From an uncultured Pseudomonadota bacterium (lineage in GTDB: Bacteria > Pseudomonadota > Alphaproteobacteria > Acetobacterales > Acetobacteraceae), in contig CAWHUC010000002.1 of NCBI GenBank assembly GCA_963832525.1, positions 5,563-69,562 of the forward strand: a stretch of 64,000 bases of DNA, in the 5' to 3' direction. Positions 1-64,000 of this stretch are shown here, in pieces. A model generated the notes under the pieces. The model searched no databases. It was not told where the DNA came from and worked only from the letters and a program-made list of their open reading frames with translations. How positions within the stretch are numbered: position 1 is the first letter of the stretch; every line of letters begins with the position of its first letter. The position numbers and the translations under genes were made by a program.

Positions 1-146
1 CCCTGTTCGATACCGCGGCCGGCCCGGGCGGAGCCGGGACCAGCGTCAGGCATCCTGGACCGGTACCGCACCCCGTTCGGTAGGGCAGCGCGTACCAGCG
101 CGGTGCCGCTAGCACACCATCTGGAGTTGGCCCGAATGACGAAAGC

Positions 147-815
147 TCAATATCCGGGGAGCTCGTTGACCGATACCACCCGCCAGCCGTCCGGATGGCG
201 CTCCATCCGGGTGAGCGAGAGGTTCTGCACGGCCAGATGCAAGGCGTTGTCCGGACCGATGCCGAGCGCATGCGCCACGGCCGCGCGGATCGTGCCGCCG
301 TGGCTCACCGCCACCACCTCCTCCCCCGGATAGCGGACCGCCAGCGCTTCCAGCGCCGCTCCGGCGCGGGTGATGACCTGCATCATGCTCTCGCCGCCCG
401 GCGGGCGCTCATGGCCGCCCAACGGCCAGAACGCATGCGGCTTCAGGCTGAGCCGGGCGGGCAGCTCGGCGTGCGGCAGGCCCTGCCATTCGCCCAGGTG
501 CTGTTCGATCAGATCGGGCTCCTCAATCAACTCCTGACGGGGATACCCGGCGGCAAAGATCGCTTCCGCGGTGCGCCGGGTGCGCGACAGCGGCGTCACC
601 ACCCAATGCGCCGGACGCGGCAGGCGGCTCGCCAGGGCAGCGTACATCGGCGCCTGTTCGAGCAGGCTGGTGGGGCAGAGTTCCACGTCCAACGTGCCGT
701 AGAGGACCGCGCGTGCATTCTCGTTCACGATCGCGTGTCGGATCAGCCAGAAGCTGGTGGGCAGGGCCATGCGCTCGGGGTCCTTGAGGCGGGAGAACAT
801 CATATAGCGCGGCAA
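147..815 (-). CDS. histidine phosphatase family protein (PGM/CobC-like)
   Basis: 222-aa ORF with N-terminal FWLIRHA catalytic-His motif and C-terminal VSHGGTIRAAVAHALG motif of the histidine phosphatase superfamily; ATG at 770 is the more likely start. Confidence 0.7.
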   Translation of the reverse strand: MPRYMMFSRLKDPERMALPTSFWLIRHAIVNENARAVLYGTLDVELCPTSLLEQAPMYAALASRLPRPAHWVVTPLSRTRRTAEAIFAAGYPRQELIEEPDLIEQHLGEWQGLPHAELPARLSLKPHAFWPLGGHERPPGGESMMQVITRAGAALEALAVRYPGEEVVAVSHGGTIRAAVAHALGIGPDNALHLAVQNLSLTRMERHPDGWRVVSVNELPGY

Positions 816-886
816 GCGCCGTCATGGTGCCAGCCCGGGGCGGCATCCCATGCGCGCGGCACTGGGCAGCCTTTGCACGGGCCGGA

Positions 887-1996
887 TCAGGCCGCGGCCT
901 CGGCCGCGCCGATCGCGCGCCACCAGGGCCAGGTGATCGCCAGGGCGGCCAGCGCCTCGATCCCGGTCGCTACCGTCGCCCCGCGTGCGCCGATCGTATC
1001 GGCCGTCAGACCGATCAGCACGAAGCCGACCGGCCCCAGGCCGATGCATACCGACAGCACGCCGAGCATGCGGCTACGCATCTCCACCGGGGCGAACAGA
1101 TAGACGAGCGTCGCCTGCATCACGCTGAACCCGGCGCCACCGAAGCCGGCGGCGATCAGCGCGCCCCCGGCAAGCCGCGGATCCGGCACCAGCGCAAACA
1201 GCGTCAGCAACACGCTATATGAGATCACGCCGCCCATGTACGCGGCCGCGAAGTAGCGGCGCCGCACCAGGGCCGCGAGCAGCAGAGCGCCGACGAACGC
1301 CCCCACCCCGTCCATGCTCGCCAGCACCCCGGTGGCGGCGGAGCCGAGGCCCAGGTTGGTCTCTGCGATCACCGGCACCATGCTCGTGAAGGGCCAGGCG
1401 AAGATGTTGTAGATCACGGTCACCAGCAGCACACCCACCAGACGCGGGTCGCGCCGGGCGAAGGCCAGGCCTTCGACGATCCCGGCCAACACCGACCGGC
1501 CGGCCACCGCCGCATGGACGTTGCGGCTCCGCACTGCAAGCGTGACGGCGAACGCGGTCGCATACAGAGCCACGCTCAGGGTAAACACGGCGCCGATGCC
1601 CCCGGCGGCGAGCAGAGCCCCGCCGATCGCCGGCCCCAGCATGCGGCTGCCGGTGGTGGCCGCGACATCGAGCGACATGGCCCGGCCCATCTGCTCGGTA
1701 CCCACCGCTTCGCCCATCATGACCCGCCGGACCGGATTATCGGCCGCCCAGCCGATGCCGTTGACGAAGCTCGCCGCCGCGATCTCCCACACCGTGAGCC
1801 GCCCGGCGACGGCGAGCAGGGCGATCATCGCCGAGCTCGCGCCCATCACGGCGATCGTCAGCAGCAAAGCGGCGCGACGTTCGAACCGTTCCGCCCAGGC
1901 GCCGAGGAAGGCGCCGAACAATCCCATCGGCAGTAGCCGCAGCATGGTCATCATGGCGACCAGGAACGGCGAATGGGTGCGCTGGAACACGAACAC
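887..1996 (-). CDS. MFS transporter (N-terminus probably extends to 2152)
   Basis: 369-aa very hydrophobic multi-helix ORF. The same frame stays open upstream and encodes an MFS-like first helix (FAGADFWRLLYVGLGTFTVRWGETLAAAVF), but the only initiator-like codon there is ATA at 2150-2152. Confidence 0.7.
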   Translation of the reverse strand: MFVFQRTHSPFLVAMMTMLRLLPMGLFGAFLGAWAERFERRAALLLTIAVMGASSAMIALLAVAGRLTVWEIAAASFVNGIGWAADNPVRRVMMGEAVGTEQMGRAMSLDVAATTGSRMLGPAIGGALLAAGGIGAVFTLSVALYATAFAVTLAVRSRNVHAAVAGRSVLAGIVEGLAFARRDPRLVGVLLVTVIYNIFAWPFTSMVPVIAETNLGLGSAATGVLASMDGVGAFVGALLLAALVRRRYFAAAYMGGVISYSVLLTLFALVPDPRLAGGALIAAGFGGAGFSVMQATLVYLFAPVEMRSRMLGVLSVCIGLGPVGFVLIGLTADTIGARGATVATGIEALAALAITWPWWRAIGAAEAAA

Positions 1997-2307
1997 GGCC
2001 GCCGCCAGGGTTTCCCCCCAGCGGACGGTGAAGGTGCCGAGCCCGACATAAAGCAGGCGCCAGAAATCGGCGCCGGCGAACAGCCGGCCCGCGGCAACAG
2101 CCGGGGCGCGGCGGCGATGGGTGGCTGACAGGACGGTCCTCGGAGTTTTTATGGGTCTCGGCCGGCGATCCTGCCGGGGAACGGAGAGGGGGACAACGGA
2201 CGTCCGACGGACCAGCCGTCACGCGAGGCACCGCACACCGTGGGGCGGCGCCGACAGCCATCCCTGCCGCCGCGCGATCGTTTCGGGACCGGCGTATCCG
2301 GCAGACG

Positions 2308-3440
2308 CTATCGCGCCTGGGCGCTCGCCTCCGAGCGCGTGGCGCCGACCCGTGCAGCCAGCGCCGCTGCCATGAACGCGTCCAGATCGCCGTCCAGCAC
2401 GGCAGCCGGATTGCCCTTCTCCACCCCGGTGCGCAGGTCCTTCACCATCTGGTACGGCGCCAGCACATAGCTGCGTATCTGGTGGCCCCAGCCGATGTCG
2501 GTCTTGGCGGCTTCCACGGCCGAGGCCGCGACTTCCCGCTTCTGCAATTCCTGTTCGTACAGCCGCGCCTTCAACATCTCCATCGCGATCGCGCGATTAC
2601 GGTGCTGGCTGCGGTCGGTCTGGCAGGCAACGACGATGCCGCTCGGCAGGTGGGTGATGCGGATCGCGCTTTCGGTCTTGTTTACGTGCTGGCCGCCGGC
2701 GCCCGAGGACCGATACGTATCGACCTTCAGGTCGGCGTCGCGGATCTCGATGTCGATCGTGTCATCGACCACCGGATACACCCACACGCTGGCGAAGCTC
2801 GTCTGCCGGCGGGCGGCGGCGTCGAACGGGCTGATGCGGACCAGGCGGTGCACGCCGGCCTCGGTCTTGAGCCAGCCGTAGGCGTCCGGGCCGCTGATTT
2901 GCAGGGTGGCGGATTTGATCCCCGCCTGCTCACCCTCGCTTGCTTCTAGCAATTGGACTTTGTAGCCGTGCGCCTCGGCCCAGCGGGTGTACATGCGCAT
3001 GAGCATCTCGGCCCAGTCCTGGGCCTCGGTGCCGCCGGCGCCGGCATTGATTTCGATATAGCAGTCGTTGGCGTCGGCTTCGCCCGACAGCAGGCTTTCG
3101 ATCTCGCGCCGCTTCGCCTCATCGGCCAGCGCGCGCAGGCTCGCGAGCCCCTCGGCCGCCATCGCCGCATCGCCGTCGGCTTCGGCGAGCGCCATCAGCT
3201 CCATCGTGTCGGCGACGTCGGCTTCCAGCTTCCGCACGCCGTCCATCCGGCCGGCGAGCTGGTTGCGCTCGCGCATCACCTTCTGCGCGCGCGCCGAGTC
3301 GTTCCAGAGCGCCGGGATCCTCGGCGCTGGCGTTCAGCTCCGCGAGCCTGGCTTCCGCGACATCCCAGTCAAAGATGCCTCCTCAGCAGCGCGACGGACT
3401 GCTTGATCTGTTCGTTCAGGGCGTCGGATTCAGCGGACAT
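2308..3440 (-). CDS. prfB: peptide chain release factor 2, programmed +1 frameshift
   Basis: 23 N-terminal codons ([23 protein letters not shown]) end at TGA 3369-3371. The +1 frame continues into the 323-aa ORF, which carries the RF2 SPF motif (RISPFDAA) and the GGQ motif ([19 protein letters not shown]). Confidence 0.95.
3368..3383 (-). promoter_or_regulatory. RF2 autoregulatory +1 frameshift site (AGGAGG CAT CTT TGA C)
   Basis: Minus strand reads AGGAGGCATCTTTGAC: an internal SD-like element 3 nt upstream of slippery CUU followed by UGA C, the same architecture as the E. coli prfB site. Confidence 0.9.
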
Positions 3441-3504
3441 GGGGGCGCTCGGCGAGGTTCGGATGCGGAACCGGCTGCGAGAAGGGGACGGCGGAAGCGG
3501 CGGG

Positions 3505-6131
3505 TCAATACAGCCCGCCGAGGGAACTGTCCACGCCGGCCGGGCTCGGTTGGGCGGCGGTGCCGGTACCGGGGCCGGGCGCACCGGAAGGTACCGCGGC
3601 CACCGCCGTCCCCGCCGCCGGCGGCATGGTGGAGGCCCCGGGCGCCTGGCCCGGCTTGAATGCGTCGGTCACCATGCCGGAGCCGCTATCCCAGGACGCC
3701 ATCGTGACCCCTTGCGGCTGCGGGAAGGGCAGAGCCGGCCGGCCCTTCAGCGCCGCCGCCATGAACTGGTGCCAGATCGGGCCTGCCACCACGGCGCCCG
3801 CCTGCCCGTGGCCGAGAGTCGAGGGCGTATCGTACCCCACCCACACGACGGTGACGAGTTGCGGGCTGAAGCCGGCGAACCAGCCGTCCTGGAAATTCTC
3901 CGACGTTCCGGTCTTGCCGGCCAGCGGACGGTCGAGACCCTTGCTGACCGGCGCCCCGGTACGCGAGTCATGACCCCTTCCATCATGGTGAGGAGCTGGA
4001 ACACGCTGTCCGGATCGGCGAGGCGCGTGCGGTCATCCACGATCTGCGGCGGGGTCGCGAGCGAGTCGCACGCGCAGGCGAGCCCCGACGGCCGCCAGAC
4101 CACATGACCCTCGGGATCCTGCACGCTGTCGACCAGGCTCGGCACCACCCGCCTGCCGCCGTCGGCGATGCTGGCGTAGGCCCCGGCCTCGCGCAGGACC
4201 GTCGTGTCCACCGCGCCCAGCGCCGCCGGCAGCACCTGGGGCATCTGCTTCACCATGCCGAACGATTCCGCGGTCCGGGCCACCGCCGCCATGCCGACCC
4301 GTCGCGCGACCCGCACGGTGACCAGATTCAGCGACTGCTCCAGCGCGACGCGCAGCGACGTCGGACCGCCGAAATTGTCCTCGTAGTTGTGCGGCCGCCA
4401 CATTCCCTCCGCACCGAGGTCCACCACGATCGGTGCATCGAGGAACCGCGAACTTGGCGAGTACCCCTGCTCCAGCGCGGTCAGGTAGACCATCGGCTTG
4501 AAGCTGCTGCCGGGCTGACGCGCCGCCTGGGTAGCCCGGTTGAACTGACTCGCGCGGTAGCTCCACCCGCCGACCATGGCGAGCACCCGGCCCGACGTGG
4601 GGTCGAGGCTGACCAGCGCACCCTGTACTTTGGGAACCTGGCGCAGCAGCGCCGTCGACGCACCAGGCCCGGGCGGGTGCACCATGACGACGTCACCGGG
4701 CCGAACCATCTGCGCCAGGCCGGCGAAGGCAGGCTGCACGTATCCTGCCGGGTTCATCGGATGGCGCCAGACTTCGCCGCCCAGGCTCAACGTCCCCGTA
4801 TGCGGCAGCGGCTGCTGGCCGGAGGGCTGCTGGCCGGGGGACTGCTGATCTTCGGACTGCTGGCCGTCACCTGCGGGGTCGAGCCAGCCGACACGTGGCG
4901 CCTCGGGCGTCCCGCCCGGCAACACGATCGCCAACCGCCAGTCGGACAACATGCCGGCCGGCGGCGCCACCTTGCTCAGCGGACCGATCCAGTCCGCCTC
5001 GCCGGATACGGCCAGGCGGGCGACCGGGCCGCGCCAGCCGCCCATGCGGCGGTCGTAGGCCATGAGCCCGTCGCGCACCGCCCGGTTCGCCGCCGCCTGC
5101 AGCCGCGGGTCGAGGCTCGTCGTGACCGTGAGCCCCCCTTCCATCGTGAGGCTGGTCCCGAACCGGTCGAGCAGCGCGCGCTGCACGTCCGAGGCGAACC
5201 ATTCGGCGCCAGGGACAGGCGCCGGGCTCGGGCGCACCGCCGGCAGCAGCGGCGCGGCCTTGGCGGCCGTCGCCTCGGCGCGGGTGATGGAGCCGTCGTC
5301 GGCCATGCGGTCGATCACCCAGTCGCGCCGGATCAGCGCCGCCTTGGGGAAGTGCAGCGGATTGTAGTTGTGCGGCGCCTTCGGCAGCGCGGCCAGCGAG
5401 GCGTCCTCGGCGATCGTGAGCTGGTCGAGCGACTTGCCGAAATAGGTCTCGGCCGCCGCCGCCACCCCATAGGCGCCGTCCCCGAGGTAGATCTCGTTCA
5501 GGTAGATATCGAGGATGCGCTGCTTCGGCAGACTCTGGTCGATCCGGACCGCCAGGATCGCTTCCTCGATCTTGCGCACCAGGTTCATCCGGTGCTGCAG
5601 CAGCATGTTCTTGGTGAGCTGCATCGTGATGGTCGAGGCGCCGAGCGGGCGGTGGCCGCTGCCCAGATGCAGCAGGTCCCACACCCCCGCGCGCACGATC
5701 GCCACCGGGTCGACCCCCGGATGGATCCAAAAATTCTGGTCCTCCGCGGCGAGGAAGGCGTCTTGCAGCGGCTTCGGAATGGAGGAAAACGGCACCAGGA
5801 TGCGCCGCTGCGTCGCCAGCTCGTCCAGCAACTGGCCGTTGCCGGCGTAGACCCGCGTCATCAGCGGCGGCATGTAGCTGCGCAGCCCGGAGATGCTCGG
5901 CAGGTCGGCGGCGAAGCGCATCCAGGCGAGCCAGACCACCGCCCCGCCCGCCAGCACGAGCAAGGTGGCGGCCCCGAGCAGCCCGCCCATCAGCTTGCGC
6001 AGCCAGCCTGCGCGCCGCGGCGGCCGAGCGGGATGGTGCGGCCCGTTCCGGCGGCCGGTCGGGGCGGCGAGCGGGGTGCCCGCTGTAAAGGGACCAGTCA
6101 TGGCCGCGAGATATGGGGCCTTTGAGCGCAA
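3505..6131 (-). CDS. mrcA: penicillin-binding protein 1A (bifunctional transglycosylase/transpeptidase), reading frame broken near 3962
   Basis: The 794-aa ORF has glycosyltransferase motifs (AAEDQNFWIHPGVD, RKIEEAILA) and SxxK (GSSFKP). The KTG motif and C-terminus (RPLAGKTGTSENFQDGWFAGFSPQLVTVVWVGYDTP...) continue in another frame (ORF 3505-3846). One base appears to be missing at cgcGTACCgggg. Confidence 0.85.
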
Positions 6132-6221
6132 AGAACCAGCGCGCCAACGCGTCCGGCGCGGGTGCCCGAGCAGGGCGGGCGTGTGGGTCCCTGTCGGGGA
6201 CCTGCCGAAACCACCCGGACC

Positions 6222-7118
6222 TCAGCCGGCCATCTGGTACGTGCCGGCGACGAAATAGGCATCGACCGCCCGCCGCATCGCCGTCGCCACCGCCAGCCGA
6301 TGCGCCGGACGACGCAGCGCGGCCTCATCGAGCGGGCTCGACATGAAGCCCATCTCCACCAGGATGCTCGGGATCTTCGCCGATTGGAGCACAACGAACC
6401 CGGCATGGCGCTCCGGGTTCGCGAGCATGGGCGTGACGTCGGCCAAGGAGCCCACCATCCGCTCGGCCAGCGCGCCGGACAGGGTGCGCGTCTCCCGCCG
6501 CATCAGGCTGGCGAGAATGCGCGCGACCTGCGGCGACAGGCCGCGATAGGCTTGGTTCACATAGCCGTCAGAGGCGTTTTCGCTCGCCGCGATCACCGCG
6601 GATTGCGGGTCGGACGCGTGGGAAGCGAAGGTGTAGACGCTGGCTCCGCGCACTGCCGCGTCGTCGTGCAGCGCATCGGCGTGCATCGATACGAACAGGG
6701 ACGCGCCGGCGCGTTGTGCCAGCTCCACGCGCTGCTCGAGCGGGATGAACACGTCCCGCGCGCGGGTCATCGCCACCCGGTAGCGCCGGTCGGCCTCCAG
6801 CTGGCGGCGCAGGTCGAAGGCGGCGTCGAGTGCGATGTGCTTTTCATAGGTGCCAGATACGCCGATCGCCCCGGGGTCGCGGCCGCCGTGCCCGGGATCG
6901 ATCATGACCAGCGGCGGCAGGCCACCGGACAGCGGGGGTTGCCAGGGCGGCGGCTGCCAGAGCGGCCGCCGCCATGCCGGCCGATGCGATACCGAGCGGC
7001 GCCACGCCGCCTCCGCCACCCCGAAGCCGCCGGGCAACAGGAAAGTGCCGAATACCCCGAGCCCGGTGCCGATCCGGGTCAGCAGCAAGCGACGCGCGAG
7101 GAAGGAACGCGAGGACAT
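6222..7118 (-). CDS. N-acetylmuramoyl-L-alanine amidase (Amidase_3, AmiC-like) with Tat-like signal
   Basis: VMIDPGHGGRDPGAIG...LFVSMHADAL...PSILVEMGFMSSP motifs of zinc amidase_3; N-terminal MSSRSFLARRLLL signal; ATG at 7116-7118. Confidence 0.8.
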   Translation of the reverse strand: MSSRSFLARRLLLTRIGTGLGVFGTFLLPGGFGVAEAAWRRSVSHRPAWRRPLWQPPPWQPPLSGGLPPLVMIDPGHGGRDPGAIGVSGTYEKHIALDAAFDLRRQLEADRRYRVAMTRARDVFIPLEQRVELAQRAGASLFVSMHADALHDDAAVRGASVYTFASHASDPQSAVIAASENASDGYVNQAYRGLSPQVARILASLMRRETRTLSGALAERMVGSLADVTPMLANPERHAGFVVLQSAKIPSILVEMGFMSSPLDEAALRRPAHRLAVATAMRRAVDAYFVAGTYQMAG

Positions 7119-7156
7119 GGTCACGGACGTTAATACCAAACATCCAGACTTGCACC

Positions 7157-8140
7157 TTAAATATTGATAACGCCCGGTTCTGGATCGTTAACCATTCCGC
7201 CGCCCGGGGGGCCGGCGAGGGTTCCGATCCGCGGCAGGACTTGATCGATCAACCGGCGCGTCTGCGCCAGCATCTCCGTCTCTCCGGCGGCCACCGGACG
7301 CAGGACAAACTTGCTGACCCCGGCTGCGACGTAGGCGGCCATGCGGACGAGGATCGCCGCCGCATCGCCGACGGCGAAGATGCCGGCCGGGTCGCGGCCG
7401 GTGCGCGCGCGGTAGGCCGCGGCGGCCGCGGCCACGGCAGGGTCGTCAGGCGTGCCGAAGCGGAACGGGATGCCGGCGCCGTAGTGGTCCGGCTCGATCG
7501 TGCGGCCGGTTGCCGCGAGCGCGTCCCGGATCCCGGCGATCACCGCCCCCGCCTGCTCCGGGGTCTCCGGCCCCGCCTGCCAGCCGGTGCCGAAGCGGGC
7601 GGTGCGGCGGATCGCGGCCGGGGAGCCGCCGCCGATCCACATCGGCAGCTCCGCCTGCGCCGGACGGGGGACGATCTGCGCCCCGGTCAGGCGGAAGTGC
7701 CGGCCGGGGAAATCCACCTTCTCGCCGGTCCACAACAGGCGGATCACCTGCAGGGCCTCGTCGGTGCGGCTCCCGCGGGTCGCCTGGTCGATCTGCAGCG
7801 CCGCCCACTCCGGGGCCTGCGGACTGCCGATGCCGAAGGCGGGCAGCAGGCGCCCGGCGGACAGGACGTCGATCGTGGCGCATTGCTTGGCCGCCAGCAC
7901 CGGGTCGCGCAGCGCCAGCGACAGCACGTTCACGCCGAATTTCAGCCGCCGGGTACGCCCTGCGACGGCGGCGAGCGTGGTCAGGCTTTCCAGGATCGGG
8001 GTCGCGCCGAGCAGCCGGTCGGTCTGCCAGAACGAGTCGATCCCGCCCTGTTCCAGCAGGTCGATCCAGCGCCAGAACCCTGTCGCCGTCTCGAACGGGA
8101 ATTCCGCGAGCCCGACGCCGAGGGCGATCTTGCGTGCCAT
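7157..8140 (-). CDS. LLM-class (luciferase-like) flavin/F420-dependent oxidoreductase
   Basis: MARKIALGVGL...ATIDVLSAGRLLPAFGIGS...MWIGGGSPAAIRRTARFGTGW, typical of luciferase-like monooxygenases; GGAGA RBS upstream of ATG 8138-8140 inside the longer listed ORF. Confidence 0.7.
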   Translation of the reverse strand: MARKIALGVGLAEFPFETATGFWRWIDLLEQGGIDSFWQTDRLLGATPILESLTTLAAVAGRTRRLKFGVNVLSLALRDPVLAAKQCATIDVLSAGRLLPAFGIGSPQAPEWAALQIDQATRGSRTDEALQVIRLLWTGEKVDFPGRHFRLTGAQIVPRPAQAELPMWIGGGSPAAIRRTARFGTGWQAGPETPEQAGAVIAGIRDALAATGRTIEPDHYGAGIPFRFGTPDDPAVAAAAAAYRARTGRDPAGIFAVGDAAAILVRMAAYVAAGVSKFVLRPVAAGETEMLAQTRRLIDQVLPRIGTLAGPPGGGMVNDPEPGVINI

Positions 8141-8238
8141 CCCGCCTGTCTCCTTCTGCCTGGGTCCTTCCGGCAGCCGCGACGGCGAGCGTATCCGGGA
8201 CGCGGCGTGCGCGCGAGCGGCGCCGACGTGCCGGGGGA

Positions 8239-8898
8239 TCAGGCCGGCGGCAGCCGATCCAGCACGGCTTCGATCTGGCGTGTGACCTCGTCGATCTCGG
8301 CCATGCCGTCGACGCTGAAGAAACGGCCCTGGCTCTGGTAATGCGGCAGGATGGGCGCGGTCTGGCGATGGTAGGCGTCCAGCCGGGCGGTGACCGTCTC
8401 GCGGTTGTCGTCGGCGCGCCGGACGAACTGCTGCCCGCCGCAGGCGTCGCACATGCCCGGCACGCGGGTCGGGCGGAAGCGGTCGTGATAGCCGGCACCG
8501 CAGGCCGCGCAGGTGAAGCGGCCGGCGATCCGCTCGACCAGCGCCGCGTCGTCGACCTTGAGCTCGATCACCGCGTCGAGCCGCAGATGCTTGGCCGCCA
8601 GCAGGCGATCGAGCGCCTCGGCCTGCGGCACCGTGCGGGGAAACCCGTCCAGGATGAACCCGCGCGCGCAATCGGCGCGATCGAGGCGCGCGCCCAGCAT
8701 CCGGATGATGATGTCGTCGGAGACGAGCCCGCCGGATTCCATCACCGCCTTGGCTTCCCGCCCCGTAGGGCTGCCGGCGGCGACTTCGGCACGCAGCATG
8801 TCCCCGGTGCTGATCTGCGCGATGCCGTAGCGTTCGGTCAGGCGCTTGGCCTGGGTGCCCTTGCCGGCCCCCGGCGGCCCGAGAAGGATCAGGTTCAT
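8239..8898 (-). CDS. adk: adenylate kinase
   Basis: [21 protein letters not shown]-loop, LID with CxxC...CxxC ([10 protein letters not shown]...MCDACGG); ATG 8896-8898 overlaps the inferred secY stop (ATGA). Confidence 0.95.
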
Positions 8899-10233
8899 CG
8901 TCGGCCCTTCGCCCGGCTTTTGCGGATCAGCCCCTCGGTACTGGTGCGCGATCAGGTGCGACTGGATCTGCGTGACCGTGTCCATCATCACCGACACCAC
9001 GATCAGGATCGAGGTGCCGCCGAAGTAGAACGGCAACCCGTAGTCGGTGATCAGGATCTGCGGCAGCAGGCAGACGGCGACCAGATAGAGCCCGCCTAGC
9101 ACCGTAAGCCGGCTGAGCACGAAGTCGAAATAGTCCGCGGTCGCGGTGCCGGGGCGGATACCGGGGACGAAGCCGCCGTATTTCTTCAGGTTGTCCGCCG
9201 TCTCCTGCGGATTGAACACCACCGCGGTATAGAAGAACGAGAAGAACAGGATCATCGCCGCGTAGATGATCATGTAGACCACCGACCCCGGCGCCAGGGT
9301 CGCGCTGATCGTCTGCAGCCAGCCCGCGCCGCCGCCGGAGAACCCGGCGATCGTCGCCGGGATCAGCAGGATCGAGCTCGCGAAGATCGGCGGGATCACG
9401 CCGGCGGTGTTGATCTTGAGCGGCATGTGCGTCGAATCGCCGCCGAACATCCGGTTGCCGACCTGGCGTTTCGGATATTGCACCGGCACCCGCCGGTAGG
9501 CCCGCTCCATGAAGACGATGAAGCCGATCACCGCCACCGCCAGGATGAAGAACCCGATGATGAACACGGTCGACAGCGCGCCGGTGTGGCCCAGTTCCAG
9601 CAGCGAGGCGAGCGCGCTCGGCAGGTTGGCCACGATCCCGGACATGATGATGAGGCTGATCCCGTTGCCGACCCCGCGCGCCGTGATCTGCTCGCCGAGC
9701 CACATCAGGAACATCGTGCCGCCGGTCATGGTGACCACCGCGGTGAACAGGAAGCCGAAGCCCGGATGCACCACCGCCTGGCCCGCCCCGGCATGCATCG
9801 ATTCCAGCCCGAGCGAAATCCCGTAGGACTGCACCAGCGCGATCACCACCGTGAGGTAGCGGGTATACTGGTTGAGCCGGATGCGCCCCGGCTCACCTTC
9901 CTTCTTCAGCGCCTCGAGCGAGGGGATCGCCGCCGTCATCAACTGAATGATGATGCTGGCGCTGATGTAAGGCATGATTGTCAGCGCGAAGACGGTCATC
10001 CGCCCCAGCGCGCCGCCCGAGAACATGTCGAACATGCCGAGGATGCCGCCGCCGTTCTGGCGCATCATCTCCGCCATGACGGACGCATCGACGCCGGGGA
10101 TGGGGATATACGTCCCCAGCCGATAGACGATCAGCGCCCCCAGGGTGAACCAGATGCGCTGCTTGAGCTCGGTGGCCTTCGACAGCACGCCGAGGTTGAG
10201 GTTCGCCGCAAGCTGTTCGGCCGCAGAGGCCAT
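8895..10233 (-). CDS. secY: preprotein translocase subunit SecY (last ~15 codons out of frame because of an extra base near 8937)
   Basis: The listed 664-aa ORF is SecY running into Adk. Removing one C from CAGTAC[C]GAG restores ...[19 protein letters not shown], ending at 8895-8897. Confidence 0.95.
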
Positions 10234-10361
10234 GGGGATCGATCCCTGATGCAGGGCGCCGGCGGCAGGACGATCGCCCCCGCCGTCACCGGCGCGGTTC
10301 TACGGCGCGGTCCCCCGCCCGGCAAGGCGCCCGGCGGGGTGGGGGGTTTGCCCGGGGTGGT

Positions 10362-10853
10362 TCAGCCGGGCGCGGCGGCTGTTTCCTTCGGTGCCACCGT
10401 GGTGGTGACCGTCCCGCCCGCCCCCTGCACCGCCGCCACCGCGGCGGCCGAAGCACCGGCGACGGTGATGTTCACCGCCCGCGTGATCGCGCCCGTGGCC
10501 AGCAACCGCACGCCGGCGATCTTGGCGCCACGCACGAGCCCGGCGGCGCGCAGGCTCGCTTCGGTGATCGGCTGGGCGGCGTCGATCCGCCCGGCCTCGA
10601 TCGCCTTCTCCAGCGCGCCGAGGTTGACCGGGGCGTAGACCTTGCGGAACAGGTTGTGGAAGCCGCGCTTCGGCAGGCGCCGATAGAGCGGCATCTGCCC
10701 GCCCTCGAAGCCGTTGATGGCAACGCCGGTCCGCGCTTTCTGGCCCTTCACGCCCTTGCCGGAGGTCTTGCCCTTGCCGGACCCGATCCCGCGCCCGAGC
10801 CGCTTCGACTTCAGACGCGCGCCCGGACGGTCGCGCAGCTCGTTGAGGTTCAT
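10362..10853 (-). CDS. rplO: 50S ribosomal protein L15
   Basis: [41 protein letters not shown]; spc-operon position before secY. Confidence 0.95.
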
Positions 10854-10854
10854 G

Positions 10855-11049
10855 TCAGGACAACTCCTCCACCTTCACCAGGTGGGCGACGGCGCGGAGC
10901 ATGCCGCGCACTGATGGGGTGTCTTCCAGCTCGCGCGTGCGGCGGAGCTTGTTCAAGCCGAGACCGACCAGGGTCTCCTTCTGGCCGGGCTTGCGCCCGA
11001 GTGCGGAGGCGGTCTGGGTGACCCGGATACGCTTGCCGACATCAGCCAT
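10855..11049 (-). CDS. rpmD: 50S ribosomal protein L30
   Basis: 64 aa [50 protein letters not shown]; ATG 11047-11049 inside the longer listed ORF. Confidence 0.9.
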
Positions 11050-11632
11050 TGGCCGGCGCCTCCGTCTCGGGCGTCGGCGCCGCGTCACGCCGCGGGCCGA
11101 ACAGGTCTGCCACTTTCTTGCCGCGCCGGTTGGCGACCGACCGCGGGCTGGCCGAACGCTGCAGGGCCGCAAAGGTCGCCTTGACCATGTTGTGCGAATT
11201 GCGGCTGCCGAGCGACTTCGCCACTACGTCGCCCATGCCCAGCGCCTCGAACACCGCGCGCAGCGGGCCGCCGGCGATGATCCCGGTGCCTTGGGTCGCC
11301 GAGCGCAGGATCACCGACCCGGCGCCGAAATGCCCTTCCACGTCGTGGTGCAGGGTACGGCCTTCCTTCATCGGCACGCGGATCATGCCACGCTTGGCGC
11401 GTTCCGTGGCCTTGCGGATCGCCTCCGGCACCTCGCGCGCCTTGCCGGCGCCGTAGCCGACCCGGCCTTTCTGGTCGCCCACCACCACGAGCGCGGCGAA
11501 GGCGAAGCGTCGGCCGCCCTTCACCACCTTGGCGACGCGGTTGATGGTGACCAGCTTGTCGATGATGCCATCGTCGGACTCGCGATCGCCGTCACGATCG
11601 CGGCGCCGTCCGTCCCTCGGTTCACGTGCCAT
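11042..11632 (-). CDS. rpsE: 30S ribosomal protein S5
   Basis: [49 protein letters not shown]; acidic/basic N-terminal extension. Confidence 0.95.
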
Positions 11633-11644
11633 GTGTCAGGTCCC

Positions 11645-12007
11645 TCAGAACGACAGGCCGCCCTCGCGGGCCGCCTCGGCCAGCGCCTTGACGCGGCCGT
11701 GATAGAGATACGAGCCGCGATCGAACACCACCTGGGTCACGCCGGCCGCCAGCGCCCGTTCGGCCACCAGCTTGCCGACCGCCGCCGCGGCGTCCTTGTC
11801 AGCCCCGGTGCGCAGGCCCGCGCGCAGCCCCTTGTCGAGCGACGAGGCGGCGGCGAGCGTGCAGCCCTGCCCGTCGTCGATCACCTGGGCGTAGATGTGC
11901 TTGCCGGAGCGAAACACGGAGAGGCGCGGCCGTCCGCCGCCCTTCTGCCGGAGCGAGAAACGCAGGCGCGAACGCCGGCGGTCCCGCAGATCCTGAACCG
12001 CGCTCAT
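11645..12007 (-). CDS. rplR: 50S ribosomal protein L18
   Basis: 120 aa; [20 protein letters not shown]...[28 protein letters not shown]; ATG 12005-12007. Confidence 0.95.
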
Positions 12008-12008
12008 G

Positions 12009-12542
12009 CTATTTCTTCTTGCCTTCCTTGCGCCGGATGGTCTCGTCGGCGTAGCGCACGCCCTTGCCCTTGTAGGGCTCGGGCTCCCGGAAGCCACGGA
12101 TCTCGGCCGCCACCTGGCCCACCAGGCGGCAATCCGTGCCTTCCACCTTGACCGCGGTCGGCCGTTCGCAGGTGATCTTGATCCCCGGCGGGATCGGATA
12201 GACCACGTCGTGCGAGTAGCCGAGGTTCAGCACCAGGGTGCTGCCCTGCACCGCGGCACGATAGCCGGTGCCGGTGATCTCCATCGACCGGGTGAACCCG
12301 GCGGAGACCCCCTTCACCATGTTCGCCACCTGCGCACGGGTGGTGCCCCACATCATGCGCGCCTGCCGCCCCGTACCCTTCGGGCTGACGGTGACATGGT
12401 TGCCGTCCACCTTCGCTTCCACCTGTTCGGTAAGCGACAGCGCGAGTTCGCCGAGGCGCCCCTTAGCGGTGAGCCGGCCGCCGGCGATGGCGACCTGCAC
12501 CCCGGCGGGGATCTCGACCGGGTATTTGCCGACGCGTGACAT
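12009..12542 (-). CDS. rplF: 50S ribosomal protein L6
   Basis: [17 protein letters not shown]...[13 protein letters not shown]. Confidence 0.95.
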
Positions 12543-12554
12543 CTCGCGCTTCCC

Positions 12555-12953
12555 TCAGAACACGCGGCAGAGGACTTCGCCGCCGACATTGGCGGCGCGG
12601 GCCTCGGCATCGCTCATCACGCCGCGCGGCGTGGACAGGATGGACACGCCGAGGCCGGCATAGACCCGCGGCAGCTCCTTGATCCCCGAATAGACGCGCC
12701 GGCCCGGCTTGGAGACCCGGTGGATCTCCTTGATGACCGGCTCGCCCTCGTTGTATTTCAGCTCGATGCGCAACTGCGCGACACCGGGGCGGAGTTCCTC
12801 GGCGGCGAAGCCGCGGATGTAGCCCTCGCGCTTCAGCACGTCCAGCACATGGGCGCGGAACTTCGAAGCCGGCGCCACGCAGGAACTGTGCCGTGCATGC
12901 TGCGCGTTGCGGATGCGGGTGAGCATGTCGCCCAGCGGATCGGACATAGACAT
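12555..12953 (-). CDS. rpsH: 30S ribosomal protein S8
   Basis: [18 protein letters not shown]...GGEVLCRVF. Confidence 0.95.
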
Positions 12954-12965
12954 GGCGCGCGCTCC

Positions 12966-13271
12966 CTACCAGCTCGCCTTGACCATGCCGGGGATCTGCC
13001 CCGACGAGGCCAGGTCGCGCAGCGCAATGCGGCACAGCTTGAACTTGCGGTAGTTGCCGCGCGACCGTCCGGTCAGCGCGCAGCGCAGCCGCACCCGCAC
13101 CGCCGCGCCGTTGCGCGGCAGTTGCGCCAGCTTGAGCGAGGCGTTGAACCGGTCTTCCACCGGCAGCGAGCGATCCATCATGATCGCCTTCAACGCCGCC
13201 CGCTTGCCCTTGTCGCGCGCCGCCATCTTCGTCCGGCGGTCGTTGCGATTGACCTGGGAGGTCTTGGCCAT
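12966..13271 (-). CDS. rpsN: 30S ribosomal protein S14
   Basis: [43 protein letters not shown]. Confidence 0.95.
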
Positions 13272-13328
13272 TCTCTGTCCTTGCCTACGGAACCTGTCAG
13301 GAAACGCCCTGGTGGTCTTCCAAAACTG

Positions 13329-14093
13329 TCAGCCTGCGAACGGAAGATCGAACGCCTTCAGCAGCGCCTTCGCTTCCGCATCCGTCCTCGCCGTGGTGAC
13401 GAAGACGATGTCCATGCCGCGGACCTGGTCCACCTGATCGTAGTTGATCTCGGGGAACACGATCTGCTCCTTCATGCCCATGGCGAAATTGCCGCGGCCG
13501 TCGAAGCCCTTGCCGGTGATGCCGCGGAAGTCGCGCACCCGCGGCAAGGCGATCGTGATCAGCCGGTCCATGAACTCGTACATGCGCGCCTTGCGCAAGG
13601 TCACCTTGCAGCCGATCGGCAGGCCCTTGCGGATCTTGAAGCCGGCGATCGCCTTCTTCGCCACCGTCTTCACCGCCTTCTGGCCGCTGATTGCGCCAAG
13701 CTCCGTCACCGCGGCGTCGAGCATCTTCTGGTCGCCGCTCGCCTCGCCGACACCCATGTTGATGACGATCTTCTCGAGCTTCGGCACCTGCATCGGGTTC
13801 TTGTAGCCGAACTCGGCGGTCAGCTTCGCCCGCACCTCGTCCTGGTAGCGCTTCATCAGCCGCGGCGTCTCGGCCGGCGAGGCCGCCGGCGCGGGCGCGT
13901 TGGGATCGATCGGGGCGGCCCGCTCGCGCGTCTGGCGCGGCAGCGGGGCGCCAGCGCCGCCGCGTGCGGCCCCGCCCTTGCCCTGTGCCTGCGCTTTGCC
14001 GCCGGCCGGCTTGCCACCGCCCGCCTTGCCGCCGGGACGCGCGCCGCCCTTGGCGGGGCCGCCCTTCTTCGCGCCTGATTTCGTTCCGCTCAT
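13329..14093 (-). CDS. rplE: 50S ribosomal protein L5 with ~75-aa Lys/Gly/Ala-rich N-terminal extension
   Basis: Core [43 protein letters not shown]... is uL5. The only upstream start is ATG 14091-14093, 1 nt after the rplX stop. There is no start codon near the canonical N-terminus. Confidence 0.85.
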
Positions 14094-14094
14094 C

Positions 14095-14415
14095 TCAGCC
14101 CTCGATTACCTGGCTGGTGGCCTTGGCCACCCGCACCTTCCGCCCGTCGTCGAGCAGGCGGAAACCGACCTTGGTCGGCTGCTCGCTTTTCGGATCGATC
14201 AGCTTCAGGTTCGACAAGTGGATGCTTGCCTCCTCGTCGCTGATCCCGCCCGGCTGGCCCATGCCCTGCGGCTTGCGGTGCTTGCGCACCATGTGCACGC
14301 CGGCGACCATCGCCCGGTCGGCCTTCGGGAACACCCGCAGCACCTCGCCGCGGCGGCCCTTGTCGGCGCCGGTGATGACCACCACCGTGTCGCCCTTGCG
14401 AATCCGCGCGGCCAT
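14095..14415 (-). CDS. rplX: 50S ribosomal protein L24
   Basis: [28 protein letters not shown]. Confidence 0.95.
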
Positions 14416-14783
14416 CAGATCACCTCCGGTGCCAGCGAAATGATCTTCATGAACTTCCGCCCGCGCAGCTCACGCACCACAGGTCCGAAGATGCGGGTGC
14501 CGATCGGCTCCTGCTGCTTGTTGATCAGCACCGCCGCATTGCGGTCGAAGCGGATCGCGCTGCCGTCCTGTCGGCGGACGGGGAACGAGGTGCGCACGAT
14601 CACCGCCTGGTGCACGTCGCCCTTCTTCACCTTGCCGCGCGGAATCGCTTCCTTCACCGACACCACGATCACGTCGCCCACGCTCGCGGTGCGCCGGCGG
14701 GTGCCGCCCAGCACCTTGATGCACTGCACCCGGCGCGCGCCCGAATTGTCGGCGACGTCGAGGTTGGTCTCGACCGAGATCAT
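14415..14783 (-). CDS. rplN: 50S ribosomal protein L14
   Basis: [27 protein letters not shown]. Confidence 0.95.
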
Positions 14784-15076
14784 GCCGCCACTCCCTGCTC
14801 AGCGCCGGAAGCGGGTGCGACGCCCGCGCCCCACAGCGGGGTACCGTTGCGCTCGACCACCAGCCAGGTCTTGCGCTTGCTGATCGGGCGGCACTCCTCG
14901 ATGCGCACCATGTCACCCACCTTGCACAGGTTGGCCTCGTCGTGCGCCGCGTATTTCTTCGAGCGACGGATGAACTTCTTGTACAGCGGATGCATCACGC
15001 GGCGATCGACAAGCACCGTCACGGTCTTGTCCATCTTGTCGCTGGTGACCCGGCCGGTCAGAACGCGCCTCGGCAT
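14780..15076 (-). CDS. rpsQ: 30S ribosomal protein S17
   Basis: [47 protein letters not shown]. Confidence 0.95.
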
Positions 15077-15094
15077 GATTGTCGGACCCTATCT

Positions 15095-15328
15095 CTACGA
15101 CCGCGTCGCGGCGGCTTCGGCGCCGCGGCTGCGTTCGCCCATGATCGTCTTCACCTTCGCGATCTCGCGCCGGACGGTGCGGATCCGTGCCGTGCCCTCG
15201 GACTGGCCGGTGGCGCGCTGGAAGCGCAGGTTGAACTGTTCCTTGCGCAGATCGAGCAAGGACTGCTTCAGCTCGTCCGGCGTCCGGGTGCGCACGTCGG
15301 AGACCTTGGTCTCGGGGTTCTTCGCCAT
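15095..15328 (-). CDS. rpmC: 50S ribosomal protein L29
   Basis: 77 aa [42 protein letters not shown]; ATG 15326-15328 inside a long spurious listed ORF. Confidence 0.9.
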   Translation of the reverse strand: MAKNPETKVSDVRTRTPDELKQSLLDLRKEQFNLRFQRATGQSEGTARIRTVRREIAKVKTIMGERSRGAEAAATRS

Positions 15329-15744
15329 CACGCGTCTCCCATCCGCTGCACGATCTTGGTGCGGATCGGCAGCTTGGCCGCGCCCAGGGTCAGCGCATCG
15401 CGCGCCACGTCCCCGGCCACACCGTCGAGTTCGAACATGATCCGCCCCGGCGCCACGCGGGCCACCCAGAACTCGGGCGTGCCCTTGCCGGAGCCCATGC
15501 GGACCTCGGCCGGCTTCTGCGAGACCGGAACGTCCGGGAAAATGCGGATCCACACCCGCCCGGTGCGCTTCATCGCGCGGGTGATGGCACGCCGCGCCGC
15601 CTCGATCTGGCGCGCGGTGATGCGCTCGGGTTCCAGCGCCTTCAGCCCGAAGGTGCCGAAGTTGAGCTGGGTACCGCCCTTGGCGTTGCCGTGGATACGG
15701 CCCTTGTGCGCCTTGCGGAACTTTGTGCGCTTGGGTTGCAGCAT
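15328..15744 (-). CDS. rplP: 50S ribosomal protein L16
   Basis: [19 protein letters not shown]... Confidence 0.95.
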
Positions 15745-15762
15745 CGATGCCTACCGTACCAT

Positions 15763-16440
15763 CTACCGTTGCGGCGCCTGTTCGGCGGCGCGGCGGTCCT
15801 GCGCCGTCGGGTCGTTTGCCAGGATTTCGCCCTTGAATATCCACACCTTCACGCCGCAGGTGCCGTAGGTCGTCTTCGCGGTCGCCTGGCCATAGTCGAT
15901 ATCGGCACGCAAGGTGTGCAGCGGCACACGGCCTTCGCGATACCACTCGACCCGCGCGATTTCCGCGCCACCCAGCCGGCCGCCGCAGTTGATGCGGATG
16001 CCCTGGGCGCCGAGGCGCATCGCCGACTGCACGGCCCGCTTCATCGCCCGGCGGAACGCGACCCGGCGTTCCAACTGCTGGGCGATGTTCTCGGCCACCA
16101 GCACGGCGTCGATCTCGGGCTTGCGGATCTCGACGATGTTCAGGGTGACTTCGGCCTTGGCCATCTTGCCGAGGGTCTTCTTCAATACCTCGATGTCCTG
16201 GCCCTTCTTGCCGATCACCACGCCGGGCCGCGCGGCATAGATGGTCACGCGCGGCTTCTTCGCCGGACGTTCGATCACCACCCGCGACACGCCGGCCCCA
16301 CGCAGCTTCTCGCGCAGGTGCCCGCGCAACTTCAGGTCCTCGTGCAGCAGGCGGGAATAGTCGGCCCCCGCGTACCAACGCGAATCCCAGGTGCGATTGA
16401 TGCCGAGCCGCAGCCCGATCGGATTGACCTTATGACCCAT
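15763..16440 (-). CDS. rpsC: 30S ribosomal protein S3
   Basis: [24 protein letters not shown]; ATG at 16438-16440 inside the longer listed ORF. Confidence 0.95.
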
Positions 16441-16922
16441 TACGCAGCCTCCCGCCCCGGCCGCGCCGACCGCTTGTTCTCTGCGCGCTCCGTCGTCCGA
16501 TTTCCGGCACGCTCCGCCGTCCGGTTTCCCGCGCGCTCCGCCACGACTTCCTGTGTGCGCTCCGCGACGACGATCTTGAGATTGCTGAACCACTTCTCGA
16601 CACGCGACGCACGCCCGCGGCCGCGCGCCTGGAACCGGCGCATGACGATCGCGCGCCCGACCTCGGCGCGGCTGACCACGAGGCGATCGACATCCAGCCG
16701 ATGGTTGTTCTCGGCATTGGCGATCGCACTCTCCAGCGCCTTCTTCACCGCGCCGGCAATGCGCCGCTTGCTGAACGCGAGCGTTGCCACCGCCTGCTGC
16801 GCCGGCAGGTTGCGAATCAGCCCCGCAACCAGGTTCAGCTTGCGCGGCGAGACCCGCAGGTTGTTCACGATCGCCTGCGCCTCGGTATCGGGCAGGCCAC
16901 GCGGATGATTGGGCTTGCTCAT
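16440..16922 (-). CDS. rplV: 50S ribosomal protein L22 with repeat-containing C-terminal extension
   Basis: [17 protein letters not shown]...[37 protein letters not shown] is uL22; the tail [24 protein letters not shown] is encoded by ~21-nt tandem repeats around 16480-16570. Confidence 0.9.
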
Positions 16923-16926
16923 CGTC

Positions 16927-17205
16927 TCAGCCCCGCTTCGCTTTCTTGTCGCCCGAGTGGCCGGTGAAGGTCCGGGTCGGCGAGAACTCGCCGAACTTGT
17001 GGCCCACCATGTTCTCGTTCACCTGCACCGGCAGGAATTTGCGACCGTTATAGACGCCGAACGTCATGCCGACGAACTGCGGCAGGATCGTCGAGCGGCG
17101 CGACCAGATCCGAATGATCTCGTTGCGGCCCGACGCGCGCGACGCCTCGGCCTTGTTCAGCAGATACCCGTCCACGAACGGGCCCTTCCAGACGGAACGT
17201 GCCAT
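16927..17205 (-). CDS. rpsS: 30S ribosomal protein S19
   Basis: [16 protein letters not shown]...[13 protein letters not shown]. Confidence 0.95.
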
Positions 17206-17220
17206 CCTACGTGCCCTTCG

Positions 17221-18052
17221 TCACTTGCCGACCTTGCGGCGGCGGATAATCAGACTGTCGGTGCGCTTGTTGCCGCGCGTCTTGTAGCCCTTGGTCGGCT
17301 GACCCCACGGGCTGACCGGATGCCGCCCACCGGAGGATCGGCCTTCGCCGCCGCCATGCGGGTGATCGACCGGGTTCATCACCACGCCACGGTTGTGCGG
17401 GCGCCATCCCAGCCAGCGCTGCCGGCCCGCCTTGCCGATCTTCTGGTTCATGTTGTCCGGGTTGGACACCGCGCCGATCGAGGCCATGCACTCGGCCCGC
17501 ACCAGCCGCACTTCCCCCGACATCAGCTTGATCTGCGCGTAGCCCGCAGTCCTTCCCGACCAACTGCGCGTAGGTCCCGGCCGAGCGGGCGATCTTGCCG
17601 CCGGCACCGACCTTCATCTCGATATTGTGCACGATGGTGCCGACCGGCACCGAAGCGAGCGGCATCGCGTTGCCCGGCTTGATGTCGGCGCGCTGGCCGG
17701 CCACCACCGTATCGCCCACGCGCAGCCGCTGCGGCGCCAGGATGTAGGCCAGCTCGCCATCGGCATATTTCACCAGCGCGATGAACGCGGTGCGGTTGGG
17801 GTCGTATTCCAGCCGCTCCACCACCGCCGGCACGTCGAACTTGCGGCGCTTGAAATCGACCGCGCGATAGGCCTGCTTGTGCCCGCCGCCGCGAAACCGC
17901 GAGGTGATTCGGCCGTGGTTGTTGCGCCCGCCGGTGCCGCTCTGGCCCTCGGTCAGGCCCTTGACCGGCTTGCCCTTCCACAGCCCAGCGCGGTCGATCA
18001 GGACCGTGCCGCGCAGGCTCGCCGTGACCGGGTTGAAACTTTTCATCGGCAT
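17221..18052 (-). CDS. rplB: 50S ribosomal protein L2 (frame broken near 17548)
   Basis: The N-terminal 170 aa are uL2 up to ...[14 protein letters not shown]. The conserved remainder, [16 protein letters not shown]...[25 protein letters not shown], is in ORF 17221-17607. An extra T sits in GAC[T]GCGGGC. Confidence 0.9.
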
Positions 18053-18062
18053 CGTTCGTCTC

Positions 18063-18392
18063 TCACGCCAGCCCGGTGGTGAAATCGATCTGCTGGCCGG
18101 CGGCGAGCCGGACCATCGCCTTCTTCACGTCCGACCGCACGCCCGGCCGGCCCTTGAACCGCTTCGTCTTGCCCTTCTGCACCAGGGTGTTCACCGCCAG
18201 CACCTGGACGCCGAACAGCCCCTCGACCGCGGCCTTGATCTCCGGCTTGCGGGCTTCCAGCGGCACTCGGAACACGTACTGGCCGTGTTCAGAGAGGCCG
18301 GTCGCCTTCTCGGTGATCACCGGGTTGCGGATGATCTGGTACATCGCCTCGCGCGAAAGCTGCGGCCGGCGCTTGATCTTCGTCTCGCTCAT
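18063..18392 (-). CDS. rplW: 50S ribosomal protein L23
   Basis: [24 protein letters not shown]. Confidence 0.95.
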
Positions 18393-19042
18393 GCCGCCTC
18401 TCCCTCGGCCGCCGCGGCGCCGTGGCCGAGGCGCGCAGCGAGGCCCGCGAGCCCGGCCGCGGTGATCGCCAGAACGTCGTGGCGCAGGATGTCGTACACG
18501 TTCGCCCCGATCGTCGGCAGCACGTCGATCTCGCGCATGTTGCGGCTGGCGCGCAGGAACCCCGGATCGACCGCGCCGTCGACGATCAGGCAGGACCGCC
18601 AGCCCAGCGCCTTCACCTGCCGCGCCAGGTCCTTCGTCTTGGTGCCGTCGCCGGCCTTCGCCGCGTCCAGCACCACCAGCTTGCCCTCGGCCTGCTTCTG
18701 CGACAGCGCCGAGATCAGCCCGAGCCGCCGGACCTTCTTGTTCAGGCTGTATTCATGGGAGCGCACCACCGGCCCGTGCACCACCCCGCCGTGGCGGAAC
18801 TGCGGCGCCCGCAGGCTGCCCTGGCGGGCGTTGCCGGTGCCCTTCTGGCGATAGGGCTTCTTGGTCGTGCCCTGCACCTCGGACAGACCCTTCACCTTGT
18901 GGTTGCCGCCGCGGCGCTTCGCCAACTGCCAGTGCACCACGCGCGCCATGATGTCGGCGCGCGGCGCGGCGGCGAAGATCGCCTCCGGCAGCTCGGCGGT
19001 GCCGGCCTCGGCATTGTCCAGGGTCTTGATCGGAACTTGCAT
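18389..19042 (-). CDS. rplD: 50S ribosomal protein L4
   Basis: 217-aa ORF, ...[55 protein letters not shown]; S10-operon position. Confidence 0.95.
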
Positions 19043-19054
19043 CGCTGTGTTTCC

Positions 19055-19741
19055 TCAGGCCGCCGCCGGCGCGCGCAGGGCGGCCGGATAGGGCGCCTCG
19101 GCCGGCCGCACCCGCTTCACCGCGTCGCGCACCAGCACGAAGCCGTTCTTCGCCCCGGGCACCGCGCCCTTCAGCATCAGCAGCCCCTTCTCCGCATCCA
19201 CCGCCGCCACTTCGAGGTTGAGCGTGGTGATCCGCTCCTGCCCGAGGTGCCCGGCCATCTTCTTGTTCTTGAAGGTCTTGCCCGGGTCCTGCCGGTTGCC
19301 CGTGGACCCATGGCTGCGATGACTGATCGAAACGCCGTGGCTCGCTTCCAGGCCGGAGAAGTTCCAGCGCTTCATCGCCCCGGCGAAGCCCTTGCCCTTG
19401 CTGGTCCCGGCCACGTCCACAAGCTGGCCTGGCACGAAATGCGCCGCCGACAGGGAAGCGCCCGAGTCCAGCACTGCATCCGCCGCCACCCGGAACTCGG
19501 CGAGCTTCGCCGGCGGCTCCACCTTGTGCTTGGCGAAATGCCCACGGTTCGGCTTGGAGACGTTCTTCACCTTCGCCCGGCCCCAGCCCAGTTGCACCGC
19601 GCTGTAGCCGTCCTTCTCCACCGTGCGCGCCAGCACGACGCGCACATCGTCGAGATGCAGCACGGTGACCGGCACATGCGTGCCGTCGTCGCGGAAAATC
19701 CGCGTCATCCCGAGCTTCCTGGCGAGCAATCCGGTTCGCAT
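19055..19741 (-). CDS. rplC: 50S ribosomal protein L3
   Basis: [16 protein letters not shown]... Confidence 0.95.
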
Positions 19742-19753
19742 CGTCCCCGCCCT

Positions 19754-20062
19754 TTAGATCTTGATCTCGACATCGACGCCGGCAGCGAGGTCGAGCTTCA
19801 TCAGCGCATCGACCGTCTGCGGCGTCGGTTCCACGATATCGAGCAGGCGGCGATGCGTGCGCATCTCGAACTGCTCGCGGCTCTTCTTGTCCACGTGCGG
19901 CGAACGGTTCACGGTGAAACGCTCGATATGCGTGGGCAGCGGGATCGGTCCGCGAACGCGGGCACCCGTGCGCTTCGCCGTGTTCACGATCTCGCGGGTG
20001 CTGTTGTCCAGCACCCGGTGATCGTACGCCTTCAGGCGGATGCGGATATTCTGGTTGTCCAT
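19754..20062 (-). CDS. rpsJ: 30S ribosomal protein S10
   Basis: 102 aa [44 protein letters not shown]; ATG 20060-20062. The listed 523-aa ORF is a frameshift chimera with tuf. Confidence 0.95.
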
Positions 20063-20080
20063 CGTTCGCTTTCCGTAGCG

Positions 20081-20121
20081 GCAAAACGACCGCCGGCGCC
20101 CCGGAGACCGGGGCGCCGGCG
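20081..20121 (-). terminator. intrinsic terminator/attenuator hairpin between tuf and rpsJ
   Basis: Minus strand: CGCCGGCGCCCCGG-TCT-CCGGGGCGCCGGCG (14-bp perfect stem) followed by GTCGTTTTGC. Confidence 0.6.
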
Positions 20122-20133
20122 CCCGAGCAGGTC

Positions 20134-21325
<1,192 letters not shown>

Positions 21326-21370
21326 CGTCTTGTCTCCGTGGACCTCTGGTCCGTCCAGTTAGAGCCCGTT

Positions 21371-21847
21371 CTACCAGCGGTAGTGGCTGAACGCCTTGTT
21401 GGCTTCCGCCATCCGATGGGTGTCTTCCCGCTTCTTCACCGCCGAACCGCGGTTGTTCACCGCGTCCAGCAGCTCGTTCGACAGCCGGTCTTCCATCGTG
21501 TGCTCGCCGCGCTTGCGGGCGGCGTCGATGATCCAGCGGATCGCCAACGCCTGCCGCCGCTCGGTCCGCACTTCGACCGGCACCTGGTACGTCGCGCCCC
21601 CGACCCGGCGGGAACGGACTTCGACGGCCGGCTTCACGTTGTCCAGCGCCTCGTGGAACATGCGCACCGGATCGGCCTGCGAGCCGCCGCGCTTGCGCAG
21701 CACATCGAGCGCCGAATAGACGATGGTTTCGGCCGTTGACTTCTTGCCGTCGTACATCAGCACGTTCATGAAACGGCTGATCACGACATCGCCGAACTTC
21801 GCGTCCGGCAGGATTTCGCGCTTGACGGCGCGGCGGCGGCGAGACAT
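21371..21847 (-). CDS. rpsG: 30S ribosomal protein S7
   Basis: [20 protein letters not shown]...[15 protein letters not shown]. Confidence 0.95.
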
Positions 21848-21859
21848 CGCGGTATCTCC

Positions 21860-22231
21860 TTACTTCGGCCGCTTGGCGCCGTACAGCGACCGGCGCTGGC
21901 GACGCTTGGCGATGCCCTGGGTATCCAGCACGCCGCGCAGAATATGGTACCGCACGCCGGGAAGGTCCTTCACGCGCCCGCCGCGGATCAGCACCACCGA
22001 GTGCTCCTGCAGATTGTGGCCCTCGCCGGGGATGTAGCTCACCACCTCATACCCGTTGGTCAGCCGCACCTTCGCCACCTTGCGCAAAGCCGAGTTCGGC
22101 TTCTTCGGCGTGGTGGTGTAGACGCGGGTGCAGACGCCACGCTTCTGCGGGCAGCCCTGCAGGGCCGGGACCGTGTTGCGGCCCTTCTGCGGTTCGCGCC
22201 CGTGGGCGATGAGCTGATTGATGGTCGGCAT
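21860..22231 (-). CDS. rpsL: 30S ribosomal protein S12
   Basis: 123 aa [52 protein letters not shown]; ATG 22229-22231. Confidence 0.95.
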
Positions 22232-22468
22232 GGACCTCGGTCTCGATGTTCGCTGCGGTTCGCCCGACCCTTCCCCCAACCCGATAGCGACCGTCGTCCA
22301 CGGGCGAAACCCGCGGGCATGGGGACATCCCCCACGCGGGCGGGTTGAAACACGGACCCGCGGCCTGGGTCTTCGGGCACGTCGTGCCGAAGACGGCGCC
22401 GCGGGCGGGGCTTCTGCCTGCGAAGACGACGACCGCCGGAACGTGTCGGGGGTCGGCCGAGGGGGCGG

Positions 22469-22497
22469 AACCTAGTGGGGGGGCTCCCGGGTGTCAA
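22469..22497 (-). promoter_or_regulatory. candidate sigma70-type promoter for the rpsL operon (TTGACA-N17-TAGGTT)
   Basis: Minus strand has TTGACA (22497-22492), a 17-nt spacer and TAGGTT (22474-22469), about 240 nt upstream of rpsL; motif match only. Confidence 0.3.
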
Positions 22498-22626
22498 GCG
22501 CCCGCAGGCCGGGGACCTGCCTGGTCCCCGGAGGCCGGTTGCCCCGCCCGTTGCCGGCCCGGCGCGTGCGGCGTAAAGCCGCCCGTCCCCACCGTGCCCC
22601 AAAGGCCGATACAAAAGAGGTGCCGC

Positions 22627-23679
22627 ATGGCCCCGAACACCAGCCGCGTGTTCTACGTCAACGCCGTTTCCCACCCCGTCTTCCTGGAAATCCTCGGCCG
22701 CCGCCCGGATGTCCACGTCGACCGGCTGCGCAACGACAGCCCGGGGGCGGAAGCCGAGCCGGTGCTGGCCCAGGCGCACGCATACCAGATCGGCGCGACG
22801 CGGGACGAGCTGCCGCTGCGCTTCCACGGCACCGAGGCGCTGCTCGCGACCATGCCCAACCTGCTTGCCGTCTCCTCCAACGGCGCCGGCTACGATACCG
22901 TCGATGTGGCGGCCTGCACCGCGGCGGGCGTGGCCGTCGTGAACCAGTCGGGCGGCAACAAGGAAGGCGTCGCCGAGCATGTGCTCGGGCTGATGCTCGC
23001 GTTGTCCAAGCGCATCGGGGAGACCGACCGCTTCATGCGCACCCGGCCGGACATCCCGCGCACCGCTTACATGGGCCACGACATCCTGGGCCGCACCGTC
23101 GGCATCGTCGGGATCGGCAACGTGGGCTCGCGGGTGGCGGAGCTGTGCCGCGGCCTGTTCCGCATGCGCGTGCTCGCCTACGACCCCTATCTCAGCGCCG
23201 AGCAGATCGCCGCCCGCGGGGCGGAGAAGGTCACGCTCGAGGACCTGCTGGCGCAGTCGCACTACGTCTCGGTGAACTGCCCGCGCAACAAGGAAACCCT
23301 CGGCATGATCGGCGCGCGCGAGTTCGCGCTGATGCAGCCCGAAGCCTATTTCATCACCACCGCGCGCGGCGGCATCCACGACGAGGCGGCGCTGGCCGAG
23401 GCGCTGGCGGGCAAGCGGATCGCCGGTGCCGGGCTCGATGTGTGGGCCAAGGAGCCGCCAGAGCCGGACCATCCCCTGCTGCGCTTCGACAACGTGCTGG
23501 CGAGCCCGCACACCGCCGGCGTGACGCATGAATCGCGCCGCGAGATGGGTCGCTACGCCGCCGAGCAGATCCTCGACATCCTGGACGGCAAGCGCCCGCC
23601 GCGGTTGATCAACCCCGAGGTGTGGCCGGTCTATCGGGAACGCTTCGCGCGCATCCGCGGGTTCGCCACGGCGGCGTAG
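22627..23679 (+). CDS. D-isomer-specific 2-hydroxyacid dehydrogenase family protein
   Basis: GRTVGIVGIGNVGSRVA Rossmann motif, ...ITTARGGIHDEAAL...GAGLDVW..EP...HPLL...NVLASPHTAG; AGAGG RBS before ATG 22627. Confidence 0.85.
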   Translation: MAPNTSRVFYVNAVSHPVFLEILGRRPDVHVDRLRNDSPGAEAEPVLAQAHAYQIGATRDELPLRFHGTEALLATMPNLLAVSSNGAGYDTVDVAACTAAGVAVVNQSGGNKEGVAEHVLGLMLALSKRIGETDRFMRTRPDIPRTAYMGHDILGRTVGIVGIGNVGSRVAELCRGLFRMRVLAYDPYLSAEQIAARGAEKVTLEDLLAQSHYVSVNCPRNKETLGMIGAREFALMQPEAYFITTARGGIHDEAALAEALAGKRIAGAGLDVWAKEPPEPDHPLLRFDNVLASPHTAGVTHESRREMGRYAAEQILDILDGKRPPRLINPEVWPVYRERFARIRGFATAA

Positions 23680-23793
23680 CGGACCGGCGGCCAGGGCGCG
23701 CGGGGCGGAACCTCGCGCGCCCCGGCCCGCCCCCTTAGCCGCCCCCCTTGGGGCCGCCCCTGGCCGCGACTGCGATGCCCCGGTGCATCGACC

Positions 23794-25149
23794 TCACCTG
23801 GCCGCACCGCCCCAGGTGAAGGCGAATACCCGCCCGTCCCCGGCCAGGTAGATGCGCCCGCCCGCCACCAGCAGGGTGACGAAATGCCGCAGCCCCGGTA
23901 GCGGCGCGCGGCTCGTGAACACCGGCCGGCCGGTGTCGCCGCGGAACCCGTGCAGCCGCCCGTCCCCCTCGGCTCCGGCCACCCAGACGATCGGGTCGGC
24001 GTCGTCGGCGCCCGAGGTCGTGACGATCGGAATGCCCCGCCCGTCCAGCGGCGCGCACCAGACCGGGCGCAGACCCCCGGCGCTCACGGCCAGGGCCTCC
24101 ACCGCGGTCGTGCTGGACCTGTCCGGGCACAACACGGCCGGCGCCCGGTAGGCGAGCAGCACCTGTCCCCCGCTCCGATAGACCACCGGGGCGGTGATGA
24201 TCGGACCCGCCGCCACCTGGCGTACCGCCAGCGCTCCGCCGATCCCGCCGAGATCGCTGCGGTCGAGCAGATAGGCCTTGCCGTCCTTGCCCATCGCGAC
24301 CAGCCGCCTGGTCCCGTCGGGCAGGTCGATCGGCACCGGCACCGTGCCGCCGAGGTCGAGGTCCTGCGTATTCAAGGTCGGGTAGTCTACGGGGGCGAAG
24401 AAGTCGCGCTTGTCGGCGCCGCGCGGCAGGGCCGGGGTCTCGCGGAACACCCCTTCGCCGTCATCCCAGGACGCGGCCGGGTGCGGGCCGGCCGGTTCAT
24501 CCGGAGGGTCGGTGTTGCCGGCGGCGAAAAAGAGCCGTCCGCCCGCGACGCTGATCCCGCCGGGCGACCAGATGCCGCCTTTCTTCCCGCGCGTGACCCA
24601 GGCTGCGGTCAGATGCGGCGACGCGGTGGCAACGCCCAGCACCATGCCATGGTACTGCCCGCAATCGCCCGCCATGCCGCCATAGCCGAGGAAGACCTGG
24701 CCATCGAGCAGCGCCAGCGCCGTGCGCTGGTTCTGGTTGGCGGTGACGAACGGGATTCCGCGCGCGGCCAGTGCTGTGTGGACGTCGATCGGCCAGCCGG
24801 GCAGCACCGCCCCGTCGGCCAGCCGCAGCCCGAAGACCTCCTGCTGCGGGCCGTGCGGACCGGAGATCATGGCATCGAGGTAGATCGCGCCGGCGGCCGG
24901 ATCGATCACCGGCGTCCCCGTGATGCCGAGCGGGTCGATGTTGGAGCACGGCAGCGCCGCGGCCGGCACCGGAGTGCCCAGCCGCGTCTGCCATACCGGC
25001 CGGCCGGTGACGGCATCGAGCGCCATGACCACATTGTGCTCGGTCGCAACGATCACCCATCCCGGCCCACCGCCGGGCGGGTTCCAGAACAGCGGTTGCG
25101 CATAGACGGCGCCCGGAACGCGCCCGTCGAAGCCGCGGTCGCGGTGCAC
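23794..25149 (-). CDS. PQQ-like beta-propeller repeat protein (true N-terminus probably at 25359)
   Basis: Repetitive propeller-like sequence (VVMALDAVTGRPVWQTRLG..., LVAMGKDGKAYLLDRSDLGG..., WVAGAEGDGRLHGFRGDTGRPVF...). The in-frame upstream region encodes a signal peptide (WRCALPGALLLLLALAAPAAGRAAA) preceded by ATG-AGT-TGA. Confidence 0.6.
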   Translation of the reverse strand: MHRDRGFDGRVPGAVYAQPLFWNPPGGGPGWVIVATEHNVVMALDAVTGRPVWQTRLGTPVPAAALPCSNIDPLGITGTPVIDPAAGAIYLDAMISGPHGPQQEVFGLRLADGAVLPGWPIDVHTALAARGIPFVTANQNQRTALALLDGQVFLGYGGMAGDCGQYHGMVLGVATASPHLTAAWVTRGKKGGIWSPGGISVAGGRLFFAAGNTDPPDEPAGPHPAASWDDGEGVFRETPALPRGADKRDFFAPVDYPTLNTQDLDLGGTVPVPIDLPDGTRRLVAMGKDGKAYLLDRSDLGGIGGALAVRQVAAGPIITAPVVYRSGGQVLLAYRAPAVLCPDRSSTTAVEALAVSAGGLRPVWCAPLDGRGIPIVTTSGADDADPIVWVAGAEGDGRLHGFRGDTGRPVFTSRAPLPGLRHFVTLLVAGGRIYLAGDGRVFAFTWGGAAR

Positions 25150-25790
25150 ATCGGCGGCGGCGGCCCAGGTCAGGCCGGGCGCGAGATAATGCCCGCTGCG
25201 CGCCGCATCGGCGTGGTAGGTCAGGACGGAGGGCGCGGGCGCGGCCGCACGGCCGGCCGCCGGCGCGGCAAGCGCCAGGAGCAGCAGCGCGCCCGGCAGC
25301 GCGCAGCGCCACCCGCGCCAGGGCCGGACTGCGGGGCGCCGATGGCGGGATCAACTCATGCAAATACTCCTGCGGGCGGGATGTCCGCCCCGTCGGACGT
25401 GGGAACGGCAGCGCGGGACGCCGCCGCGGACGGCACGATCCGCTGGCCGCACAATGCCATACTCGGCGTGATCCCGACGACAGCGGAGAGAGCCGGCGCT
25501 TCCCGGATGCTGCGGACGATCCGCTCCGGTCGGCGGATGATAGCGGCAGCGCGCGCGTGCCTGGGTGAATTCGTCGGGATGTTGTCAGGTCCCGCTGGGG
25601 CCGGCGACCGACCGGTGATGGTCAGGCGACGTTCGTGTACGCCCAAAGCACGTTTCGCGGGGGACGCCATGCATTGGCCGCCGATGCACCCCGGAAATGA
25701 ACGCATCTGCCGGGGTCGCCTCGGTCCGTGGCGTTTGCAGGGCGGGGTCCGTGCCGGCGGCAGGCTTCGATGTCAACGCAGAGAGGAATT

Positions 25791-26006
25791 GAGGTGAGGA
25801 AGATCGAGGTCGCAGAGGGGCCGTCTCCCGCCGTGGCCGGATGCGCGCCCCCCTCGGAGGCGACCTGCGCGGGCCGTAGCGAGGCTTTGGCAGGGGGGGC
25901 AGTGGCCGGGTGCCGTCGGCCCGATCGCAGGTCGGTGGGGCGGGAGGTCCTCTGCGAACCACCCCCCCATCCTCTGCGACCTCGGGCTTCCTCGCCTTTC
26001 TTCTCA
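25791..26006. repeat. 26-bp inverted repeat pair (23/26 match) separated by 162 bp in a gene-poor stretch
   Basis: GAGGTGAGGAAGATCGAGGTCGCAGAGG (25791-25818) versus the reverse complement of CCTCTGCGACCTCGGGCTTCCTCGCC (25981-26006). Confidence 0.6.
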
Positions 26007-26181
26007 GTGTTGAAATCGAAACCTGGCCGCCGCCCGAAACCCGCAATCCGACGCACCCAATCCGACGCACCTAGCGCCTGCCTACGGCCTCTGCACGCGA
26101 AGCCGCCTCCGGAACGGGAAGTTTTCATCGCCGGACCCGGACCGGGACCGGGGCCGGGGCCGCGCACGCGCCGCACCGCGC

Positions 26182-26483
26182 TCAGGCAGCGCGCGGCGTC
26201 ACTTCGGGCTCCAGCCGTTCGCCCGACGCCAGCGCGGCGGTTTCCAACTCCCAGTCGCGTTGCAGGTTCGGTCAGAACTCCGGCGTGGTGCGGAAGTAGC
26301 GCGTCAGTCGCAGCACGGTCTCATCGCTGATCCCGCATCGCTCGGCGACGAGCGCCTGAATGCGGGTAACCGGGACGGCAAACTACTTGGCCGGGCAATA
26401 CGCGGTCAGGCCGAGGGGCGCATGAATTCTTCGCGCAATTGCGCACCGGGAAGGACGGGGGAAAGGTCGCGCAGCGCGGTCAC
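26182..26483 (-). pseudogene. HigA-type (Xre HTH) antitoxin relic
   Basis: Minus strand reads VTALRDLSPVLPGAQLREEFMRP / LGLTAYCPAK*FAVPVTRIQALVAERCGISDETVLRLTRYFRTTPEF*PNLQRDWELE... This is the HigA consensus (PGxxLxEEF..PLGL...I....RxIS.....RLxxYFGTxxEFWxNLQ), broken by one frameshift, one TAG and one TGA. Confidence 0.6.
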
Positions 26484-27580
26484 GCCACCCCGGCCCGCTT
26501 CTCGATCGCCGCCCGCAGCAGCGCCGCCCCGCGGTACACCCCGTGCACCATCTTCGAATACGGCAGGGTCACGAACAGCGCCAGGATCACCCCGAGGTGC
26601 ACCGCCAGCGCGATCCCCATCGCCCCGGTGCCGCGCAGCGCAAGCAGCGCCAGCCCCGTCAGCGCGGCGAAGAACAGCAGGCCGAGCAGCGCCACGTCCG
26701 CCCCCAGCAGCTCGCGCGCCGCCGGCATCGGATCATCCACCAGCTTCATCGCGAACAGTCCGAAGGTGCCCACCAGCAGCCCGATCCCCCCGAGCGTGCC
26801 CAGCAGCACGGGGAGGCTGAAGAATGGATACGGCGCCGCCCACCCCATGAACGAATCGTAGAAGAATCCGACGCAGGTCGCCGCGAAACACAGCAGGAAC
26901 CCGTACATCATCGCGTGGTGCAGCCGCCGCCGGCGCATCGAGAAGCGTTCCGAATTGTCGTTGCAGCCGCCGCCCCCGCCGCCGAGGTTCTTGAGGGTCG
27001 CGACATCATGCAGCGCCGCCGCAACGGCGGGAAAGGTGATCTTCCCGCGCCCCCCCGCATCCCGCCAGAACCGCCGCGCACCCATCCCCAGCGCCAGCAA
27101 GGAGAACAGGAAGGTGACGAGCCCCACTGCCTGCATCACCCAGAGCGGGATCACCCGGTAGAACGCCCCCGGCACCACCGCGTGCGCGCCATACAGCGCC
27201 GCGTCCGGCACCAGCCCCACCGTCAGCAGCAACAGCAGCGCGATCCCGGCGGCCACCGCCCCGGCCACCACCACCCCGTTGCGCTCGAACGCGCGTGCGA
27301 GCCGCGGCGGCCACGCATGTTCGGCATAGCTCTGCGCGCGCACCTGCGCGAGCCGGCGCGGCACGTTGATCCCCCATTCGTGCGGCGGCGCATACTGGCA
27401 CGCGTAATAGCAGCCGCGGCAGCCGTGGCAGAGGTTCGCGAGATAGCTCACGTCGCCGGCCGAGAATTCCCGGCGCAGGTTCACCGCGGGAAAGACCGCG
27501 CAGAAGCCCTCGCAGTAGCGGCAGGCGTTGCAGACCTCCAGCTCGTGGCGCGCGTCGCGCAGCGCGTCAGTTTCTTGCAT
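26480..27580 (-). CDS. tcuB: tricarballylate utilization 4Fe-4S membrane protein TcuB-like
   Basis: N-terminal Cys clusters CNACRYCEGFCAVFP and CHGCRGCYYACQYAPPHEW followed by multiple TM helices. Confidence 0.8.
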   Translation of the reverse strand: MQETDALRDARHELEVCNACRYCEGFCAVFPAVNLRREFSAGDVSYLANLCHGCRGCYYACQYAPPHEWGINVPRRLAQVRAQSYAEHAWPPRLARAFERNGVVVAGAVAAGIALLLLLTVGLVPDAALYGAHAVVPGAFYRVIPLWVMQAVGLVTFLFSLLALGMGARRFWRDAGGRGKITFPAVAAALHDVATLKNLGGGGGGCNDNSERFSMRRRRLHHAMMYGFLLCFAATCVGFFYDSFMGWAAPYPFFSLPVLLGTLGGIGLLVGTFGLFAMKLVDDPMPAARELLGADVALLGLLFFAALTGLALLALRGTGAMGIALAVHLGVILALFVTLPYSKMVHGVYRGAALLRAAIEKRAGVA

Positions 27581-28964
27581 GGCGTGCCGCCTCTTCCCCC
27601 GCGATGCGGCCGAACACCGTGCCGATCGTCATTCCGAAACCGGCCAGATATCCGCGGCCGAGGATGTTGCCCGCCATGATCTCGCCGGACGCATACAGGT
27701 TGGCTGCCGGCCGCCCGTCCTCCAGCAGCACCTGCGCGCGATCGTTCACCCGCACGCCGAGATAGGTGAAGGTGATGCCCGGGCGCAGCGGGTAGCCGGT
27801 GAAGGGCGGCGTGTCGATGCTGCGCGCCCAGTTGGTCTTGGGCGGATCGAGCCCTTCGGTGGCGCTGCCGTCCAGCTTCGTGTTGTCGAACTTCCCCGGT
27901 CGCACGGCCTGGTTGTAGCGCGCCACCGTCGCGCGCAGCTTCACCGGATCGAGCCCCAGCTTCTCCGCCAGCTCGCCCAGATTGTCCGCCACCACCGCCG
28001 GATAGACGGACGGCATGAACAGCGGCACCGACTTCGCATCGCAGACGGAATAGGCGATCTGCCCCGGCTGCTGCGCGATCAGCCGTCCCCAGATGGCGTA
28101 GCGCTTGGGCCAGACGTCCTCGCCCTCGTCGTAGAACCGCTCGGCGTCGCGATTGACCACGATGCTGTATGGTACCGAATCGAGACGGGTCGTGATCCCG
28201 CCGTCGAACTTGGGTGCCCGTGCGTCCAGCGCCACCGCATGGCACTGGGTCGGGTCGCCGACCGACGCGACTTTCTGGTCGAGCAGGTTGCGCAACAGCC
28301 GGCCGCGATTGAACGGCGTGCCGCGAATCACGAAATTGTCGACCGCGTCGCCCCAGTACTGCCGCATCCAGTCGAGATTGGCCTGGAAGCCGCCGCAGGC
28401 CGCGACCACGCAGCGCGCCGTCACGGTGCAGGGAAATCCCTTGTGGGTGATCTCCACCTGCCGCACTGCGCCGTCCCGCATGGGCAGGGCGACCACCTCG
28501 CTGTCATACAGGACATCGACCCCGAGCCGTTCGGCGGTGAGGTAATAAGCGTTCACCAGCGCCTTGCCGCCGCCGAGGAAGAAGGCGTTGGTGCGCGAGA
28601 GGTTCAACGTGCCGGTGAGCGACGGCTGGAACTGCACCCCGGCCTGCTTCATCCAGCCGAACACGCCGGAGGAGGCACGGATGGTCATGCGCGCCAGGTG
28701 CTCGTCGGTGTTGCCGCCGGTAACCCGCTTGAGGTCGTCCCAGTATTCGTCCTCCCCGTAGGATTCGGTGAGGACGTCCATCGGCGCCTCGTGCATGGCG
28801 CGCAGGTTGCGGGTGTGGCGGGAATTGCCGCCGCGCATGGCACGCGGGGCATGTTCCACCAGCAGGACGGAGGCGCCGTGCTGGCGCGCGGTAATCGCTG
28901 CGCACAGGGCAGCGTTGCCGCCGCCGGCGACCAAGACGTCGTAGGGCTTGCTCAGGTCGGGCAT
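27567..28964 (-). CDS. tcuA: FAD-dependent tricarballylate dehydrogenase TcuA-like
   Basis: MPDLSKPYDVLVAGGGNAALCAAITARQHGASVLLVEHAPRAMRGGNSRHTRN... FAD dinucleotide fold; overlaps tcuB by 14 nt; ATG 28962-28964. Confidence 0.8.
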   Translation of the reverse strand: MPDLSKPYDVLVAGGGNAALCAAITARQHGASVLLVEHAPRAMRGGNSRHTRNLRAMHEAPMDVLTESYGEDEYWDDLKRVTGGNTDEHLARMTIRASSGVFGWMKQAGVQFQPSLTGTLNLSRTNAFFLGGGKALVNAYYLTAERLGVDVLYDSEVVALPMRDGAVRQVEITHKGFPCTVTARCVVAACGGFQANLDWMRQYWGDAVDNFVIRGTPFNRGRLLRNLLDQKVASVGDPTQCHAVALDARAPKFDGGITTRLDSVPYSIVVNRDAERFYDEGEDVWPKRYAIWGRLIAQQPGQIAYSVCDAKSVPLFMPSVYPAVVADNLGELAEKLGLDPVKLRATVARYNQAVRPGKFDNTKLDGSATEGLDPPKTNWARSIDTPPFTGYPLRPGITFTYLGVRVNDRAQVLLEDGRPAANLYASGEIMAGNILGRGYLAGFGMTIGTVFGRIAGEEAARHARN

Positions 28965-29091
28965 GCGTGCTGTGTACGAACCAAGCGGCAGCGGCGCAAG
29001 CCGGGCCGGCCCAACTAAGGACCCCCCGACCCGGCGCCCGCGACCCGCCGGGGGCAGGCTGCGGGCGGTCCGCGTCCAGGAGTTTTTCCCC

Positions 29092-29616
29092 ATGCCAGAT
29101 CCCGCCCCCTGGTACCAGACCACGGTCGAGGTGCTGAAGCGCCACGACGTCCGGCTGGTAACCTACGTCCCCGACAACGTGCTGCGCCCGCTGATCGAGG
29201 CGGTACACGCCGATCCGTTCTTCACCCCGCTGGTCGCGACCAGAGAAGAAGAAGCGCTCGGCATCGTCTCGGGCGCCTGGATGGCCGGGCTGCGCGGCAT
29301 CCTGCTGATGCAGACCTCGGGCTTCGCGACGCTGCCGAACGTGATCGCCTCGCTCGCGGTACCGTTCCAGATCCCGGTGCTGATGATGGTCTCCGAACGC
29401 GGCACCTTGGGCGAGTTCAACCAGGGCCAGGCGCTGGTGGCGAAGACCATGCGCCCGGTGCTGGATGCGCTGGCGATCGAGCACCACACCATGACACGGG
29501 CCGACGAGGTGGAATTCATCCTCGACCGCTCGATCCGCCAGGCGGTGGCCACGCGGGCGCCGGCCTGTTTCATCCTGTCGCCGCTGTTGACCGGCGGCAA
29601 AGTGTTCGCGGCGTAA
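29092..29616 (+). CDS. ThDP-dependent decarboxylase alpha subunit (sulfopyruvate decarboxylase ComD-like)
   Basis: 174 aa, N-terminal pyrimidine-binding-domain-like sequence (VTYVPDNVLRPL...REEEALGIVSGAWMAGLRGILLMQTSGFATLPNVIASL). Confidence 0.65.
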   Translation: MPDPAPWYQTTVEVLKRHDVRLVTYVPDNVLRPLIEAVHADPFFTPLVATREEEALGIVSGAWMAGLRGILLMQTSGFATLPNVIASLAVPFQIPVLMMVSERGTLGEFNQGQALVAKTMRPVLDALAIEHHTMTRADEVEFILDRSIRQAVATRAPACFILSPLLTGGKVFAA

Positions 29617-29627
29617 GGGGCGGGACC

Positions 29628-30242
29628 ATGTCATTCGCAGCCAACCATCCGGTGCGCCGGAACGAAGCCAAGGTGATGAGCCGGGCCGATCTGACCCGCC
29701 GGCTGGTCGCGCGCCTGCACCACGGCGAAGCGGTGATCGGCGGCATCGGCTATGCCAATTTCGACCTCTGGGGTGCGGGACACCGGGCAGAGAATTTCTA
29801 TATGCTGGGGAGCATGGGGCTTGCCGTGCCGATCGCGCTCGGCGTGGCGATCGCCCAGCCGGCGCGGCGTGTGGTGGCGCTGGAGGGCGACGGGTCGGTG
29901 CTGATGCAGTTGGGCGCGCTGGCGACGGTGGCGGGGCTGCGGCCGGCGAACCTGATGATCGTGATCTGGGACAACGGCGCGTATCAGATCACCGGCGGAC
30001 AGCCGACCGCGGCGGCGGCGGCGGCGGATATCGTCGCGATCGCGCGCGGGGCCGGCATCGCGCAGAGCGCCTGGGCCGCGGACGAAGGCGATTTCGAGGA
30101 AATGATCGCCCGCGCGCTGACCGAGGACGGGCCGTGGCTGATCGGCTGCCGGATCGATGCGGCGAAGCCGACCGCGACGACGGAGCGGGATCCGGCGCGG
30201 ATTCGGGATCGGTTCATGCGTGGGATCGCTGTGGGGGGGTAG
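29628..30242 (+). CDS. ThDP-dependent decarboxylase beta subunit (ComE-like)
   Basis: GSMGLAVPIALGVAIA...ALEGDGSVLMQLGALATV...IWDNGAYQITGGQ = ThDP/Mg-binding GDG...N motif; 12 nt after the alpha subunit; alternative ATG at 29676. Confidence 0.65.
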   Translation: MSFAANHPVRRNEAKVMSRADLTRRLVARLHHGEAVIGGIGYANFDLWGAGHRAENFYMLGSMGLAVPIALGVAIAQPARRVVALEGDGSVLMQLGALATVAGLRPANLMIVIWDNGAYQITGGQPTAAAAAADIVAIARGAGIAQSAWAADEGDFEEMIARALTEDGPWLIGCRIDAAKPTATTERDPARIRDRFMRGIAVGG

Positions 30243-30377
30243 GGCGGGGTCAGGGAATAGCTGCACCGCGCACGGCAGGACGCGGGGCACCCCGTCCTGC
30301 CGGCGACGCCTTCCCAGGCGAAGGTCGGAGGCCGGGAACGACGGCGTTGCGGCCTCGTACCGGGGACCACGGGCCGA

Positions 30378-30635
30378 CGCGAAGAAGAAGGTTTTAACCG
30401 CAAATAACGCAAATGGTCGCAAATGAACGCAAATAGCTCAGGTGATCGAAGCCCCTGAACGACACGTTCGAGCTTCAGGCTTAGCTGATCGGAATTCCGA
30501 AGCGTATTGGCAACAGCCAGTGTGCGCCGCCGATAACAAACCGGAAATTCCTCCGATTCTGGCCTTATTTGCGTCCTTTGCGGCCATTTGCGTTATTGCG
30601 TTTCACCTTCCTTTTCCCTGCCAAACGCGAAGAAG
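30378..30635. mobile_element. MITE-like palindromic element with ~50-bp terminal inverted repeats built from phased CGCAAAT units
   Basis: The left arm, AAGGTTTTAACCGCAAATAACGCAAATGGTCGCAAATGAACGCAAATA, matches the reverse complement of the right arm (30565-30610). The core is AT-richer. CGCGAAGAAG occurs at both borders (30378-30387, 30626-30635). No ORF. Confidence 0.6.
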
Positions 30636-30790
30636 CCGTTGGCCGCCGCCCACTGCGTCGACAGGTCATCTGGCATCCGGCAGAAGAGTTGGCTGAATCC
30701 GGCGCAGCCGCATCCCCGGTTGGGCGCGCCCCCCTCCAATGACATACTCCCCCGCCCCCGCACCGAACGCCCACCCCAAGGGAACGCCCC

Positions 30791-31672
30791 ATGGACATCA
30801 TGCCCGGCTTCACGCTCACCGACATCGAAACCAGCGGGGCCCGCATCCGCCTGCGTCACGGCGGCAGCGGCCCGCCGCTCCTTCTGCTGCACGGCAATCC
30901 GCTGACCCACGTCGCCTGGCACAAGCTCGCCCCCGCCTTGGCCGAACGCTTCCACGTCATCGCCGCCGACCTGCGCGGCTACGGCGACAGCTCCGCCCCG
31001 CCCGAGGACCCGGACCACGGGAATTATTCGTTCCGCGCGATGGCGCAGGACCAGGTCGAGGTGATGCGCGCGCTCGGCCACGATCGCTTCTTCGTCGCCG
31101 GCCACGACCGCGGCGGACGCACCACGCATCGCATGTGCCTCGACCATCCGGACAAGGTGATCCGCGCCGCGATCCTCGACATCGTGCCCACGCTCGACAT
31201 GTGGGCCGCGATGGACAAGGACGGCGCGATCAGTGGCTGGCACTGGCCGTTCATGGCCCAGCCGGCGGATTTCCCCGAGCGCATGCTGGGCAGCGTTCCC
31301 GCCGACTGGTTCATGCGCAAGAAGCTCCTGAAGCTCACCGCCAACCTCGACCACATTCCCCCCGCGATCTGGGACGAGTACGTCCGCTGCTTCAACGAGA
31401 AGACGATCCGCGGCTCCTGCGCCGACTATCGCGCCGCCGCGACGATCGACTGCGCGCTCGACACCGCCGATCTCGGCCGCAAGCTCGACATGCCGATCCT
31501 GGCGCTGTGGGGCAATACCAGCAGCGTGGGCAAGCGGTTCGTCGATCCCCTGGGCCTCTGGCGGCAGCGCGCGACGGACGTGCGCGGCGAAGCGCTGCCG
31601 AGCGGCCATTACGTGAACGAAGAAGCCCCCGCCCAGGTACTCGACTGGTTCCTGCGCTTCTTTTCCGGATAG
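30791..31672 (+). CDS. alpha/beta hydrolase, haloacetate (fluoroacetate) dehalogenase-like
   Basis: LLLLHGNPLTHVAWHKLAP...VAGHDRGGRTTHRM (nucleophile Asp-Arg motif)...WHWPFMAQP...GHYVNEEAP. Confidence 0.7.
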   Translation: MDIMPGFTLTDIETSGARIRLRHGGSGPPLLLLHGNPLTHVAWHKLAPALAERFHVIAADLRGYGDSSAPPEDPDHGNYSFRAMAQDQVEVMRALGHDRFFVAGHDRGGRTTHRMCLDHPDKVIRAAILDIVPTLDMWAAMDKDGAISGWHWPFMAQPADFPERMLGSVPADWFMRKKLLKLTANLDHIPPAIWDEYVRCFNEKTIRGSCADYRAAATIDCALDTADLGRKLDMPILALWGNTSSVGKRFVDPLGLWRQRATDVRGEALPSGHYVNEEAPAQVLDWFLRFFSG

Positions 31673-31699
31673 GCCGGAGCACGCGAACGCGCGCCGCGG

Positions 31700-32641
31700 C
31701 TACGGCGCGCCGTCCCCGAAACGAACACTCGTCAGTGCCTCCGATACCTCCCACAACCGCGCGCCCAGGCCCGGATCGCGCGCCCGCGCCGCCACAAACG
31801 CCGGCCCCGGCGGTCCCGTGAACTCCTGGAACCCCACCGGCCCGTAATACCCGCCCGCGCGCGCCTCCGCCGCGGTCGCCGCAAACAGGACCGGCCAGGC
31901 CCCCGCCGCGGCCGACTGGGAGAAGAACGGCGCCGCCAGCCCGATCAGCCGCCGCGCCAGGCCGCCGCGCCCGTCCGCCCCCGGTCCCTTGTCGAACAGC
32001 TCGGTGCGCGCCCAGCCGGGATGCGCGGCGAGGCTCGCGATCCCCCAGCCGTTCGCATTGCTGCGCCGTTGCAGTTCGAACGCGAACACCAGCATCGCCA
32101 GCTTCGACTGCGCATAGGCGCCCCAGGGTGCATAGGTCCGTTCCGCCATAAGATCGTCGAACCGGATCCGGCCGCGCCGGTGCACGAGGCTCGCGAGGTT
32201 CACCACCCGCGCCCGGTCGCCCCGCCGCAGCAACGGCAACAGCCGCGCGGTCAGCGCGAAATGGCCGAGGTAGTTGGTGCCGAACTGAACCTCGAACCCG
32301 TCCGCCGTCAGCCGCCGGGTCGGCAGCGCCAGCACCCCGGCGTTGTTGACCAGCAGGTCGATCGGCGCCCCCTCCGCGGCCAGCCGGTCGGCGAAGGCGG
32401 CGATGTCGGCGAGGCTGGCGACGTCCAGGTGCGCGAAGCGCAGATCGGCGCCGGGATGGATCGCGCGGATGCGGGCCAGCACGGCCGCGCCCCGCGCATC
32501 GTTCCGTCCTGTCACGATCACCGAGGCCCCCGCTGCGGCCAACGCCAGGGCGGTCTCAAAGCCGAGCCCTCCCGTCGCTCTGGTAATCACCGCCCGCCGG
32601 CCGGACTGATCCGGGATGTCCTTGATCGTCCACGCGGTCAT
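31700..32641 (-). CDS. SDR family oxidoreductase
   Basis: AVITRATGGLGFETALALAAAGASVIVTGRN...LLVNNAGVLALP...YAQSKLAMLVF (YxxxK). Confidence 0.8.
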   Translation of the reverse strand: MTAWTIKDIPDQSGRRAVITRATGGLGFETALALAAAGASVIVTGRNDARGAAVLARIRAIHPGADLRFAHLDVASLADIAAFADRLAAEGAPIDLLVNNAGVLALPTRRLTADGFEVQFGTNYLGHFALTARLLPLLRRGDRARVVNLASLVHRRGRIRFDDLMAERTYAPWGAYAQSKLAMLVFAFELQRRSNANGWGIASLAAHPGWARTELFDKGPGADGRGGLARRLIGLAAPFFSQSAAAGAWPVLFAATAAEARAGGYYGPVGFQEFTGPPGPAFVAARARDPGLGARLWEVSEALTSVRFGDGAP

Positions 32642-32691
32642 GCAACCCCTCCGGCCCCGGTTTCACCCCCTTCCGGCGCTGTACGCCGCCG

Positions 32692-32819
32692 CCCCAAACG
32701 CCCCAGCCGCCGTACAAAACCCCCGCCCGCAGCCGTGCACAACCTCGACCATGCGCAACCCCGCAGAAATCCGCGCCGGTCACCCGCCTCGCCACCCCAA
32801 ACGCCCCAGCCGCTGTACA
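32692..32819. repeat. 25-bp direct repeat (24/25) spaced 103 bp apart in a divergent intergenic region
   Basis: CCCCAAACGCCCCAGCCGCCGTACA (32692-32716) and CCCCAAACGCCCCAGCCGCTGTACA (32795-32819). Confidence 0.7.
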
Positions 32820-33008
32820 TGCCCCTCGCACCGAGAGGAGACGCCCCAGGATGCCTGGCCAACCTGCTCTGCCTCGGCCTGTCGCTGGTGGCGGCGACCG
32901 GACCGGACATGCGGCGACACAGCCGGCCCGCCACCCCGCCCCCTGTTGCCACCCACCGCGGACAGGAGGACGCTGCCCCCAACCGCTCTCCCCGGGAGGA
33001 AACAAGCC

Positions 33009-33869
33009 ATGCCCCAGTTCCGCATCGCCGTGGTCCAACCCCACACCGCGCCCCCGCCGGACGACGAAGCCAACGTCGCCGCTGCGATCGCCTGGATCGC
33101 CCGCGCCGCCGCCGAGGGCGCCGATTTCGTCTGCTTCCCGGAAACCTACCCCGGCCCCTGGCGCATGCCCGCCACCTTCGACCCGATCCCGCCCCTCGCC
33201 GAAGCCGCCGCGCGGCACCGCCTGCACGCCGTCTTCGGCACCATCGCGCCGATCGATCCCGCGCGCGCCACCGCGCACAACCTCATCGTGATGGCCTGGC
33301 CGGACGGGCGTGAGCCGGCCCGCTACCGCCGCACCCACCCGAACGGCCCCTGGCTCTACACCGGCGGAAAATACTGGGAGTTCCAGTACGTCCCCGGCGA
33401 CGACTTCCCGGTGTTCGACACCGCGCACGGCAAGGTGGGCCTCGCGATGTGCAGCGAGGTCTACATGCCGGAAGTGACGCGCGCCCTCGCTCTGCGCGGC
33501 GCCGAGCTGATCTTCATGCCGGCCGGCGTCAACAAGCGCCGGCTGTGGGAAAGCTGGCGCACGCTTCTGTATGCGCGCGCGATCGAGAACCTGGCGCTCG
33601 TTGTCTCCACCCAGAACATGGTGGCGGCGACCGACCGCGGCCTCGCCCTGGTCGCGGCGCCGGAGGAGATTCTCTACGAAAGCACCGCCCCCGGCATGGG
33701 CGTAGTGGAGGTCTCGCTCGACCGGGTACGGGCGCTGCGCGCCGGACGCGACGGCGTCGGCTCATCGGCCGACTGCGCTGCCAAGCAGGGCGTGCTGTCG
33801 GAACAATGGCAGCGGCCGGAGCTGTACGACACGCTCCTGCCCCGCAAGCTGCCGCGCGCCGCGGAATAG
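33009..33869 (+). CDS. carbon-nitrogen hydrolase (nitrilase superfamily) protein
   Basis: FRIAVVQ...ADFVCFPETYPGPW (Glu)...GKVGLAMCSEVYMPEV (Cys)...; GGGAGGA RBS before ATG 33009. Confidence 0.8.
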   Translation: MPQFRIAVVQPHTAPPPDDEANVAAAIAWIARAAAEGADFVCFPETYPGPWRMPATFDPIPPLAEAAARHRLHAVFGTIAPIDPARATAHNLIVMAWPDGREPARYRRTHPNGPWLYTGGKYWEFQYVPGDDFPVFDTAHGKVGLAMCSEVYMPEVTRALALRGAELIFMPAGVNKRRLWESWRTLLYARAIENLALVVSTQNMVAATDRGLALVAAPEEILYESTAPGMGVVEVSLDRVRALRAGRDGVGSSADCAAKQGVLSEQWQRPELYDTLLPRKLPRAAE

Positions 33870-33951
33870 GCTTCCGGCCAGGCTCGCTCCGGCGCCGGAC
33901 GAGCCCGCGCGAGCCTGGGTCGCATCGGGGCCGCCGCCCCCCGTGCGCCGC

Positions 33952-35244
33952 CTATCCCAGCAGGCCGGCGCCGGAAAACCCGCCGAACACGCCGAGGACG
34001 CAGGTCACCACGGCCACCGCCAGCACCAGCCCGTAATACCAGCCTCGCAGCCGCCACGCCGGTGGCAGCGCCCGCCGCGCCAGCGCGATCAGGAAACCGA
34101 GCACCACCGGCAGCAGCAGCGCGTTCATCACCTGCACGCCCACATTGAGCGCCACGAGGTCGGGCCAGAACCCCACCACCAGGCAGCCGCCCACCACGCA
34201 GACCGCATAGACGCCGTAGAACCACCGCGCCTCCAGCGGCCGGTATTCCAGCGAGCGGCGATAACCCGACACCTCGCCCAGCCCCCAGGCCAGCGCCAGC
34301 GAGGCGACGATCGCCGCCACCATCCCCGCCCCCAGCACGCCGGCCCCGAACACCGCGTTGCCGACTGCAGTGCCAAGGAACGGGGTCAGCGCCCCGGCCA
34401 TCTCCCCCACCGTGTTCAGCGAGGCATCCGGGCTGGCCCGCCCGATCGTCGCCGCGCAGGCGATCAGCACCGCGGCCATCACGAGCTGGGTGATGACCGC
34501 GCCCACCGCCGTGTCCCAGCGGGCAGCCGACAGATGCTCGGGCCGCAGCTTCTTATCGGCGACGGCGGACTGCTGATAGAACACCATCCACGGCATGATG
34601 ACCGCGCCGATATTGGCCGCGACCAGGTAGACGTAGGCCTTGTTGGCGAACGGAATCGACAGCGCGCCGGCCGCGAGCGCGTGCGGATCCGGATGGGCCG
34701 CCCAGGCGACGAAGAAGAAGGCGAACTCGAACAGGCCGACGAAGATCGCGGCCCGCTCCACGCGCCGGTAGGACCCGGTCAGCACCACGGCAAGCAGCGC
34801 CACCGCGGCGATCGGCAGGGTCAGGCCGCGCGGCAGGCCATAGAGTTCCCCCACGCCGGCGACGCCCGAGAACTCGGTCAGCAGTGCGCCCACGGTGGCG
34901 ACGCCGAGCCCGGCGGCGGAGACCCAGGCCCAGGCCGGTCCGAAGGTCTCGCGGATCAGCTCGCCATGGCCGCGGCCGGTGAAGATGCCGAGCCGCACCG
35001 TCAGCTCCTGCACCACGTAAAGGATGGGGATCAGGACGAATTGCAGGGCCAGCAGCCGGTAGCCCCATTGGACCCCGCTCTGCCCGGCGGTGATGACGCT
35101 GCCGACGTCGGTATCGGCCAGCATGACGACGATGCCGGGGCCGAAGACGGCGACGAACCGGGCCAGGCGGCGGCCTGTCGCACTGCGGCCGGTAGGATCG
35201 AGCGCGGCCGGGGCGGAGGCGTTCATCGGTTTGCGGTCCGTCAT
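33952..35244 (-). CDS. mntH: NRAMP-family divalent metal (Mn2+/Fe2+) transporter
   Basis: FGPGIVVMLADTDVGSVITAGQSGVQWGYRLL...AANIGAVIMPWMVFYQQS, hallmarks of Nramp/MntH; 430 aa, polytopic. Confidence 0.85.
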   Translation of the reverse strand: MTDRKPMNASAPAALDPTGRSATGRRLARFVAVFGPGIVVMLADTDVGSVITAGQSGVQWGYRLLALQFVLIPILYVVQELTVRLGIFTGRGHGELIRETFGPAWAWVSAAGLGVATVGALLTEFSGVAGVGELYGLPRGLTLPIAAVALLAVVLTGSYRRVERAAIFVGLFEFAFFFVAWAAHPDPHALAAGALSIPFANKAYVYLVAANIGAVIMPWMVFYQQSAVADKKLRPEHLSAARWDTAVGAVITQLVMAAVLIACAATIGRASPDASLNTVGEMAGALTPFLGTAVGNAVFGAGVLGAGMVAAIVASLALAWGLGEVSGYRRSLEYRPLEARWFYGVYAVCVVGGCLVVGFWPDLVALNVGVQVMNALLLPVVLGFLIALARRALPPAWRLRGWYYGLVLAVAVVTCVLGVFGGFSGAGLLG

Positions 35245-35455
35245 CTCGGAGGGGGGCGCCGGCGTAATTGCGAAGTATTCTTAGTTGCAGCTACCGTGAT
35301 GCATGGCTGAGTGTCAAGCCGTGATGCGGACGTGGCTGCCATACCGGCCGGCGAGAACACGAGGGTCCTACCAACTCCCCCCGCGGAACCGCGAGTGGGA
35401 CGCACGTGCGTCTGGCCCCAGGGGTCTGCGCGGTACCACGTTTTTCTTTCATATA

Positions 35456-35484
35456 TTGACACACAGAAAGGGAAACGCTATAAA
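35456..35484 (+). promoter_or_regulatory. near-consensus sigma70 promoter TTGACA-N17-TATAAA
   Basis: TTGACA at 35456-35461, exactly 17 nt spacer, TATAAA at 35479-35484, 34 nt upstream of ATG 35518, in a 40% GC stretch (24/60 G+C in 35441-35500). Confidence 0.55.
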
Positions 35485-35517
35485 TGCCGGTAGCGAGCAG
35501 TCCGAAAAAGGCCCGAG

Positions 35518-36811
35518 ATGACCGCCAGCATCCACGCCCTGCATCCGCGATCACCCCCTGTCGCGGGATTCCTGAGAATCGGGCACACCGGGCATCGAAA
35601 GCTCGAACACCTCCATGCGGCGGGTCGCTTTCCTTACCGGCGCGTGGGGTTCGACGCCGCGCATGTCTGCGATCAATCCGAACTTCTGAAGACCTTGATC
35701 GCCGGCGGATGCGAAATCGTGCTGGACCCAAATTTCGCGGAAATGGCAATGCCCGGCCGCTTCGGGTCGGCGGCCGGCAAGCTGCCTTGGGCCAACCCCA
35801 ATCGACCCTGGCAAGAGTCAGATTTTGGCCGCATTCGAAACCTGGACACGGCCAAGGCGATTGCTGAATTTGCAATCCGACACGGAGTAAACGTGGTTCT
35901 CACTCCCGCGCATCTCATTGAGTTCCTGCCCGAACTCCTGGCGGAATATCGATCTTCGCATGTGCGAGGACCTTCGTCGTGAACTCGATCGCCTTGGCGG
36001 AGCAGGTATCGCCATCGATTATCAGCTCATAACGACGAACGCGCTCCTGAAGGATGCTCAAGCCCGGGATGATCTTGTCGCCGACGTCGATACCATGCCT
36101 ATCCAAAATGTTTGGCTTCGGACCTCCGGCTTTGGGGCAACAGAGACCGGCGTAGGCACGAGGCATTTCATCGAAGCTGTTCGTGGCCTGCATCGCATGG
36201 ATCGGCCTCTGGTGGCCGATTGCGTCGGCGGCTTTGCCGGCCTCGCAGCTTTGGCCTTCGGCGCCGTTGGCGGGATCAGCCATGGCGCAGGCCAAAAGGA
36301 GAGCTTCGATGCAAACGATTGGAAGGCTCTACCTTCCGACAAAAAAGGCGGATCCTCTTCAAGAATATACGTTCCCGATCTCGACCGCCACTTCAAAGAA
36401 GACCACCTGTCTGTGATACTTGCTGCGAGGGGCGGACGGTCGCGTTTCGGCTGCAATGACTCCAGCTGCTGCCGCGATGGGATCGAAGATATGGTGGAGA
36501 ATCCCGGCGCTCATTTCATCACTCAGCGCGCACGTCAACTCGAAGACCTTTCCCGTGTACCGGAGACGCGGCGGGCGGAGCACTTTCTATTGCGACACCT
36601 GGACCCAGCTATCCGCTCGGCGCGTGTGGGGACTCGGTTGGATATCTCCGAGCCAAGAGTGAAGGACACCGTTGAAAAAGCGAAGGCCAGGCTGATCCGC
36701 TTGCGTGACGCGCTTGCAGACCTGCAGGTTAACGACGCCTCCGCAACGCGGTCACGACCACCCGCCTTCCGGGGTGGCCCAAGATCGGCCGGTGTCGTGC
36801 TGGCGCATTGA
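35518..36811 (+). CDS. uncharacterised ~430-aa protein, first gene of the islet operon (two overlapping ORFs 35518-35982 and 35918-36811, probably one gene split by a frame break near 35930-35945)
   Basis: No family recognised by eye. Short hydrophobic strand-like segments (FLRIGH, EIVLDPN, VVLTPAH, AIDYQLI, VWLRTSGFG, LVADCVGG, GGISHG) alternate with helices, followed by the Cys cluster FGCNDSSCC (36452-36472). GC is lower than the flanks. The stop overlaps the start of the next gene. Confidence 0.55.
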
Positions 36812-36813
36812 CC

Positions 36814-37152
36814 ATGGCAAGCTCCGTTGCCAGGATTATCGAAGATCTGCGGGACCGTGGCGGCCTCAAAGGCACGGATGTGGCGAATGTCGCCGCCGTG
36901 TCTCCGGCGACCGTCTCACGCTGGACCTCCGGAAAAGCCAGTCCGCACCCGAAGACGCAGCTTTTGATCTCCGATCTCCGCTACATCGTCGACCGACTGG
37001 CCGACTTCTATTCGCCGGATGAGACCCGGCTCTGGCTCTACTCCAAGCATCGTCTGCTGAACGCCGAGCGCCCGATCGACCTTATTCACAATGGACGGGC
37101 CGACGCAGTGTTGGCCGTGATCGAAAGCCTGGACGAAGGGGCTTATACTTAG
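36814..37152 (+). CDS. Xre-family HTH antitoxin with C-terminal DUF2384-type domain (MbcA/ParS-like)
   Basis: HTH LKGTDVANVAAVSPATVSRWTSGKASP plus the C-terminal RLWLYSKHRLLNAERPIDLIHNGRADAVLAVIESLDEGAY signature; alternative TTG at 36808. Confidence 0.8.
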   Translation: MASSVARIIEDLRDRGGLKGTDVANVAAVSPATVSRWTSGKASPHPKTQLLISDLRYIVDRLADFYSPDETRLWLYSKHRLLNAERPIDLIHNGRADAVLAVIESLDEGAYT

Positions 37153-37155
37153 ACC

Positions 37156-37723
37156 ATGAGCGGTTCAGATCGGGTCCACGATCGAGCCATTCTGGACGCG
37201 CTGGAATCGAGCGGTGCACGTCCCTTCGCGGGCGACGTATGGCGGATCACCCGCTCGGGCCGGGACGCTCTCCGCGGCTCAAGCGCGAACGGCAGGTGGA
37301 GCCCGCAGGGCGCGTTCGAGGTTCTCTATACCAGCCTCGAACGCACCGGCGCGCTCGCCGAAATCGGATACCGTCTTGCGCTCGAGCCGGTCTGGCCAAG
37401 CCGAACTCGAACACGAGATCCACACGCTCGCGGCCCGCACCGAACGGACCCTGCGCTTCGCCGACGTCGCGGCGCTGACGCCGCTCGGCGTCGATATCGC
37501 CCGCTACGACACTTTCGACTATGGCGCGACCCAGGCGATCGCGGCAGTAGCACATTTCCTGGAGTTCGACGGGCTGCTGGTGCCCAGTGCGCGGGCGCCC
37601 TGCGCCAACCTGGTGGTCTTCCTGGACCGACTGGCCGCCGGCGCCAGCTTGGTGGTGCAGCACAGCCAGCCGGTGGACTGGGCCGCCTGGCGCCGCACTG
37701 CCCGCGCGCCCGCGCGGCGTTGA
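37156..37723 (+). CDS. RES-domain toxin (MbcT/ParT-like), frame broken near 37400
   Basis: N-terminal part [45 protein letters not shown] (Arg, Glu region). The C-terminal part, in the frame of ORF 37214-37723, reads ...[40 protein letters not shown] (Ser motif). It starts 3 nt after the antitoxin stop. Confidence 0.8.
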
Positions 37724-37754
37724 AAACCCGCCCCGGATAGACCAGAACCCGCCC

Positions 37755-39227
37755 ATGCCCGAGCTCTTCCTGCACAACAGCCTGACCCGGAAGCGGGAGC
37801 GCTTCGTCCCGCTCGATCCCACGCATGTGCGGATGTACGTCTGCGGGCCGACCGTCTACGACCTCGCGCATCTCGGCAACGCGCGCCCGGTGGTGGTGTT
37901 CGATGTGCTGGCGCGGCTGCTGCGCCTTCTGTTCCCGCGCGTGACCTATGTGCGCAACATCACCGACGTGGACGACAAGATCAACGCTCGCGCCGCCGAA
38001 AGCGGCGAGCCGATCGTCGCCATCACCGCGCGGACCATCGCCGATTTCCACGCCGACATGGCCTCCCTCGGCGCCCTGCCGCCCGACGAAGAACCCCGCG
38101 CCACCGACCACGTGGCGGAAATGATCGCGCTGATCGAGCGGTTGATCACCTCCGGCCATGCCTACGCCGCCGACGGCCACGTGCTGTTCCAGGTCGCGAG
38201 CTTCCCCGACTACGGCCATCTTTCCGGCCGCTCCCCGCGCGAACTGCTGGCCGGCGCGCGGGTGGAAGTGGCGCCGTACAAGCGCGACCCCGGCGATTTC
38301 GTGCTGTGGAAACCTTCCACGCCCGACCTGCCCGGTTGGGACAGCCCCTGGGGCCGCGGCCGGCCGGGCTGGCATATCGAGTGCTCGGCGATGTCCTGGC
38401 GCTACCTCGGCGAGAGCTTCGACATCCACGGCGGCGGGGCGGACCTGATCTTCCCACACCACGAGAACGAGCGCGCGCAGAGCCTGTGCGCCTTCCCGCA
38501 CGGCGGCTTCGCCCACGTCTGGGTGCACAACGGCATGCTGCTCGTGAACGGGGAGAAGATGTCGAAAAGCCTCGGCAATTTCCGCACGGTGCGCGACGTG
38601 CTGGCCTTGGCACCGGGCGAGGCGATCCGGCTGCTGCTGCTGAAGACGCACTACCGGGCCGCGCTCGATTTCACCGAGCCTGGGCTTGCCGAGGCGCGCC
38701 ACGAGCTGGACCGGTTCTACCGCGCGCTGGACGCGGCGCCGGACATGCCCCTGGACGCCCCCCTGGGCGCCCCCCTGGGCGCCCCCCCGGCTGCGGAGGT
38801 GCCCGAGCCGGTGCTGGCCGCCCTGTGCGACGACCTCAATACCCCGGCCGCGCTGGCCGCGCTGCACGCGCTGGCGGACGCCGCGCTGGCCGGCGATCCG
38901 GCCGCGGCGGGCGGGATGCGCGCGGCAGGCGCCGTGCTCGGCCTGCTGGGGCAGACGCCGCAGGCGTGGTTCCAGGGCGGGGCCGAGGCGGGTGGGGTTG
39001 ACCCGGCGGCGATCGAGACTGCCATCGCCGACCGCAAGGCGGCCCGCGCCGCGCGCGATTTCGCCCGTGCCGACGCGATCCGCGCCGCGCTGGAGGCCCA
39101 GGGAATCCTCCTGGAGGACGGCCCGGGCGGCACGACTTGGCGCCGCAAGCCTGTCGTCGCGACGGGTCCGGCCGCCCCACTGCGTCCCACCGCGGCCGCG
39201 CCGCGCGCCCGCACGGCGGAGCGATGA
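37755..39227 (+). CDS. cysS: cysteine--tRNA ligase
   Basis: [18 protein letters not shown] (HIGH-type), [17 protein letters not shown]; ATG 37755. Confidence 0.95.
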
Positions 39228-40087
39228 CCGGCCGCGAAGGCGGCGCCGACATCGGCCCGATCGGCAATTCCCCCGTCGTGATCCTGGTCCGACCGCAACT
39301 CGCCGACAATATCGGCGCGGTGGCCCGCGCCATGGCCAACGGCGGGTTGTTCCACCTGCGACTGGTGGCGCCGCGCGACGGCTGGCCGCAGGAGAAGGCC
39401 TGGCGCACCGCCTCCGGCGCCGACCGCATCCTGGACGCGCTCACCCTCTACCCCACGGTCGCCGACGCCGTCGCCGACCTGCACCACGTCTTCGCCACCT
39501 GCCCGCGCCCGCGCCATATCGTCAAACCCGTGCTCACCGCCCGCGGCGCCGCCGCCGAACTGCGCGAAATCTGCGCCCGCGACCTGCGCGCCGGCCTGCT
39601 GTTCGGGCCGGAACGCGCGGGGCTCGACAACGACGACATGGCGCAGGCGGACGCGCTGGTGCGCTATCCGCTGAACCCCGCCTTCATGTCGCTCAACCTG
39701 GCCCAGGCGGTGATGGTGATGGCCTACGAGTGGTGGACCGCCGCCGAGACCACCCCGCCGCGCAGCCTGATGACCAACGAGACCCGGGTCGCGACCAAGG
39801 CCGAGCTGGAGAACTTCCTGACCCACCTGGTGGCCGAGCTGGACGCCTGCGGCTTCCTCGCCAACCTGCCGAAACGCCCCGGCATGGTGCGCAACATCCG
39901 CCACTTCTTCGCCCGCGGCGAGGCGACCGAGCAGGAACTGCGCACCCTGCACGGGGTGGTGACCGAGCTCGCCCGCGGGCGCCGCCGGCTGGGCCGACCG
40001 GTGCCGGCCGACGCGGAACCGGAGGTCGCCGCGAACCCGAACGCCGCCCTGGTGGACGCCGGTCCGCGGCCCCCTGACGGGACATAG
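39224..40087 (+). CDS. SpoU/TrmH-family RNA 2'-O-methyltransferase (TrmJ-like)
   Basis: [25 protein letters not shown]...[15 protein letters not shown]...[22 protein letters not shown]; ATGA overlap with the cysS stop. Confidence 0.8.
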
Positions 40088-40119
40088 GCGCCGGCGTCCA
40101 GGGGGCGTATGCTGCGCTC

Positions 40120-40581
40120 ATGCAATGGGCGTTCCTGGTTCTGGCGCTATGGGCGGCCCTGCTGGAACTGCACAGCGGCACGTTCTACCTCGCCGCGATC
40201 GCCACGGTGGCGCTGCTTACCTTCGTGCTCGGCTTCTGGGTGCGCGAGGAACTGCTGCTGATGGTGTTCGTCGCCGGCTGCCTCGGCGGGCTCGGCCTGA
40301 TCTGGGTCTGGCGTCGCAGCCTGCCGCGCGGACGCGGACTGCCCGACCTCGATGCGGGCGGCGAGGCGATCGTCACCGCCATCGGGCCGGAGGACAATCG
40401 GCTGGTCGTGACCTATCGCGGCACCCGCTGGGACGCCGTCATGGAGCACGGGCCGTCACCCGCCATCGGCACCCCGGTCCGCATCACCCGCAAGACCGGC
40501 AGCCTGCTGCATCTGGCCGCACCAGCCGGTGCCGCCCCAACCCCGACCGCCCCATCCCCGCCGGCGCAGGAGCCCCCATGA
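40120..40581 (+). CDS. NfeD-family membrane protein
   Basis: Two N-terminal TM helices plus a C-terminal OB-like segment (GEAIVTAIGPEDNRLVVTYRGTRWDAVMEHG...GTPVRITRKTGSLLHL); precedes and overlaps the SPFH gene. Confidence 0.75.
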   Translation: MQWAFLVLALWAALLELHSGTFYLAAIATVALLTFVLGFWVREELLLMVFVAGCLGGLGLIWVWRRSLPRGRGLPDLDAGGEAIVTAIGPEDNRLVVTYRGTRWDAVMEHGPSPAIGTPVRITRKTGSLLHLAAPAGAAPTPTAPSPPAQEPP

Positions 40582-41675
40582 TGCCGCAATACCTCGACTC
40601 GCTCGTCGTCCTTGTTCTCCTGCTGCTGTTGCTGTTTTCCATTCTCCGCTCGGCGCTGCGCATCGTGCCGCAGCAGCAGTCCTGGGTGGTGGAGCGGCTC
40701 GGCAAGTTCCACCGCGTGCTGCCGCCCGGGCTGAGCTTCGTCGCCCCGTTCCTCGATCGGGTGGCGTTCCGCTTCGATATCCGCGAAATGCCGACCGAGG
40801 TGGCGCCGCAGGTCTGCATCTCGCTCGACAACACCACCCTGACCGTGGACGGGTTCCTCTATTTGCAGATCACCGACCCGGTGAAGGCCGCCTACGGGTC
40901 GTCCAGCCCGATGAACGCGGCGATGCAGCTCGCACAGACCACGATGCGCTCGGAGATCGGCAAGCTGCATCTGGATCAGGCGCTGTCCTCGCGCCAGTTG
41001 CTGAACGCGGCGGTGGCGACCTCGGTGGACGAGGCGGCGGTGAACTGGGGCATCAAGGTGCTGCGCTACGAGATCAAGGACATCAACCCGCCGCCGGAAA
41101 TCCTGCGCGCGATGGAATTGCAGATCACCGCCGAGCGCGAGAAGCGGGCGACGATCGCGCGGTCGGAAGGCCAGCGCCAGCAGCAGATCAACACCTCCGA
41201 AGGCCAGCGCCAGCAGGACATCAACGTCGCCGACGGCCGTCGCCAGGCCGAAGTGCTGCGCGCCGAGGGCGAGGCGAAGGCGATCGAGCTGGTCGCCACC
41301 GCGACCGCGGCGGCGATCCGTACCATCGGCGAGAGCGCGGTGACGGACGGCGGCATGGCGGCGCTGCAGATGCAGCTCGCGAAGGATTTCATCGGCCAGT
41401 GGGGCAATCTGGCGCGGCAGGCGACGACGATGATCATCCCGGCCGATCTCGGCAATATCGGCGCAGTGGTCGGCACGGCGTTGCAGATGGTCCGCGGCGA
41501 GCCGCGTTCCGGCAGGGGGATGGCGGGAACACCGGCGGCGCCAGGGGCTGCGATGTCAGGGGCCACGGGATCAGGGGCCGCGGGGTCGGGAGCCTCGGCG
41601 CGCACGGGCCTTGGCCCCATGGCCTTCGGGACCGCGGCGGGCGCGCCCGTGACGTCGGTGCCGCCCGCCGGATAG
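40578..41675 (+). CDS. SPFH/band-7 (stomatin-like, QmcA-type) protein
   Basis: ALRIVPQQQSWVVERLGKFHRVLPPGLSFVAPFLDRV...LRYEIKDINPPPEILRAMELQITAEREKRA. Confidence 0.9.
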   Translation: MMPQYLDSLVVLVLLLLLLFSILRSALRIVPQQQSWVVERLGKFHRVLPPGLSFVAPFLDRVAFRFDIREMPTEVAPQVCISLDNTTLTVDGFLYLQITDPVKAAYGSSSPMNAAMQLAQTTMRSEIGKLHLDQALSSRQLLNAAVATSVDEAAVNWGIKVLRYEIKDINPPPEILRAMELQITAEREKRATIARSEGQRQQQINTSEGQRQQDINVADGRRQAEVLRAEGEAKAIELVATATAAAIRTIGESAVTDGGMAALQMQLAKDFIGQWGNLARQATTMIIPADLGNIGAVVGTALQMVRGEPRSGRGMAGTPAAPGAAMSGATGSGAAGSGASARTGLGPMAFGTAAGAPVTSVPPAG

Positions 41676-41756
41676 GGGCCGGACCGGCGGCGAAGCGCCA
41701 CCGCCCGCCTTCACCAGAATGTTGCGGGCAGGCCGTTCCGGGCGGGACGTTCCGGG

Positions 41757-42182
41757 TCAACCGCTGAAATCGGCCAGCAGGACCGTCGGGATCGCCGTCC
41801 CCACGAGCTTGCGCAGCAGCCGCGCGTCCGCGGTCACGAAGACCCGCCCGGTCGTCTCCGCCAGCGCGAGATAGACGGCGTCACAGGCCGGATGATCGAG
41901 CGCGATCGCCAGCGCCAGCGCCCGATCAAGCAGCCGGCGCATCGGGATCAGGTCGATATCCACCCGCTCCAGCAGCCGCGCCGCCAGGGACGCCTCGCGC
42001 GGCGCGAGTTCACCCAGCCGCACCTTGCGCCACAGGATGTTGGCGCATTCGGCCACCAGCAGGTCGGGCGCGCAGAGCGCATGGCCACGCAACCGAAGCG
42101 CCTGCTCCGTGCCGTGTTCGGCAACCACCCATTTGATCGCGACGCTGGCGTCGATGACGTATGCGGCCCCGGGGACAACCAT
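41757..42182 (-). CDS. vapC: PIN-domain toxin VapC
   Basis: 141 aa MVVPGAAYVIDASVAIKWVV...DLLVAECANILWRK...DAVYLALAETTGRVFVTADARL (PIN acidic residues). Confidence 0.85.
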   Translation of the reverse strand: MVVPGAAYVIDASVAIKWVVAEHGTEQALRLRGHALCAPDLLVAECANILWRKVRLGELAPREASLAARLLERVDIDLIPMRRLLDRALALAIALDHPACDAVYLALAETTGRVFVTADARLLRKLVGTAIPTVLLADFSG

Positions 42183-42196
42183 CGGGGCGGGCGCGC

Positions 42197-42436
42197 TCAG
42201 CGTGCGTCCCGCGCCTCCCGCAGCAGATCCTCGGACGCCGTGTGGCGGCGGCCGGCGGTCATGGCGCGCAGTTCGGCGGCGAGGTCGTCGAACCCGGCCT
42301 CGGCCTCCCCGGCCAGGCTGGCACGCAGGATCTCGCGCACCTCCGCTTCGGCCGAGCGGCCGTGCGCGGCGGCCCGCCGCTTCAGGCGGCCGATGGTCTC
42401 GGGGTCCAGATTGCGCACGCTCAGGCTCGTGGACAT
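42197..42436 (-). CDS. vapB: ribbon-helix-helix antitoxin (FitA/VapB, Arc-type)
   Basis: 79 aa MSTSLSVRNLDPETIGRLKRRAAAHGRSAEAEVREILRASL; ends 14 nt upstream of vapC. Confidence 0.8.
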   Translation of the reverse strand: MSTSLSVRNLDPETIGRLKRRAAAHGRSAEAEVREILRASLAGEAEAGFDDLAAELRAMTAGRRHTASEDLLREARDAR

Positions 42437-42546
42437 GCCAAGGCTCCCTCGTTGGAACGCAAGCAATGATGGCGTTGCCCGCAGCCGGGTGCAAGCCCGA
42501 CCACCCCCTGGCGACGGCCGCCCCCTCCCGCAACCAACCGGGAGAA

Positions 42547-42728
42547 GCAGCAATTCTCGTTTTGCCGGGCATGAGCGCATGACCAGGGCACGCGGCGGGA
42601 AGCAGGTTCCACCACGGCGGCACGGAGAAGGGGCGGGAGTCCGCGGCGGCGGCCTTCTCCGTGCCGCCTTGGCGGAACCTGCTTTTGCGTTTCGCCCGCC
42701 CCTTCGCCGGCAAAACGAGAATTGCTGC
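42547..42728. repeat. 182-bp palindromic repeat element, copy 1
   Basis: GCAGCAATTCTCGTTTTGCCGG...CCGGCAAAACGAGAATTGCTGC termini plus the inner arms GGAAGCAGGTTCCACCACGGCGGCACGGAGAAGG / CCTTCTCCGTGCCGCCTTGGCGGAACCTGCTTT. Confidence 0.8.
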
Positions 42729-42806
42729 CGGATACTGACCCAAGCCCTCCGGGGAGGAGCTAAGTTCGATATCGTAACAATAAGCTCGCGCGTCCGCCGC
42801 ACCCGC

Positions 42807-43523
42807 TCAGCCCGGAATTTGCGACCCATCCCCCAGGGTCAGCCCCGCGCACCCGCGCCAGACCGGCCGCTTGTCCCGCCCGCCCGCGGCGGGCAGGCAC
42901 CACAGCGCGAGAATGTCCGCCACGGAAACGGCCTTCGCGCGCGCAGCGGCGTAGTCGGCCGCCGCCGCCTCGGCGTCCGCGCGCCCGCCGGGCACCACGA
43001 TCACCGGCCAGCGCCGCCGCCGCGAGGCGGGCAGCAGCGCGCGATCCACCCCGAGCATCCAGCCAAGCGGGCGCAGGATCGGCCCCAGCCTTGGATCGGC
43101 CGCCAGCATGTCCTGCATCGCCGGCTCGCGCAGCAGGTCTTCCATCTGCGCGCGGCCGGCGGCGACTTGCGGGGCCAGCCGCAGCAGCCAGCGCCAGGAC
43201 CGCGGCAGTCCGGTGCGTTCGGGCGGCGGGTCCGCTGGAGCGAAGCGCAAGCTGTGGGTGGGAACGAATCTCGGTTCGACCGGCTTGGGGGCGGGCTTCG
43301 GGGGCGGGATCGGGGTGGAGGCGACGGCGCGGAACCGGGCGGCGAGATGGCGCAGCCGGGCGAGCAGGGCGCCGGCGTACGCGGGTTCCAGGCCCGCCTG
43401 ATCGCGCCCCGCCCGATGGGCCCCCGCCTGATCGCGCTCCGCCGGATCGCGCAAGCCACCGATGCGGTCGGCCAGCCAGGCGATGAGGCTGGTCAGACGG
43501 TCGAGGAGGGGGGTGGGGGTCAT
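42807..43523 (-). CDS. hypothetical protein (Pro/Ala/Arg-rich, 238 aa)
   Basis: ORF from ATG 43521-43523: MTPTPLLDRLTSLIAWLADRIG...WRWLLRLAPQVAAGRAQMEDLLREPAMQDMLAADPRLGPILRPLGWMLGV. No known domain recognised; bracketed by the two palindromic repeats. Confidence 0.5.
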   Translation of the reverse strand: MTPTPLLDRLTSLIAWLADRIGGLRDPAERDQAGAHRAGRDQAGLEPAYAGALLARLRHLAARFRAVASTPIPPPKPAPKPVEPRFVPTHSLRFAPADPPPERTGLPRSWRWLLRLAPQVAAGRAQMEDLLREPAMQDMLAADPRLGPILRPLGWMLGVDRALLPASRRRRWPVIVVPGGRADAEAAAADYAAARAKAVSVADILALWCLPAAGGRDKRPVWRGCAGLTLGDGSQIPG

Positions 43524-43581
43524 GGGCTGCGAACAAATATAGAACATATGCCCGGGGCGAGGCAACAGGTTTGTGCGGGCG

Positions 43582-43797
43582 GCAGCAATTCTGATTTTGC
43601 CACGCATGCGCGCATGACCGGGGCGCGCGGCAGGAAGCAAGGTCCACCACGGAGACACGGAGACACGGAGAAGGGTAGGGAGTCCGCGGCGGCGGCCTTC
43701 TCCGTGCCTCCGTGCCTCCGTGCCTCCGTGGTGGACCTTGCTTTTGCGTTTCGCCGGCCCCCTCGCCGGCAAAACGAGAAGTGCTGCGGGAGAAGAA
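43582..43797. repeat. 216-bp palindromic repeat element, copy 2 (same orientation as copy 1)
   Basis: GCAGCAATTCTGATTTTGCC...GGCAAAACGAGAAGTGCTGC. Alignable along its length with 42547-42728, with an expanded CACGGAGA/CTCCGTGC core. Confidence 0.8.
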
Positions 43798-43885
43798 CGC
43801 AGGCTCGCACCAGCGTCGCGCGCGTGTATCCTGTCCGCTCTGCCGCCGCCGCCGCGGACGGCCGCCGCCCCCGCCGCGAGATGCC

Positions 43886-44836
43886 ATGACCCACGCCGAC
43901 CTGCTGCTCGTCCTGCTCGCCCTGGCTTTCGCCTGGAGCATGGGTGCCCACTACACCGGCGCCTGCATGGGCATGCCCTACGCCTCCGGGAGCATCCGGC
44001 TGCGCCCGGCGCTGGCCTTGATGGCGGTGTTCACCCTGGCGGGCGCGACCTTCCTCAGCCGGCGGGTGCTCGTGCATATCGGGCACGGACTGCTGGTCGC
44101 GCCGGCGCTCGGCGCCGGGCCGGCGATCCTGATCCTGGCGGCGGCCTTCCTGCTCACCACCCTGTTCACCCAGCGGCGCATTCCGACCTCCACCATCCAG
44201 ATCCTGGTGTTCTGCATCGCCGGCGTCGGCATGGCGCTGGGGCTGGCGGTGCGCTGGGACGCGATCCTGCATCTTGCGGTGATCTGGGTACTGGCCCCGA
44301 TCGTGGCCTGCGGGCTGGGTTTCGCCTTCACCCGGCTGTTCGACGCGCTGCCGGCCTTCGCTGCCGCCGAGGCCACCGGCGCCATCGGCACCGCCCTGGT
44401 CGTGGTCGGCGCCGCGGCCTCACTGACGATGGGCGCCAACGACGTCTCCAACGCGACCGCTGTGTTCCTGACCACCGGGTTCTCCGGCCCGTTCGCCGCC
44501 GGGCTGATCGGCGGGGTGGGGCTGGCCGCCGGGGTGCTCACCTGGGGACGGCCGCTGCTGGAACGGGTCGCGTTCGACGTCGTGCGCATGGACCGGCGGA
44601 TGGCGACCGCGGCGCAGCTCGTGCAGGCGCTGGTGGTGCTGACGGCGGTGGGGTTCGGCGACTTCACCTCGATGAACCAGGCGCTGATCGGGGCGATGGC
44701 CGGAGCGGGGCTGGCGCGCGGACGGGAGACGGTGCGCCGGCCGGTGCTGCTCGGCATTCTGCGCGGCTGGGCGATCGGCCCGGCGGCGGGGTTCGCGCTG
44801 GGCTACGGGTTCGGGCTGGCCGCCCGGTTGTGGTGA
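43886..44836 (+). CDS. inorganic phosphate transporter, PiT (PHO4) family
   Basis: Polytopic; FAWSMGAHYTGACMG and SLTMGANDVSNA PiT signature repeats. Confidence 0.75.
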   Translation: MTHADLLLVLLALAFAWSMGAHYTGACMGMPYASGSIRLRPALALMAVFTLAGATFLSRRVLVHIGHGLLVAPALGAGPAILILAAAFLLTTLFTQRRIPTSTIQILVFCIAGVGMALGLAVRWDAILHLAVIWVLAPIVACGLGFAFTRLFDALPAFAAAEATGAIGTALVVVGAAASLTMGANDVSNATAVFLTTGFSGPFAAGLIGGVGLAAGVLTWGRPLLERVAFDVVRMDRRMATAAQLVQALVVLTAVGFGDFTSMNQALIGAMAGAGLARGRETVRRPVLLGILRGWAIGPAAGFALGYGFGLAARLW

Positions 44837-44843
44837 GCGCGGC

Positions 44844-45535
44844 TCAACGGCGGATGAAGCGCCAATAGAGCGGCTGGCGGCCGGCGCGCAGCGCCTTCGC
44901 CTCATAGCGCGTCGGCGGCCAGTCCGCCGGCCGCGCCGCGGCCGGCGCCGGAGCGTCGAACCAGGGCTGTGCCGCCATCACCGTCCGCACCCACGCCTGG
45001 TAGGTCGGATCGTCGCTCGCCACCCGCCACTCCGCGCCCGGGCCGCAGCACCCGCGCCAGCGTCGGGCAGCAGCGCGGGATGCACGAAGCGGCGCTTGGC
45101 GTGGCGCGCCTTCGGCCAGGGGTCGGGAAACAGCAGGAACAGCCGGTCGAGGCAGGCGTCCGGCAGCGCCCGCAGCAGCAGCCGCGCGTCGTCGGGTCCA
45201 GAGCCGCAGGTTGGGCGGCAGCGGCGCGGTGGCCTCGCCGCCTTCCGGGACCAGGCGCGACAGCAGCGAGCAGATGCCGTTCTCGAACACCTCGCAGGCG
45301 ATCAGCCCGGCCTCGGGATGCGCGGCGACCTGCGCCAGCGCGTGCTCGCCGCCGCCGAAGCCGACTTCCAGCCACAGGGCGCGCGGACGAGGCGCGAAGG
45401 CCCCGAGCGGGATCGGCCGCCGCTGCCGGCGGGAAACGCCAGCCGCGGCAGCGTCACGTCCAGCAGCAGTTGCTGGCGCGGCCGCAGCTTGTGGCCGCGG
45501 GCGCGGCCGTACAGCCGGTCGGGCGGCGGTTTCAC
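44844..45535 (-). CDS. trmB: tRNA (guanine-N7)-methyltransferase TrmB (about 4 frame breaks)
   Basis: The pieces lie in three frames: [32 protein letters not shown] / [28 protein letters not shown]...[12 protein letters not shown]...LRLW / [43 protein letters not shown] / TLARVLRPG / [15 protein letters not shown]...RYEAKA. Breaks fall near 45415, 45195, 45066 and 45038, the last three in C/G runs. Confidence 0.85.
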
Positions 45536-45560
45536 GCCCCAGGCCAGGCGGCGGTCGGCG

Positions 45561-46754
45561 TCAGCGGCCGAAGGCCGCCTTCAGCGCCGGCACCAGGTCG
45601 GTCTTTTCCCAGGTGAAGGTGCCCTTCTCCTCGTCCGGCTCGCGGCCGAAATGGCCATAGGCCGAGGTGGGCACATAGATCGGCCGGTTCAGGTGCAGGT
45701 GCTCGCGGATGCCGCGCGGCGTCAGGTTCATCACTTCGCGCAGCACCTTCTCCAGCCGCGTCTCGTCGACGTCCTTGCCGGTGCCCTGCAGGTCGACATA
45801 CACCGACAGCGGGTGGGAAACGCCGATCGCGTAGCTGATCTGGATGGTGCAGCGGTCGGCCAGCCCCGCGGCGACCACGTTCTTCGCCAGGTAGCGGCAG
45901 GCATAGGCGGCGGAGCGGTCCACCTTGGTCGGGTCCTTGCCGCTGAACGCGCCGCCGCCATGCGGGGCGGCGCCGCCATAGGTGTCGACGATGATCTTGC
46001 GCCCGGTCAGGCCGCAATCGCCGTCCGGCCCGCCGATCACGAACTTGCCGGTCGGGTTCACGTGGAACTCCGCCTCGGGCGGCATCCAGCCGTGCGGCAG
46101 CGTGCTCTCGACGATCGGCCAGCAGCATGCGCTTGATCTCGGCCTGCTCCAGCGTCCTCACGTGCTGGGTGGAGACCACGACGCGAGGTGGCGCCGACCG
46201 GCTTGCCGTCGACGTAGCGCAGCGTGACCTGGCTCTTGGCGTCGGGCAGCAGGCCGGCGACCGAGGGGTCGCTGGATGCGGCGGCAGGTCGCGGATGCGG
46301 CGCAGGATCACGTGGGCGTAGTAGATCGGCGCCGGCATCAGCGTCGCGGTCTCGCGGCAGGCGTAGCCGAACATGATGCCCTGGTCGCCGGCGCCCTCGT
46401 CCTTGTTGCCGCCGGCATCCACGCCCTGGGCGATGTCGGCGGACTGCGAGTGCAGGTGGCAGTGCGATGTCGGCGGTCTTCCAGTGAAAGCCCGGCCTGG
46501 TCGTAGCCGATGTCGTGGATGGCCATGCGGGCGAGATGGGTCAGCAGTTCGGGCGTGACCGTCTCCGGGCCGCGGGTCTCGCCGGCCAGCACCACGCGGT
46601 TGGTGGTGACCAGCGTCTCGCAGGCCACGCGGGAATAGGGATCGGCGGCGAGGAAGGCGTCCAGCACCGTGTCGCTGATCCGGTCGGCGACCTTGTCGGG
46701 ATGGCCTTCCGAGACGGATTCGGAAGTGAACAGGAATTCGCCCGTGTCGCGCAT
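45561..46754 (-). CDS. metK: S-adenosylmethionine synthetase (about 5 frame breaks)
   Basis: [28 protein letters not shown]... / [10 protein letters not shown] / [38 protein letters not shown]... / [30 protein letters not shown] / VVVSTQH...EIKRMLL / [49 protein letters not shown]...; breaks near 46492, 46458, 46286, 46184 and 46119. Confidence 0.9.
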
Positions 46755-47101
46755 GGCATGTTCCTCTTGTCGCGGCTGTGGGTGGGCGGGCACGCGGGAG
46801 CCGGCCGCCGCCCCGGGCGGGGTGCCGGGGGCGGGCCTGATTGGCGGAAACCCTTGGATCGGTCAAGCGCGTTGCGTTACGTCGCGAGGCGGAATCTGGC
46901 CGGACCGCCGACACCCTGCGGGACCACCGCGTCGGTATTGTGCAAATGGGCCAAAGCAGCCCGGCGCTGACGCGGCGAAATGTACGTTTGGTGGGCCGCG
47001 CGGGGCAGGAATGTACGGCTGCCGGCATGGATGTGCTCATGGCGGGACTGCTCCCGCATGGACACCCGCCGGCGCAGCCGGACGCGCGGAGGTGGCGGCG
47101 G

Positions 47102-47880
47102 TCAGCCCATGCCCAGCACGTCCATCATGGAATGCAGACCCGGCCGGCCGCCCGGCCACCCACAGCGCCGCGCGCACCGCGCCCGTCGGCGAAGCGCGGC
47201 GGTCGAAGGCGCGGTGGGTGAGCGCGATGTGCTCGGTGGCGGCGGCGAAGATCAGCGTGTGCTCGCCGACCACCTGCCCGCCGCGCAGCGCGGCGAAGCC
47301 GATCGCACCCGGCTTGCGCGGGCCGGTATGGCCGTGCCGTCCGCTCTCCATCACCTCCTCCAGCACGACCCCGCGGCCCTTCGCGACCGCCCGGCCGATG
47401 CCGATCGCGGTGCCGGACGGCGCATCGACCTTCTGGCGGTGGTGCATCTCGACGATTTCGGCATCGTACTGCTTCGGCCGGCAGCGCCGCAGCCATCCGC
47501 TCGGCCAGCGCCAGCACGAGGTTCACCCCGGCGGAGAAATTCGCCGCATAGACCACCGGGATGCGCTGCGCCGCCGCCGCGACCGCCGCCTCGTCCGCCG
47601 CCGATAGGCCGGAGGTGCCGAGCACCCAGGCGGTGCCCGCCGCGGCCAGGGCCGCGGCATGCGCCTGCGGCGGTCGCGGCATGGGTGAAGTCGATCACGA
47701 CGTCACAGGCGGCGGCGAGCGCGGCAATATCCGCATGCAGCTTCGCGCCGGCGGGGACGGGGCGAGCGGAGCCGGGGCTGCCGATGCCGCCGGCGAGCAC
47801 CGCGCCGGCAGCGGGCACCGCCTCGACCAGCAGGCCCCCCATCCGGCCGGTGATGCCGGCGATACCGATGCGAAGGGTCA
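47102..47880 (-). CDS. dapB: 4-hydroxy-tetrahydrodipicolinate reductase (about 3 frame breaks)
   Basis: [16 protein letters not shown]...DVVIDFTH / [21 protein letters not shown]...[26 protein letters not shown] / [27 protein letters not shown]...[28 protein letters not shown] / [16 protein letters not shown]; breaks near 47670, 47498 and 47155. Confidence 0.85.
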
Positions 47881-48391
47881 TTGCTGCGCTCCCGCGATAG
47901 GGGTTTCCCTTGCGCGATCCTGCGGGCGGCGGCCGCGCACGTCCAGCGGCGCCCGGACGACACGCGGACATGCGGGGCCGACCGAGGCAAGCTGCCGGAC
48001 GGCCGCGAAAGGTATGGTTCCATAGCGTGTCTTCATCGTTCGTATCAAAGCCGCCGAACGGGACCCGACGCCGCCCCGACCGCAGGGCGACCGGCGCAGT
48101 CCCGTGCGAAACGATCTGACAACGCGCCCGCGGCGCAGGTATCCGCACCCGCCGACCCCACGCGGTCCTTTCCGCCTTTTCCTGCCCGCACCGGGAATAC
48201 ACGCGGCGAGAGCGCCTCGCCTGATGACGAGGCGGGGCGGCGCAATCCGGTTGAACCCGCCGCGGCGATCGGTCATGCTGGTGTCGAGCGGCCAGCGGAA
48301 TTGTACCGCACCGCAGCAAAAGACGGCCGGCGCCACCATGGTGCCACTCCGCGCTGCACGCACGTCAAACGATCGCTCCCTGGGAGGGGAC

Positions 48392-49720
48392 ATGCAACAA
48401 GAACAGACGATGACCGGTACCCTGGGCTGGGTCAGGGGTTTCAGCCGATACCAATGGCTGGTTTTCATGGCCTGCTGGCTGGGGTGGACCCTCGATGGAA
48501 CCAATTTTACCCTGTTCGCCTTCGTATTGAAGCCGGCGGTCACCGAGCTGGTCGGCGGCACCGCCTCCGTCGCGGTGATCGGGCGGGTCGGCGGTTACCT
48601 CGCGATGGCGGGGCTGCTCGGCTGGGCGGCCGGCGGCTTCATCTTCGGCACCGTCGCCGACTACATCGGCCGGGTGCGCACGCTCGCGATCAGCATCGCC
48701 ATGTACAGCGTGTTCACGGCGCTGCAGGGCTTCTCCCACACTCTCTGGCAGCTCGGGCTGTTCCGCTTCCTGGGCGGGCTCGGCACCGGGGCCGAACTGG
48801 TGGTAGGCATCCCGCTGGTGGCCGAGGCCTTCGCCGAGAATTCGCGCGCGCGCGTGCTCGGGCTCATGATGACCGGGGCGGCGTTCGGCAACCTGCTGGC
48901 GGCGCAGGAATACCACTTCCTCGCCGCCTACGGCTGGCGGGTGGTGTTCTTCTCGGGCATCCTGCCCGCCCTGCTGCTGCTGCTGATCCGGCGCGGCATG
49001 ATCGAGCCCGAGCACTTCTCCGCGGTGCGCGCCCGGCGGGAGGCGCTGGCCGCCGCCAAGCACCACAGCGAGGCCGATCGCGAGTTCATGCGCTTCTCCT
49101 GGTTGCAGTTGTTCAACCGGGAGAACCGCTACAACACGATGGTCGGTCTGCTGTTCGCGACCGGCACCCTGCTCGCGATCTGGACCAGCCAGATCTGGTT
49201 GCCGACGATCCAGGGGATCATGCTGCACAAGCAGGGCATCGTCGGCGGTGCGGCCGTTCCCTACATCACGCTCGGCATGGAGATGTTCGGCATCGGCGGC
49301 ATCTTCGGCTACGCCGCCTTCGGGTTCCTCGCCGACGCGCTGGGCCGGCGGCCGACGATCATCCTCTACAGCCTCGGCACCCTGGTGTTCGGCTGCGGGC
49401 TCTATCTCGGCGCCAGCACCTGGGGACCCTATCCTTATATGCTGCCGCTGTTCGGCTTCTGCGTGTTCGGCGTCTTCTCGGGTCACGCGGTCTACCTGCC
49501 GGAGCTGTTCCCCACCCACATGCGCGGCACCGCGGTCGCGTTCTGCAACGGGTCGGGGCGCTGCATCACGAGCTTCGGGCCGCTGGTGGCGGGGCTGCTG
49601 GTCGCACCCTTCGGCGGCAACTTCGCCAAGGCGGCGGCGGTGATGACCGGCTTCGCGCTGCTCAGCATCATCGGCGTACTGATGGGGCGGGAGACCAGGC
49701 ATATCGAACTGCCGCGCTGA
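48392..49720 (+). CDS. MFS transporter
   Basis: 442 aa from ATG 48392 (GGGAGGGGA RBS). 12-helix pattern, WLGWTLDGTNFTLFAF..., RFLGGLGTGAE, GRRPTIILYSLG motifs of sugar/aromatic-acid-type MFS. Confidence 0.8.
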   Translation: MQQEQTMTGTLGWVRGFSRYQWLVFMACWLGWTLDGTNFTLFAFVLKPAVTELVGGTASVAVIGRVGGYLAMAGLLGWAAGGFIFGTVADYIGRVRTLAISIAMYSVFTALQGFSHTLWQLGLFRFLGGLGTGAELVVGIPLVAEAFAENSRARVLGLMMTGAAFGNLLAAQEYHFLAAYGWRVVFFSGILPALLLLLIRRGMIEPEHFSAVRARREALAAAKHHSEADREFMRFSWLQLFNRENRYNTMVGLLFATGTLLAIWTSQIWLPTIQGIMLHKQGIVGGAAVPYITLGMEMFGIGGIFGYAAFGFLADALGRRPTIILYSLGTLVFGCGLYLGASTWGPYPYMLPLFGFCVFGVFSGHAVYLPELFPTHMRGTAVAFCNGSGRCITSFGPLVAGLLVAPFGGNFAKAAAVMTGFALLSIIGVLMGRETRHIELPR

Positions 49721-49741
49721 CCCCGGCGCGATTCCGGGTTC

Positions 49742-49773
49742 GGGGGTGGCCGGCGGCCGCCCCCGCTTTTCTG
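49742..49773 (+). terminator. intrinsic terminator after the MFS gene
   Basis: GGGGGTGGCC-GGC-GGCCGCCCCC 10-bp stem (one G-U pair) followed by GCTTTTCTG. Confidence 0.5.
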
Positions 49774-49818
49774 TGCCGCACGTGTTTTTTGTGCCCTTCG
49801 TGCAGGCGGAGGGCGCGG

Positions 49819-50415
49819 TCAGGCGCCGGCGCGGAAGCAGTCCGCCGCGTGGTCGTCGACCAGGCCGGCAGCCTGCATGAAGGCATAGCAGATCGTCGGG
49901 CCAACGAAACGGAATCCGCGGCCCCGCAGCTCCCGGCTCAGCCGTTCCGAAATCACAGTCCGCGCCGGCGGAGCGGCGCCGGCGCGGCGGGTCACGATCG
50001 GGCGGCCGGCGACGAAGGACCAGATGAACGCATCGAGGCTGCCCTCGGCGGCGATCACCGCGCGCGCGGCGCGGGCGTTGTCGCGCACCGAGAACACCTT
50101 CAGCCGGTTGCGGATCACGGCCGCCTCGCGCAGGACCGCTTCCAGCTCGGCATCCGTCATCGCCGCCACACGATCGATGGCGAAGCCGTGGTAGGCTGCG
50201 CGGTAGCCCTCCCGCCGGTCGAGCACGCTGCGCCAGGACAGGCCCGCCTGGGCGCCTTCCAGGCACAGAAGCTCGAACAGCGCACGGTCGTCATGCTCCG
50301 GCACGCCCCATTCGGCGTCATGGTAGGCGCGCAGCGAGTCACTGCCCTCGGCCCAGGCACAGCGGCAGATGCCGGGCGGTGCGGCCGGCGGCGCGGAAGC
50401 GATGGAGGCGGGCAT
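49819..50415 (-). CDS. tag: DNA-3-methyladenine glycosylase I
   Basis: CRCAW...YHDAEWGVPEHDDRALFELLCLEGAQAGLSW...GPTICYAFMQAAGLVDDH...C (Tag zinc-snap Cys/His). Confidence 0.9.
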   Translation of the reverse strand: MPASIASAPPAAPPGICRCAWAEGSDSLRAYHDAEWGVPEHDDRALFELLCLEGAQAGLSWRSVLDRREGYRAAYHGFAIDRVAAMTDAELEAVLREAAVIRNRLKVFSVRDNARAARAVIAAEGSLDAFIWSFVAGRPIVTRRAGAAPPARTVISERLSRELRGRGFRFVGPTICYAFMQAAGLVDDHAADCFRAGA

Positions 50416-50669
50416 GACCTGGATGACCTTGGGGTGACCTTGGGAGGTGTTCGCATCGGGAAATCCGGGCAGGAACGGCGGCGCCGCCCAGGGGGAAGGA
50501 TCGGGGGGAAGGATCGGGGAGCAGCATCAGGGGGCACAGCCTCCCATATGTGCGCGCACACGGCGACCCGGGCGCCGGCATACCGGATACATGGGCAGAA
50601 ACCTTTCCTTAGGGCTTCGGGGCGTGAAATGGGCTCGCTCCGCACCACTCCCGAAACGGTCCTGACGCG

Positions 50670-52100
50670 ATGGCGCCTGTCCTGCATGACGCTCCGGCCG
50701 GGTCCCCGGCCGACGGTCCGGCCGATCCGGCGGTGACCGATCCGGCGATGGCCGGGCTCGACCCTCGGCTGGGGCGGGTACTGCTGGAAAGCCGCCAGCG
50801 CTGGCGCGATCTCGTCGGGCTCGCGGCCGATTTTGCGTTCGAAACGGATTCCGCCGGACGGTTCACCTTCGTCGTCCCGGATCCGGCGCTGGGCTGGCCG
50901 ACGGCGCTGCTGCTCGACCAGCCGGCGGAACGGCTGCTGGCGGATCCGGCCGGCGGCTTCGACCCCTTCCATCCCTCCGTCCCCCTGCGCGGCCGGCACG
51001 CCTGGCTGCGCCGGGCGGACGGGACCGTGGCGTGCCTCGCGTTCTCCTGCGCCCCCCTGCTCGATCCGGTGGGGCGGATCGTCGGCGCGCGCGGCCTCGG
51101 CATCGACGTGACCGAACAGAACCAGGCAATGGCGGAGGCCGCCGCAGCGCTGCGCCGCTCGGCGATGGTCGAACACATCCTCGCCCGCATGCGCCAGGAA
51201 GTGCTGGCCCCGCGCATGATGCGCGCGGTGCTGGAGGCGGTGCGCGGCGCGCTCGGCGCCGAGGGCGTGGCGGTGGTCGGCAGCACCGGCGAAGGCGCTG
51301 CGATCCTGCATCAGAGCGGGCACGGCGCCGAGGGCCTGCTCGACCCGGCCGCCGCGCTGATCGCCGGCGCCGAAGCCACGACCCGCGCCGCCGCCACCAT
51401 CGCCGCCGGATGCCCGCTCCTGGTCTCGACCTGCCTCACCCGCTTCGGCGAGCGCGCCGGCCTCGCGATCTGGCGTCCCGCCGGCGGCCGCGCCTGGGAC
51501 AGCGAGGAGCAGATGCTGACCGATGCTGCCGGCGGCATCGTGCGCGTGGTGCTGGAACACCAGGCGATCCAGCGCGAGATGGCGCGCCAGGCCCGCACCG
51601 ACTCGCTCACCGGCCTGCTCAACCGCCGCGCCTTCCTGGAGGAACTGGGCCGCCATATCGAGCGGCTGGACCGGGAGACGGCGCCCGGCACGATGATCTT
51701 CGTCGACCTCGACAATTTCAAGCCGGTCAACGACCGCTTCGGCCACGAGATCGGCGACCAGGTGCTGTGCCGCACCGCCGCGCTGCTGCGCCGCACGGTG
51801 CGACCCACCGATCTCGTCGCCCGGCTCGGCGGGGACGAGTTCGCGCTGTGGCTGAACGGCGCCGACCACATGACCGCGGCGGAACGCGCCGAATCACTCC
51901 GGCTCAACGCCCCTGGGGAACTCGCCGAGGTGGTCGGCGCGCCGCGTCCGCGACTCAGCCTGTCGATCGGCATCGCCACCCGCCGGGTGGACAGCGGGGA
52001 GGATATCGACAGCGTGATGCGCCGCGCCGATTTCGCGATGTTCGAAGTCAAGCGGCAGGGCCGCGGCCACTGGCGGGTGGCACCGGACGTCGAGCCGTGA
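50670..52100 (+). CDS. diguanylate cyclase (sensor domains + GGDEF)
   Basis: C-terminal RTDSLTGLLNRRAF...MIFVDLDNFKPVNDRFGHEIGDQVL...ARLGGDEFALWL...DSVMRRADFAMFEVKRQGRG; PAS/GAF-like N-terminal half. Confidence 0.85.
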   Translation: MAPVLHDAPAGSPADGPADPAVTDPAMAGLDPRLGRVLLESRQRWRDLVGLAADFAFETDSAGRFTFVVPDPALGWPTALLLDQPAERLLADPAGGFDPFHPSVPLRGRHAWLRRADGTVACLAFSCAPLLDPVGRIVGARGLGIDVTEQNQAMAEAAAALRRSAMVEHILARMRQEVLAPRMMRAVLEAVRGALGAEGVAVVGSTGEGAAILHQSGHGAEGLLDPAAALIAGAEATTRAAATIAAGCPLLVSTCLTRFGERAGLAIWRPAGGRAWDSEEQMLTDAAGGIVRVVLEHQAIQREMARQARTDSLTGLLNRRAFLEELGRHIERLDRETAPGTMIFVDLDNFKPVNDRFGHEIGDQVLCRTAALLRRTVRPTDLVARLGGDEFALWLNGADHMTAAERAESLRLNAPGELAEVVGAPRPRLSLSIGIATRRVDSGEDIDSVMRRADFAMFEVKRQGRGHWRVAPDVEP

Positions 52101-52124
52101 GCGCGGCCTGGGCATGAGCGCAGC

Positions 52125-53363
52125 ATGGGCATGAACGCGGCGGCGGGCATGAGCGCGATCATGGAACCGTTCGACGAAGCCGCGCGGGTGCGGCTCGGCA
52201 GCGGCAGCGGGACGCCGGCTGCCGAACTGGAACGGCTGGCGGCTGATCCGGCCGTGCTGGTGCGCGCCGCCCTGGCGCTCAATCCCGCCACCCCGCCGGC
52301 CGCGGATCGCCGCCTGGCGCAGGACCCGGACGAGCGGGTGCGCGCCCTGCTCGCGCGCAAGCTCGCCGCCCTCGCCCCGGCGCTGTCGGCCGAGGATCAG
52401 GGCCGGCTGCAGCAACAGACCTACGACACCCTGGCAATGCTGGTGGAAGACACCGCCGAGCAGGTGCGCGCGGCGATCGCCGAGGTGGTCAAGGCGATGC
52501 CGACCGCGCCGCGCAAGCTGATCCTGCGGCTCGCGCAAGACACCGCGGTGGCGGTGTGCGAGCCGGTGCTGCGCCTGTCGCCGCTGTTGACCGAGGCCGA
52601 CCTTCTGGCCCTGCTGCAGGCCAGCCCCTCGCCCGCGACGGCGCAGGCGATCGCCCGCCGCCCGTCGCTCAATGTGCGCATCGCCGACGCGATCGCCACG
52701 AGCCCGGACGCCGCCGCCATCCGTGCGCTGCTCGCCAATCCCTCCGCGCAAATTCGCGAAGCCGCGCTCGACGGGCTGATCGCGCGGGCCGCCGCGCATA
52801 CGGACTGGCACGCGCCGCTGGTGCGCCGGCCGCGGCTGCCGCCGCGCGCAGCGCGCGCGCTCGCCGGGATCGTCGCCACCCAGTTGCTCGATGAGCTCGC
52901 GCATCGCGCCGATCTGCCCGCCGACCTGACCGCCGAGCTTGCTCGGCGGCTCGATGAACGATTGCACGCGTGCACCGCAGTGCACGCGCTCGCCGAGGAG
53001 GCCCCCTCCGCTCCGGCGCTGGCGGAAGCGCAGCGGATCGCGCGCGCCGGCCGGCTGACCGAAGCCACGCTGATCGGCACCTTGCAGAACGGCGAGGCAC
53101 GGCTGGCGATGGCGCTGCTCGCGATCGCGGCGGCGACGCCGGTCGCGGCGGTGGAGCAGGCGGTCGCCTTGCGCAACGCCAAGGCGCTGGTCAGCCTCAC
53201 GTGGAAGGCCGGGTTCTCGATGGCGACGGCGATCAGGCTGCAAGGCACGCTGGCCCGGCTGGGCCCGGCGGAGGTGCTGGCCGCCGGGCCGCGCGGTGGC
53301 TTCCCGCTCGCCGTCGAGGAGATGCACTGGCAGCTCGACATGCTGCGCGGCGGCAGGCCATGA
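52125..53363 (+). CDS. DUF2336 domain-containing protein
   Basis: Ala/Leu-rich HEAT-like repeats and a C-terminal ...NAKALVSLTWKAGFSMATAIRLQGTLARL segment, characteristic of alphaproteobacterial DUF2336; start uncertain (52125/52131/52149). Confidence 0.65.
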   Translation: MGMNAAAGMSAIMEPFDEAARVRLGSGSGTPAAELERLAADPAVLVRAALALNPATPPAADRRLAQDPDERVRALLARKLAALAPALSAEDQGRLQQQTYDTLAMLVEDTAEQVRAAIAEVVKAMPTAPRKLILRLAQDTAVAVCEPVLRLSPLLTEADLLALLQASPSPATAQAIARRPSLNVRIADAIATSPDAAAIRALLANPSAQIREAALDGLIARAAAHTDWHAPLVRRPRLPPRAARALAGIVATQLLDELAHRADLPADLTAELARRLDERLHACTAVHALAEEAPSAPALAEAQRIARAGRLTEATLIGTLQNGEARLAMALLAIAAATPVAAVEQAVALRNAKALVSLTWKAGFSMATAIRLQGTLARLGPAEVLAAGPRGGFPLAVEEMHWQLDMLRGGRP

Positions 53364-53369
53364 GCCCCC

Positions 53370-53428
53370 CGGTCACAGGCGATGGGATCACGGGCAATGG
53401 GATCACGGGCAATGGGATCACGGGCGAC
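53370..53428. repeat. 15-bp tandem repeat GGGATCACGGGCAAT, ~4 copies
   Basis: Copies at 53384-53398, 53399-53413 and 53414-53428, plus a degenerate copy at 53370-53383; in one frame it encodes (I)TGNG pentapeptide repeats. Confidence 0.85.
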
Positions 53429-53482
53429 GGACGCACGGACGGGACCGGCATTCCGCGTTCTTTGCCGTCGCTTAACCAAGCC

Positions 53483-53797
53483 ATGATTTTCTGCGCCGGT
53501 TCAGTGAAGGGGGTCGCCGTGTCAGCCAGTCGGCTTGTCAATCGCAACGTCATCGCCGGCAGCGGGCGGACCAGCATGCGGCTCGAGCCCGAATTGTGGG
53601 AGGCGCTGCTGGAGGTCTGCCAGCGCGAGGATCGCGACGTGCATGCGCTGATCCGCGCCGTCGACGCCTCCCGCCACGCCGGCGGGCGAACCAGCGCCGT
53701 GCGGGTATTTCTTCTGCAATATTATCGTGTTGCCGCAACCGAATCCGGCCACGCCGCCGCCGGCCACGGCCCGCACGTGGCGCGCCGGGCTGCCTGA
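53483..53797 (+). CDS. ribbon-helix-helix domain protein (COG4321-like); may start at 53359
   Basis: RNVIAGSGRTSMRLEPELWEALLEVCQREDRDVHALIRAVD...RVFLLQYYR. The same frame is open back to ATG 53359, which overlaps the DUF2336 stop (ATGA) and includes the ITGNG repeats. Confidence 0.65.
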   Translation: MIFCAGSVKGVAVSASRLVNRNVIAGSGRTSMRLEPELWEALLEVCQREDRDVHALIRAVDASRHAGGRTSAVRVFLLQYYRVAATESGHAAAGHGPHVARRAA

Positions 53798-53931
53798 ACG
53801 GCGCCCCTGCGCCTCGCGGCAGCTCGTCCGGCTCTTGCTCCCCACCGCCCGAAGCCGCGACACTGCAGGCCAGGCAGCGTCGGCGGCCACGGGCGATCCC
53901 GCACCGACCGCGGCGCGCAGGAGGAACGTCC

Positions 53932-54882
53932 ATGCAGCTCGGCTTCAACCTGCCGAACAGCGGCAAACTCACCGCCCCCGAAACCATGGCCCGGCTCGCC
54001 CGCGAAGGCGAGGCGCTGGGCTACGACTACCTCACCCTCACCGACCACGTCGTGCTCCCCGACCTTACCGTCCCCGGCTATCCGTATTCGGAAAGCGGCG
54101 AGTTCCTGTCCGGCAATCCCATGGTACGCCATGAATTACTGACCGGCATGGCCTGGGTGGCGGCGAAGACCGAGCGCATCCGCCTGGTCGCGGCCGTGCT
54201 CGTGGTGCCGCACCGCCCGGCGGTGCTGGCGGCGAAGATGCTGGCAACCATCGACGTGCTCTCGGGCGGCAGGCTCACCGTCGGCGTCGGCGCCGGCTGG
54301 CTGGAAGCCGAGTTCGATGCGGTGGTCACGACCCCCTTCGCCGCCCGCGGCGCGGTGACGGACGAATACCTGGCCGCGTTCCAGGCGCTCTGGACCGAGG
54401 ACCGGCCGCGCTTCGCCGGCACCTACGCGCGCTTCGCCGACATCGTGCTGGCGCCGAAGCCGGTGCAGCGTCCGCACCCGCCGATCTGGGTGGGCGGCGA
54501 AAGCCCGCCGGCGCTGCGCCGCGCCGCCCGGTTCGGCCAGGCCTGGTACCCGATCGGCACCAACCGTGCACATCCGTTCGACACGATGCCGCGACTGGCC
54601 GCAGGCATCGCACGGCTGCGCCGGCTCACCGCCGAGGCCGGGCGCGATCCGCAGCAGGTCACCGTCGCCTACCGGGTGAAGCGGCTGGGCGAGGGCGTGC
54701 CGGCGCGCGGTTCGGACGGCGAACGACGGCTGTTCTCGGGCGGCGAGACAGAGATTCTTGACGATCTGCGCGCCCTGGCCGGGCTCGGCGTCACCGCGGT
54801 CGACGTGGAGGTCGAGCGCGACAGCCTGGAGGCCAGCCTGCACGAACTCCGCCGGCTGCGCGCGCTGCTGGCCCGGGTCTGA
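53932..54882 (+). CDS. LLM-class F420/flavin-dependent oxidoreductase
   Basis: MQLGFNLPNSG...YDYLTLTDHVV...ATIDVLSGGRLTVGVGAGWLEAEF...PIWVGGESPPALRRAARFGQAWYP. Confidence 0.75.
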   Translation: MQLGFNLPNSGKLTAPETMARLAREGEALGYDYLTLTDHVVLPDLTVPGYPYSESGEFLSGNPMVRHELLTGMAWVAAKTERIRLVAAVLVVPHRPAVLAAKMLATIDVLSGGRLTVGVGAGWLEAEFDAVVTTPFAARGAVTDEYLAAFQALWTEDRPRFAGTYARFADIVLAPKPVQRPHPPIWVGGESPPALRRAARFGQAWYPIGTNRAHPFDTMPRLAAGIARLRRLTAEAGRDPQQVTVAYRVKRLGEGVPARGSDGERRLFSGGETEILDDLRALAGLGVTAVDVEVERDSLEASLHELRRLRALLARV

Positions 54883-55025
54883 TGGGGCCGCCGGCGGGTG
54901 AGCGCTCCGCCCCCGCGCGCGTTGCGCAACGCTTGCCGCGTGCTACATGCTGTCGGCGTCTGTTTCCCCCCGGCCCGCCATGAGACCCGTCTCCCGCCCT
55001 CCCCCGCAACCGCGGCCGACCATCG

Positions 55026-55835
55026 ATGGCTGCTCGTCGAGATCACAGGATGCGTGTCGCCTGCCGTCCCCGCCTGATCGCCGCATGTCTGTTCGTCGGG
55101 CTGCTGGCCGGCTGCGCCACCGCGCCGCCGCCCAGCCACCCCGAAGCGCGGGCCGAGTTCTACCAGACCAACGATCCGCTGGAGCCGACCAACCGCGTGC
55201 TGTACAAGGTGAACAATGCACTGGACGCAGCCGTGCTGCGCCCGGCGGCGGTGGCCTACAAGGACGCAGTGCCGGCGCCGGTGCGCACCGGGGTGCACAA
55301 CGCGCTCGGCAACCTCGCCACCCCGATCGTGCTCGGCAACGACATGCTGGAGGGCAAGCCGCAGCGCGCGGGCACCACGTTCATGCGCTTCCTCATCAAC
55401 ACGACCTTGGGCGGCCTCGGTTTCGTGGATGTGGCCAGCCGGATGGGCTACCCTGCGCACGGGGCGGATTTCGGCGAGACTCTGGCAATCTGGGGCGTGC
55501 CGGAAGGCCCGTTCCTGTTCCTGCCGCTGTTCGGGCCCACGGACCCGCGCGATGCGCTGGGCCGCGGGGTCGATATGGCGAGCGACCCGTTCGGCTGGGT
55601 CGGCGCGGGCACGGCTGTCACGGCGCTGAACTGGAGCCGGTTCGGGCTCACCGCCGTCGACGAGCGCTCGCGGGTACTGGGGGAGATCAGCTCGATCAAG
55701 CGGACCGCGCTCGATCCCTATGCGACCTTCCGCAGCCTGTATCGTCAGCACCGGCGCGCCCAGATCGCCACGATCCGGGCCGACAACCAACACACCGTCC
55801 CGGCCTGGTTCCCCGCTCCTACGACCGCGCATTGA
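55026..55835 (+). CDS. mlaA: MlaA/VacJ family lipoprotein
   Basis: Lipobox LLAGC; NDPLEPTNRVLYKVNNALD...INTTLGGLGFVDVAS...GETLAIWGVPEGPFLFLPLFGPTDPRD. Confidence 0.85.
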   Translation: MAARRDHRMRVACRPRLIAACLFVGLLAGCATAPPPSHPEARAEFYQTNDPLEPTNRVLYKVNNALDAAVLRPAAVAYKDAVPAPVRTGVHNALGNLATPIVLGNDMLEGKPQRAGTTFMRFLINTTLGGLGFVDVASRMGYPAHGADFGETLAIWGVPEGPFLFLPLFGPTDPRDALGRGVDMASDPFGWVGAGTAVTALNWSRFGLTAVDERSRVLGEISSIKRTALDPYATFRSLYRQHRRAQIATIRADNQHTVPAWFPAPTTAH

Positions 55836-55851
55836 CCGGAGAGCGATCCCC

Positions 55852-56473
55852 ATGCAGTCACGCCGCATCTTCCTCCCGCTCGCCGCCCTGCTGTTCGCGG
55901 CCTGGCCCGGCCTGGTCCGCCCGGCCCGCGCCCAATCGGCCGCGGACGCGGCAGCGGCGGTCGGCTTCATCCGCACCACCGGCCAGCACCTGGTCGGAGT
56001 CGTCAACGGTCCCGGCTCGGCGGAAGCCAAGAGCGCGGCCCTGACCCAGATCGTCGATCGCGATGTCGATGTCGACGGGATCGCCAAATTCTGCCTCGGC
56101 CGGTTCTGGCGCGTTGCCACCCAGGCCCAGCGGACCCAGTACCGAGCACCTGTTCCACCGCGTGCTGGTGCTGAACGTCACCTCCAAGATCGGCGACTAC
56201 ACCGGCGTCACCATCGCCGTCGGACGCGCGGTCCCGCGCGCGGAGGGCGTGATGGTGGCGACCACCGTCACCAGGCCGGGCCAGGCGCCGGCAGAGGTGG
56301 ACTGGCTGGTGAAGCAGATCGACGGGGCGCCGAAGATCATCGACGTGATCGCCGAGGGCACCTCCCTGCGGCTGACCCAGCGCAGCGACTACGCCTCGTA
56401 CATCAGCCGCCACAACGACAGCGTGCCGGCGCTGATCACCGCGCTGCGGGCGCAGGCGGCCCACGCCGGGTAG
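55852..56473 (+). CDS. MlaC/Ttg2D-family phospholipid-binding periplasmic protein (frame broken near 56142)
   Basis: Signal peptide MQSRRIFLPLAALLFAAWP...; DVDGIAKFCLGRFWRVATQAQRTQY, then the frame shifts to EHLFHRVLVLNVTSKIGDY...DWLVKQIDGAPKIIDVIAEGTSLRLTQRSDY. An extra C sits in CAGTAC[C]GAG. Confidence 0.75.
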
Positions 56474-57011
56474 GACCCGGCGGCGCCGCCGGCCGGCGGC
56501 TGTCGTAGAGCACCATCTCCCGTCCGTCGCGGACGAAGCGTTCGCGCTCGGTCATGCCGATGCCGCCGAGCACGGTGCGCGAGGCGACGTTGTCCTCCCG
56601 CGCGACCGCGACGATACGGGCCAGGCCGGCGCGCTCGTGGCCGAACATCAGCGCCGCACCGGCCGCTTCGCGCGCCAGCCCGCGGCCGCGCGCCTCCGGC
56701 CAGAGCGCGAAGCGGAGCGCGACGCCGCGCCCGTCCGCGCGCTCCATCAGCCCCGTCACGCCCTGGAACGTGCCGGGTTTCCCGGTGCCGGGACCGACGG
56801 TGCGGAGGGTCCACATGCCGTAGCCGCGGGCGGCCCAGAAGCCGATGTCGGCGGCGAGCTCCTCGGCCGCCTGCACGCGCGTGCGGACGCCGCCGAGCAT
56901 CACCGCGAAGACGCGTGGGTCGGATTTGAGCGCAACGAGGTCGGGCAGGTCGGTCCAGGCGACCGGGGTCAGCAGCAGGCGGCCGGTGCGGAGCGTCCAG
57001 GCGGGGCTCAT
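56436..57011 (-). CDS. GNAT family N-acetyltransferase
   Basis: RTGRLLLTPVAWTDLPDL...ALWPEARGRGLAREAAGAALMFGHERAGLARIVAVAREDNVASRTVL; convergent 38-nt overlap with the mlaC-like gene. Confidence 0.75.
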   Translation of the reverse strand: MSPAWTLRTGRLLLTPVAWTDLPDLVALKSDPRVFAVMLGGVRTRVQAAEELAADIGFWAARGYGMWTLRTVGPGTGKPGTFQGVTGLMERADGRGVALRFALWPEARGRGLAREAAGAALMFGHERAGLARIVAVAREDNVASRTVLGGIGMTERERFVRDGREMVLYDSRRPAAPPGPTRRGPPAPAAR

Positions 57012-57131
57012 GGGGGCATGGTGGCGCGGGAGACCGGCTCAAGCGGGCGGGGGCGTTGGAAGGCGGGGGCGTTGGAAGCCGCCGGGCCGGGGCCGCATCC
57101 GGGCCCGGATCGCTCCGGCGGACCGAAGGGA

Positions 57132-57482
57132 TCAGGCGGCGCGCCCGCGCAGCGCGCGCAGCGCCGCCTCCGGCTCGCGCGCGAGGATGGTCATCAGCGC
57201 GATCGTGGCGGGGTCCATTGCGACGCGGTGCTGCTCCCAGTTGCGCAAGGTGGCGACGGGGATGCGCAGCGCGTGGGCGAATTCGGACTGCGACAGGCCG
57301 ATCCGGCGGCGGATGAAGCGCGGGGAGATGATGTCTTCGTCCCGCAGTTCTTCCCCCGGGTCCTGCCCGTCCTCGATCATATGGCGGCGGATCTCCGCTT
57401 CCGTGGTCGCCTCGACCGCCGCCCGGTCGAGCCTCGGCGTCCGGACCTTGATCTGCTCGAGGGTCATCCGCGTAAGTGCCAT
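57132..57482 (-). CDS. XRE-type HTH antitoxin (YiaG/COG2944-like) partner of BrnT
   Basis: 116 aa; RRRIGLSQSEFAHALRIPVATLRNWEQHRVAMDPATIALMTIL; the ATG overlaps the 3' end of the DUF497 toxin ORF. Confidence 0.75.
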   Translation of the reverse strand: MALTRMTLEQIKVRTPRLDRAAVEATTEAEIRRHMIEDGQDPGEELRDEDIISPRFIRRRIGLSQSEFAHALRIPVATLRNWEQHRVAMDPATIALMTILAREPEAALRALRGRAA

Positions 57483-57745
57483 CGCCGTCGCTCCTTCCCG
57501 TTGGCCCGGCGCACCGAAATGATCCGATAGATGTCGCTGCGCCTGGTATAAACGACGTGGAGTTCGACGCCATCGACCAGACCGAGCGCACGAATGCGGA
57601 CTTCGCCGTAGTCGTTTCGCCGGTCCGGCCATTCGACCGTCTCGCCCTCGAATATCCGGGCGCCGTGATCGAACCCGATGCGACGCTCCCGCAGGTTTCG
57701 CAGGTGCTTCGCTTCGTCCCACTCGAACTCCGCTGGGCGGAATAT
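57464..57745 (-). CDS. BrnT-family (DUF497) toxin with no canonical start codon (ATA at 57743-57745)
   Basis: Hand translation of the minus strand: (I)FRPAEFEWDEAKHLRNLRERRIGFDHGARIFEGETVEWPDRRNDYGEVRIRALGLVDGVELHVVYTRRSDIYRIISVRRANGKERRRW. Absent from the ORF track because there is no ATG/GTG/TTG. Confidence 0.7.
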   Translation of the reverse strand: MFRPAEFEWDEAKHLRNLRERRIGFDHGARIFEGETVEWPDRRNDYGEVRIRALGLVDGVELHVVYTRRSDIYRIISVRRANGKERRRWHLRG

Positions 57746-57773
57746 ACGCTATCAGCGTAGTCTCCGCAATCCT

Positions 57774-59453
57774 TTATCGCGCCAGCGGCCGGTACTTGAT
57801 CCGGTGCGGCTCGGTCGCATCGGCGCCGAGGCGGCGGCGCTTGTCTTCCTCATACGCCTGGAAATTGCCCTCGAACCATTCCACGTGGCTGTCGCCCTCG
57901 AAGGCCAGGATATGCGTCGCCAGCCGGTCGAGGAACCAGCGATCATGGCTGATGATGACCGCGCAGCCGGCGAATTCCCCCAGCGCCTCCTCCAGCGCCC
58001 GCAACGTATCGACATCGAGATCGTTGGTCGGCTCGTCGAGCAGGATGACGTTGTGCGGCCGTTTCAGCATCTTCGCCAGATGCACCCGGTTGCGCTCCCC
58101 GCCCGAGAGAATCCCGACCCGCTTCTGCTGGTCCGCGCCCTTGAAGTTGAACGCCCCCACATAGGCGCGCGAGGCCACCGCGCGCTTGCCGAGGATGATC
58201 TGGTCCTCCCCGTCGGAGATTTCCTCCCACACCGTCTTGTTCGCATCCAGGCTGTCGCGCGACTGATCGACATAGCCGAGATCGACCGTATCGCCGATGC
58301 GCAAGGTCCCGCCGTCCGGCTGCTCCTGGCCCACGATCATGCGGAACAAGGTGGTCTTGCCGGCGCCGTTCGGCCCGATCACCCCGACGATCCCGCCCGG
58401 CGGCAGCTTGAAGTCGAGCCCGTCGATCAGCATCGTGTTGCCGTAGCCCTTGCGCAGCCCCTCGGCCTCGATCACCACGTTGCCGAGCCGGGGCCCGGGC
58501 GGGATGACGATCTCGGCGATGCCGGACACCTTGTCCTGTGACGCCGCCAGCATGTCCTCGTAGCGCTGGATGCGGGCGCGGCTTTTCGCCTGGCGGGCGC
58601 GGGGAGAGGCGGCGATCCATTCCGATTCCGCGGCAAGTGCGCGCTGGCGGGCGGATTCCTCCTTCTCCTCCTGCGCCAGGCGCTTCCGTTTCTGGGTCAG
58701 CCAGGCGGAGTAGTTGCCTTCGTACGGATAGCCCCGGCCGCGCTCGATCTCCAGGATCCAGCTCGTCACGTTGTCCAGGAAGTAGCGGTCGTGGGTGACC
58801 AGCATCACGGTGCCGGTATATTCGCGCAGGGTGTGTTCCAGCCAGGCGACGCTTTCGGCGTCCAGATGGTTGGTCGGCTCGTCGAGCAGCAGCAGGTCAG
58901 GCTTTTCCAGCAGCAGCCGGCACAGCGCCACCCGCCGCCGCTCGCCGCCCGAAAGGGTCGCGACCTTCGCCTCCGCCGGCGGGCAGCGCAGCGCATCGAG
59001 CGCGATCTCCACCCGCCGGTCGAGGTCCCAGCCGTCCCCGGCGTCGATCTTCGCCTGCAGATCGGCCTGCTCGGCCAGCAGGTCGTTCATCTTCGCCTCA
59101 TCCATCGGCTCGGCAAATTCCATCGAGATCGCGTTGAAGCGGTCGATCGCGGCTTTCAGCGCGGCGAACGCGGCTTCGACGTTCTCCCCCACCGTCTCCC
59201 CGGCATCGAGCTTCGGTTCCTGCGACAGGTAGCCGACGGTGACGCCCTCGGCAGCCCAGGCCTCACCGCCGTATTCGGTCTCGATCCCCGCCATGATCTT
59301 GAGCAGGGTCGATTTGCCGGCCCCGTTCACGCCGAGCACGCCGATCTTCACGCCGGGGAGGAACGAGAGGGTGATGCCCTTGAAGACCTCGCGCCCGCCG
59401 GGGAAGGCCTTGGTCAGGTTCTTCATCACATAGACGTACTGGTAGGCGGCCAT
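57774..59453 (-). CDS. ettA: energy-dependent translational throttle protein EttA (ABC-F ATPase)
   Basis: MAAYQYVYVMKNLTKAFPGGREVFKGITLSFLPGVKIGVLGVNGAGKSTLLKIMAG..., two ABC cassettes, LSGGERRRVAL / LSGGERNRVHL; ATG 59451-59453. Confidence 0.95.
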   Translation of the reverse strand: MAAYQYVYVMKNLTKAFPGGREVFKGITLSFLPGVKIGVLGVNGAGKSTLLKIMAGIETEYGGEAWAAEGVTVGYLSQEPKLDAGETVGENVEAAFAALKAAIDRFNAISMEFAEPMDEAKMNDLLAEQADLQAKIDAGDGWDLDRRVEIALDALRCPPAEAKVATLSGGERRRVALCRLLLEKPDLLLLDEPTNHLDAESVAWLEHTLREYTGTVMLVTHDRYFLDNVTSWILEIERGRGYPYEGNYSAWLTQKRKRLAQEEKEESARQRALAAESEWIAASPRARQAKSRARIQRYEDMLAASQDKVSGIAEIVIPPGPRLGNVVIEAEGLRKGYGNTMLIDGLDFKLPPGGIVGVIGPNGAGKTTLFRMIVGQEQPDGGTLRIGDTVDLGYVDQSRDSLDANKTVWEEISDGEDQIILGKRAVASRAYVGAFNFKGADQQKRVGILSGGERNRVHLAKMLKRPHNVILLDEPTNDLDVDTLRALEEALGEFAGCAVIISHDRWFLDRLATHILAFEGDSHVEWFEGNFQAYEEDKRRRLGADATEPHRIKYRPLAR

Positions 59454-59623
59454 GCGGCGCGGCTCCTGCGGCGGGGGATCGGGGACGGGTTGTAGGTGGC
59501 GATGCGCCCGCCCGCAACCAAGCCCACCCGGCACGCCAGGGAGATCGCATTTGGCAGGTACGCGCTGGACGCGGGCCGCCGCCGCCGCCATCATCGGCCC
59601 AACAACGAAAGGGAGCACGCGTC

Positions 59624-60013
59624 ATGTCGGTCATCACCCTGTCCAACCCGCCTGCCGTCCGTGCGCCCGCCTCGCGCTATTCCCACGCCGCCCTGGTCGA
59701 AGGCGCGCGCCGGCGGCTGGTGATCTCGGGCCAGGTCGGCGTGGAACCCGACGGCAAGGTGCCCGCGACCGGGGAAGGCCAGATCGCCCAGGCCTACGCC
59801 AACCTGCGCGCGGTGTTGGAAGCGCACGGCATGGGCATCGCCGATGTCGTCAAATCGACCGCCTTCCTCACCGACCGCGGGCTGATCCCGGCCTACCGCG
59901 CCGCCCGCGATGCGGTGTTTGCCGACCATGCCCCGGCCTCCACGCTCCTGGTCGTCGCGGGCCTCGCCGACCCGCACTGGGTGGTGGAGATCGAGGCCGA
60001 GGCGGCGCAGTGA
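59624..60013 (+). CDS. RidA/YjgF family protein
   Basis: 129 aa; SRYSHAALVEGARRRLVISGQVGVEPDGKV...VKSTAFLTD...STLLVVAGLADPHWVVEIEA. Confidence 0.8.
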   Translation: MSVITLSNPPAVRAPASRYSHAALVEGARRRLVISGQVGVEPDGKVPATGEGQIAQAYANLRAVLEAHGMGIADVVKSTAFLTDRGLIPAYRAARDAVFADHAPASTLLVVAGLADPHWVVEIEAEAAQ

Positions 60014-60708
60014 CCGATTGGATCGCGCGCGCCCGCCGCGACACGGCGGGCGACGCGATCCGCCGGGCGCGGCCGTTCAACGCCTACGGCCAGACCGAGA
60101 TCGCCCCCTTCGCCACTGTGCTGACGCCGGAAGACCACGACACCCGCCCGGCCTCGGCCGGCCGGCCCGGGTTCAACGTGGAAACCCGCGTGGTCGATCC
60201 CGACATGAACGACGTGGCCCCCGGCGTGCACGGGGAGATCGTGCACCGCTCACCGCATCTGCTGGTGGGCTACTGGAACAAGCTGGAGGAAACCGCCGAG
60301 GCGTTCCGCGGCGGCTGGTTCCATTCCGGCGACGTGGGGTATTTCGACGCGGCCGGCTACCTTTATATCGTCGATCGCATCCGCGACGTGATCAACACCA
60401 GCGGCGTGCTGGTCGCCTCGCGCGAGGTGGAGGAGGCGTTGTTCACCCATCCCGCCGTCTCCGAAGTCGCGGTGGTCGGCCTGCCCGACCCGAAATGGAT
60501 CGAGGCGGCCACCGCCTTCGTCGTGCTGCGCGCCGGCCAGACCGCCGATACGGACGACCTGATCGCCTTTGCCCGCACCCACCTGGCGCCGTTCAAGCTG
60601 CCCAAGCGCGTGGTGTTCGTCGACCGCCTGCCGCGCAACACCGCCGGCAAGCTGCTCAAGCGCGAACTGCGTCGCCGTTACGCATCGGAAACCGGAGGAA
60701 CCGCATGA
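60010..60708 (+). pseudogene. 5'-truncated AMP-dependent synthetase/ligase (acyl-CoA synthetase) fragment
   Basis: Only the last ~215 residues of the family are present (NAYGQTEIAP..., GEIVHRSPHLLVGYWNKLEETAEAF..GWFHSGDVGYFDAAGYLYIVDRIRDVI, PKRVVFVDRLPRNTAGKLLKREL). The adenylation N-terminal ~300 aa are absent. The frame starts at a GTG overlapping the ridA stop. Confidence 0.7.
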
Positions 60709-61316
60709 AGCTCTACAACTCGATCGGCCCCAACCCGCGCGTGGTGCGCATGTTCATGGCCGAACGCGGCATCGAGATACCGCGCCAGGAAGTCGATCTG
60801 CGCGGCGGCGAGAACCGGCGCCCGCCCTACCTGGCCAAGAACCCGTTCGGGCAAATGCCTTCGCTGGAACTGGACGATGGCACCGTCATCACCGAGATCA
60901 TCCCGATCTGCGAATACCTGGACGAGGTCACTCCCGGCGCCTCCCTCATCGGCAGCACCGCGCGGGAGCGGGCGGAGACGCGCATGTGGGTGCGCCGGCT
61001 CGACCTCAACATCGTCGAACCCCTGGCGGCGGGGTTCCGCTACGCCGAGGGGCTGAAGCTGTTCCAGAACCGCATCCACGTGATCCCGCAGGCGGCCGAC
61101 GACCTCAAGCAGATCGCGCGCGAATGGCTGGGCCGGCTCGACGGGATGATGGCAGGCAAGGACTACGTCTGCGGCGGCCGCTTCACCCTGGCCGACATCC
61201 TGCTGTTCTGCTTCCTCGATTTCGGCAACGGCGTCGGGCAGAAGCTCGATCCTGCGAACGCGGCGATCGCCGCCTGGTTCGACCGGGTGAAGGCGCGTCC
61301 CAGCACCGCCGCCTGA
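60705..61316 (+). CDS. glutathione S-transferase
   Basis: MKLYNSIGPNPRVVRMFMAERGIEIP...NPFGQMPSLELDDGTVITEIIPICEYLDE...FTLADILLFCFLDF. Confidence 0.85.
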   Translation: MKLYNSIGPNPRVVRMFMAERGIEIPRQEVDLRGGENRRPPYLAKNPFGQMPSLELDDGTVITEIIPICEYLDEVTPGASLIGSTARERAETRMWVRRLDLNIVEPLAAGFRYAEGLKLFQNRIHVIPQAADDLKQIAREWLGRLDGMMAGKDYVCGGRFTLADILLFCFLDFGNGVGQKLDPANAAIAAWFDRVKARPSTAA

Positions 61317-61368
61317 TCGCGGAGCCGGGATGGGCGCCCGCATGGCGCCCATCCCGCACCGCGGGCAC

Positions 61369-62955
61369 TTACTTCCCCGGCATCGCGATGTAGCGATAGG
61401 GGAATGTGTTGTCGGCAAGCTGCGCCACCGCGTAGCCTTTGCGCACCGCCCAGACGATCACCTGCTGGTGCAGCGGGATCACCGGCACGTCCTGCTGGAT
61501 GATCTTCGCCGCATCGTCGATCATTGCATCGCGCCGGGTCTCGTTGTTCTCGGTCCCGATCTTGTCGATCAGCGCATCGAGCTTGGGATTGGAATAGCCG
61601 CCGACGTTGATCTCGCCGCGCACGCCATTGCGAGTGCCGAGCAGGGAATAGAGCACGTTCTCGGCGTCGTAGGTCGCGGGCGTCCAGCCCAGCATATAGA
61701 AATCGGTGTCGTATTTCGGCGCCAGGATCTTGGCGAAGAACTTGGCCTTGGTCTGCGCATCGAGGTTCACCTTCACCCCGATCCGCCCCAACATGGCGGC
61801 GGCGGCGGTGCAGATCTGCTCGTCCATCACATAGCGGTCGTCCGGGCAGTCCATGCCGATGGTGAAGCCTTTCGGATAGCCCGCCTCAGCCATCAGCTTC
61901 TTCGCCGCCGCGACGTCGGGCTTCGGCCGCACATCGAGCTTGGCGTCGTAGCCGTTCACCCCCGGCCCCCACATCAGCCAGGTCGGATGCGCCTGGCCCA
62001 GCATGACCCGCTTGGCGATCAGGTCCTCGTCGATCGCGAGCGCGAAAGCGCGCCGCACCCGCACGTCGGCCAGCGGGTTCTTGCCCTTGACGTTGCTTGT
62101 CAGCAGTTCCGGGCGCGACACGTCGAACCCGAAGTAGACCGTGCGCAATTCGGGATGCTCCAGCACCTCCACCCCGGACGCATGGGCGATGCGGCCCAGG
62201 TCCTGCGGCGGCACGGTGTAGATCATGTCCTCCTCGCCCGAGAGCAGCGCGGCCACCCGGGTGGAGTCATTCTTGATCACGTCGAACTCGACCCGATCGG
62301 GCGCCTTGGGGTTGAGCTTGCCCCACCACAGCTTGTTGCGGACGACGATCGTCTTGCTGTCCGGCTGGCGCGAGACCAGCTTGTACGGCCCGGTGCCCAT
62401 CGCGTGCAGGATGGCGTAGTTCTGGCCGGCGCCCAGCACCACCGGCTCCGTCGCGCCGTGCTTCTCGCACCACGCCTTGCTCATGATGAGCAGATTGGTC
62501 TGCTCCTGCGGAAAGATCGGGTCGGGCTGCTTGGTGGTGAACTCCACCGTCAGCGGGTCGACCGCGCGGACGTCGGCGACCATGCCCAGCACGTCGCGCA
62601 TGTGCGAGGTCTTGGCTTCCATCCGGTGGACCGAGAACACCACGTCGGCGGCGGTGAAGGGCGTGCCGTCCTGCCACTTCACGCCGGGACGCAGATGAAA
62701 GCGCCAGACGGTCGGGCTGACCTGGCGCCACTTCACGGCGAGGCCGGGTTCCAGCTTCAGGTCGCGGTTACGTTGCACCAGGGGTTCGTAGATGTTGGCC
62801 AGGAACGACAGTTGCACCGTCTCCTGCAGGGTGTCCGGGTCCATCGCGGTCACGTCGCCGCTGTTCGCCCAGCGGAAGGTGGCGGCACGGGCGGCGGCCG
62901 GAACGGCGGCAGCCCCCAGGAGCAGGCCCAGCAGGGCCAGACGCGGCAACTTCAT
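61369..62955 (-). CDS. ABC transporter substrate-binding protein, family 5 (peptide/nickel type)
   Basis: Signal peptide [24 protein letters not shown]; TFRWANSGDVTAMDP...EPLVQRN.DLKLEPGLAVKW...WRFHLRPGVKWQDGTPFTAADVVFS; ATG 62953-62955. No permease or ATPase genes adjacent. Confidence 0.85.
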   Translation of the reverse strand: MKLPRLALLGLLLGAAAVPAAARAATFRWANSGDVTAMDPDTLQETVQLSFLANIYEPLVQRNRDLKLEPGLAVKWRQVSPTVWRFHLRPGVKWQDGTPFTAADVVFSVHRMEAKTSHMRDVLGMVADVRAVDPLTVEFTTKQPDPIFPQEQTNLLIMSKAWCEKHGATEPVVLGAGQNYAILHAMGTGPYKLVSRQPDSKTIVVRNKLWWGKLNPKAPDRVEFDVIKNDSTRVAALLSGEEDMIYTVPPQDLGRIAHASGVEVLEHPELRTVYFGFDVSRPELLTSNVKGKNPLADVRVRRAFALAIDEDLIAKRVMLGQAHPTWLMWGPGVNGYDAKLDVRPKPDVAAAKKLMAEAGYPKGFTIGMDCPDDRYVMDEQICTAAAAMLGRIGVKVNLDAQTKAKFFAKILAPKYDTDFYMLGWTPATYDAENVLYSLLGTRNGVRGEINVGGYSNPKLDALIDKIGTENNETRRDAMIDDAAKIIQQDVPVIPLHQQVIVWAVRKGYAVAQLADNTFPYRYIAMPGK

Positions 62956-63019
62956 CAGTACGACTCCCCAGGATGACGGCGCGGTAGTTTGAACCTTCCG
63001 AGAAATGAGGCAAGGTGTC

Positions 63020-63694
63020 ATGACGCGGAAAACGCCGCGCAACCTCGGACAGAACCGCATGGAACGGGATGCGATCCTCGGCGTGGTCGATGTGCAGCCC
63101 ACCTTCATGCCCGGCGGCGAGCTGCCGGTTGCGGATGGCGCGGCCGTGGTGCCGGTGATCAACCGGCTGCTCGCCGGACGCTTCCCCACTGCCTTCGCCA
63201 CCCAGGACTGGCACCAGCCGGGACATCTCTCCTTCGCCTCCGCCCATCCCGGCCGCGCCCCGTATGAGACGATTGCCCTGCCCTACGGGCCGCAGATCCT
63301 CTGGCCCGACCACGCGCTGGCCGGCAGCGCCAACGCCGCCCTGCACCCCGGGCTCGATCAGCGCCGGATCGCCGCGATCATCCGCAAAGGCACCGATCCG
63401 GCGATCGACAGCTATTCCGCGTTCTTCGAAAACGACCATCGCACGCCGACCGGCCTGCACGGCTGGCTCGCCGAGCGCGGGGTGCGCCACCTGTTCCTGG
63501 CCGGCCTCGCCACGGATTTCTGCGTCGCCTGGTCCGCCGCCGACGCGCACCGCCTGGGCTATGCGGTGACCGTCATCGCCGATGCGTGCCGCGCCATCGC
63601 CCTTCCGGCACCCGGCGGCGGGACCACGCTCGACACGGCGCGGGCCGAGATGGCCGCAGCCGGCATCCGCTTCCTCCACAGCAACGAAATCTGA
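63020..63694 (+). CDS. pncA: nicotinamidase/pyrazinamidase
   Basis: AILGVVDVQPTFMPGGELPV...ATQDWHQPGHLSFAS...LWPDHA...KGTDPAIDSYSAFFEND...FLAGLATDFCVAWSA (catalytic Cys); start ambiguous (63005/63020/63059). Confidence 0.85.
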   Translation: MTRKTPRNLGQNRMERDAILGVVDVQPTFMPGGELPVADGAAVVPVINRLLAGRFPTAFATQDWHQPGHLSFASAHPGRAPYETIALPYGPQILWPDHALAGSANAALHPGLDQRRIAAIIRKGTDPAIDSYSAFFENDHRTPTGLHGWLAERGVRHLFLAGLATDFCVAWSAADAHRLGYAVTVIADACRAIALPAPGGGTTLDTARAEMAAAGIRFLHSNEI

Positions 63695-63696
63695 CC

Positions 63697-64000
63697 ATGG
63701 GACGCTACCTGATCACCGGCGGGGCCGGTTTCATCGGCTCGCACCTCGCCGACGCGCTGCTCGCGCGCGGTGACGCGGTGCGCGTGCTCGACGACCTCTC
63801 CACCGGCCGGCGCGAGAATCTGCCCGCGGCAGCCGAGCTCATCCTTGGCGACGTGGCTGATCCGCCCGCCGTGCGCGCAGCGATGGACGGGATGGACGGC
63901 TGCTTCCACCTGGCCGCGATCGCCTCGGTCGCGCGTGCGGCGGAGGACTGGCTCGGCACCAACCGCGCCAACCTGGTGGGCACGATCGCGGTGCTGGACG
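63697..64000 (+). CDS. NAD-dependent epimerase/dehydratase (partial, runs off the window)
   Basis: MGRYLITGGAGFIGSHLADALLARGDAVRVLDDLSTGRRENL... Rossmann GxxGxxG; no stop before 64000. Confidence 0.8.
   Translation, partial: MGRYLITGGAGFIGSHLADALLARGDAVRVLDDLSTGRRENLPAAAELILGDVADPPAVRAAMDGMDGCFHLAAIASVARAAEDWLGTNRANLVGTIAVLD

Follow-up and report, generated by a model that had tools for sequence, protein, structure and literature searches.

What is a 430-aa gene of no recognised family doing directly upstream of an Xre-RES toxin-antitoxin pair? In the window (the whole 64-kb stretch of DNA analysed here), such a gene, which we call gene A, lies between mntH and cysS and is followed at once by an Xre-family antitoxin gene and a RES toxin gene. 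RES-Xre modules (MbcTA, ParST, NatRT, Xre-RES) have been studied as two-gene systems, and have attracted interest as drug-target leads in M. tuberculosis and as drivers of persistence. RES NADases are now also known to act in phage defence (bioRxiv 10.64898/2026.01.28.702374). The same trio recurs in more than 100 unrelated bacterial loci, so that the product of gene A looks like a third working part of the described pair. The explanation that we favour, at a probability of roughly 0.55 for the whole, is a mobile and autoregulated gene A-Xre-RES operon containing an MbcTA-like pair, with gene A as its trigger or modulator. The parts of this explanation are not equally secure: we have high confidence in the operon architecture and the MbcTA-type pair, consider it likely that gene A is a functional third component, and put forward its specific role as an upstream trigger or modulator only tentatively.

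The mntH-cysS islet and its three genes

The interval between mntH and cysS, identified by Pfam as Nramp and CysS genes, is an islet of lower GC that carries three translationally coupled genes on the same strand (Table 1). That this stretch is AT-richer than the GC-rich housekeeping genes on either side was part of the original prediction and was borne out: G+C is 24/60 at 35441-35500, and 0.599 in gene A and 0.605 in the Xre gene, against 0.712 in mntH, 0.728 in cysS and 0.699 in the window, with GC3 of 0.62-0.67 in gene A compared with 0.91 in cysS. The RES gene, with a G+C of 0.697, is close to the host value. The coordinates also agree with the near-absence of intergenic space that had been described. 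The gene A stop codon, TGA at 36809-36811, overlaps a TTG at 36808 and is separated by 2 nt from the Xre ATG at 36814, and the Xre stop codon, TAG at 37150-37152, is separated by 3 nt from the RES ATG at 37156. Flanking direct repeats were sought at the ends of the islet, none of them convincing, and a scan for an intrinsic terminator 3' of RES found none.

Table 1. Positions in the window of the genes and control elements of the islet
Feature	Coordinates	Strand	Description
Putative Xre site (palindromic operator)	35440..35476	+	GTTT-N3-TTTCA-N13-AGAAA-N3-AAAC; encloses the -35 hexamer
Sigma-70-like promoter	35456..35484	+	TTGACA 35456-35461, 17 nt, TATAAA 35479-35484; read from the sequence
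Gene A	35518..36811	+	ORFs 35518-35982 and 35918-36811 joined; 430 aa
Xre-family antitoxin gene	36814..37152	+	112 aa; Pfam and MbcA match
RES toxin gene	37156..37723	+	two frames; 188 aa without the extra G37403

The middle and last genes had been read as an Xre and RES pair, an assignment with which Pfam domains and matches to MbcA and MbcT agree. The Xre protein scores near but below the gathering scores of Pfam HTH_31, HTH_3 and PF09722 and below the cut-off of NCBIfam NF049845, and it matches M. tuberculosis MbcA (6fkg_C) with E=1.5e-17 over residues 8-111. Judged from these matches it is an MbcA-like protein, with an N-terminal HTH and a C-terminal toxin-binding domain (PF09722/COG5642). 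Both halves of the RES protein match PF08808 (31.4 and 39.6 bits, gathering cut-off 23.2), and the protein matches MbcT (6fkg_A) with E=1.2e-6. Its residues R30, R47, Y58 and E69 align with R27, R47, Y58 and E69 of MbcT and are 100% conserved in 71 RES proteins of three-gene loci, while the Ser of the R-E-S motif is replaced in these loci by Gly or Thr at the aligned position. In MbcT, R27, R47 and Y58 are essential and the motif Ser is non-essential (PMC6436930). From this homology we infer that the RES protein is an MbcT-like NAD+ phosphorylase. Searched against PADLOC-DB v2.0.0, RES gave no match at E<=1 and Xre gave nothing beyond weak HTH-level matches to RmrA.

In the deposited assembly gene A and RES are both out of frame, and the source annotation calls only fragments of them (154 aa and 283 aa for gene A, 115 aa for RES). 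The window copy might on this account be a dead and decaying locus, with real frameshifts in both genes and nothing functional left, and decayed copies do exist elsewhere, both as deletion variants and as a locus type with an IS110-like insertion. We nevertheless regard this as improbable. Each break consists of one extra base, in gene A within 35915-35938 (most likely 35915-35927), between HLIE and Trp141, and in RES the G at 37403; the rest of the coding sequence is fully conserved and contains neither stops nor deletions. The joined gene A product aligns over its full length to 430-aa homologues with 57-69% identity. Within the same 64 kb, the essential metK is split over three frames by two frameshifts and mlaC over two by one, which implies that indel errors are frequent in this assembly. 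An independent Logan contig (L030, run ERR11593882) is identical at 1934 of 1935 positions, lacks G37403 and encodes an intact 188-aa RES; its first position, 35928, falls barely within the ambiguous zone of gene A. Five repaired gene A variants had no exact copy in the public protein collection. Both breaks are probably assembly errors, and in the organism itself the locus is likely to be intact.

Linkage, probable shared control and mobility

Homologues of gene A are linked to RES and Xre elsewhere, as had been anticipated. Xre and then RES come directly after gene A in 27/27 genome loci, in 72 of 80 metagenome loci, which were found with a hand-picked eight-member gene A alignment whose members share LLAFGAVGG, and in all three of the annotated plasmids inspected (3/3), one of them actinobacterial. 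Of the eight exceptions among the metagenome loci, five are contig ends. The other three (L109-L111) represent a single IS-decayed locus type, in which gene A and Xre are frameshifted and an IS110-like transposase occupies the place of RES; considered as counter-examples because of their weak Xre and missing RES, they were rejected as such, being one decayed type. The linkage holds down to about 30% identity among the metagenome clades, and the third gene precedes Xre in 102/102 complete loci. Gene order and orientation are invariant and start and stop codons overlap, with the gene A stop lying -4 to +4 nt from the Xre start in 25 of 27 close loci and a median Xre-RES gap of 7 nt (98 loci). 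The three genes co-diverge (Pearson r 0.93 for gene A and Xre, 0.88 for gene A and RES, 0.87 for Xre and RES; Mantel test 0/999). Shared inheritance alone would be expected to make linked genes co-diverge.

The control region upstream of gene A is also conserved. The original prediction described a near-consensus promoter here; the hexamers and the spacer are present as described, and "near-consensus" is slightly generous, as the -10 hexamer TATAAA is without its conserved final T. A consensus promoter scanner whose -10 rule demands T at position 6 omits this promoter. The palindrome that encloses the -35 hexamer occurs once in the 64-kb window, matching on both strands (chance expectation 0). 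Related loci (n=28) carry ttGCrTTT-N3-TTTCA-N13/14-TGAAA-N3-AAAyGC at 22-53 nt upstream of gene A, with TTGACA or TTGATT inside the operator spacer, the hexamers after it being TATATA, TAGTAT and the like. The exact operator core is found once in each of 16 loci and is absent elsewhere among 111 loci, and distant clades have other iterated repeats, TGTCAA/TGTTCA, at the operator's place upstream of gene A. Xre-RES of P. putida is autoregulated via a promoter palindrome (PMC12204516), to which the palindrome upstream of gene A corresponds, and we presume the latter to be the binding site of the Xre antitoxin or of the Xre-RES complex. Because the conserved operator overlaps the promoter upstream of gene A, gene A would lie inside the autoregulated unit, and the same control region together with the tight gene A-Xre junctions argues for a single transcription unit of gene A, Xre and RES, as had been proposed.

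These observations bear directly on whether gene A is cargo, bringing a benefit of its own and stabilised by an Xre-RES addiction module with which it has no functional cross-talk. An independent passenger would be expected to occur alone or with other partners, yet gene A is never seen without downstream Xre-RES (0 of about 105 loci with enough sequence, spanning more than 60% divergence and two phyla). The fixed order and orientation with overlapping start and stop codons, and a toxin-antitoxin operator placed upstream of gene A so that its expression would be slaved to the antitoxin, likewise speak against cargo. In its favour, Xre and RES are sized like the two-gene MbcA and MbcT and have no extra docking domains, the pair persists where gene A is deleted, the neighbours are mostly housekeeping genes rather than defence islands, and linkage alone explains the co-divergence. 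On balance we consider cargo unlikely.

The deletions are informative in a second respect. Internal deletions of gene A were found in seven loci, Xre and RES being intact in all seven, and in three of the seven an in-frame mini-ORF is kept whose stop codon is the native one next to the Xre start. Since gene A has been deleted repeatedly with Xre-RES intact, it is, on this comparative evidence, dispensable for toxin neutralisation. It is thus highly improbable that gene A is a chaperone-like protein or second antitoxin, comparable to SecB and needed for Xre folding or RES neutralisation: loss of gene A beside intact Xre and RES should be lethal if neutralisation required it, yet in the seven loci, where most of gene A is gone, Xre and RES are full-length and the catalytic residues are retained. 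The conserved polar and Cys3His residues of gene A suggest catalysis or metal binding instead, and no SecB-like fold was present among its structural matches. Tripartite toxin-antitoxin systems with a helper protein do exist, and gene A, translated first and coupled to Xre, would be made in at least equimolar amounts.

Beyond the three genes, all-against-all clustering of flanking ORFs found nothing conserved, and the window flanks have no nucleotide similarity to any other locus. Plasmid copies adjoin integrases or IS elements, and one adjoins a Gabija system. Among 97 neighbours of the 27 chromosomal loci, searched with Pfam and PADLOC, there was no recurrent family and no defence enrichment; PADLOC matches were single and scattered, and most of the neighbours were housekeeping genes. 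The lack of a systematic defence-island setting counts against the explanation that we favour. Unrelated flanks, plasmid copies near integrases or IS elements and a GC below that of the host support the proposed horizontal acquisition, and we conclude from these comparisons that the three-gene cassette is mobile.

Fold and possible role of gene A

The family of gene A comprises 955 representatives at E<=1e-3, each standing for one 50%-identity cluster. It falls outside any recognised family, as had been suspected, and no characterised housekeeping family was matched. Single proteins and 60 diverse members gave no Pfam, NCBIfam, PADLOC or PHROGs match, gene A had no match in PADLOC-DB v2.0.0 at E<=1, sequence and profile searches of the PDB returned only noise (aprataxin E=1.2, SNAP-25 E=0.06), and homologues were absent from 50,697 phage records. 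The AF2 model of the homologue P0002 (pLDDT 88, pTM 0.88) is a TIM barrel, and gene A is accordingly predicted to combine a TIM barrel, a Cys3His cluster and a helical C-terminal domain. Across the 60 diverse members D70 is invariant, H132, D145, D/E234 and E261 are near-invariant, and the Cys3His cluster, C312-x4-C317-C318-x13-H332, is conserved. In the family, Trp141 is also invariant and HLIE conserved. With its modelled barrel, conserved acidic and His residues and Cys3His cluster, gene A resembles an enzyme.

The Cys/His cluster and the Foldseek results raised the idea of a member of the TGT/DpdA group. The best Foldseek match of the model is Z. mobilis TGT (E ~1e-6, TM 0.40-0.56, ~410 columns), nearly level with oxaloacetate decarboxylase and pyruvate kinase barrels (E ~6e-6), and two viral queuine tRNA-ribosyltransferase models also match structurally. 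TGT has a barrel and then a C-terminal Cys/His cluster, as gene A is predicted to have, but the zinc signature differs, being C302-x-C304-x2-C307-x25-H333 in TGT. We rejected this membership because E. coli Tgt reached an hhalign probability of only 0.5% and a seven-sequence TGT alignment one of 0.35%, and Pfam TGT (PF01702) had no match at E<=1 among the 60 gene A members. Profile and Foldseek searches assigned no family, TGT being marginally the best fold match.

How the system may work can be sketched by homology. The C-terminal domain of Xre would block the RES active site, and Xre, probably in complex with RES, would bind the operator over the -35 hexamer and repress all three genes. Once freed, RES would phosphorolyse NAD+ to nicotinamide and ADP-ribose-1''-phosphate, which would stop growth or kill the cell. 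Gene A would be an obligate co-inherited partner whose translation precedes that of Xre and is coupled with it. Of its possible roles we think that of an upstream trigger or modulator the likeliest: release of the NADase would then depend on a cue (infection, for example, or a nucleotide or ribosyl compound), and what is otherwise an addiction pair would become a conditional system for defence or abortive infection. Alternatively, gene A may act on an NAD-derived product of the toxin.

The latter alternative, taken alone, would make gene A a co-effector or metabolite enzyme for ADP-ribose-1''-phosphate or a related ribosyl or nucleotide substrate, which either makes the toxin's damage permanent or hampers its repair by phages, or recycles the product for recovery. 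Bacteria and phages are known to contend over RES products and how these are reprocessed (bioRxiv 10.64898/2026.01.28.702374), the modelled fold looks like that of an enzyme, acidic and His residues being invariant at the ends of the barrel strands, and the top structural matches, to TGT, are enzymes of N-glycosidic bonds. However, neither sequence nor profile searches linked gene A to a family that processes ribosyl compounds or nucleotides, the TGT match is barely above other TIM barrels, and macro, Nudix and phosphatase signatures were not found in gene A, so that we give this reading about the same low standing as cargo. That gene A is at once a new enzyme family and a working third RES-Xre component, whether as an infection- or cue-sensing trigger or as an ADPR-1''P-reprocessing enzyme, we hold to be slightly short of an even chance. 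Linkage, junctions and operator support the co-expressed third component of the original prediction, which may be a sensor, effector or modulator. Those of the refuting conditions set in that prediction that computation could address all came out in its favour.

Should gene A be such a third component, this would be a tripartite system for NAD+ depletion, widespread and different from aRES as well as from two-gene RES-Xre; if it is mere cargo, the finding shrinks to a toxin-antitoxin pair stabilising a passenger gene. A large branch of RES-Xre appears to carry an obligatory, co-regulated and enzyme-like third gene, so far unnamed. Activation of RES toxins is poorly understood, and in the three-gene branch the answer may sit next door. 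The gene A family gains a testable functional context, and ready-made experimental constructs are offered by the conserved operator, by the geometry of the coupling and by the series of natural deletions.

Comparison with known systems

Full-text literature searches brought up no account of a RES-Xre system with three genes, in keeping with the original claim that the architecture was undescribed. By sequence, MbcTA of M. tuberculosis (Rv1989c/Rv1990c) is the closest solved relative of both Xre and RES. The two systems are alike in size (antitoxin 112 aa here and 115 aa in MbcTA, toxin 188 and 186 aa), in having the antitoxin gene directly upstream of the toxin gene, and in keeping the essential residues and E69. 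MbcTA is described as two genes, whereas here a 430-aa gene precedes them, coupled to the antitoxin and downstream of the operator. P. putida Xre-RES, Sphingobium ParST and P. aeruginosa NatRT have the same two domain families but are bicistronic; all three were absent at E<=1 from the PDB sequence search with RES, which suggests that they are farther from this RES than MbcT is. ParT, moreover, ADP-ribosylates Prs rather than degrading NAD+.

The antiphage RES NADase aRES (Osterman et al.) yields nicotinamide and ADPR-1''P and combines two domains, an N-terminal PF18870 domain and RES, in one stand-alone protein of 300-600 aa (bioRxiv 10.64898/2026.01.28.702374). This is in contrast to the RES protein described here, which is 188 aa long, has PF08808 only and belongs to a three-gene operon, aRES having neither an antitoxin nor an operon partner. 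A third gene inside a toxin-antitoxin operon is likewise seen in TAC (HigBA with a SecB-like chaperone), HipBST and PaaR-PaaA-ParE, and COG2856 protease-Xre-toxin sets have been predicted to be three-component modules (Makarova 2009, PMC2701414). We rejected membership of the TAC type, as gene A has no SecB-like fold and Xre and RES are intact where it is lost. In tripartite systems the third component is thought to control the antitoxin. Unlike these components, gene A is first in its operon and dispensable for neutralisation, and its product is predicted to be an unrelated 430-aa TIM barrel rather than a chaperone, split kinase, regulator or metalloprotease.

Layout of the islet and frame breaks in its assembly

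Three reading frames on one strand fill the islet: gene A, which encodes a protein of about 430 aa from an unnamed family, an Xre-type antitoxin gene and a RES-domain toxin gene. The G+C content of the islet is 0.57-0.64, against about 0.70-0.75 in the flanks; by gene it is 0.599 for gene A, 0.605 for Xre and 0.697 for RES, and GC3 is 0.62-0.67 in gene A compared with 0.91 in cysS. The junctions are as tight as had been described, with 2 nt between the gene A stop codon (TGA, 36809-36811) and the Xre ATG at 36814, and 3 nt between the Xre stop codon (TAG, 37150-37152) and the RES ATG at 37156. The divergent mntH and gene A share an identical CCGAGATGAC start context. An 18-nt inverted repeat (35232-35249 and 35513-35530, 83% complementary) encloses the entire 263-nt intergenic region, and may be due to chance or be the trace of an insertion junction. 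At the other end, the approximately 32 nt from the RES stop to the cysS start (37723-37756) contain no terminator-like structure, and transcription from the islet promoter may continue into cysS. The minus strand at about 10300-22500 carries a long series of short high-GC3 genes in the layout of a ribosomal-protein operon, and the window is for this reason taken as core chromosome.

Coordinates of the islet, its genes and control elements, and of frameshifted genes in the same 64 kb
Feature	Position	Strand	Remarks
Islet	35250-37750		between Nramp/mntH and cysS
Nramp/mntH	33952-35244	minus	islet flank
Palindrome, candidate operator	35440-35476	plus	unique in 64 kb; zero chance matches expected
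Promoter TTGACA-N17-TATAAA	35456-35484	plus	read from sequence
Gene A	35518-36811	plus	two frames in assembly
Xre-type gene	36814-37152	plus
RES-domain gene	37156-37723	plus	two frames in assembly
cysS	37755-39227	plus	islet flank
metK	45535-47124	minus	N domain about 46736-46476, central about 46398-46123, C about 46037-45603
mlaC	55630-56505		segment 55630-56505 = MlaC profile 22-62; segment 56045-56470 = 64-165

The frame breaks in gene A and RES, each a single extra base, had raised the prospect of a dead locus, which is judged unlikely. The RES break is an extra G at 37403. An independently assembled Logan contig of 1934 nt (L030, run ERR11593882) corresponds to window positions 35928-37862 without G37403, is otherwise identical, and encodes an intact RES of 188 aa. 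The gene A break lies at 35915-35938, in the stretch bounded by the conserved HLIE and invariant Trp141. Once a base is removed there, the product has 430 aa and can be aligned over its full length with homologues of equal size; if L030, which starts at 35928, is free of error, the extra base lies in 35915-35927. No exact intact copy of the gene A protein was found in the public protein collection. A GC3-based frame scan followed by Pfam found the essential metK split over three frames by two frameshifts, and mlaC split over two, within the same 64 kb, which marks indel errors as a common fault of the assembly. The breaks in gene A and RES are most likely assembly errors, and the window copy of the three-gene locus is probably intact. 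Elsewhere in the window, mlaA, upstream of mlaC, is intact (54984-55832), and dapB (C domain 47040-47522) may be broken too. The ORF at 59446-60705, with genes for an L-PSP endoribonuclease and a GST on either side, encodes an AMP-binding enzyme that is truncated or frameshifted: of the AMP-binding domain only the final 70 positions are matched, together with the C-terminal domain.

Linkage of gene A to the Xre-RES pair

The Xre protein matches the M. tuberculosis antitoxin MbcA over nearly its full length (E=1.5e-17), and RES matches the toxin MbcT (E=1.2e-6), a NAD+ phosphorylase in which R27, R47 and Y58 are required for activity and R47-E69-S126 form the RES motif (PMC6436930). The window RES has R30, R47, Y58 and E69 at positions aligned with MbcT residues. 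No substitution of these four, or of W48 and R146, occurs in 71 non-identical RES proteins taken from three-gene loci. By homology, the pair is expected to work as a type II toxin-antitoxin system, in which the C-terminal domain of Xre would block the RES active site, and released RES would convert NAD+ to nicotinamide and ADPR-1''-phosphate.

Close homologues of gene A number 273, of about 430 aa and 57-69% identity, all unnamed and without Pfam domains. Among 1.84 billion proteins that each represent one 50%-identity cluster, a full HMM scan gave 955 matches at E<=1e-3, of which 321 reach E<=1e-30. The proposed linkage to Xre and RES was borne out in every setting. We collected 29 genome loci, from Sphingomonadales, Hyphomicrobiales, Rhodospirillales, Acetobacteraceae, one betaproteobacterium and one gammaproteobacterium, and in all 27 of sufficient length gene A is directly followed by Xre and RES. 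In a metagenome sample of clades only about 30% identical to that of the window, found with a pattern from the most conserved motif, the full triad is present in 72 of 80 loci; five exceptions are ended by the contig end and the other three are copies of a single decayed type of locus, in which gene A and Xre are frameshifted and, in the sole sufficiently long copy (L110), an IS110-like transposase replaces RES. A gene A homologue is also present on 14 plasmids. The three inspected, from cultured isolates including the actinobacterium Gordonia, all carry a 'hypothetical protein', an Xre/MbcA/ParS antitoxin and a RES family NAD+ phosphorylase, adjoining integrases or an IS91 transposase. Cultured carriers include Sphingomonas adhaesiva DSM 7418 (L002), Falsiroseomonas tokyonensis K-20 (L014), Rhizobium sp. 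TH2 (plasmid pTH2a) and D. shibae (plasmid pDSHI06). These data mark gene A as an obligate partner of the Xre-RES pair rather than a chance neighbour.

When flanking ORFs were clustered, the only conserved genes were gene A, Xre and RES; neighbours are assorted housekeeping genes with occasional IS elements, and the window flanks matched those of no other locus. A conserved triad with unrelated flanks is the hallmark of a mobile, self-contained cassette. Horizontal acquisition, as originally suggested, is supported by the lower G+C, the unmatched flanks and the plasmid copies beside integrases or IS91. Pairwise protein distances over 71 loci correlate at 0.93 (A-Xre), 0.88 (A-RES) and 0.87 (Xre-RES; Mantel 0/999), and by this sequence measure the three genes move as a unit, without partner swapping.

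Promoter, putative operator and gene A deletions

The promoter that the original prediction called near-consensus is present; a consensus promoter scanner passes over it, as its -10 hexamer does not end in T. In the window's clade, 25 of the 27 loci have a gene A stop codon that overlaps the Xre start or is at most 4 nt away from it. Outside this clade the two are usually 10-60 nt apart. Between Xre and RES the median distance is 7 nt. A conserved palindrome (ttGCrTTT-N3-TTTCA-N13/14-TGAAA-N3-AAAyGC) precedes the start codon of gene A by 22-53 nt, both in the window and in 28 related loci, with the -35 hexamer in its spacer and the -10 hexamer 3' of its right arm. Its exact core occurs once per locus in 16 loci and nowhere else among 111 loci. 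Distant clades (L032-L108) have another motif in its place, 30-110 nt upstream of gene A, consisting of three to five iterated TGTCAA/CGTCAA/TGTTCA/TGTTAA repeats at about 10-11 nt spacing that overlap the promoter, a pattern suggestive of co-evolution between the operator and the HTH of the antitoxin. The Xre-RES complex of P. putida represses its own promoter via a palindromic repeat (PMC12204516). The simplest reading is that the palindrome upstream of gene A is the Xre operator, which would place gene A inside the autoregulated unit.

Large internal gene A deletions occur in seven of the 29 genome loci, from five separate sequencing projects (L021, L024, L025, L026, L027, L028 and L029); they are independent and remove 87 to about 380 codons. 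Wherever there is enough sequence, full-length Xre and RES are kept and the operator is retained. In L021, L026 and L029 what remains is a mini-ORF that opens at the gene A start codon and stays in frame up to the native stop next to the Xre start, which suggests that Xre translation needs ribosomes arriving via the gene A start. Loss of gene A with Xre and RES intact implies that gene A is dispensable for toxin neutralisation, and a chaperone or second-antitoxin role is disfavoured. No disrupted RES or Xre was found among the 27 sufficiently long genome loci. The chance that seven random disruptions, allotted by gene length, would all fall in gene A and none in RES is about 0.08, and the excess in gene A is suggestive only.

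Predicted fold and possible role of gene A

Gene A was recognised by none of the sequence libraries searched (Pfam, 2025; NCBIfam, 2026; PADLOC, 2023; PHROGs; PDB), is labelled hypothetical in RefSeq, and matches no characterised housekeeping family in them. The confident AlphaFold2 model (pLDDT 88, pTM 0.88) built for a homologue with 69% identity has a (beta/alpha) barrel at residues about 16-293, a Cys-rich loop with C312, C317, C318 and H332, and long C-terminal helices (329-405) followed by a disordered but conserved tail. Among 60 diverse members D70, W91, G238 and G256 are invariant, H132, D145, W199 and R352 conserved in at least 95%, W141 and R153 in at least 90%, D/E234 in 98% and the four Cys/His ligands in 87-93%. 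From model and conservation, gene A looks like an enzyme. The tail (residues 405-430, 36733-36808) is predicted to be disordered, with pLDDT below 50 over 422-430; its RSR...FRGG...SAVLGR is conserved in the window's clade, as would be a docking motif or degron, and not in distant clades.

The top Foldseek match is Z. mobilis tRNA-guanine transglycosylase (TGT; E about 1e-6, TM 0.40-0.56), whose redundant PDB entries fill the list of hits; further TIM barrels come next (E about 6e-6). Matches in a viral structure library are uncharacterised phage proteins and two queuine tRNA-ribosyltransferase models. The modelled fold is a TIM barrel of TGT-like layout. Membership of TGT/DpdA was rejected, as profile-profile comparisons with TGT were null and the Cys/His ligands are not spaced as in the zinc signature of TGT.

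An addictive Xre-RES pair would be hard to lose, while the upstream gene A may be costly or only conditionally useful. Deletion of gene A with the pair kept is what would be expected if gene A were a trigger or sensor and the system were disarmed by its loss. The preferred, weakly supported reading is that gene A is an enzyme-like modulator linking some cue to toxin release; rival readings are an enzyme acting on the NAD-derived product of the toxin, or a passenger enzyme. RES NADases of the stand-alone aRES type defend against phages (bioRxiv 10.64898/2026.01.28.702374). On Dinoroseobacter shibae plasmid pDSHI06 (NZ_CP097546.1 22013-27379; L114/L121) a triad lies tail to tail with a complete Gabija system 38 nt away (GajA E=2.9e-220, GajB E=1.1e-178), with an IS91 transposase and integrase on its other side. 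Chromosomal triads showed no enrichment in defence neighbourhoods and no gene A was found in phage genomes, and there is little to support a role in defence. How gene A works is a question accessible to experiment.

The three-gene islet of the original prediction is confirmed, and its reading of gene A as a third component is supported by the tests proposed with it. Full-text literature searches yielded no three-gene RES-Xre system, only two-gene descriptions and stand-alone aRES, in keeping with the predicted novelty of the architecture. The RES-Xre pair itself is known; what appears to be new is its combination with an obligate third gene whose product looks like an enzyme.

Follow-up and report, generated by a model that had tools for sequence, protein, structure and literature searches.

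An uncharacterised (beta/alpha)8-barrel family encoded ahead of MbcA/MbcT-like antitoxin and toxin genes in Alphaproteobacteria and Actinobacteria

The window analysed here, a stretch of 64,000 nucleotides from an uncultured member of the Acetobacteraceae, contains a low-GC islet between an NRAMP-like gene (33952-35244, minus strand) and cysS (Table 1). GC content is 0.60 in the first two genes of the islet, X and xre, versus 0.71-0.72 in the flanks. X encodes a protein of an uncharacterised family and is followed by xre, whose MbcA-like antitoxin product aligns over its full length with MbcA (PDB 6FKG chain C; E=1.2e-17), and by a RES-domain gene, of which an intact orthologue matches MbcT (6FKG chain A; E=4e-5). 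The three genes are tightly packed, the antitoxin ATG lying 2 nt past the X stop codon and the xre-to-RES gap being 3 nt. With a RES toxin and an Xre antitoxin directly upstream of it, genes 2 and 3 are assigned from their sequences to the RES-Xre modules, and by homology the RES protein would be toxic, be neutralised by its antitoxin and phosphorolyse NAD+. The RES reading frame is split in the assembly by one extra A at 37404/37405, and its corrected translation is intact. Short-read contigs from two independent metagenomes are 100% identical to the window apart from the base at 37404, which they lack, and carry the intact gene; the frameshift is therefore either a minor variant or an error of assembly. 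Against the anti-phage defence models of PADLOC-DB v2, X gave no match and the antitoxin weak HTH-level matches only. Flanking direct or inverted repeats that would mark an insertion at the islet were sought, with only short matches at chance level, and Rfam returned no match across the islet.

Table 1. Features of the islet and structural elements of the X protein (window positions, or residues of X where so indicated)
Feature	Position	Strand	Remarks
Low-GC islet	35250..37750	.	three-gene cassette only
Promoter with operator-like inverted repeat	35447..35484	+	TTTCA 35447-51, (A)GAAA 35465-69
Promoter boxes	35456-61, 35479-84	+	-35 TTGACA, -10 TATAAA, 17-nt spacer
Gene X	35518..36811	+	430-aa metal-cluster (beta/alpha)8-barrel protein, uncharacterised family; split here by 1-nt insertion
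Asp70 codon	35725..35727	+	C-terminal end of barrel strand 3, motif VLDPN; Asp in 114/115 members (99%)
CCC run	35929..35931	+	likeliest extra-base site (frame 1 to frame 2), from alignment to homologues
Asp234 codon	36218..36220	+	end of barrel strand 7, motif LVAD-x-x-GG; Asp or Glu in 113/115
Metal-type cluster	36452..36514	+	Cys312 36452-54, Cys317 36467-69, Cys318 36470-72, His332 36512-14
MbcA-like Xre antitoxin gene	36814..37152	+	112 aa; HTH and C-terminal toxin-binding domain; Pfam HTH_31, HTH_3, Xre_MbcA_ParS_C
RES-domain toxin gene	37156..37723	+	MbcT-like NAD+ phosphorylase type; Pfam RES (PF08808) on both halves
Strand FLRIGH	residues 16-21		DSSP of AlphaFold2 model
Strand VGFDA	residues 42-46		DSSP of AlphaFold2 model
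Strand EIVLD	residues 66-70		DSSP of AlphaFold2 model
Strand VVL/PAH	residues 126-134		DSSP of AlphaFold2 model
Strand AIDYQLITT	residues 165-173		DSSP of AlphaFold2 model
Strand NVWLRTS	residues 197-203		DSSP of AlphaFold2 model
Strand LVAD	residues 231-234		DSSP of AlphaFold2 model
Strand GGISH	residues 252-256		DSSP of AlphaFold2 model

The promoter region ahead of X is conserved. In 17 aligned upstream regions the TTTCA and GAA elements are invariant, and each cassette locus has a single copy of the motif TTTCA-N12-16-TGAAA, in every case 35-90 nt ahead of the X start. The copy in the window has one mismatch to this motif, which is also found upstream of xre in a relative that lacks X. X is co-located and translationally coupled with the antitoxin and the toxin, and the cassette departs from the two-gene RES-Xre operon in placing three genes behind one conserved promoter/operator. 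Single contigs of a 93%-identical relative, from two soil runs labelled RNA-Seq, span the 3' end of X, the whole of xre and the 5' half of RES, which points to co-transcription, although these runs carry a metagenomic source label and may represent DNA.

X is present in the window as two overlapping ORFs, 35518-35982 in frame 1 and 35918-36811 in frame 2, which the earlier note had judged most likely to be a single reading frame. This proved correct: homologues of 428-433 aa align unbroken across the junction and cover 100% of the merged protein, and the annotation is corrected from two 'hypothetical' ORFs to the single gene X. The family consensus at the junction is THLxExxxxxW-RxIDLR, for which the window has ...AHLIEFLP (frame 1) followed by ...PNSWRNIDLR (frame 2). 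Alignment to homologues places the extra base between ~35921 and 35938; dropping one C from the CCC run gives HLIEFLPNSWRNIDLR and the 430-aa protein. The split had been attributed to the indel load of the sequence, which is in fact low: the sole indel between window positions 27000-46900 and same-strain short-read contigs is the one at 37404 in the RES gene.

If both frameshifts were real, X would be a dead pseudogene in this genome and the islet a decaying cassette with no current function. Consistent with decay, the copy in the database (P0007; 283 aa, on a contig of 252,633 bp) has the X frameshift, as does the window, both frameshifts of the 20-kb region fall inside the islet, and X has decayed in other genomes (L032-L034). 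The RES lesion, however, is the one that the otherwise identical short-read contigs lack, and the X lesion falls in a homopolymer run at the exact break of the same-strain contigs, which end at 35923 and resume at 35946, none spanning 35924-35945. Relatives at ~93% identity, from two runs labelled RNA-Seq, have one base fewer at the CCC site, and the remaining X ORF has no further lesions and retains all conserved residues. We regard a decayed X in this genome as somewhat unlikely.

X had been described as an orphan, which is not the case. We found 284 matches among word-sharing candidates, and at 50% identity the family comprises 924 clusters with E<=1e-3 and 318 with E<=1e-30, ranging over Alphaproteobacteria and Actinobacteria, chromosomes and plasmids. 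Searches of Pfam, NCBIfam, PADLOC, PHROGs and PDB sequences, whether with single sequences, 24 members or 115 members, returned nothing beyond noise, and the longer family members checked carry no domain fusions.

The AlphaFold2 model of X based on a 115-sequence alignment (mean pLDDT 95.8, pTM 0.93) has eight alternating strands and helices, and we conclude that X is a cytosolic protein with the (beta/alpha)8 barrel that had been proposed; all eight strand-like segments named in the earlier note coincide with the eight DSSP strands of the model. Strands 7 and 8 are each followed by a glycine-rich loop, and beyond strand 8 the model has a beta-hairpin, a Cys3-His metal-type cluster located in an inter-helix loop and a long three-helix tail. 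Conservation was scored in a 115-sequence family alignment reaching down to ~27% identity. The residues Arg20, Asp70, Trp91, His132, Trp199/Arg201, Asp234 and Glu261 are invariant or near-invariant and lie at or just past C-terminal strand ends, strand 8 bearing His255 and Gly256 at its end with Glu261 shortly beyond. The cluster residues C312, C317, C318 and H332 are conserved in 90-94% of the 115 sequences, far above chance, which upholds the suggestion of a C-terminal metal-type site after the barrel; the cysteine codons had been located correctly (36452-36472), whereas the spacing, given as C-x5-CC, is in fact C-x4-CC. The neighbouring Cys317-Cys318 pair is unusual for a zinc site, and the cluster could hold an Fe-S centre or another metal instead.

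X had also been likened, on a short motif, to tRNA-guanine transglycosylase (TGT) and DpdA. This likeness stands in structure: in Foldseek searches of the PDB, TGT fills the top 17 positions (E 1.8e-6 to 9e-6, target-normalised TM 0.46-0.53, 406-439 columns), and an earlier, lower-quality model of X gave the same TGT-first outcome. The preference is modest, as unrelated TIM barrels (2nx9, pyruvate kinases, GH10) begin at E 9e-6, less than one order of magnitude behind TGT, and a TM of ~0.5 denotes a shared fold only. At the level of sequence the likeness did not stand, no search connecting X to TGT: Pfam PF01702 (TGT) gave no match at E<=10 for 24 close or 115 diverse members, and the X family profile retrieved no TGT chain from the PDB. 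The PF01702 miss is not disqualifying, because the bona fide DpdA of phage 9g misses this model too (E. coli Tgt scores 560 bits). Profile-profile alignment with hhalign likewise gave no significant match of X to Tgt or DpdA, a negative that is uninformative because the positive control, DpdA versus Tgt, itself failed (17 columns, 2% probability); the DpdA relatives in these profiles are all at least 62% identical, hence the profiles are shallow.

TGT from Zymomonas mobilis employs two catalytic aspartates, Asp102 as general acid/base and Asp280 as nucleophile. The proposed equivalence of the ADCV segment of X with the FDCV catalytic strand is doubtful, since Asp234 is on strand 7 in the model and the TGT nucleophile on strand 8, as counted from strand-like segments along the E. 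coli Tgt sequence and not from a comparison of solved structures. Asp70 appears to be a better positional counterpart than Asp234 of the TGT/DpdA aspartate in LTDSGG (Tgt) and FLDSGAF (DpdA), and plausibly corresponds in position to Asp102 of the Z. mobilis enzyme.

A true TGT/DpdA member would exchange bases in tRNA or DNA through a covalent ribosyl-aspartate, contain a structural zinc and couple nucleic-acid modification to the toxin-antitoxin pair. The TGT structures that lead the PDB matches do so over the whole length of X, post-barrel region included, the order of strand 8, beta-hairpin, Cys-rich loop and His helix recalls the E. coli Tgt sequence, and matches to X in BFVD include archaeal-virus and phage models named 'queuine tRNA-ribosyltransferase' (E 2e-3 to 2e-2); these observations and the Asp70 motif speak for membership, and the Pfam miss, shared with 9g DpdA, does not disqualify it. 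They are countered by the lack of profile-level similarity, the narrow Foldseek margin over other barrels, the location of the second conserved aspartate and a different cysteine spacing (Cx4CC-x13-H in X versus CxCxxC-x25-H in TGT). Moreover, none of ~35 loci inspected has queC/D/E, folE or DpdB/DpdC-type genes beside X, and a search of 50,697 phage records, among which DpdA is frequent, found no match to X. We consider such membership decidedly unlikely.

The decisive feature of X, absent from the earlier note, is its partnership with the MbcA/MbcT-like pair. By tblastn, the order X-Xre-RES with gaps of 0-45 nt occurs in all ~30 loci that extend downstream, which include 21 GTDB species from Sphingomonadales, Hyphomicrobiales and Rhodospirillales-type MAGs. 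The trio is present at every checkable locus above ~50% identity and at most of the distant ones, the order being kept in relatives of ~30% identity (L035, L036, L118, L127), so that X is almost always the first gene of a trio with an MbcA-like antitoxin and an MbcT-like RES toxin. Cultured Aminobacter, Gordonia and Dinoroseobacter carry the trio on complete plasmids, with the partners of X annotated by PGAP as 'antitoxin Xre/MbcA/ParS...' and as 'RES family NAD+ phosphorylase', and the same cassette is found elsewhere in unrelated genomic contexts. Among plasmid antitoxins of at least 39% identity, 14 of 16 have X upstream; none of those at or below 34% was reached by the X tblastn of plasmids, and the M. 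avium locus, the only one inspected in that group, has no X gene.

RES-Xre pairs without X do exist, as do solo relatives of X beside ParB/RepB-family genes, and both would be expected if X were an unrelated neighbour hitch-hiking beside the pair. Yet order, strand and near-zero spacing are retained from 75% to ~28% identity across two phyla, the common promoter/operator lies upstream of X, and the antitoxin clade co-varies with X presence, and we hold hitch-hiking to be highly improbable. The solo relatives match only residues ~39-355 of X and have a different C-terminus; three of them adjoin convergent ParB-family genes. DpdA works with the ParB-like protein DpdB in the Dpd system, and a pairing of this kind was considered for the solo relatives and rejected: the generic ParB/RepB/Spo0J partition model matches their ParB-type neighbours with above-threshold scores, and one of the three has only the domain in common with the others. 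Plasmid partition explains this setting more simply.

Living with the toxin does not require X. The gene carries internal deletions or a frameshift at three loci (L032, L034 and L033) in which xre and RES are intact, and Pannonibacter plasmids keep the operator, xre and RES without it. Because X is decayed or absent in some loci that retain antitoxin and toxin, we take it to be an accessory component that would not itself be the antitoxin.

This dispensability would also suit a barrel that has degenerated and serves, with no catalysis of its own, as a sensor or scaffold. On binding a phage protein, a small molecule or a similar trigger, it would release or restrain the MbcT-like toxin through its helical tail, and the cassette would be a three-component abortive infection system. 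Two cassettes lie in defence or mobile contexts, that on D. shibae pDSHI06 adjoining a UvrD-helicase and ATP-binding pair and that of L035 adjoining anti-Pycsar-like and DUF4365 genes. Relative to the L001 copy, the antitoxin is better conserved (70-95% identity) than X (50-75%) or RES (52-79%), as expected of a protein that touches several partners. Strand ends with near-invariant Asp, His, Glu, Arg and Trp, along with glycine-rich, phosphate-type loops, nevertheless typify an active enzyme, and X lacks any PADLOC match; we judge a non-catalytic X of this kind to be unlikely.

Together, the evidence leads us to favour, as rather probable, that X is the first cistron of a conserved autoregulated operon with the MbcA-like antitoxin and MbcT-like toxin, a small cassette that would move on plasmids and chromosomal islets and in which X has an accessory, enzyme-type role. 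X would then catalyse a reaction or, at the minimum, bind a ligand, its pocket being predicted to accept a phosphoribosyl or nucleotide compound, and may perform or sense chemistry at a ribosyl N-glycosidic bond, its substrate being perhaps an NAD-derived nucleotide or a nucleic-acid base. As an accessory layer, it might set when, and with what consequence, the RES toxin depletes NAD+, whether by sensing, as an enzymatic second antidote or as a co-effector. X probably touches the antitoxin-toxin complex through its helical tail, and the different C-terminus of the solo relatives, which lack the partners, counts in favour of this.

A bolder proposal, which we put forward tentatively and consider fairly unlikely, is that X founds a new TGT-like ribosyl-transfer branch, acting on an NAD-derived nucleotide (for example, ADP-ribose-1''-phosphate or nicotinamide from the RES toxin) or on a nucleic-acid base, and that by this chemistry at N-glycosidic bonds it gates, reverses or amplifies the phosphorolysis of NAD+ by the toxin, which would make the cassette a three-component system of addiction or defence that has so far escaped recognition. 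A new TGT-like enzyme would extend a superfamily so far known only for base exchange in tRNA and DNA. RES-Xre modules (MbcTA, NatRT) have been studied as NAD+-depleting toxins and linked to persistence, plasmid maintenance and possible antibacterial strategies. Should X modulate the toxin, it would open a way to learn what sets off NAD+ phosphorylase toxins or counteracts them. X has no family model, name or, so far as we found, literature, and we found no description of the X-antitoxin-toxin arrangement anywhere; it can be tested directly in strains that are in culture and whose plasmids are complete (Aminobacter aminovorans pAA03, Dinoroseobacter shibae pDSHI06 and Gordonia sp. pSMJS1.1).

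Compared with TGT (Pfam PF01702; Z. mobilis 2Z1V and 1Q2R), X has a (beta/alpha)8 barrel of similar size followed by the same succession of hairpin, Cys3-His cluster and C-terminal helices, the cluster occupying an equivalent place in the chain despite its different spacing, and a conserved aspartate past strand 3 in a hydrophobic-strand-D-(S/P)-(G/N) setting. The two share ~12% identity and no HMM match, and X differs in the strand of its second acidic residue, in a ~50-residue insertion between strand 8 and the hairpin, in a much longer helical tail and in the absence of a queuosine/archaeosine gene context. DpdA, a DNA preQ0 transglycosylase encoded by the Dpd island and by phages including 9g, is itself a divergent TGT-fold protein that, like X, is borne on mobile elements and escapes the Pfam TGT model. 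It resembles X in local motifs (FLDSGAF/VLDPNFA and KVHGFGIT/LRxSGFGAT), a resemblance that is only sub-significant in hhalign. Unlike X, DpdA occurs in phage genomes and in 9g adjoins 7-deazaguanine synthesis genes, and the 9g sequence has no Cx4CC cluster.

The second and third genes of the cassette are of the same kinds as those of MbcT-MbcA (Rv1989c-Rv1990c) from Mycobacterium tuberculosis, NatT/NatR, ParT/ParS and the RES-Xre system of P. putida, with which the cassette shares the placement of the antitoxin gene ahead of the toxin gene and the frequent location on plasmids. RES-Xre systems are treated as two-gene systems and those described are bicistronic, and we found no description in the literature of a third gene or component; here, by contrast, the promoter/operator is separated from the antitoxin gene by the gene for a 430-aa barrel protein, and a whole clade of RES-Xre modules, in Alphaproteobacteria and Actinobacteria, carries this enzyme-like first gene, which is conserved along with the antitoxin clade seen here. 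A third conserved gene joined to a type II pair in one operon is known from the toxin-antitoxin-chaperone (TAC), omega-epsilon-zeta and PaaR-PaaA-ParE systems, but what those systems add is a chaperone of the SecB-like type or a small regulator of transcription, whereas X is a large, enzyme-like barrel that is encoded first and is dispensable for neutralisation.

The two overlapping plus-strand ORFs at 35518-35982 and 35918-36811, which an earlier note had read as one frame, belong, as judged from homologous sequences, to a single gene, X. Used as a query, the joined protein retrieved 284 significant relatives, nearly all of 425-435 aa, with 57-69% identity over 97-100% of the query, no name other than "hypothetical protein" and no Pfam domain. 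In a deeper family search, 924 sequence clusters, formed at 50% identity, passed E<=1e-3 and 318 passed E<=1e-30, so X is not the orphan that the earlier note had supposed. The family alignment is unbroken across the ORF junction (consensus THLxExxxxxW-RxIDLR), where the window passes from AHLIEFLP (frame 1) to PNSWRNIDLR (frame 2), and therefore places one surplus base between ~35921 and 35938; with one C fewer in the CCC run at 35929-31, a continuous 430-aa protein results. Same-strain contigs end at 35923 and restart at 35946, and contigs ~93% identical to the window, from two runs labelled RNA-Seq, cross the site with one base fewer. The RES gene downstream is also split, by an extra A at 37404-37405 (an AA run); in two independent metagenomes, short-read contigs that match the window at 100% elsewhere have one base fewer at 37404, and without the extra A an intact 188-aa RES protein is encoded. 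As the window and these contigs differ by no other indel over 27000-46900, the "indel load" invoked earlier is small. In our view, the X frameshift more probably reflects an assembly error or a minor variant than a fixed pseudogene.

The strongest result on X is its genomic surroundings. X is directly followed by an antitoxin gene, xre, whose product matches the M. tuberculosis antitoxin MbcA over its full length (E=1.2e-17), and by a RES-domain gene, an intact orthologue of which matches the NAD+ phosphorylase toxin MbcT (E=4e-5). The gene order X-xre-RES recurs in four unrelated chromosomal contexts, in all of the ~30 loci that reach far enough downstream in tblastn searches (including 21 alphaproteobacterial GTDB species), in distant relatives of ~30% identity, and on complete plasmids of cultured Aminobacter (beside repABC), Gordonia (an actinobacterium) and Dinoroseobacter. 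Among 50,697 phage genome records searched, none carried X. Within a plasmid collection, X lies upstream of 14 of the 16 antitoxins that are at least 39% identical to that of the window, both exceptions being from Pannonibacter; the X search of the plasmids hit none of the loci whose antitoxin is at most 34% identical, and the single locus inspected in that identity range, from M. avium, lacks X. In the window, the islet lies between an NRAMP-like gene and cysS and has a GC content of 60% versus 71-72% in the flanks. The operon moves between plasmids and chromosomal islets.

Coordinates of the cassette, its promoter and related loci
Feature	Position	Strand	Remarks
X	window 35518-36811	+	430 aa
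xre	window 36814-37152	+	ATG 2 nt beyond X stop codon; 112-aa Xre-type; HTH and Xre_MbcA_ParS_C matches
RES-domain gene	window 37156-37723	+	three bases after xre; RES domain match
Promoter	-35 TTGACA, window 35456-61; -10 TATAAA, window 35479-84	+	17-nt spacer
Inverted repeat bracketing -35	TTTCA, window 35447-51; (A)GAAA, window 35465-69	+	window copy
TTTCA-N12-16-TGAAA copies	L001 7931-7953; L121 4445-4468; L123 4421-4443; L124 3363-3385; others		upstream of X or, in an X-less relative, of xre
Solo X relatives	L119 5001-7778; L126 654-3371; L120 5001-7292		neighbours are convergent ParB/RepB-family genes

In window 37721-37760, the RES stop precedes the cysteinyl-tRNA synthetase ATG (~37756, MPELFLHN..., a conserved N-terminus) by only ~33 nt, so the islet abuts an essential gene, whose promoter it may supply or displace. 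The ATP synthase operon has the cassette at its 3' end in several alphaproteobacterial MAGs (beside atpC in L005, L006 and L008); in L009 / L021 (5042-9615) the cassette is flanked by two partial atpD copies, a hint of recurrent insertion at this site or of target duplication. On D. shibae pDSHI06 (L123 6732-9876) the cassette adjoins a UvrD-helicase and ATP-binding protein pair (Gabija-like), and in L035 (7310-10326) a Lactamase_B/anti-Pycsar-like gene and a DUF4365 gene; these neighbours are defence-type genes.

The regions upstream of X in 17 loci have in common TTGC-TTT-ATTTCA-TTGA-TGAAA-AAATGTAA, in which TTTCA and GAA are invariant. Each cassette locus, plasmids and distant members included, has essentially one copy of the element TTTCA-N12-16-TGAAA, always 35-90 nt ahead of the X start, and in the X-less Pannonibacter locus the element lies upstream of xre. 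It is probably the operator of the HTH antitoxin, and its position would therefore place X inside an autoregulated operon. Two soil runs labelled RNA-Seq (X10 and X17; window 35466-37403) yielded contigs ~93% identical to the cassette, and single contigs of this relative join the 3' end of X, the whole of xre and the 5' half of RES, suggesting that in soil a close relative of the cassette is transcribed as a single unit, with the reservation that the library source of these runs is metagenomic and DNA carry-over possible. In this relative, the promoter-proximal 84 nt (35382-35465) are replaced by 87 unrelated letters. An 18-nt inverted repeat (window 35232-35249 / 35513-35530, 83% complementary, CCGAGATGACCG on both strands) spans the start codons of the divergent NRAMP-like gene and X, possibly by chance.

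Could X itself be the antitoxin? In three MAGs X is decayed beside an intact xre and RES: L032 (6013-6912) and L034 (6001-6992) carry in-frame-looking deletions of 120 residues (37-156) and 96 residues (134-229), respectively, and in L033 (~6654) X is frameshifted. Pannonibacter keeps the operator, xre and RES, and X is absent. Cells can therefore live with the toxin when X is missing, and we rejected X as antitoxin; by these genotypes it appears dispensable for neutralisation. Identity to the L001 copy is 70-95% for the antitoxin, 50-75% for X and 52-79% for the toxin; the higher conservation of the antitoxin would fit one with several partners. Conversely, X relatives also occur alone, with no xre-RES pair, next to ParB/RepB partition genes on apparent plasmids; two of these solo relatives also have a DUF5615 gene beside them, and one, the L120 protein (P0248), no longer has the Cys cluster. 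The solo relatives match only X residues ~39-355, suggesting that the C-terminal helices belong specifically to the form linked to the toxin-antitoxin pair. A DpdA-DpdB-like pairing of solo X with its ParB neighbours was discarded, the surroundings looking instead like plasmid-partition neighbourhoods.

An AlphaFold2 model built from a family alignment of 115 sequences (down to ~27% identity to the query) reached a mean pLDDT of 95.8 and a pTM of 0.93, compared with a pLDDT of only 69 for a first model from 24 close sequences. Eight strands alternate with helices, each strand coinciding with one of the eight strand segments picked out in the earlier note, and the predicted structure agrees with the (beta/alpha)8 barrel proposed there. 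Beyond strand 8, the model shows an insertion, a beta-hairpin (282-293), short helices and a loop with Cys312, Cys317 and Cys318, followed by a helix that opens with His332 and three long helices up to residue 405. The cysteine codons had been located correctly, the spacing being C-x4-CC rather than C-x5-CC. Conserved in at least 90% of the family are Arg20, Asp70 (114/115), Trp91 (115/115), Pro130, His132, Asp145, Arg153, Trp199, Pro230, Gly248, Gly256, Phe263, Cys312, Cys317, Cys318, His332 and Arg352; residues 234 and 261 are acidic in 113 and 102 of the 115 sequences, respectively (Asp/Glu and Glu/Asp), and residue 201 is basic (Arg/Lys) in 110. In the model, the conserved residues lie mostly at or just past the C-terminal strand ends, where TIM barrels have their active sites, and Gly-rich stretches following strands 7 and 8 resemble what we take to be the usual phosphate-binding loops. 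The Cys/His cluster is a putative metal site that may hold Zn or Fe-S; for zinc, a pair of neighbouring cysteines would be unusual.

When the model was compared with the PDB by Foldseek, ranks 1-17 were all Z. mobilis tRNA-guanine transglycosylase (TGT; E 1.8e-6 to 9e-6, target-normalised TM 0.46-0.53, 406-439 aligned columns, ~12% identity), the match extending through the post-barrel subdomain; unrelated barrels (oxaloacetate decarboxylase carboxyltransferase, GH10 xylanases, pyruvate kinases) appeared from E 9e-6, and the poorer first model gave an identical ranking. TGT is therefore the best structural neighbour of the predicted fold, by a small margin. Among predicted viral structures the top matches were unnamed phage proteins, with "Queuine tRNA-ribosyltransferase" entries at E 2e-3 to 2e-2. 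Single-sequence and profile searches did not link X to TGT, which weighs little because phage 9g DpdA, the DNA counterpart of TGT and an accepted TGT-fold enzyme, has no match to the Pfam TGT model either (E. coli Tgt, 560 bits); a profile-profile comparison of X with TGT/DpdA was uninformative, as its positive control failed. The TGT/DpdA likeness suspected earlier is partly supported by the fold ranking, but the margin is small and sequence methods show no link. Equating ADCV with the FDCV catalytic strand, as proposed there, is doubtful: the model puts Asp234 of ADCV on strand 7, but in the E. coli Tgt sequence the MFDCV nucleophile comes after the eighth strand-like segment. Asp70 (strand 3, VLDPN) parallels the aspartate of LTDSGG in Tgt and FLDSGAF in DpdA.

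X is a conserved, enzyme-like protein, a predicted TIM barrel with a putative metal cluster, and is encoded by the first gene of an MbcTA-type operon. It may bind a phosphoribosyl or nucleotide ligand and perform or sense chemistry at a ribosyl N-glycosidic bond; chemistry of this kind is that of its closest structural neighbours and also of NAD+, the substrate of the partner toxin. X would then add an accessory layer of control on NAD+ depletion, as a sensor, an enzymatic second antidote or a co-effector. Genuine tRNA or DNA base exchange is possible but less likely, since the expected gene context (7-deazaguanine or DpdB/DpdC-type genes) was missing in the ~35 loci inspected and the motif match is imperfect. 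X is TGT-like at the level of fold; several hallmarks of TGT membership were lacking or ambiguous, which is why we do not class it with TGT or DpdA. By type, the operon belongs to the RES-Xre (MbcTA-like) toxin-antitoxin modules; these are described as gene pairs (PMC2701414, PMC12457610), whereas this one has three genes. A literature search for a third component of RES-Xre systems found no description, and X is a new protein family within a three-gene RES-Xre operon.
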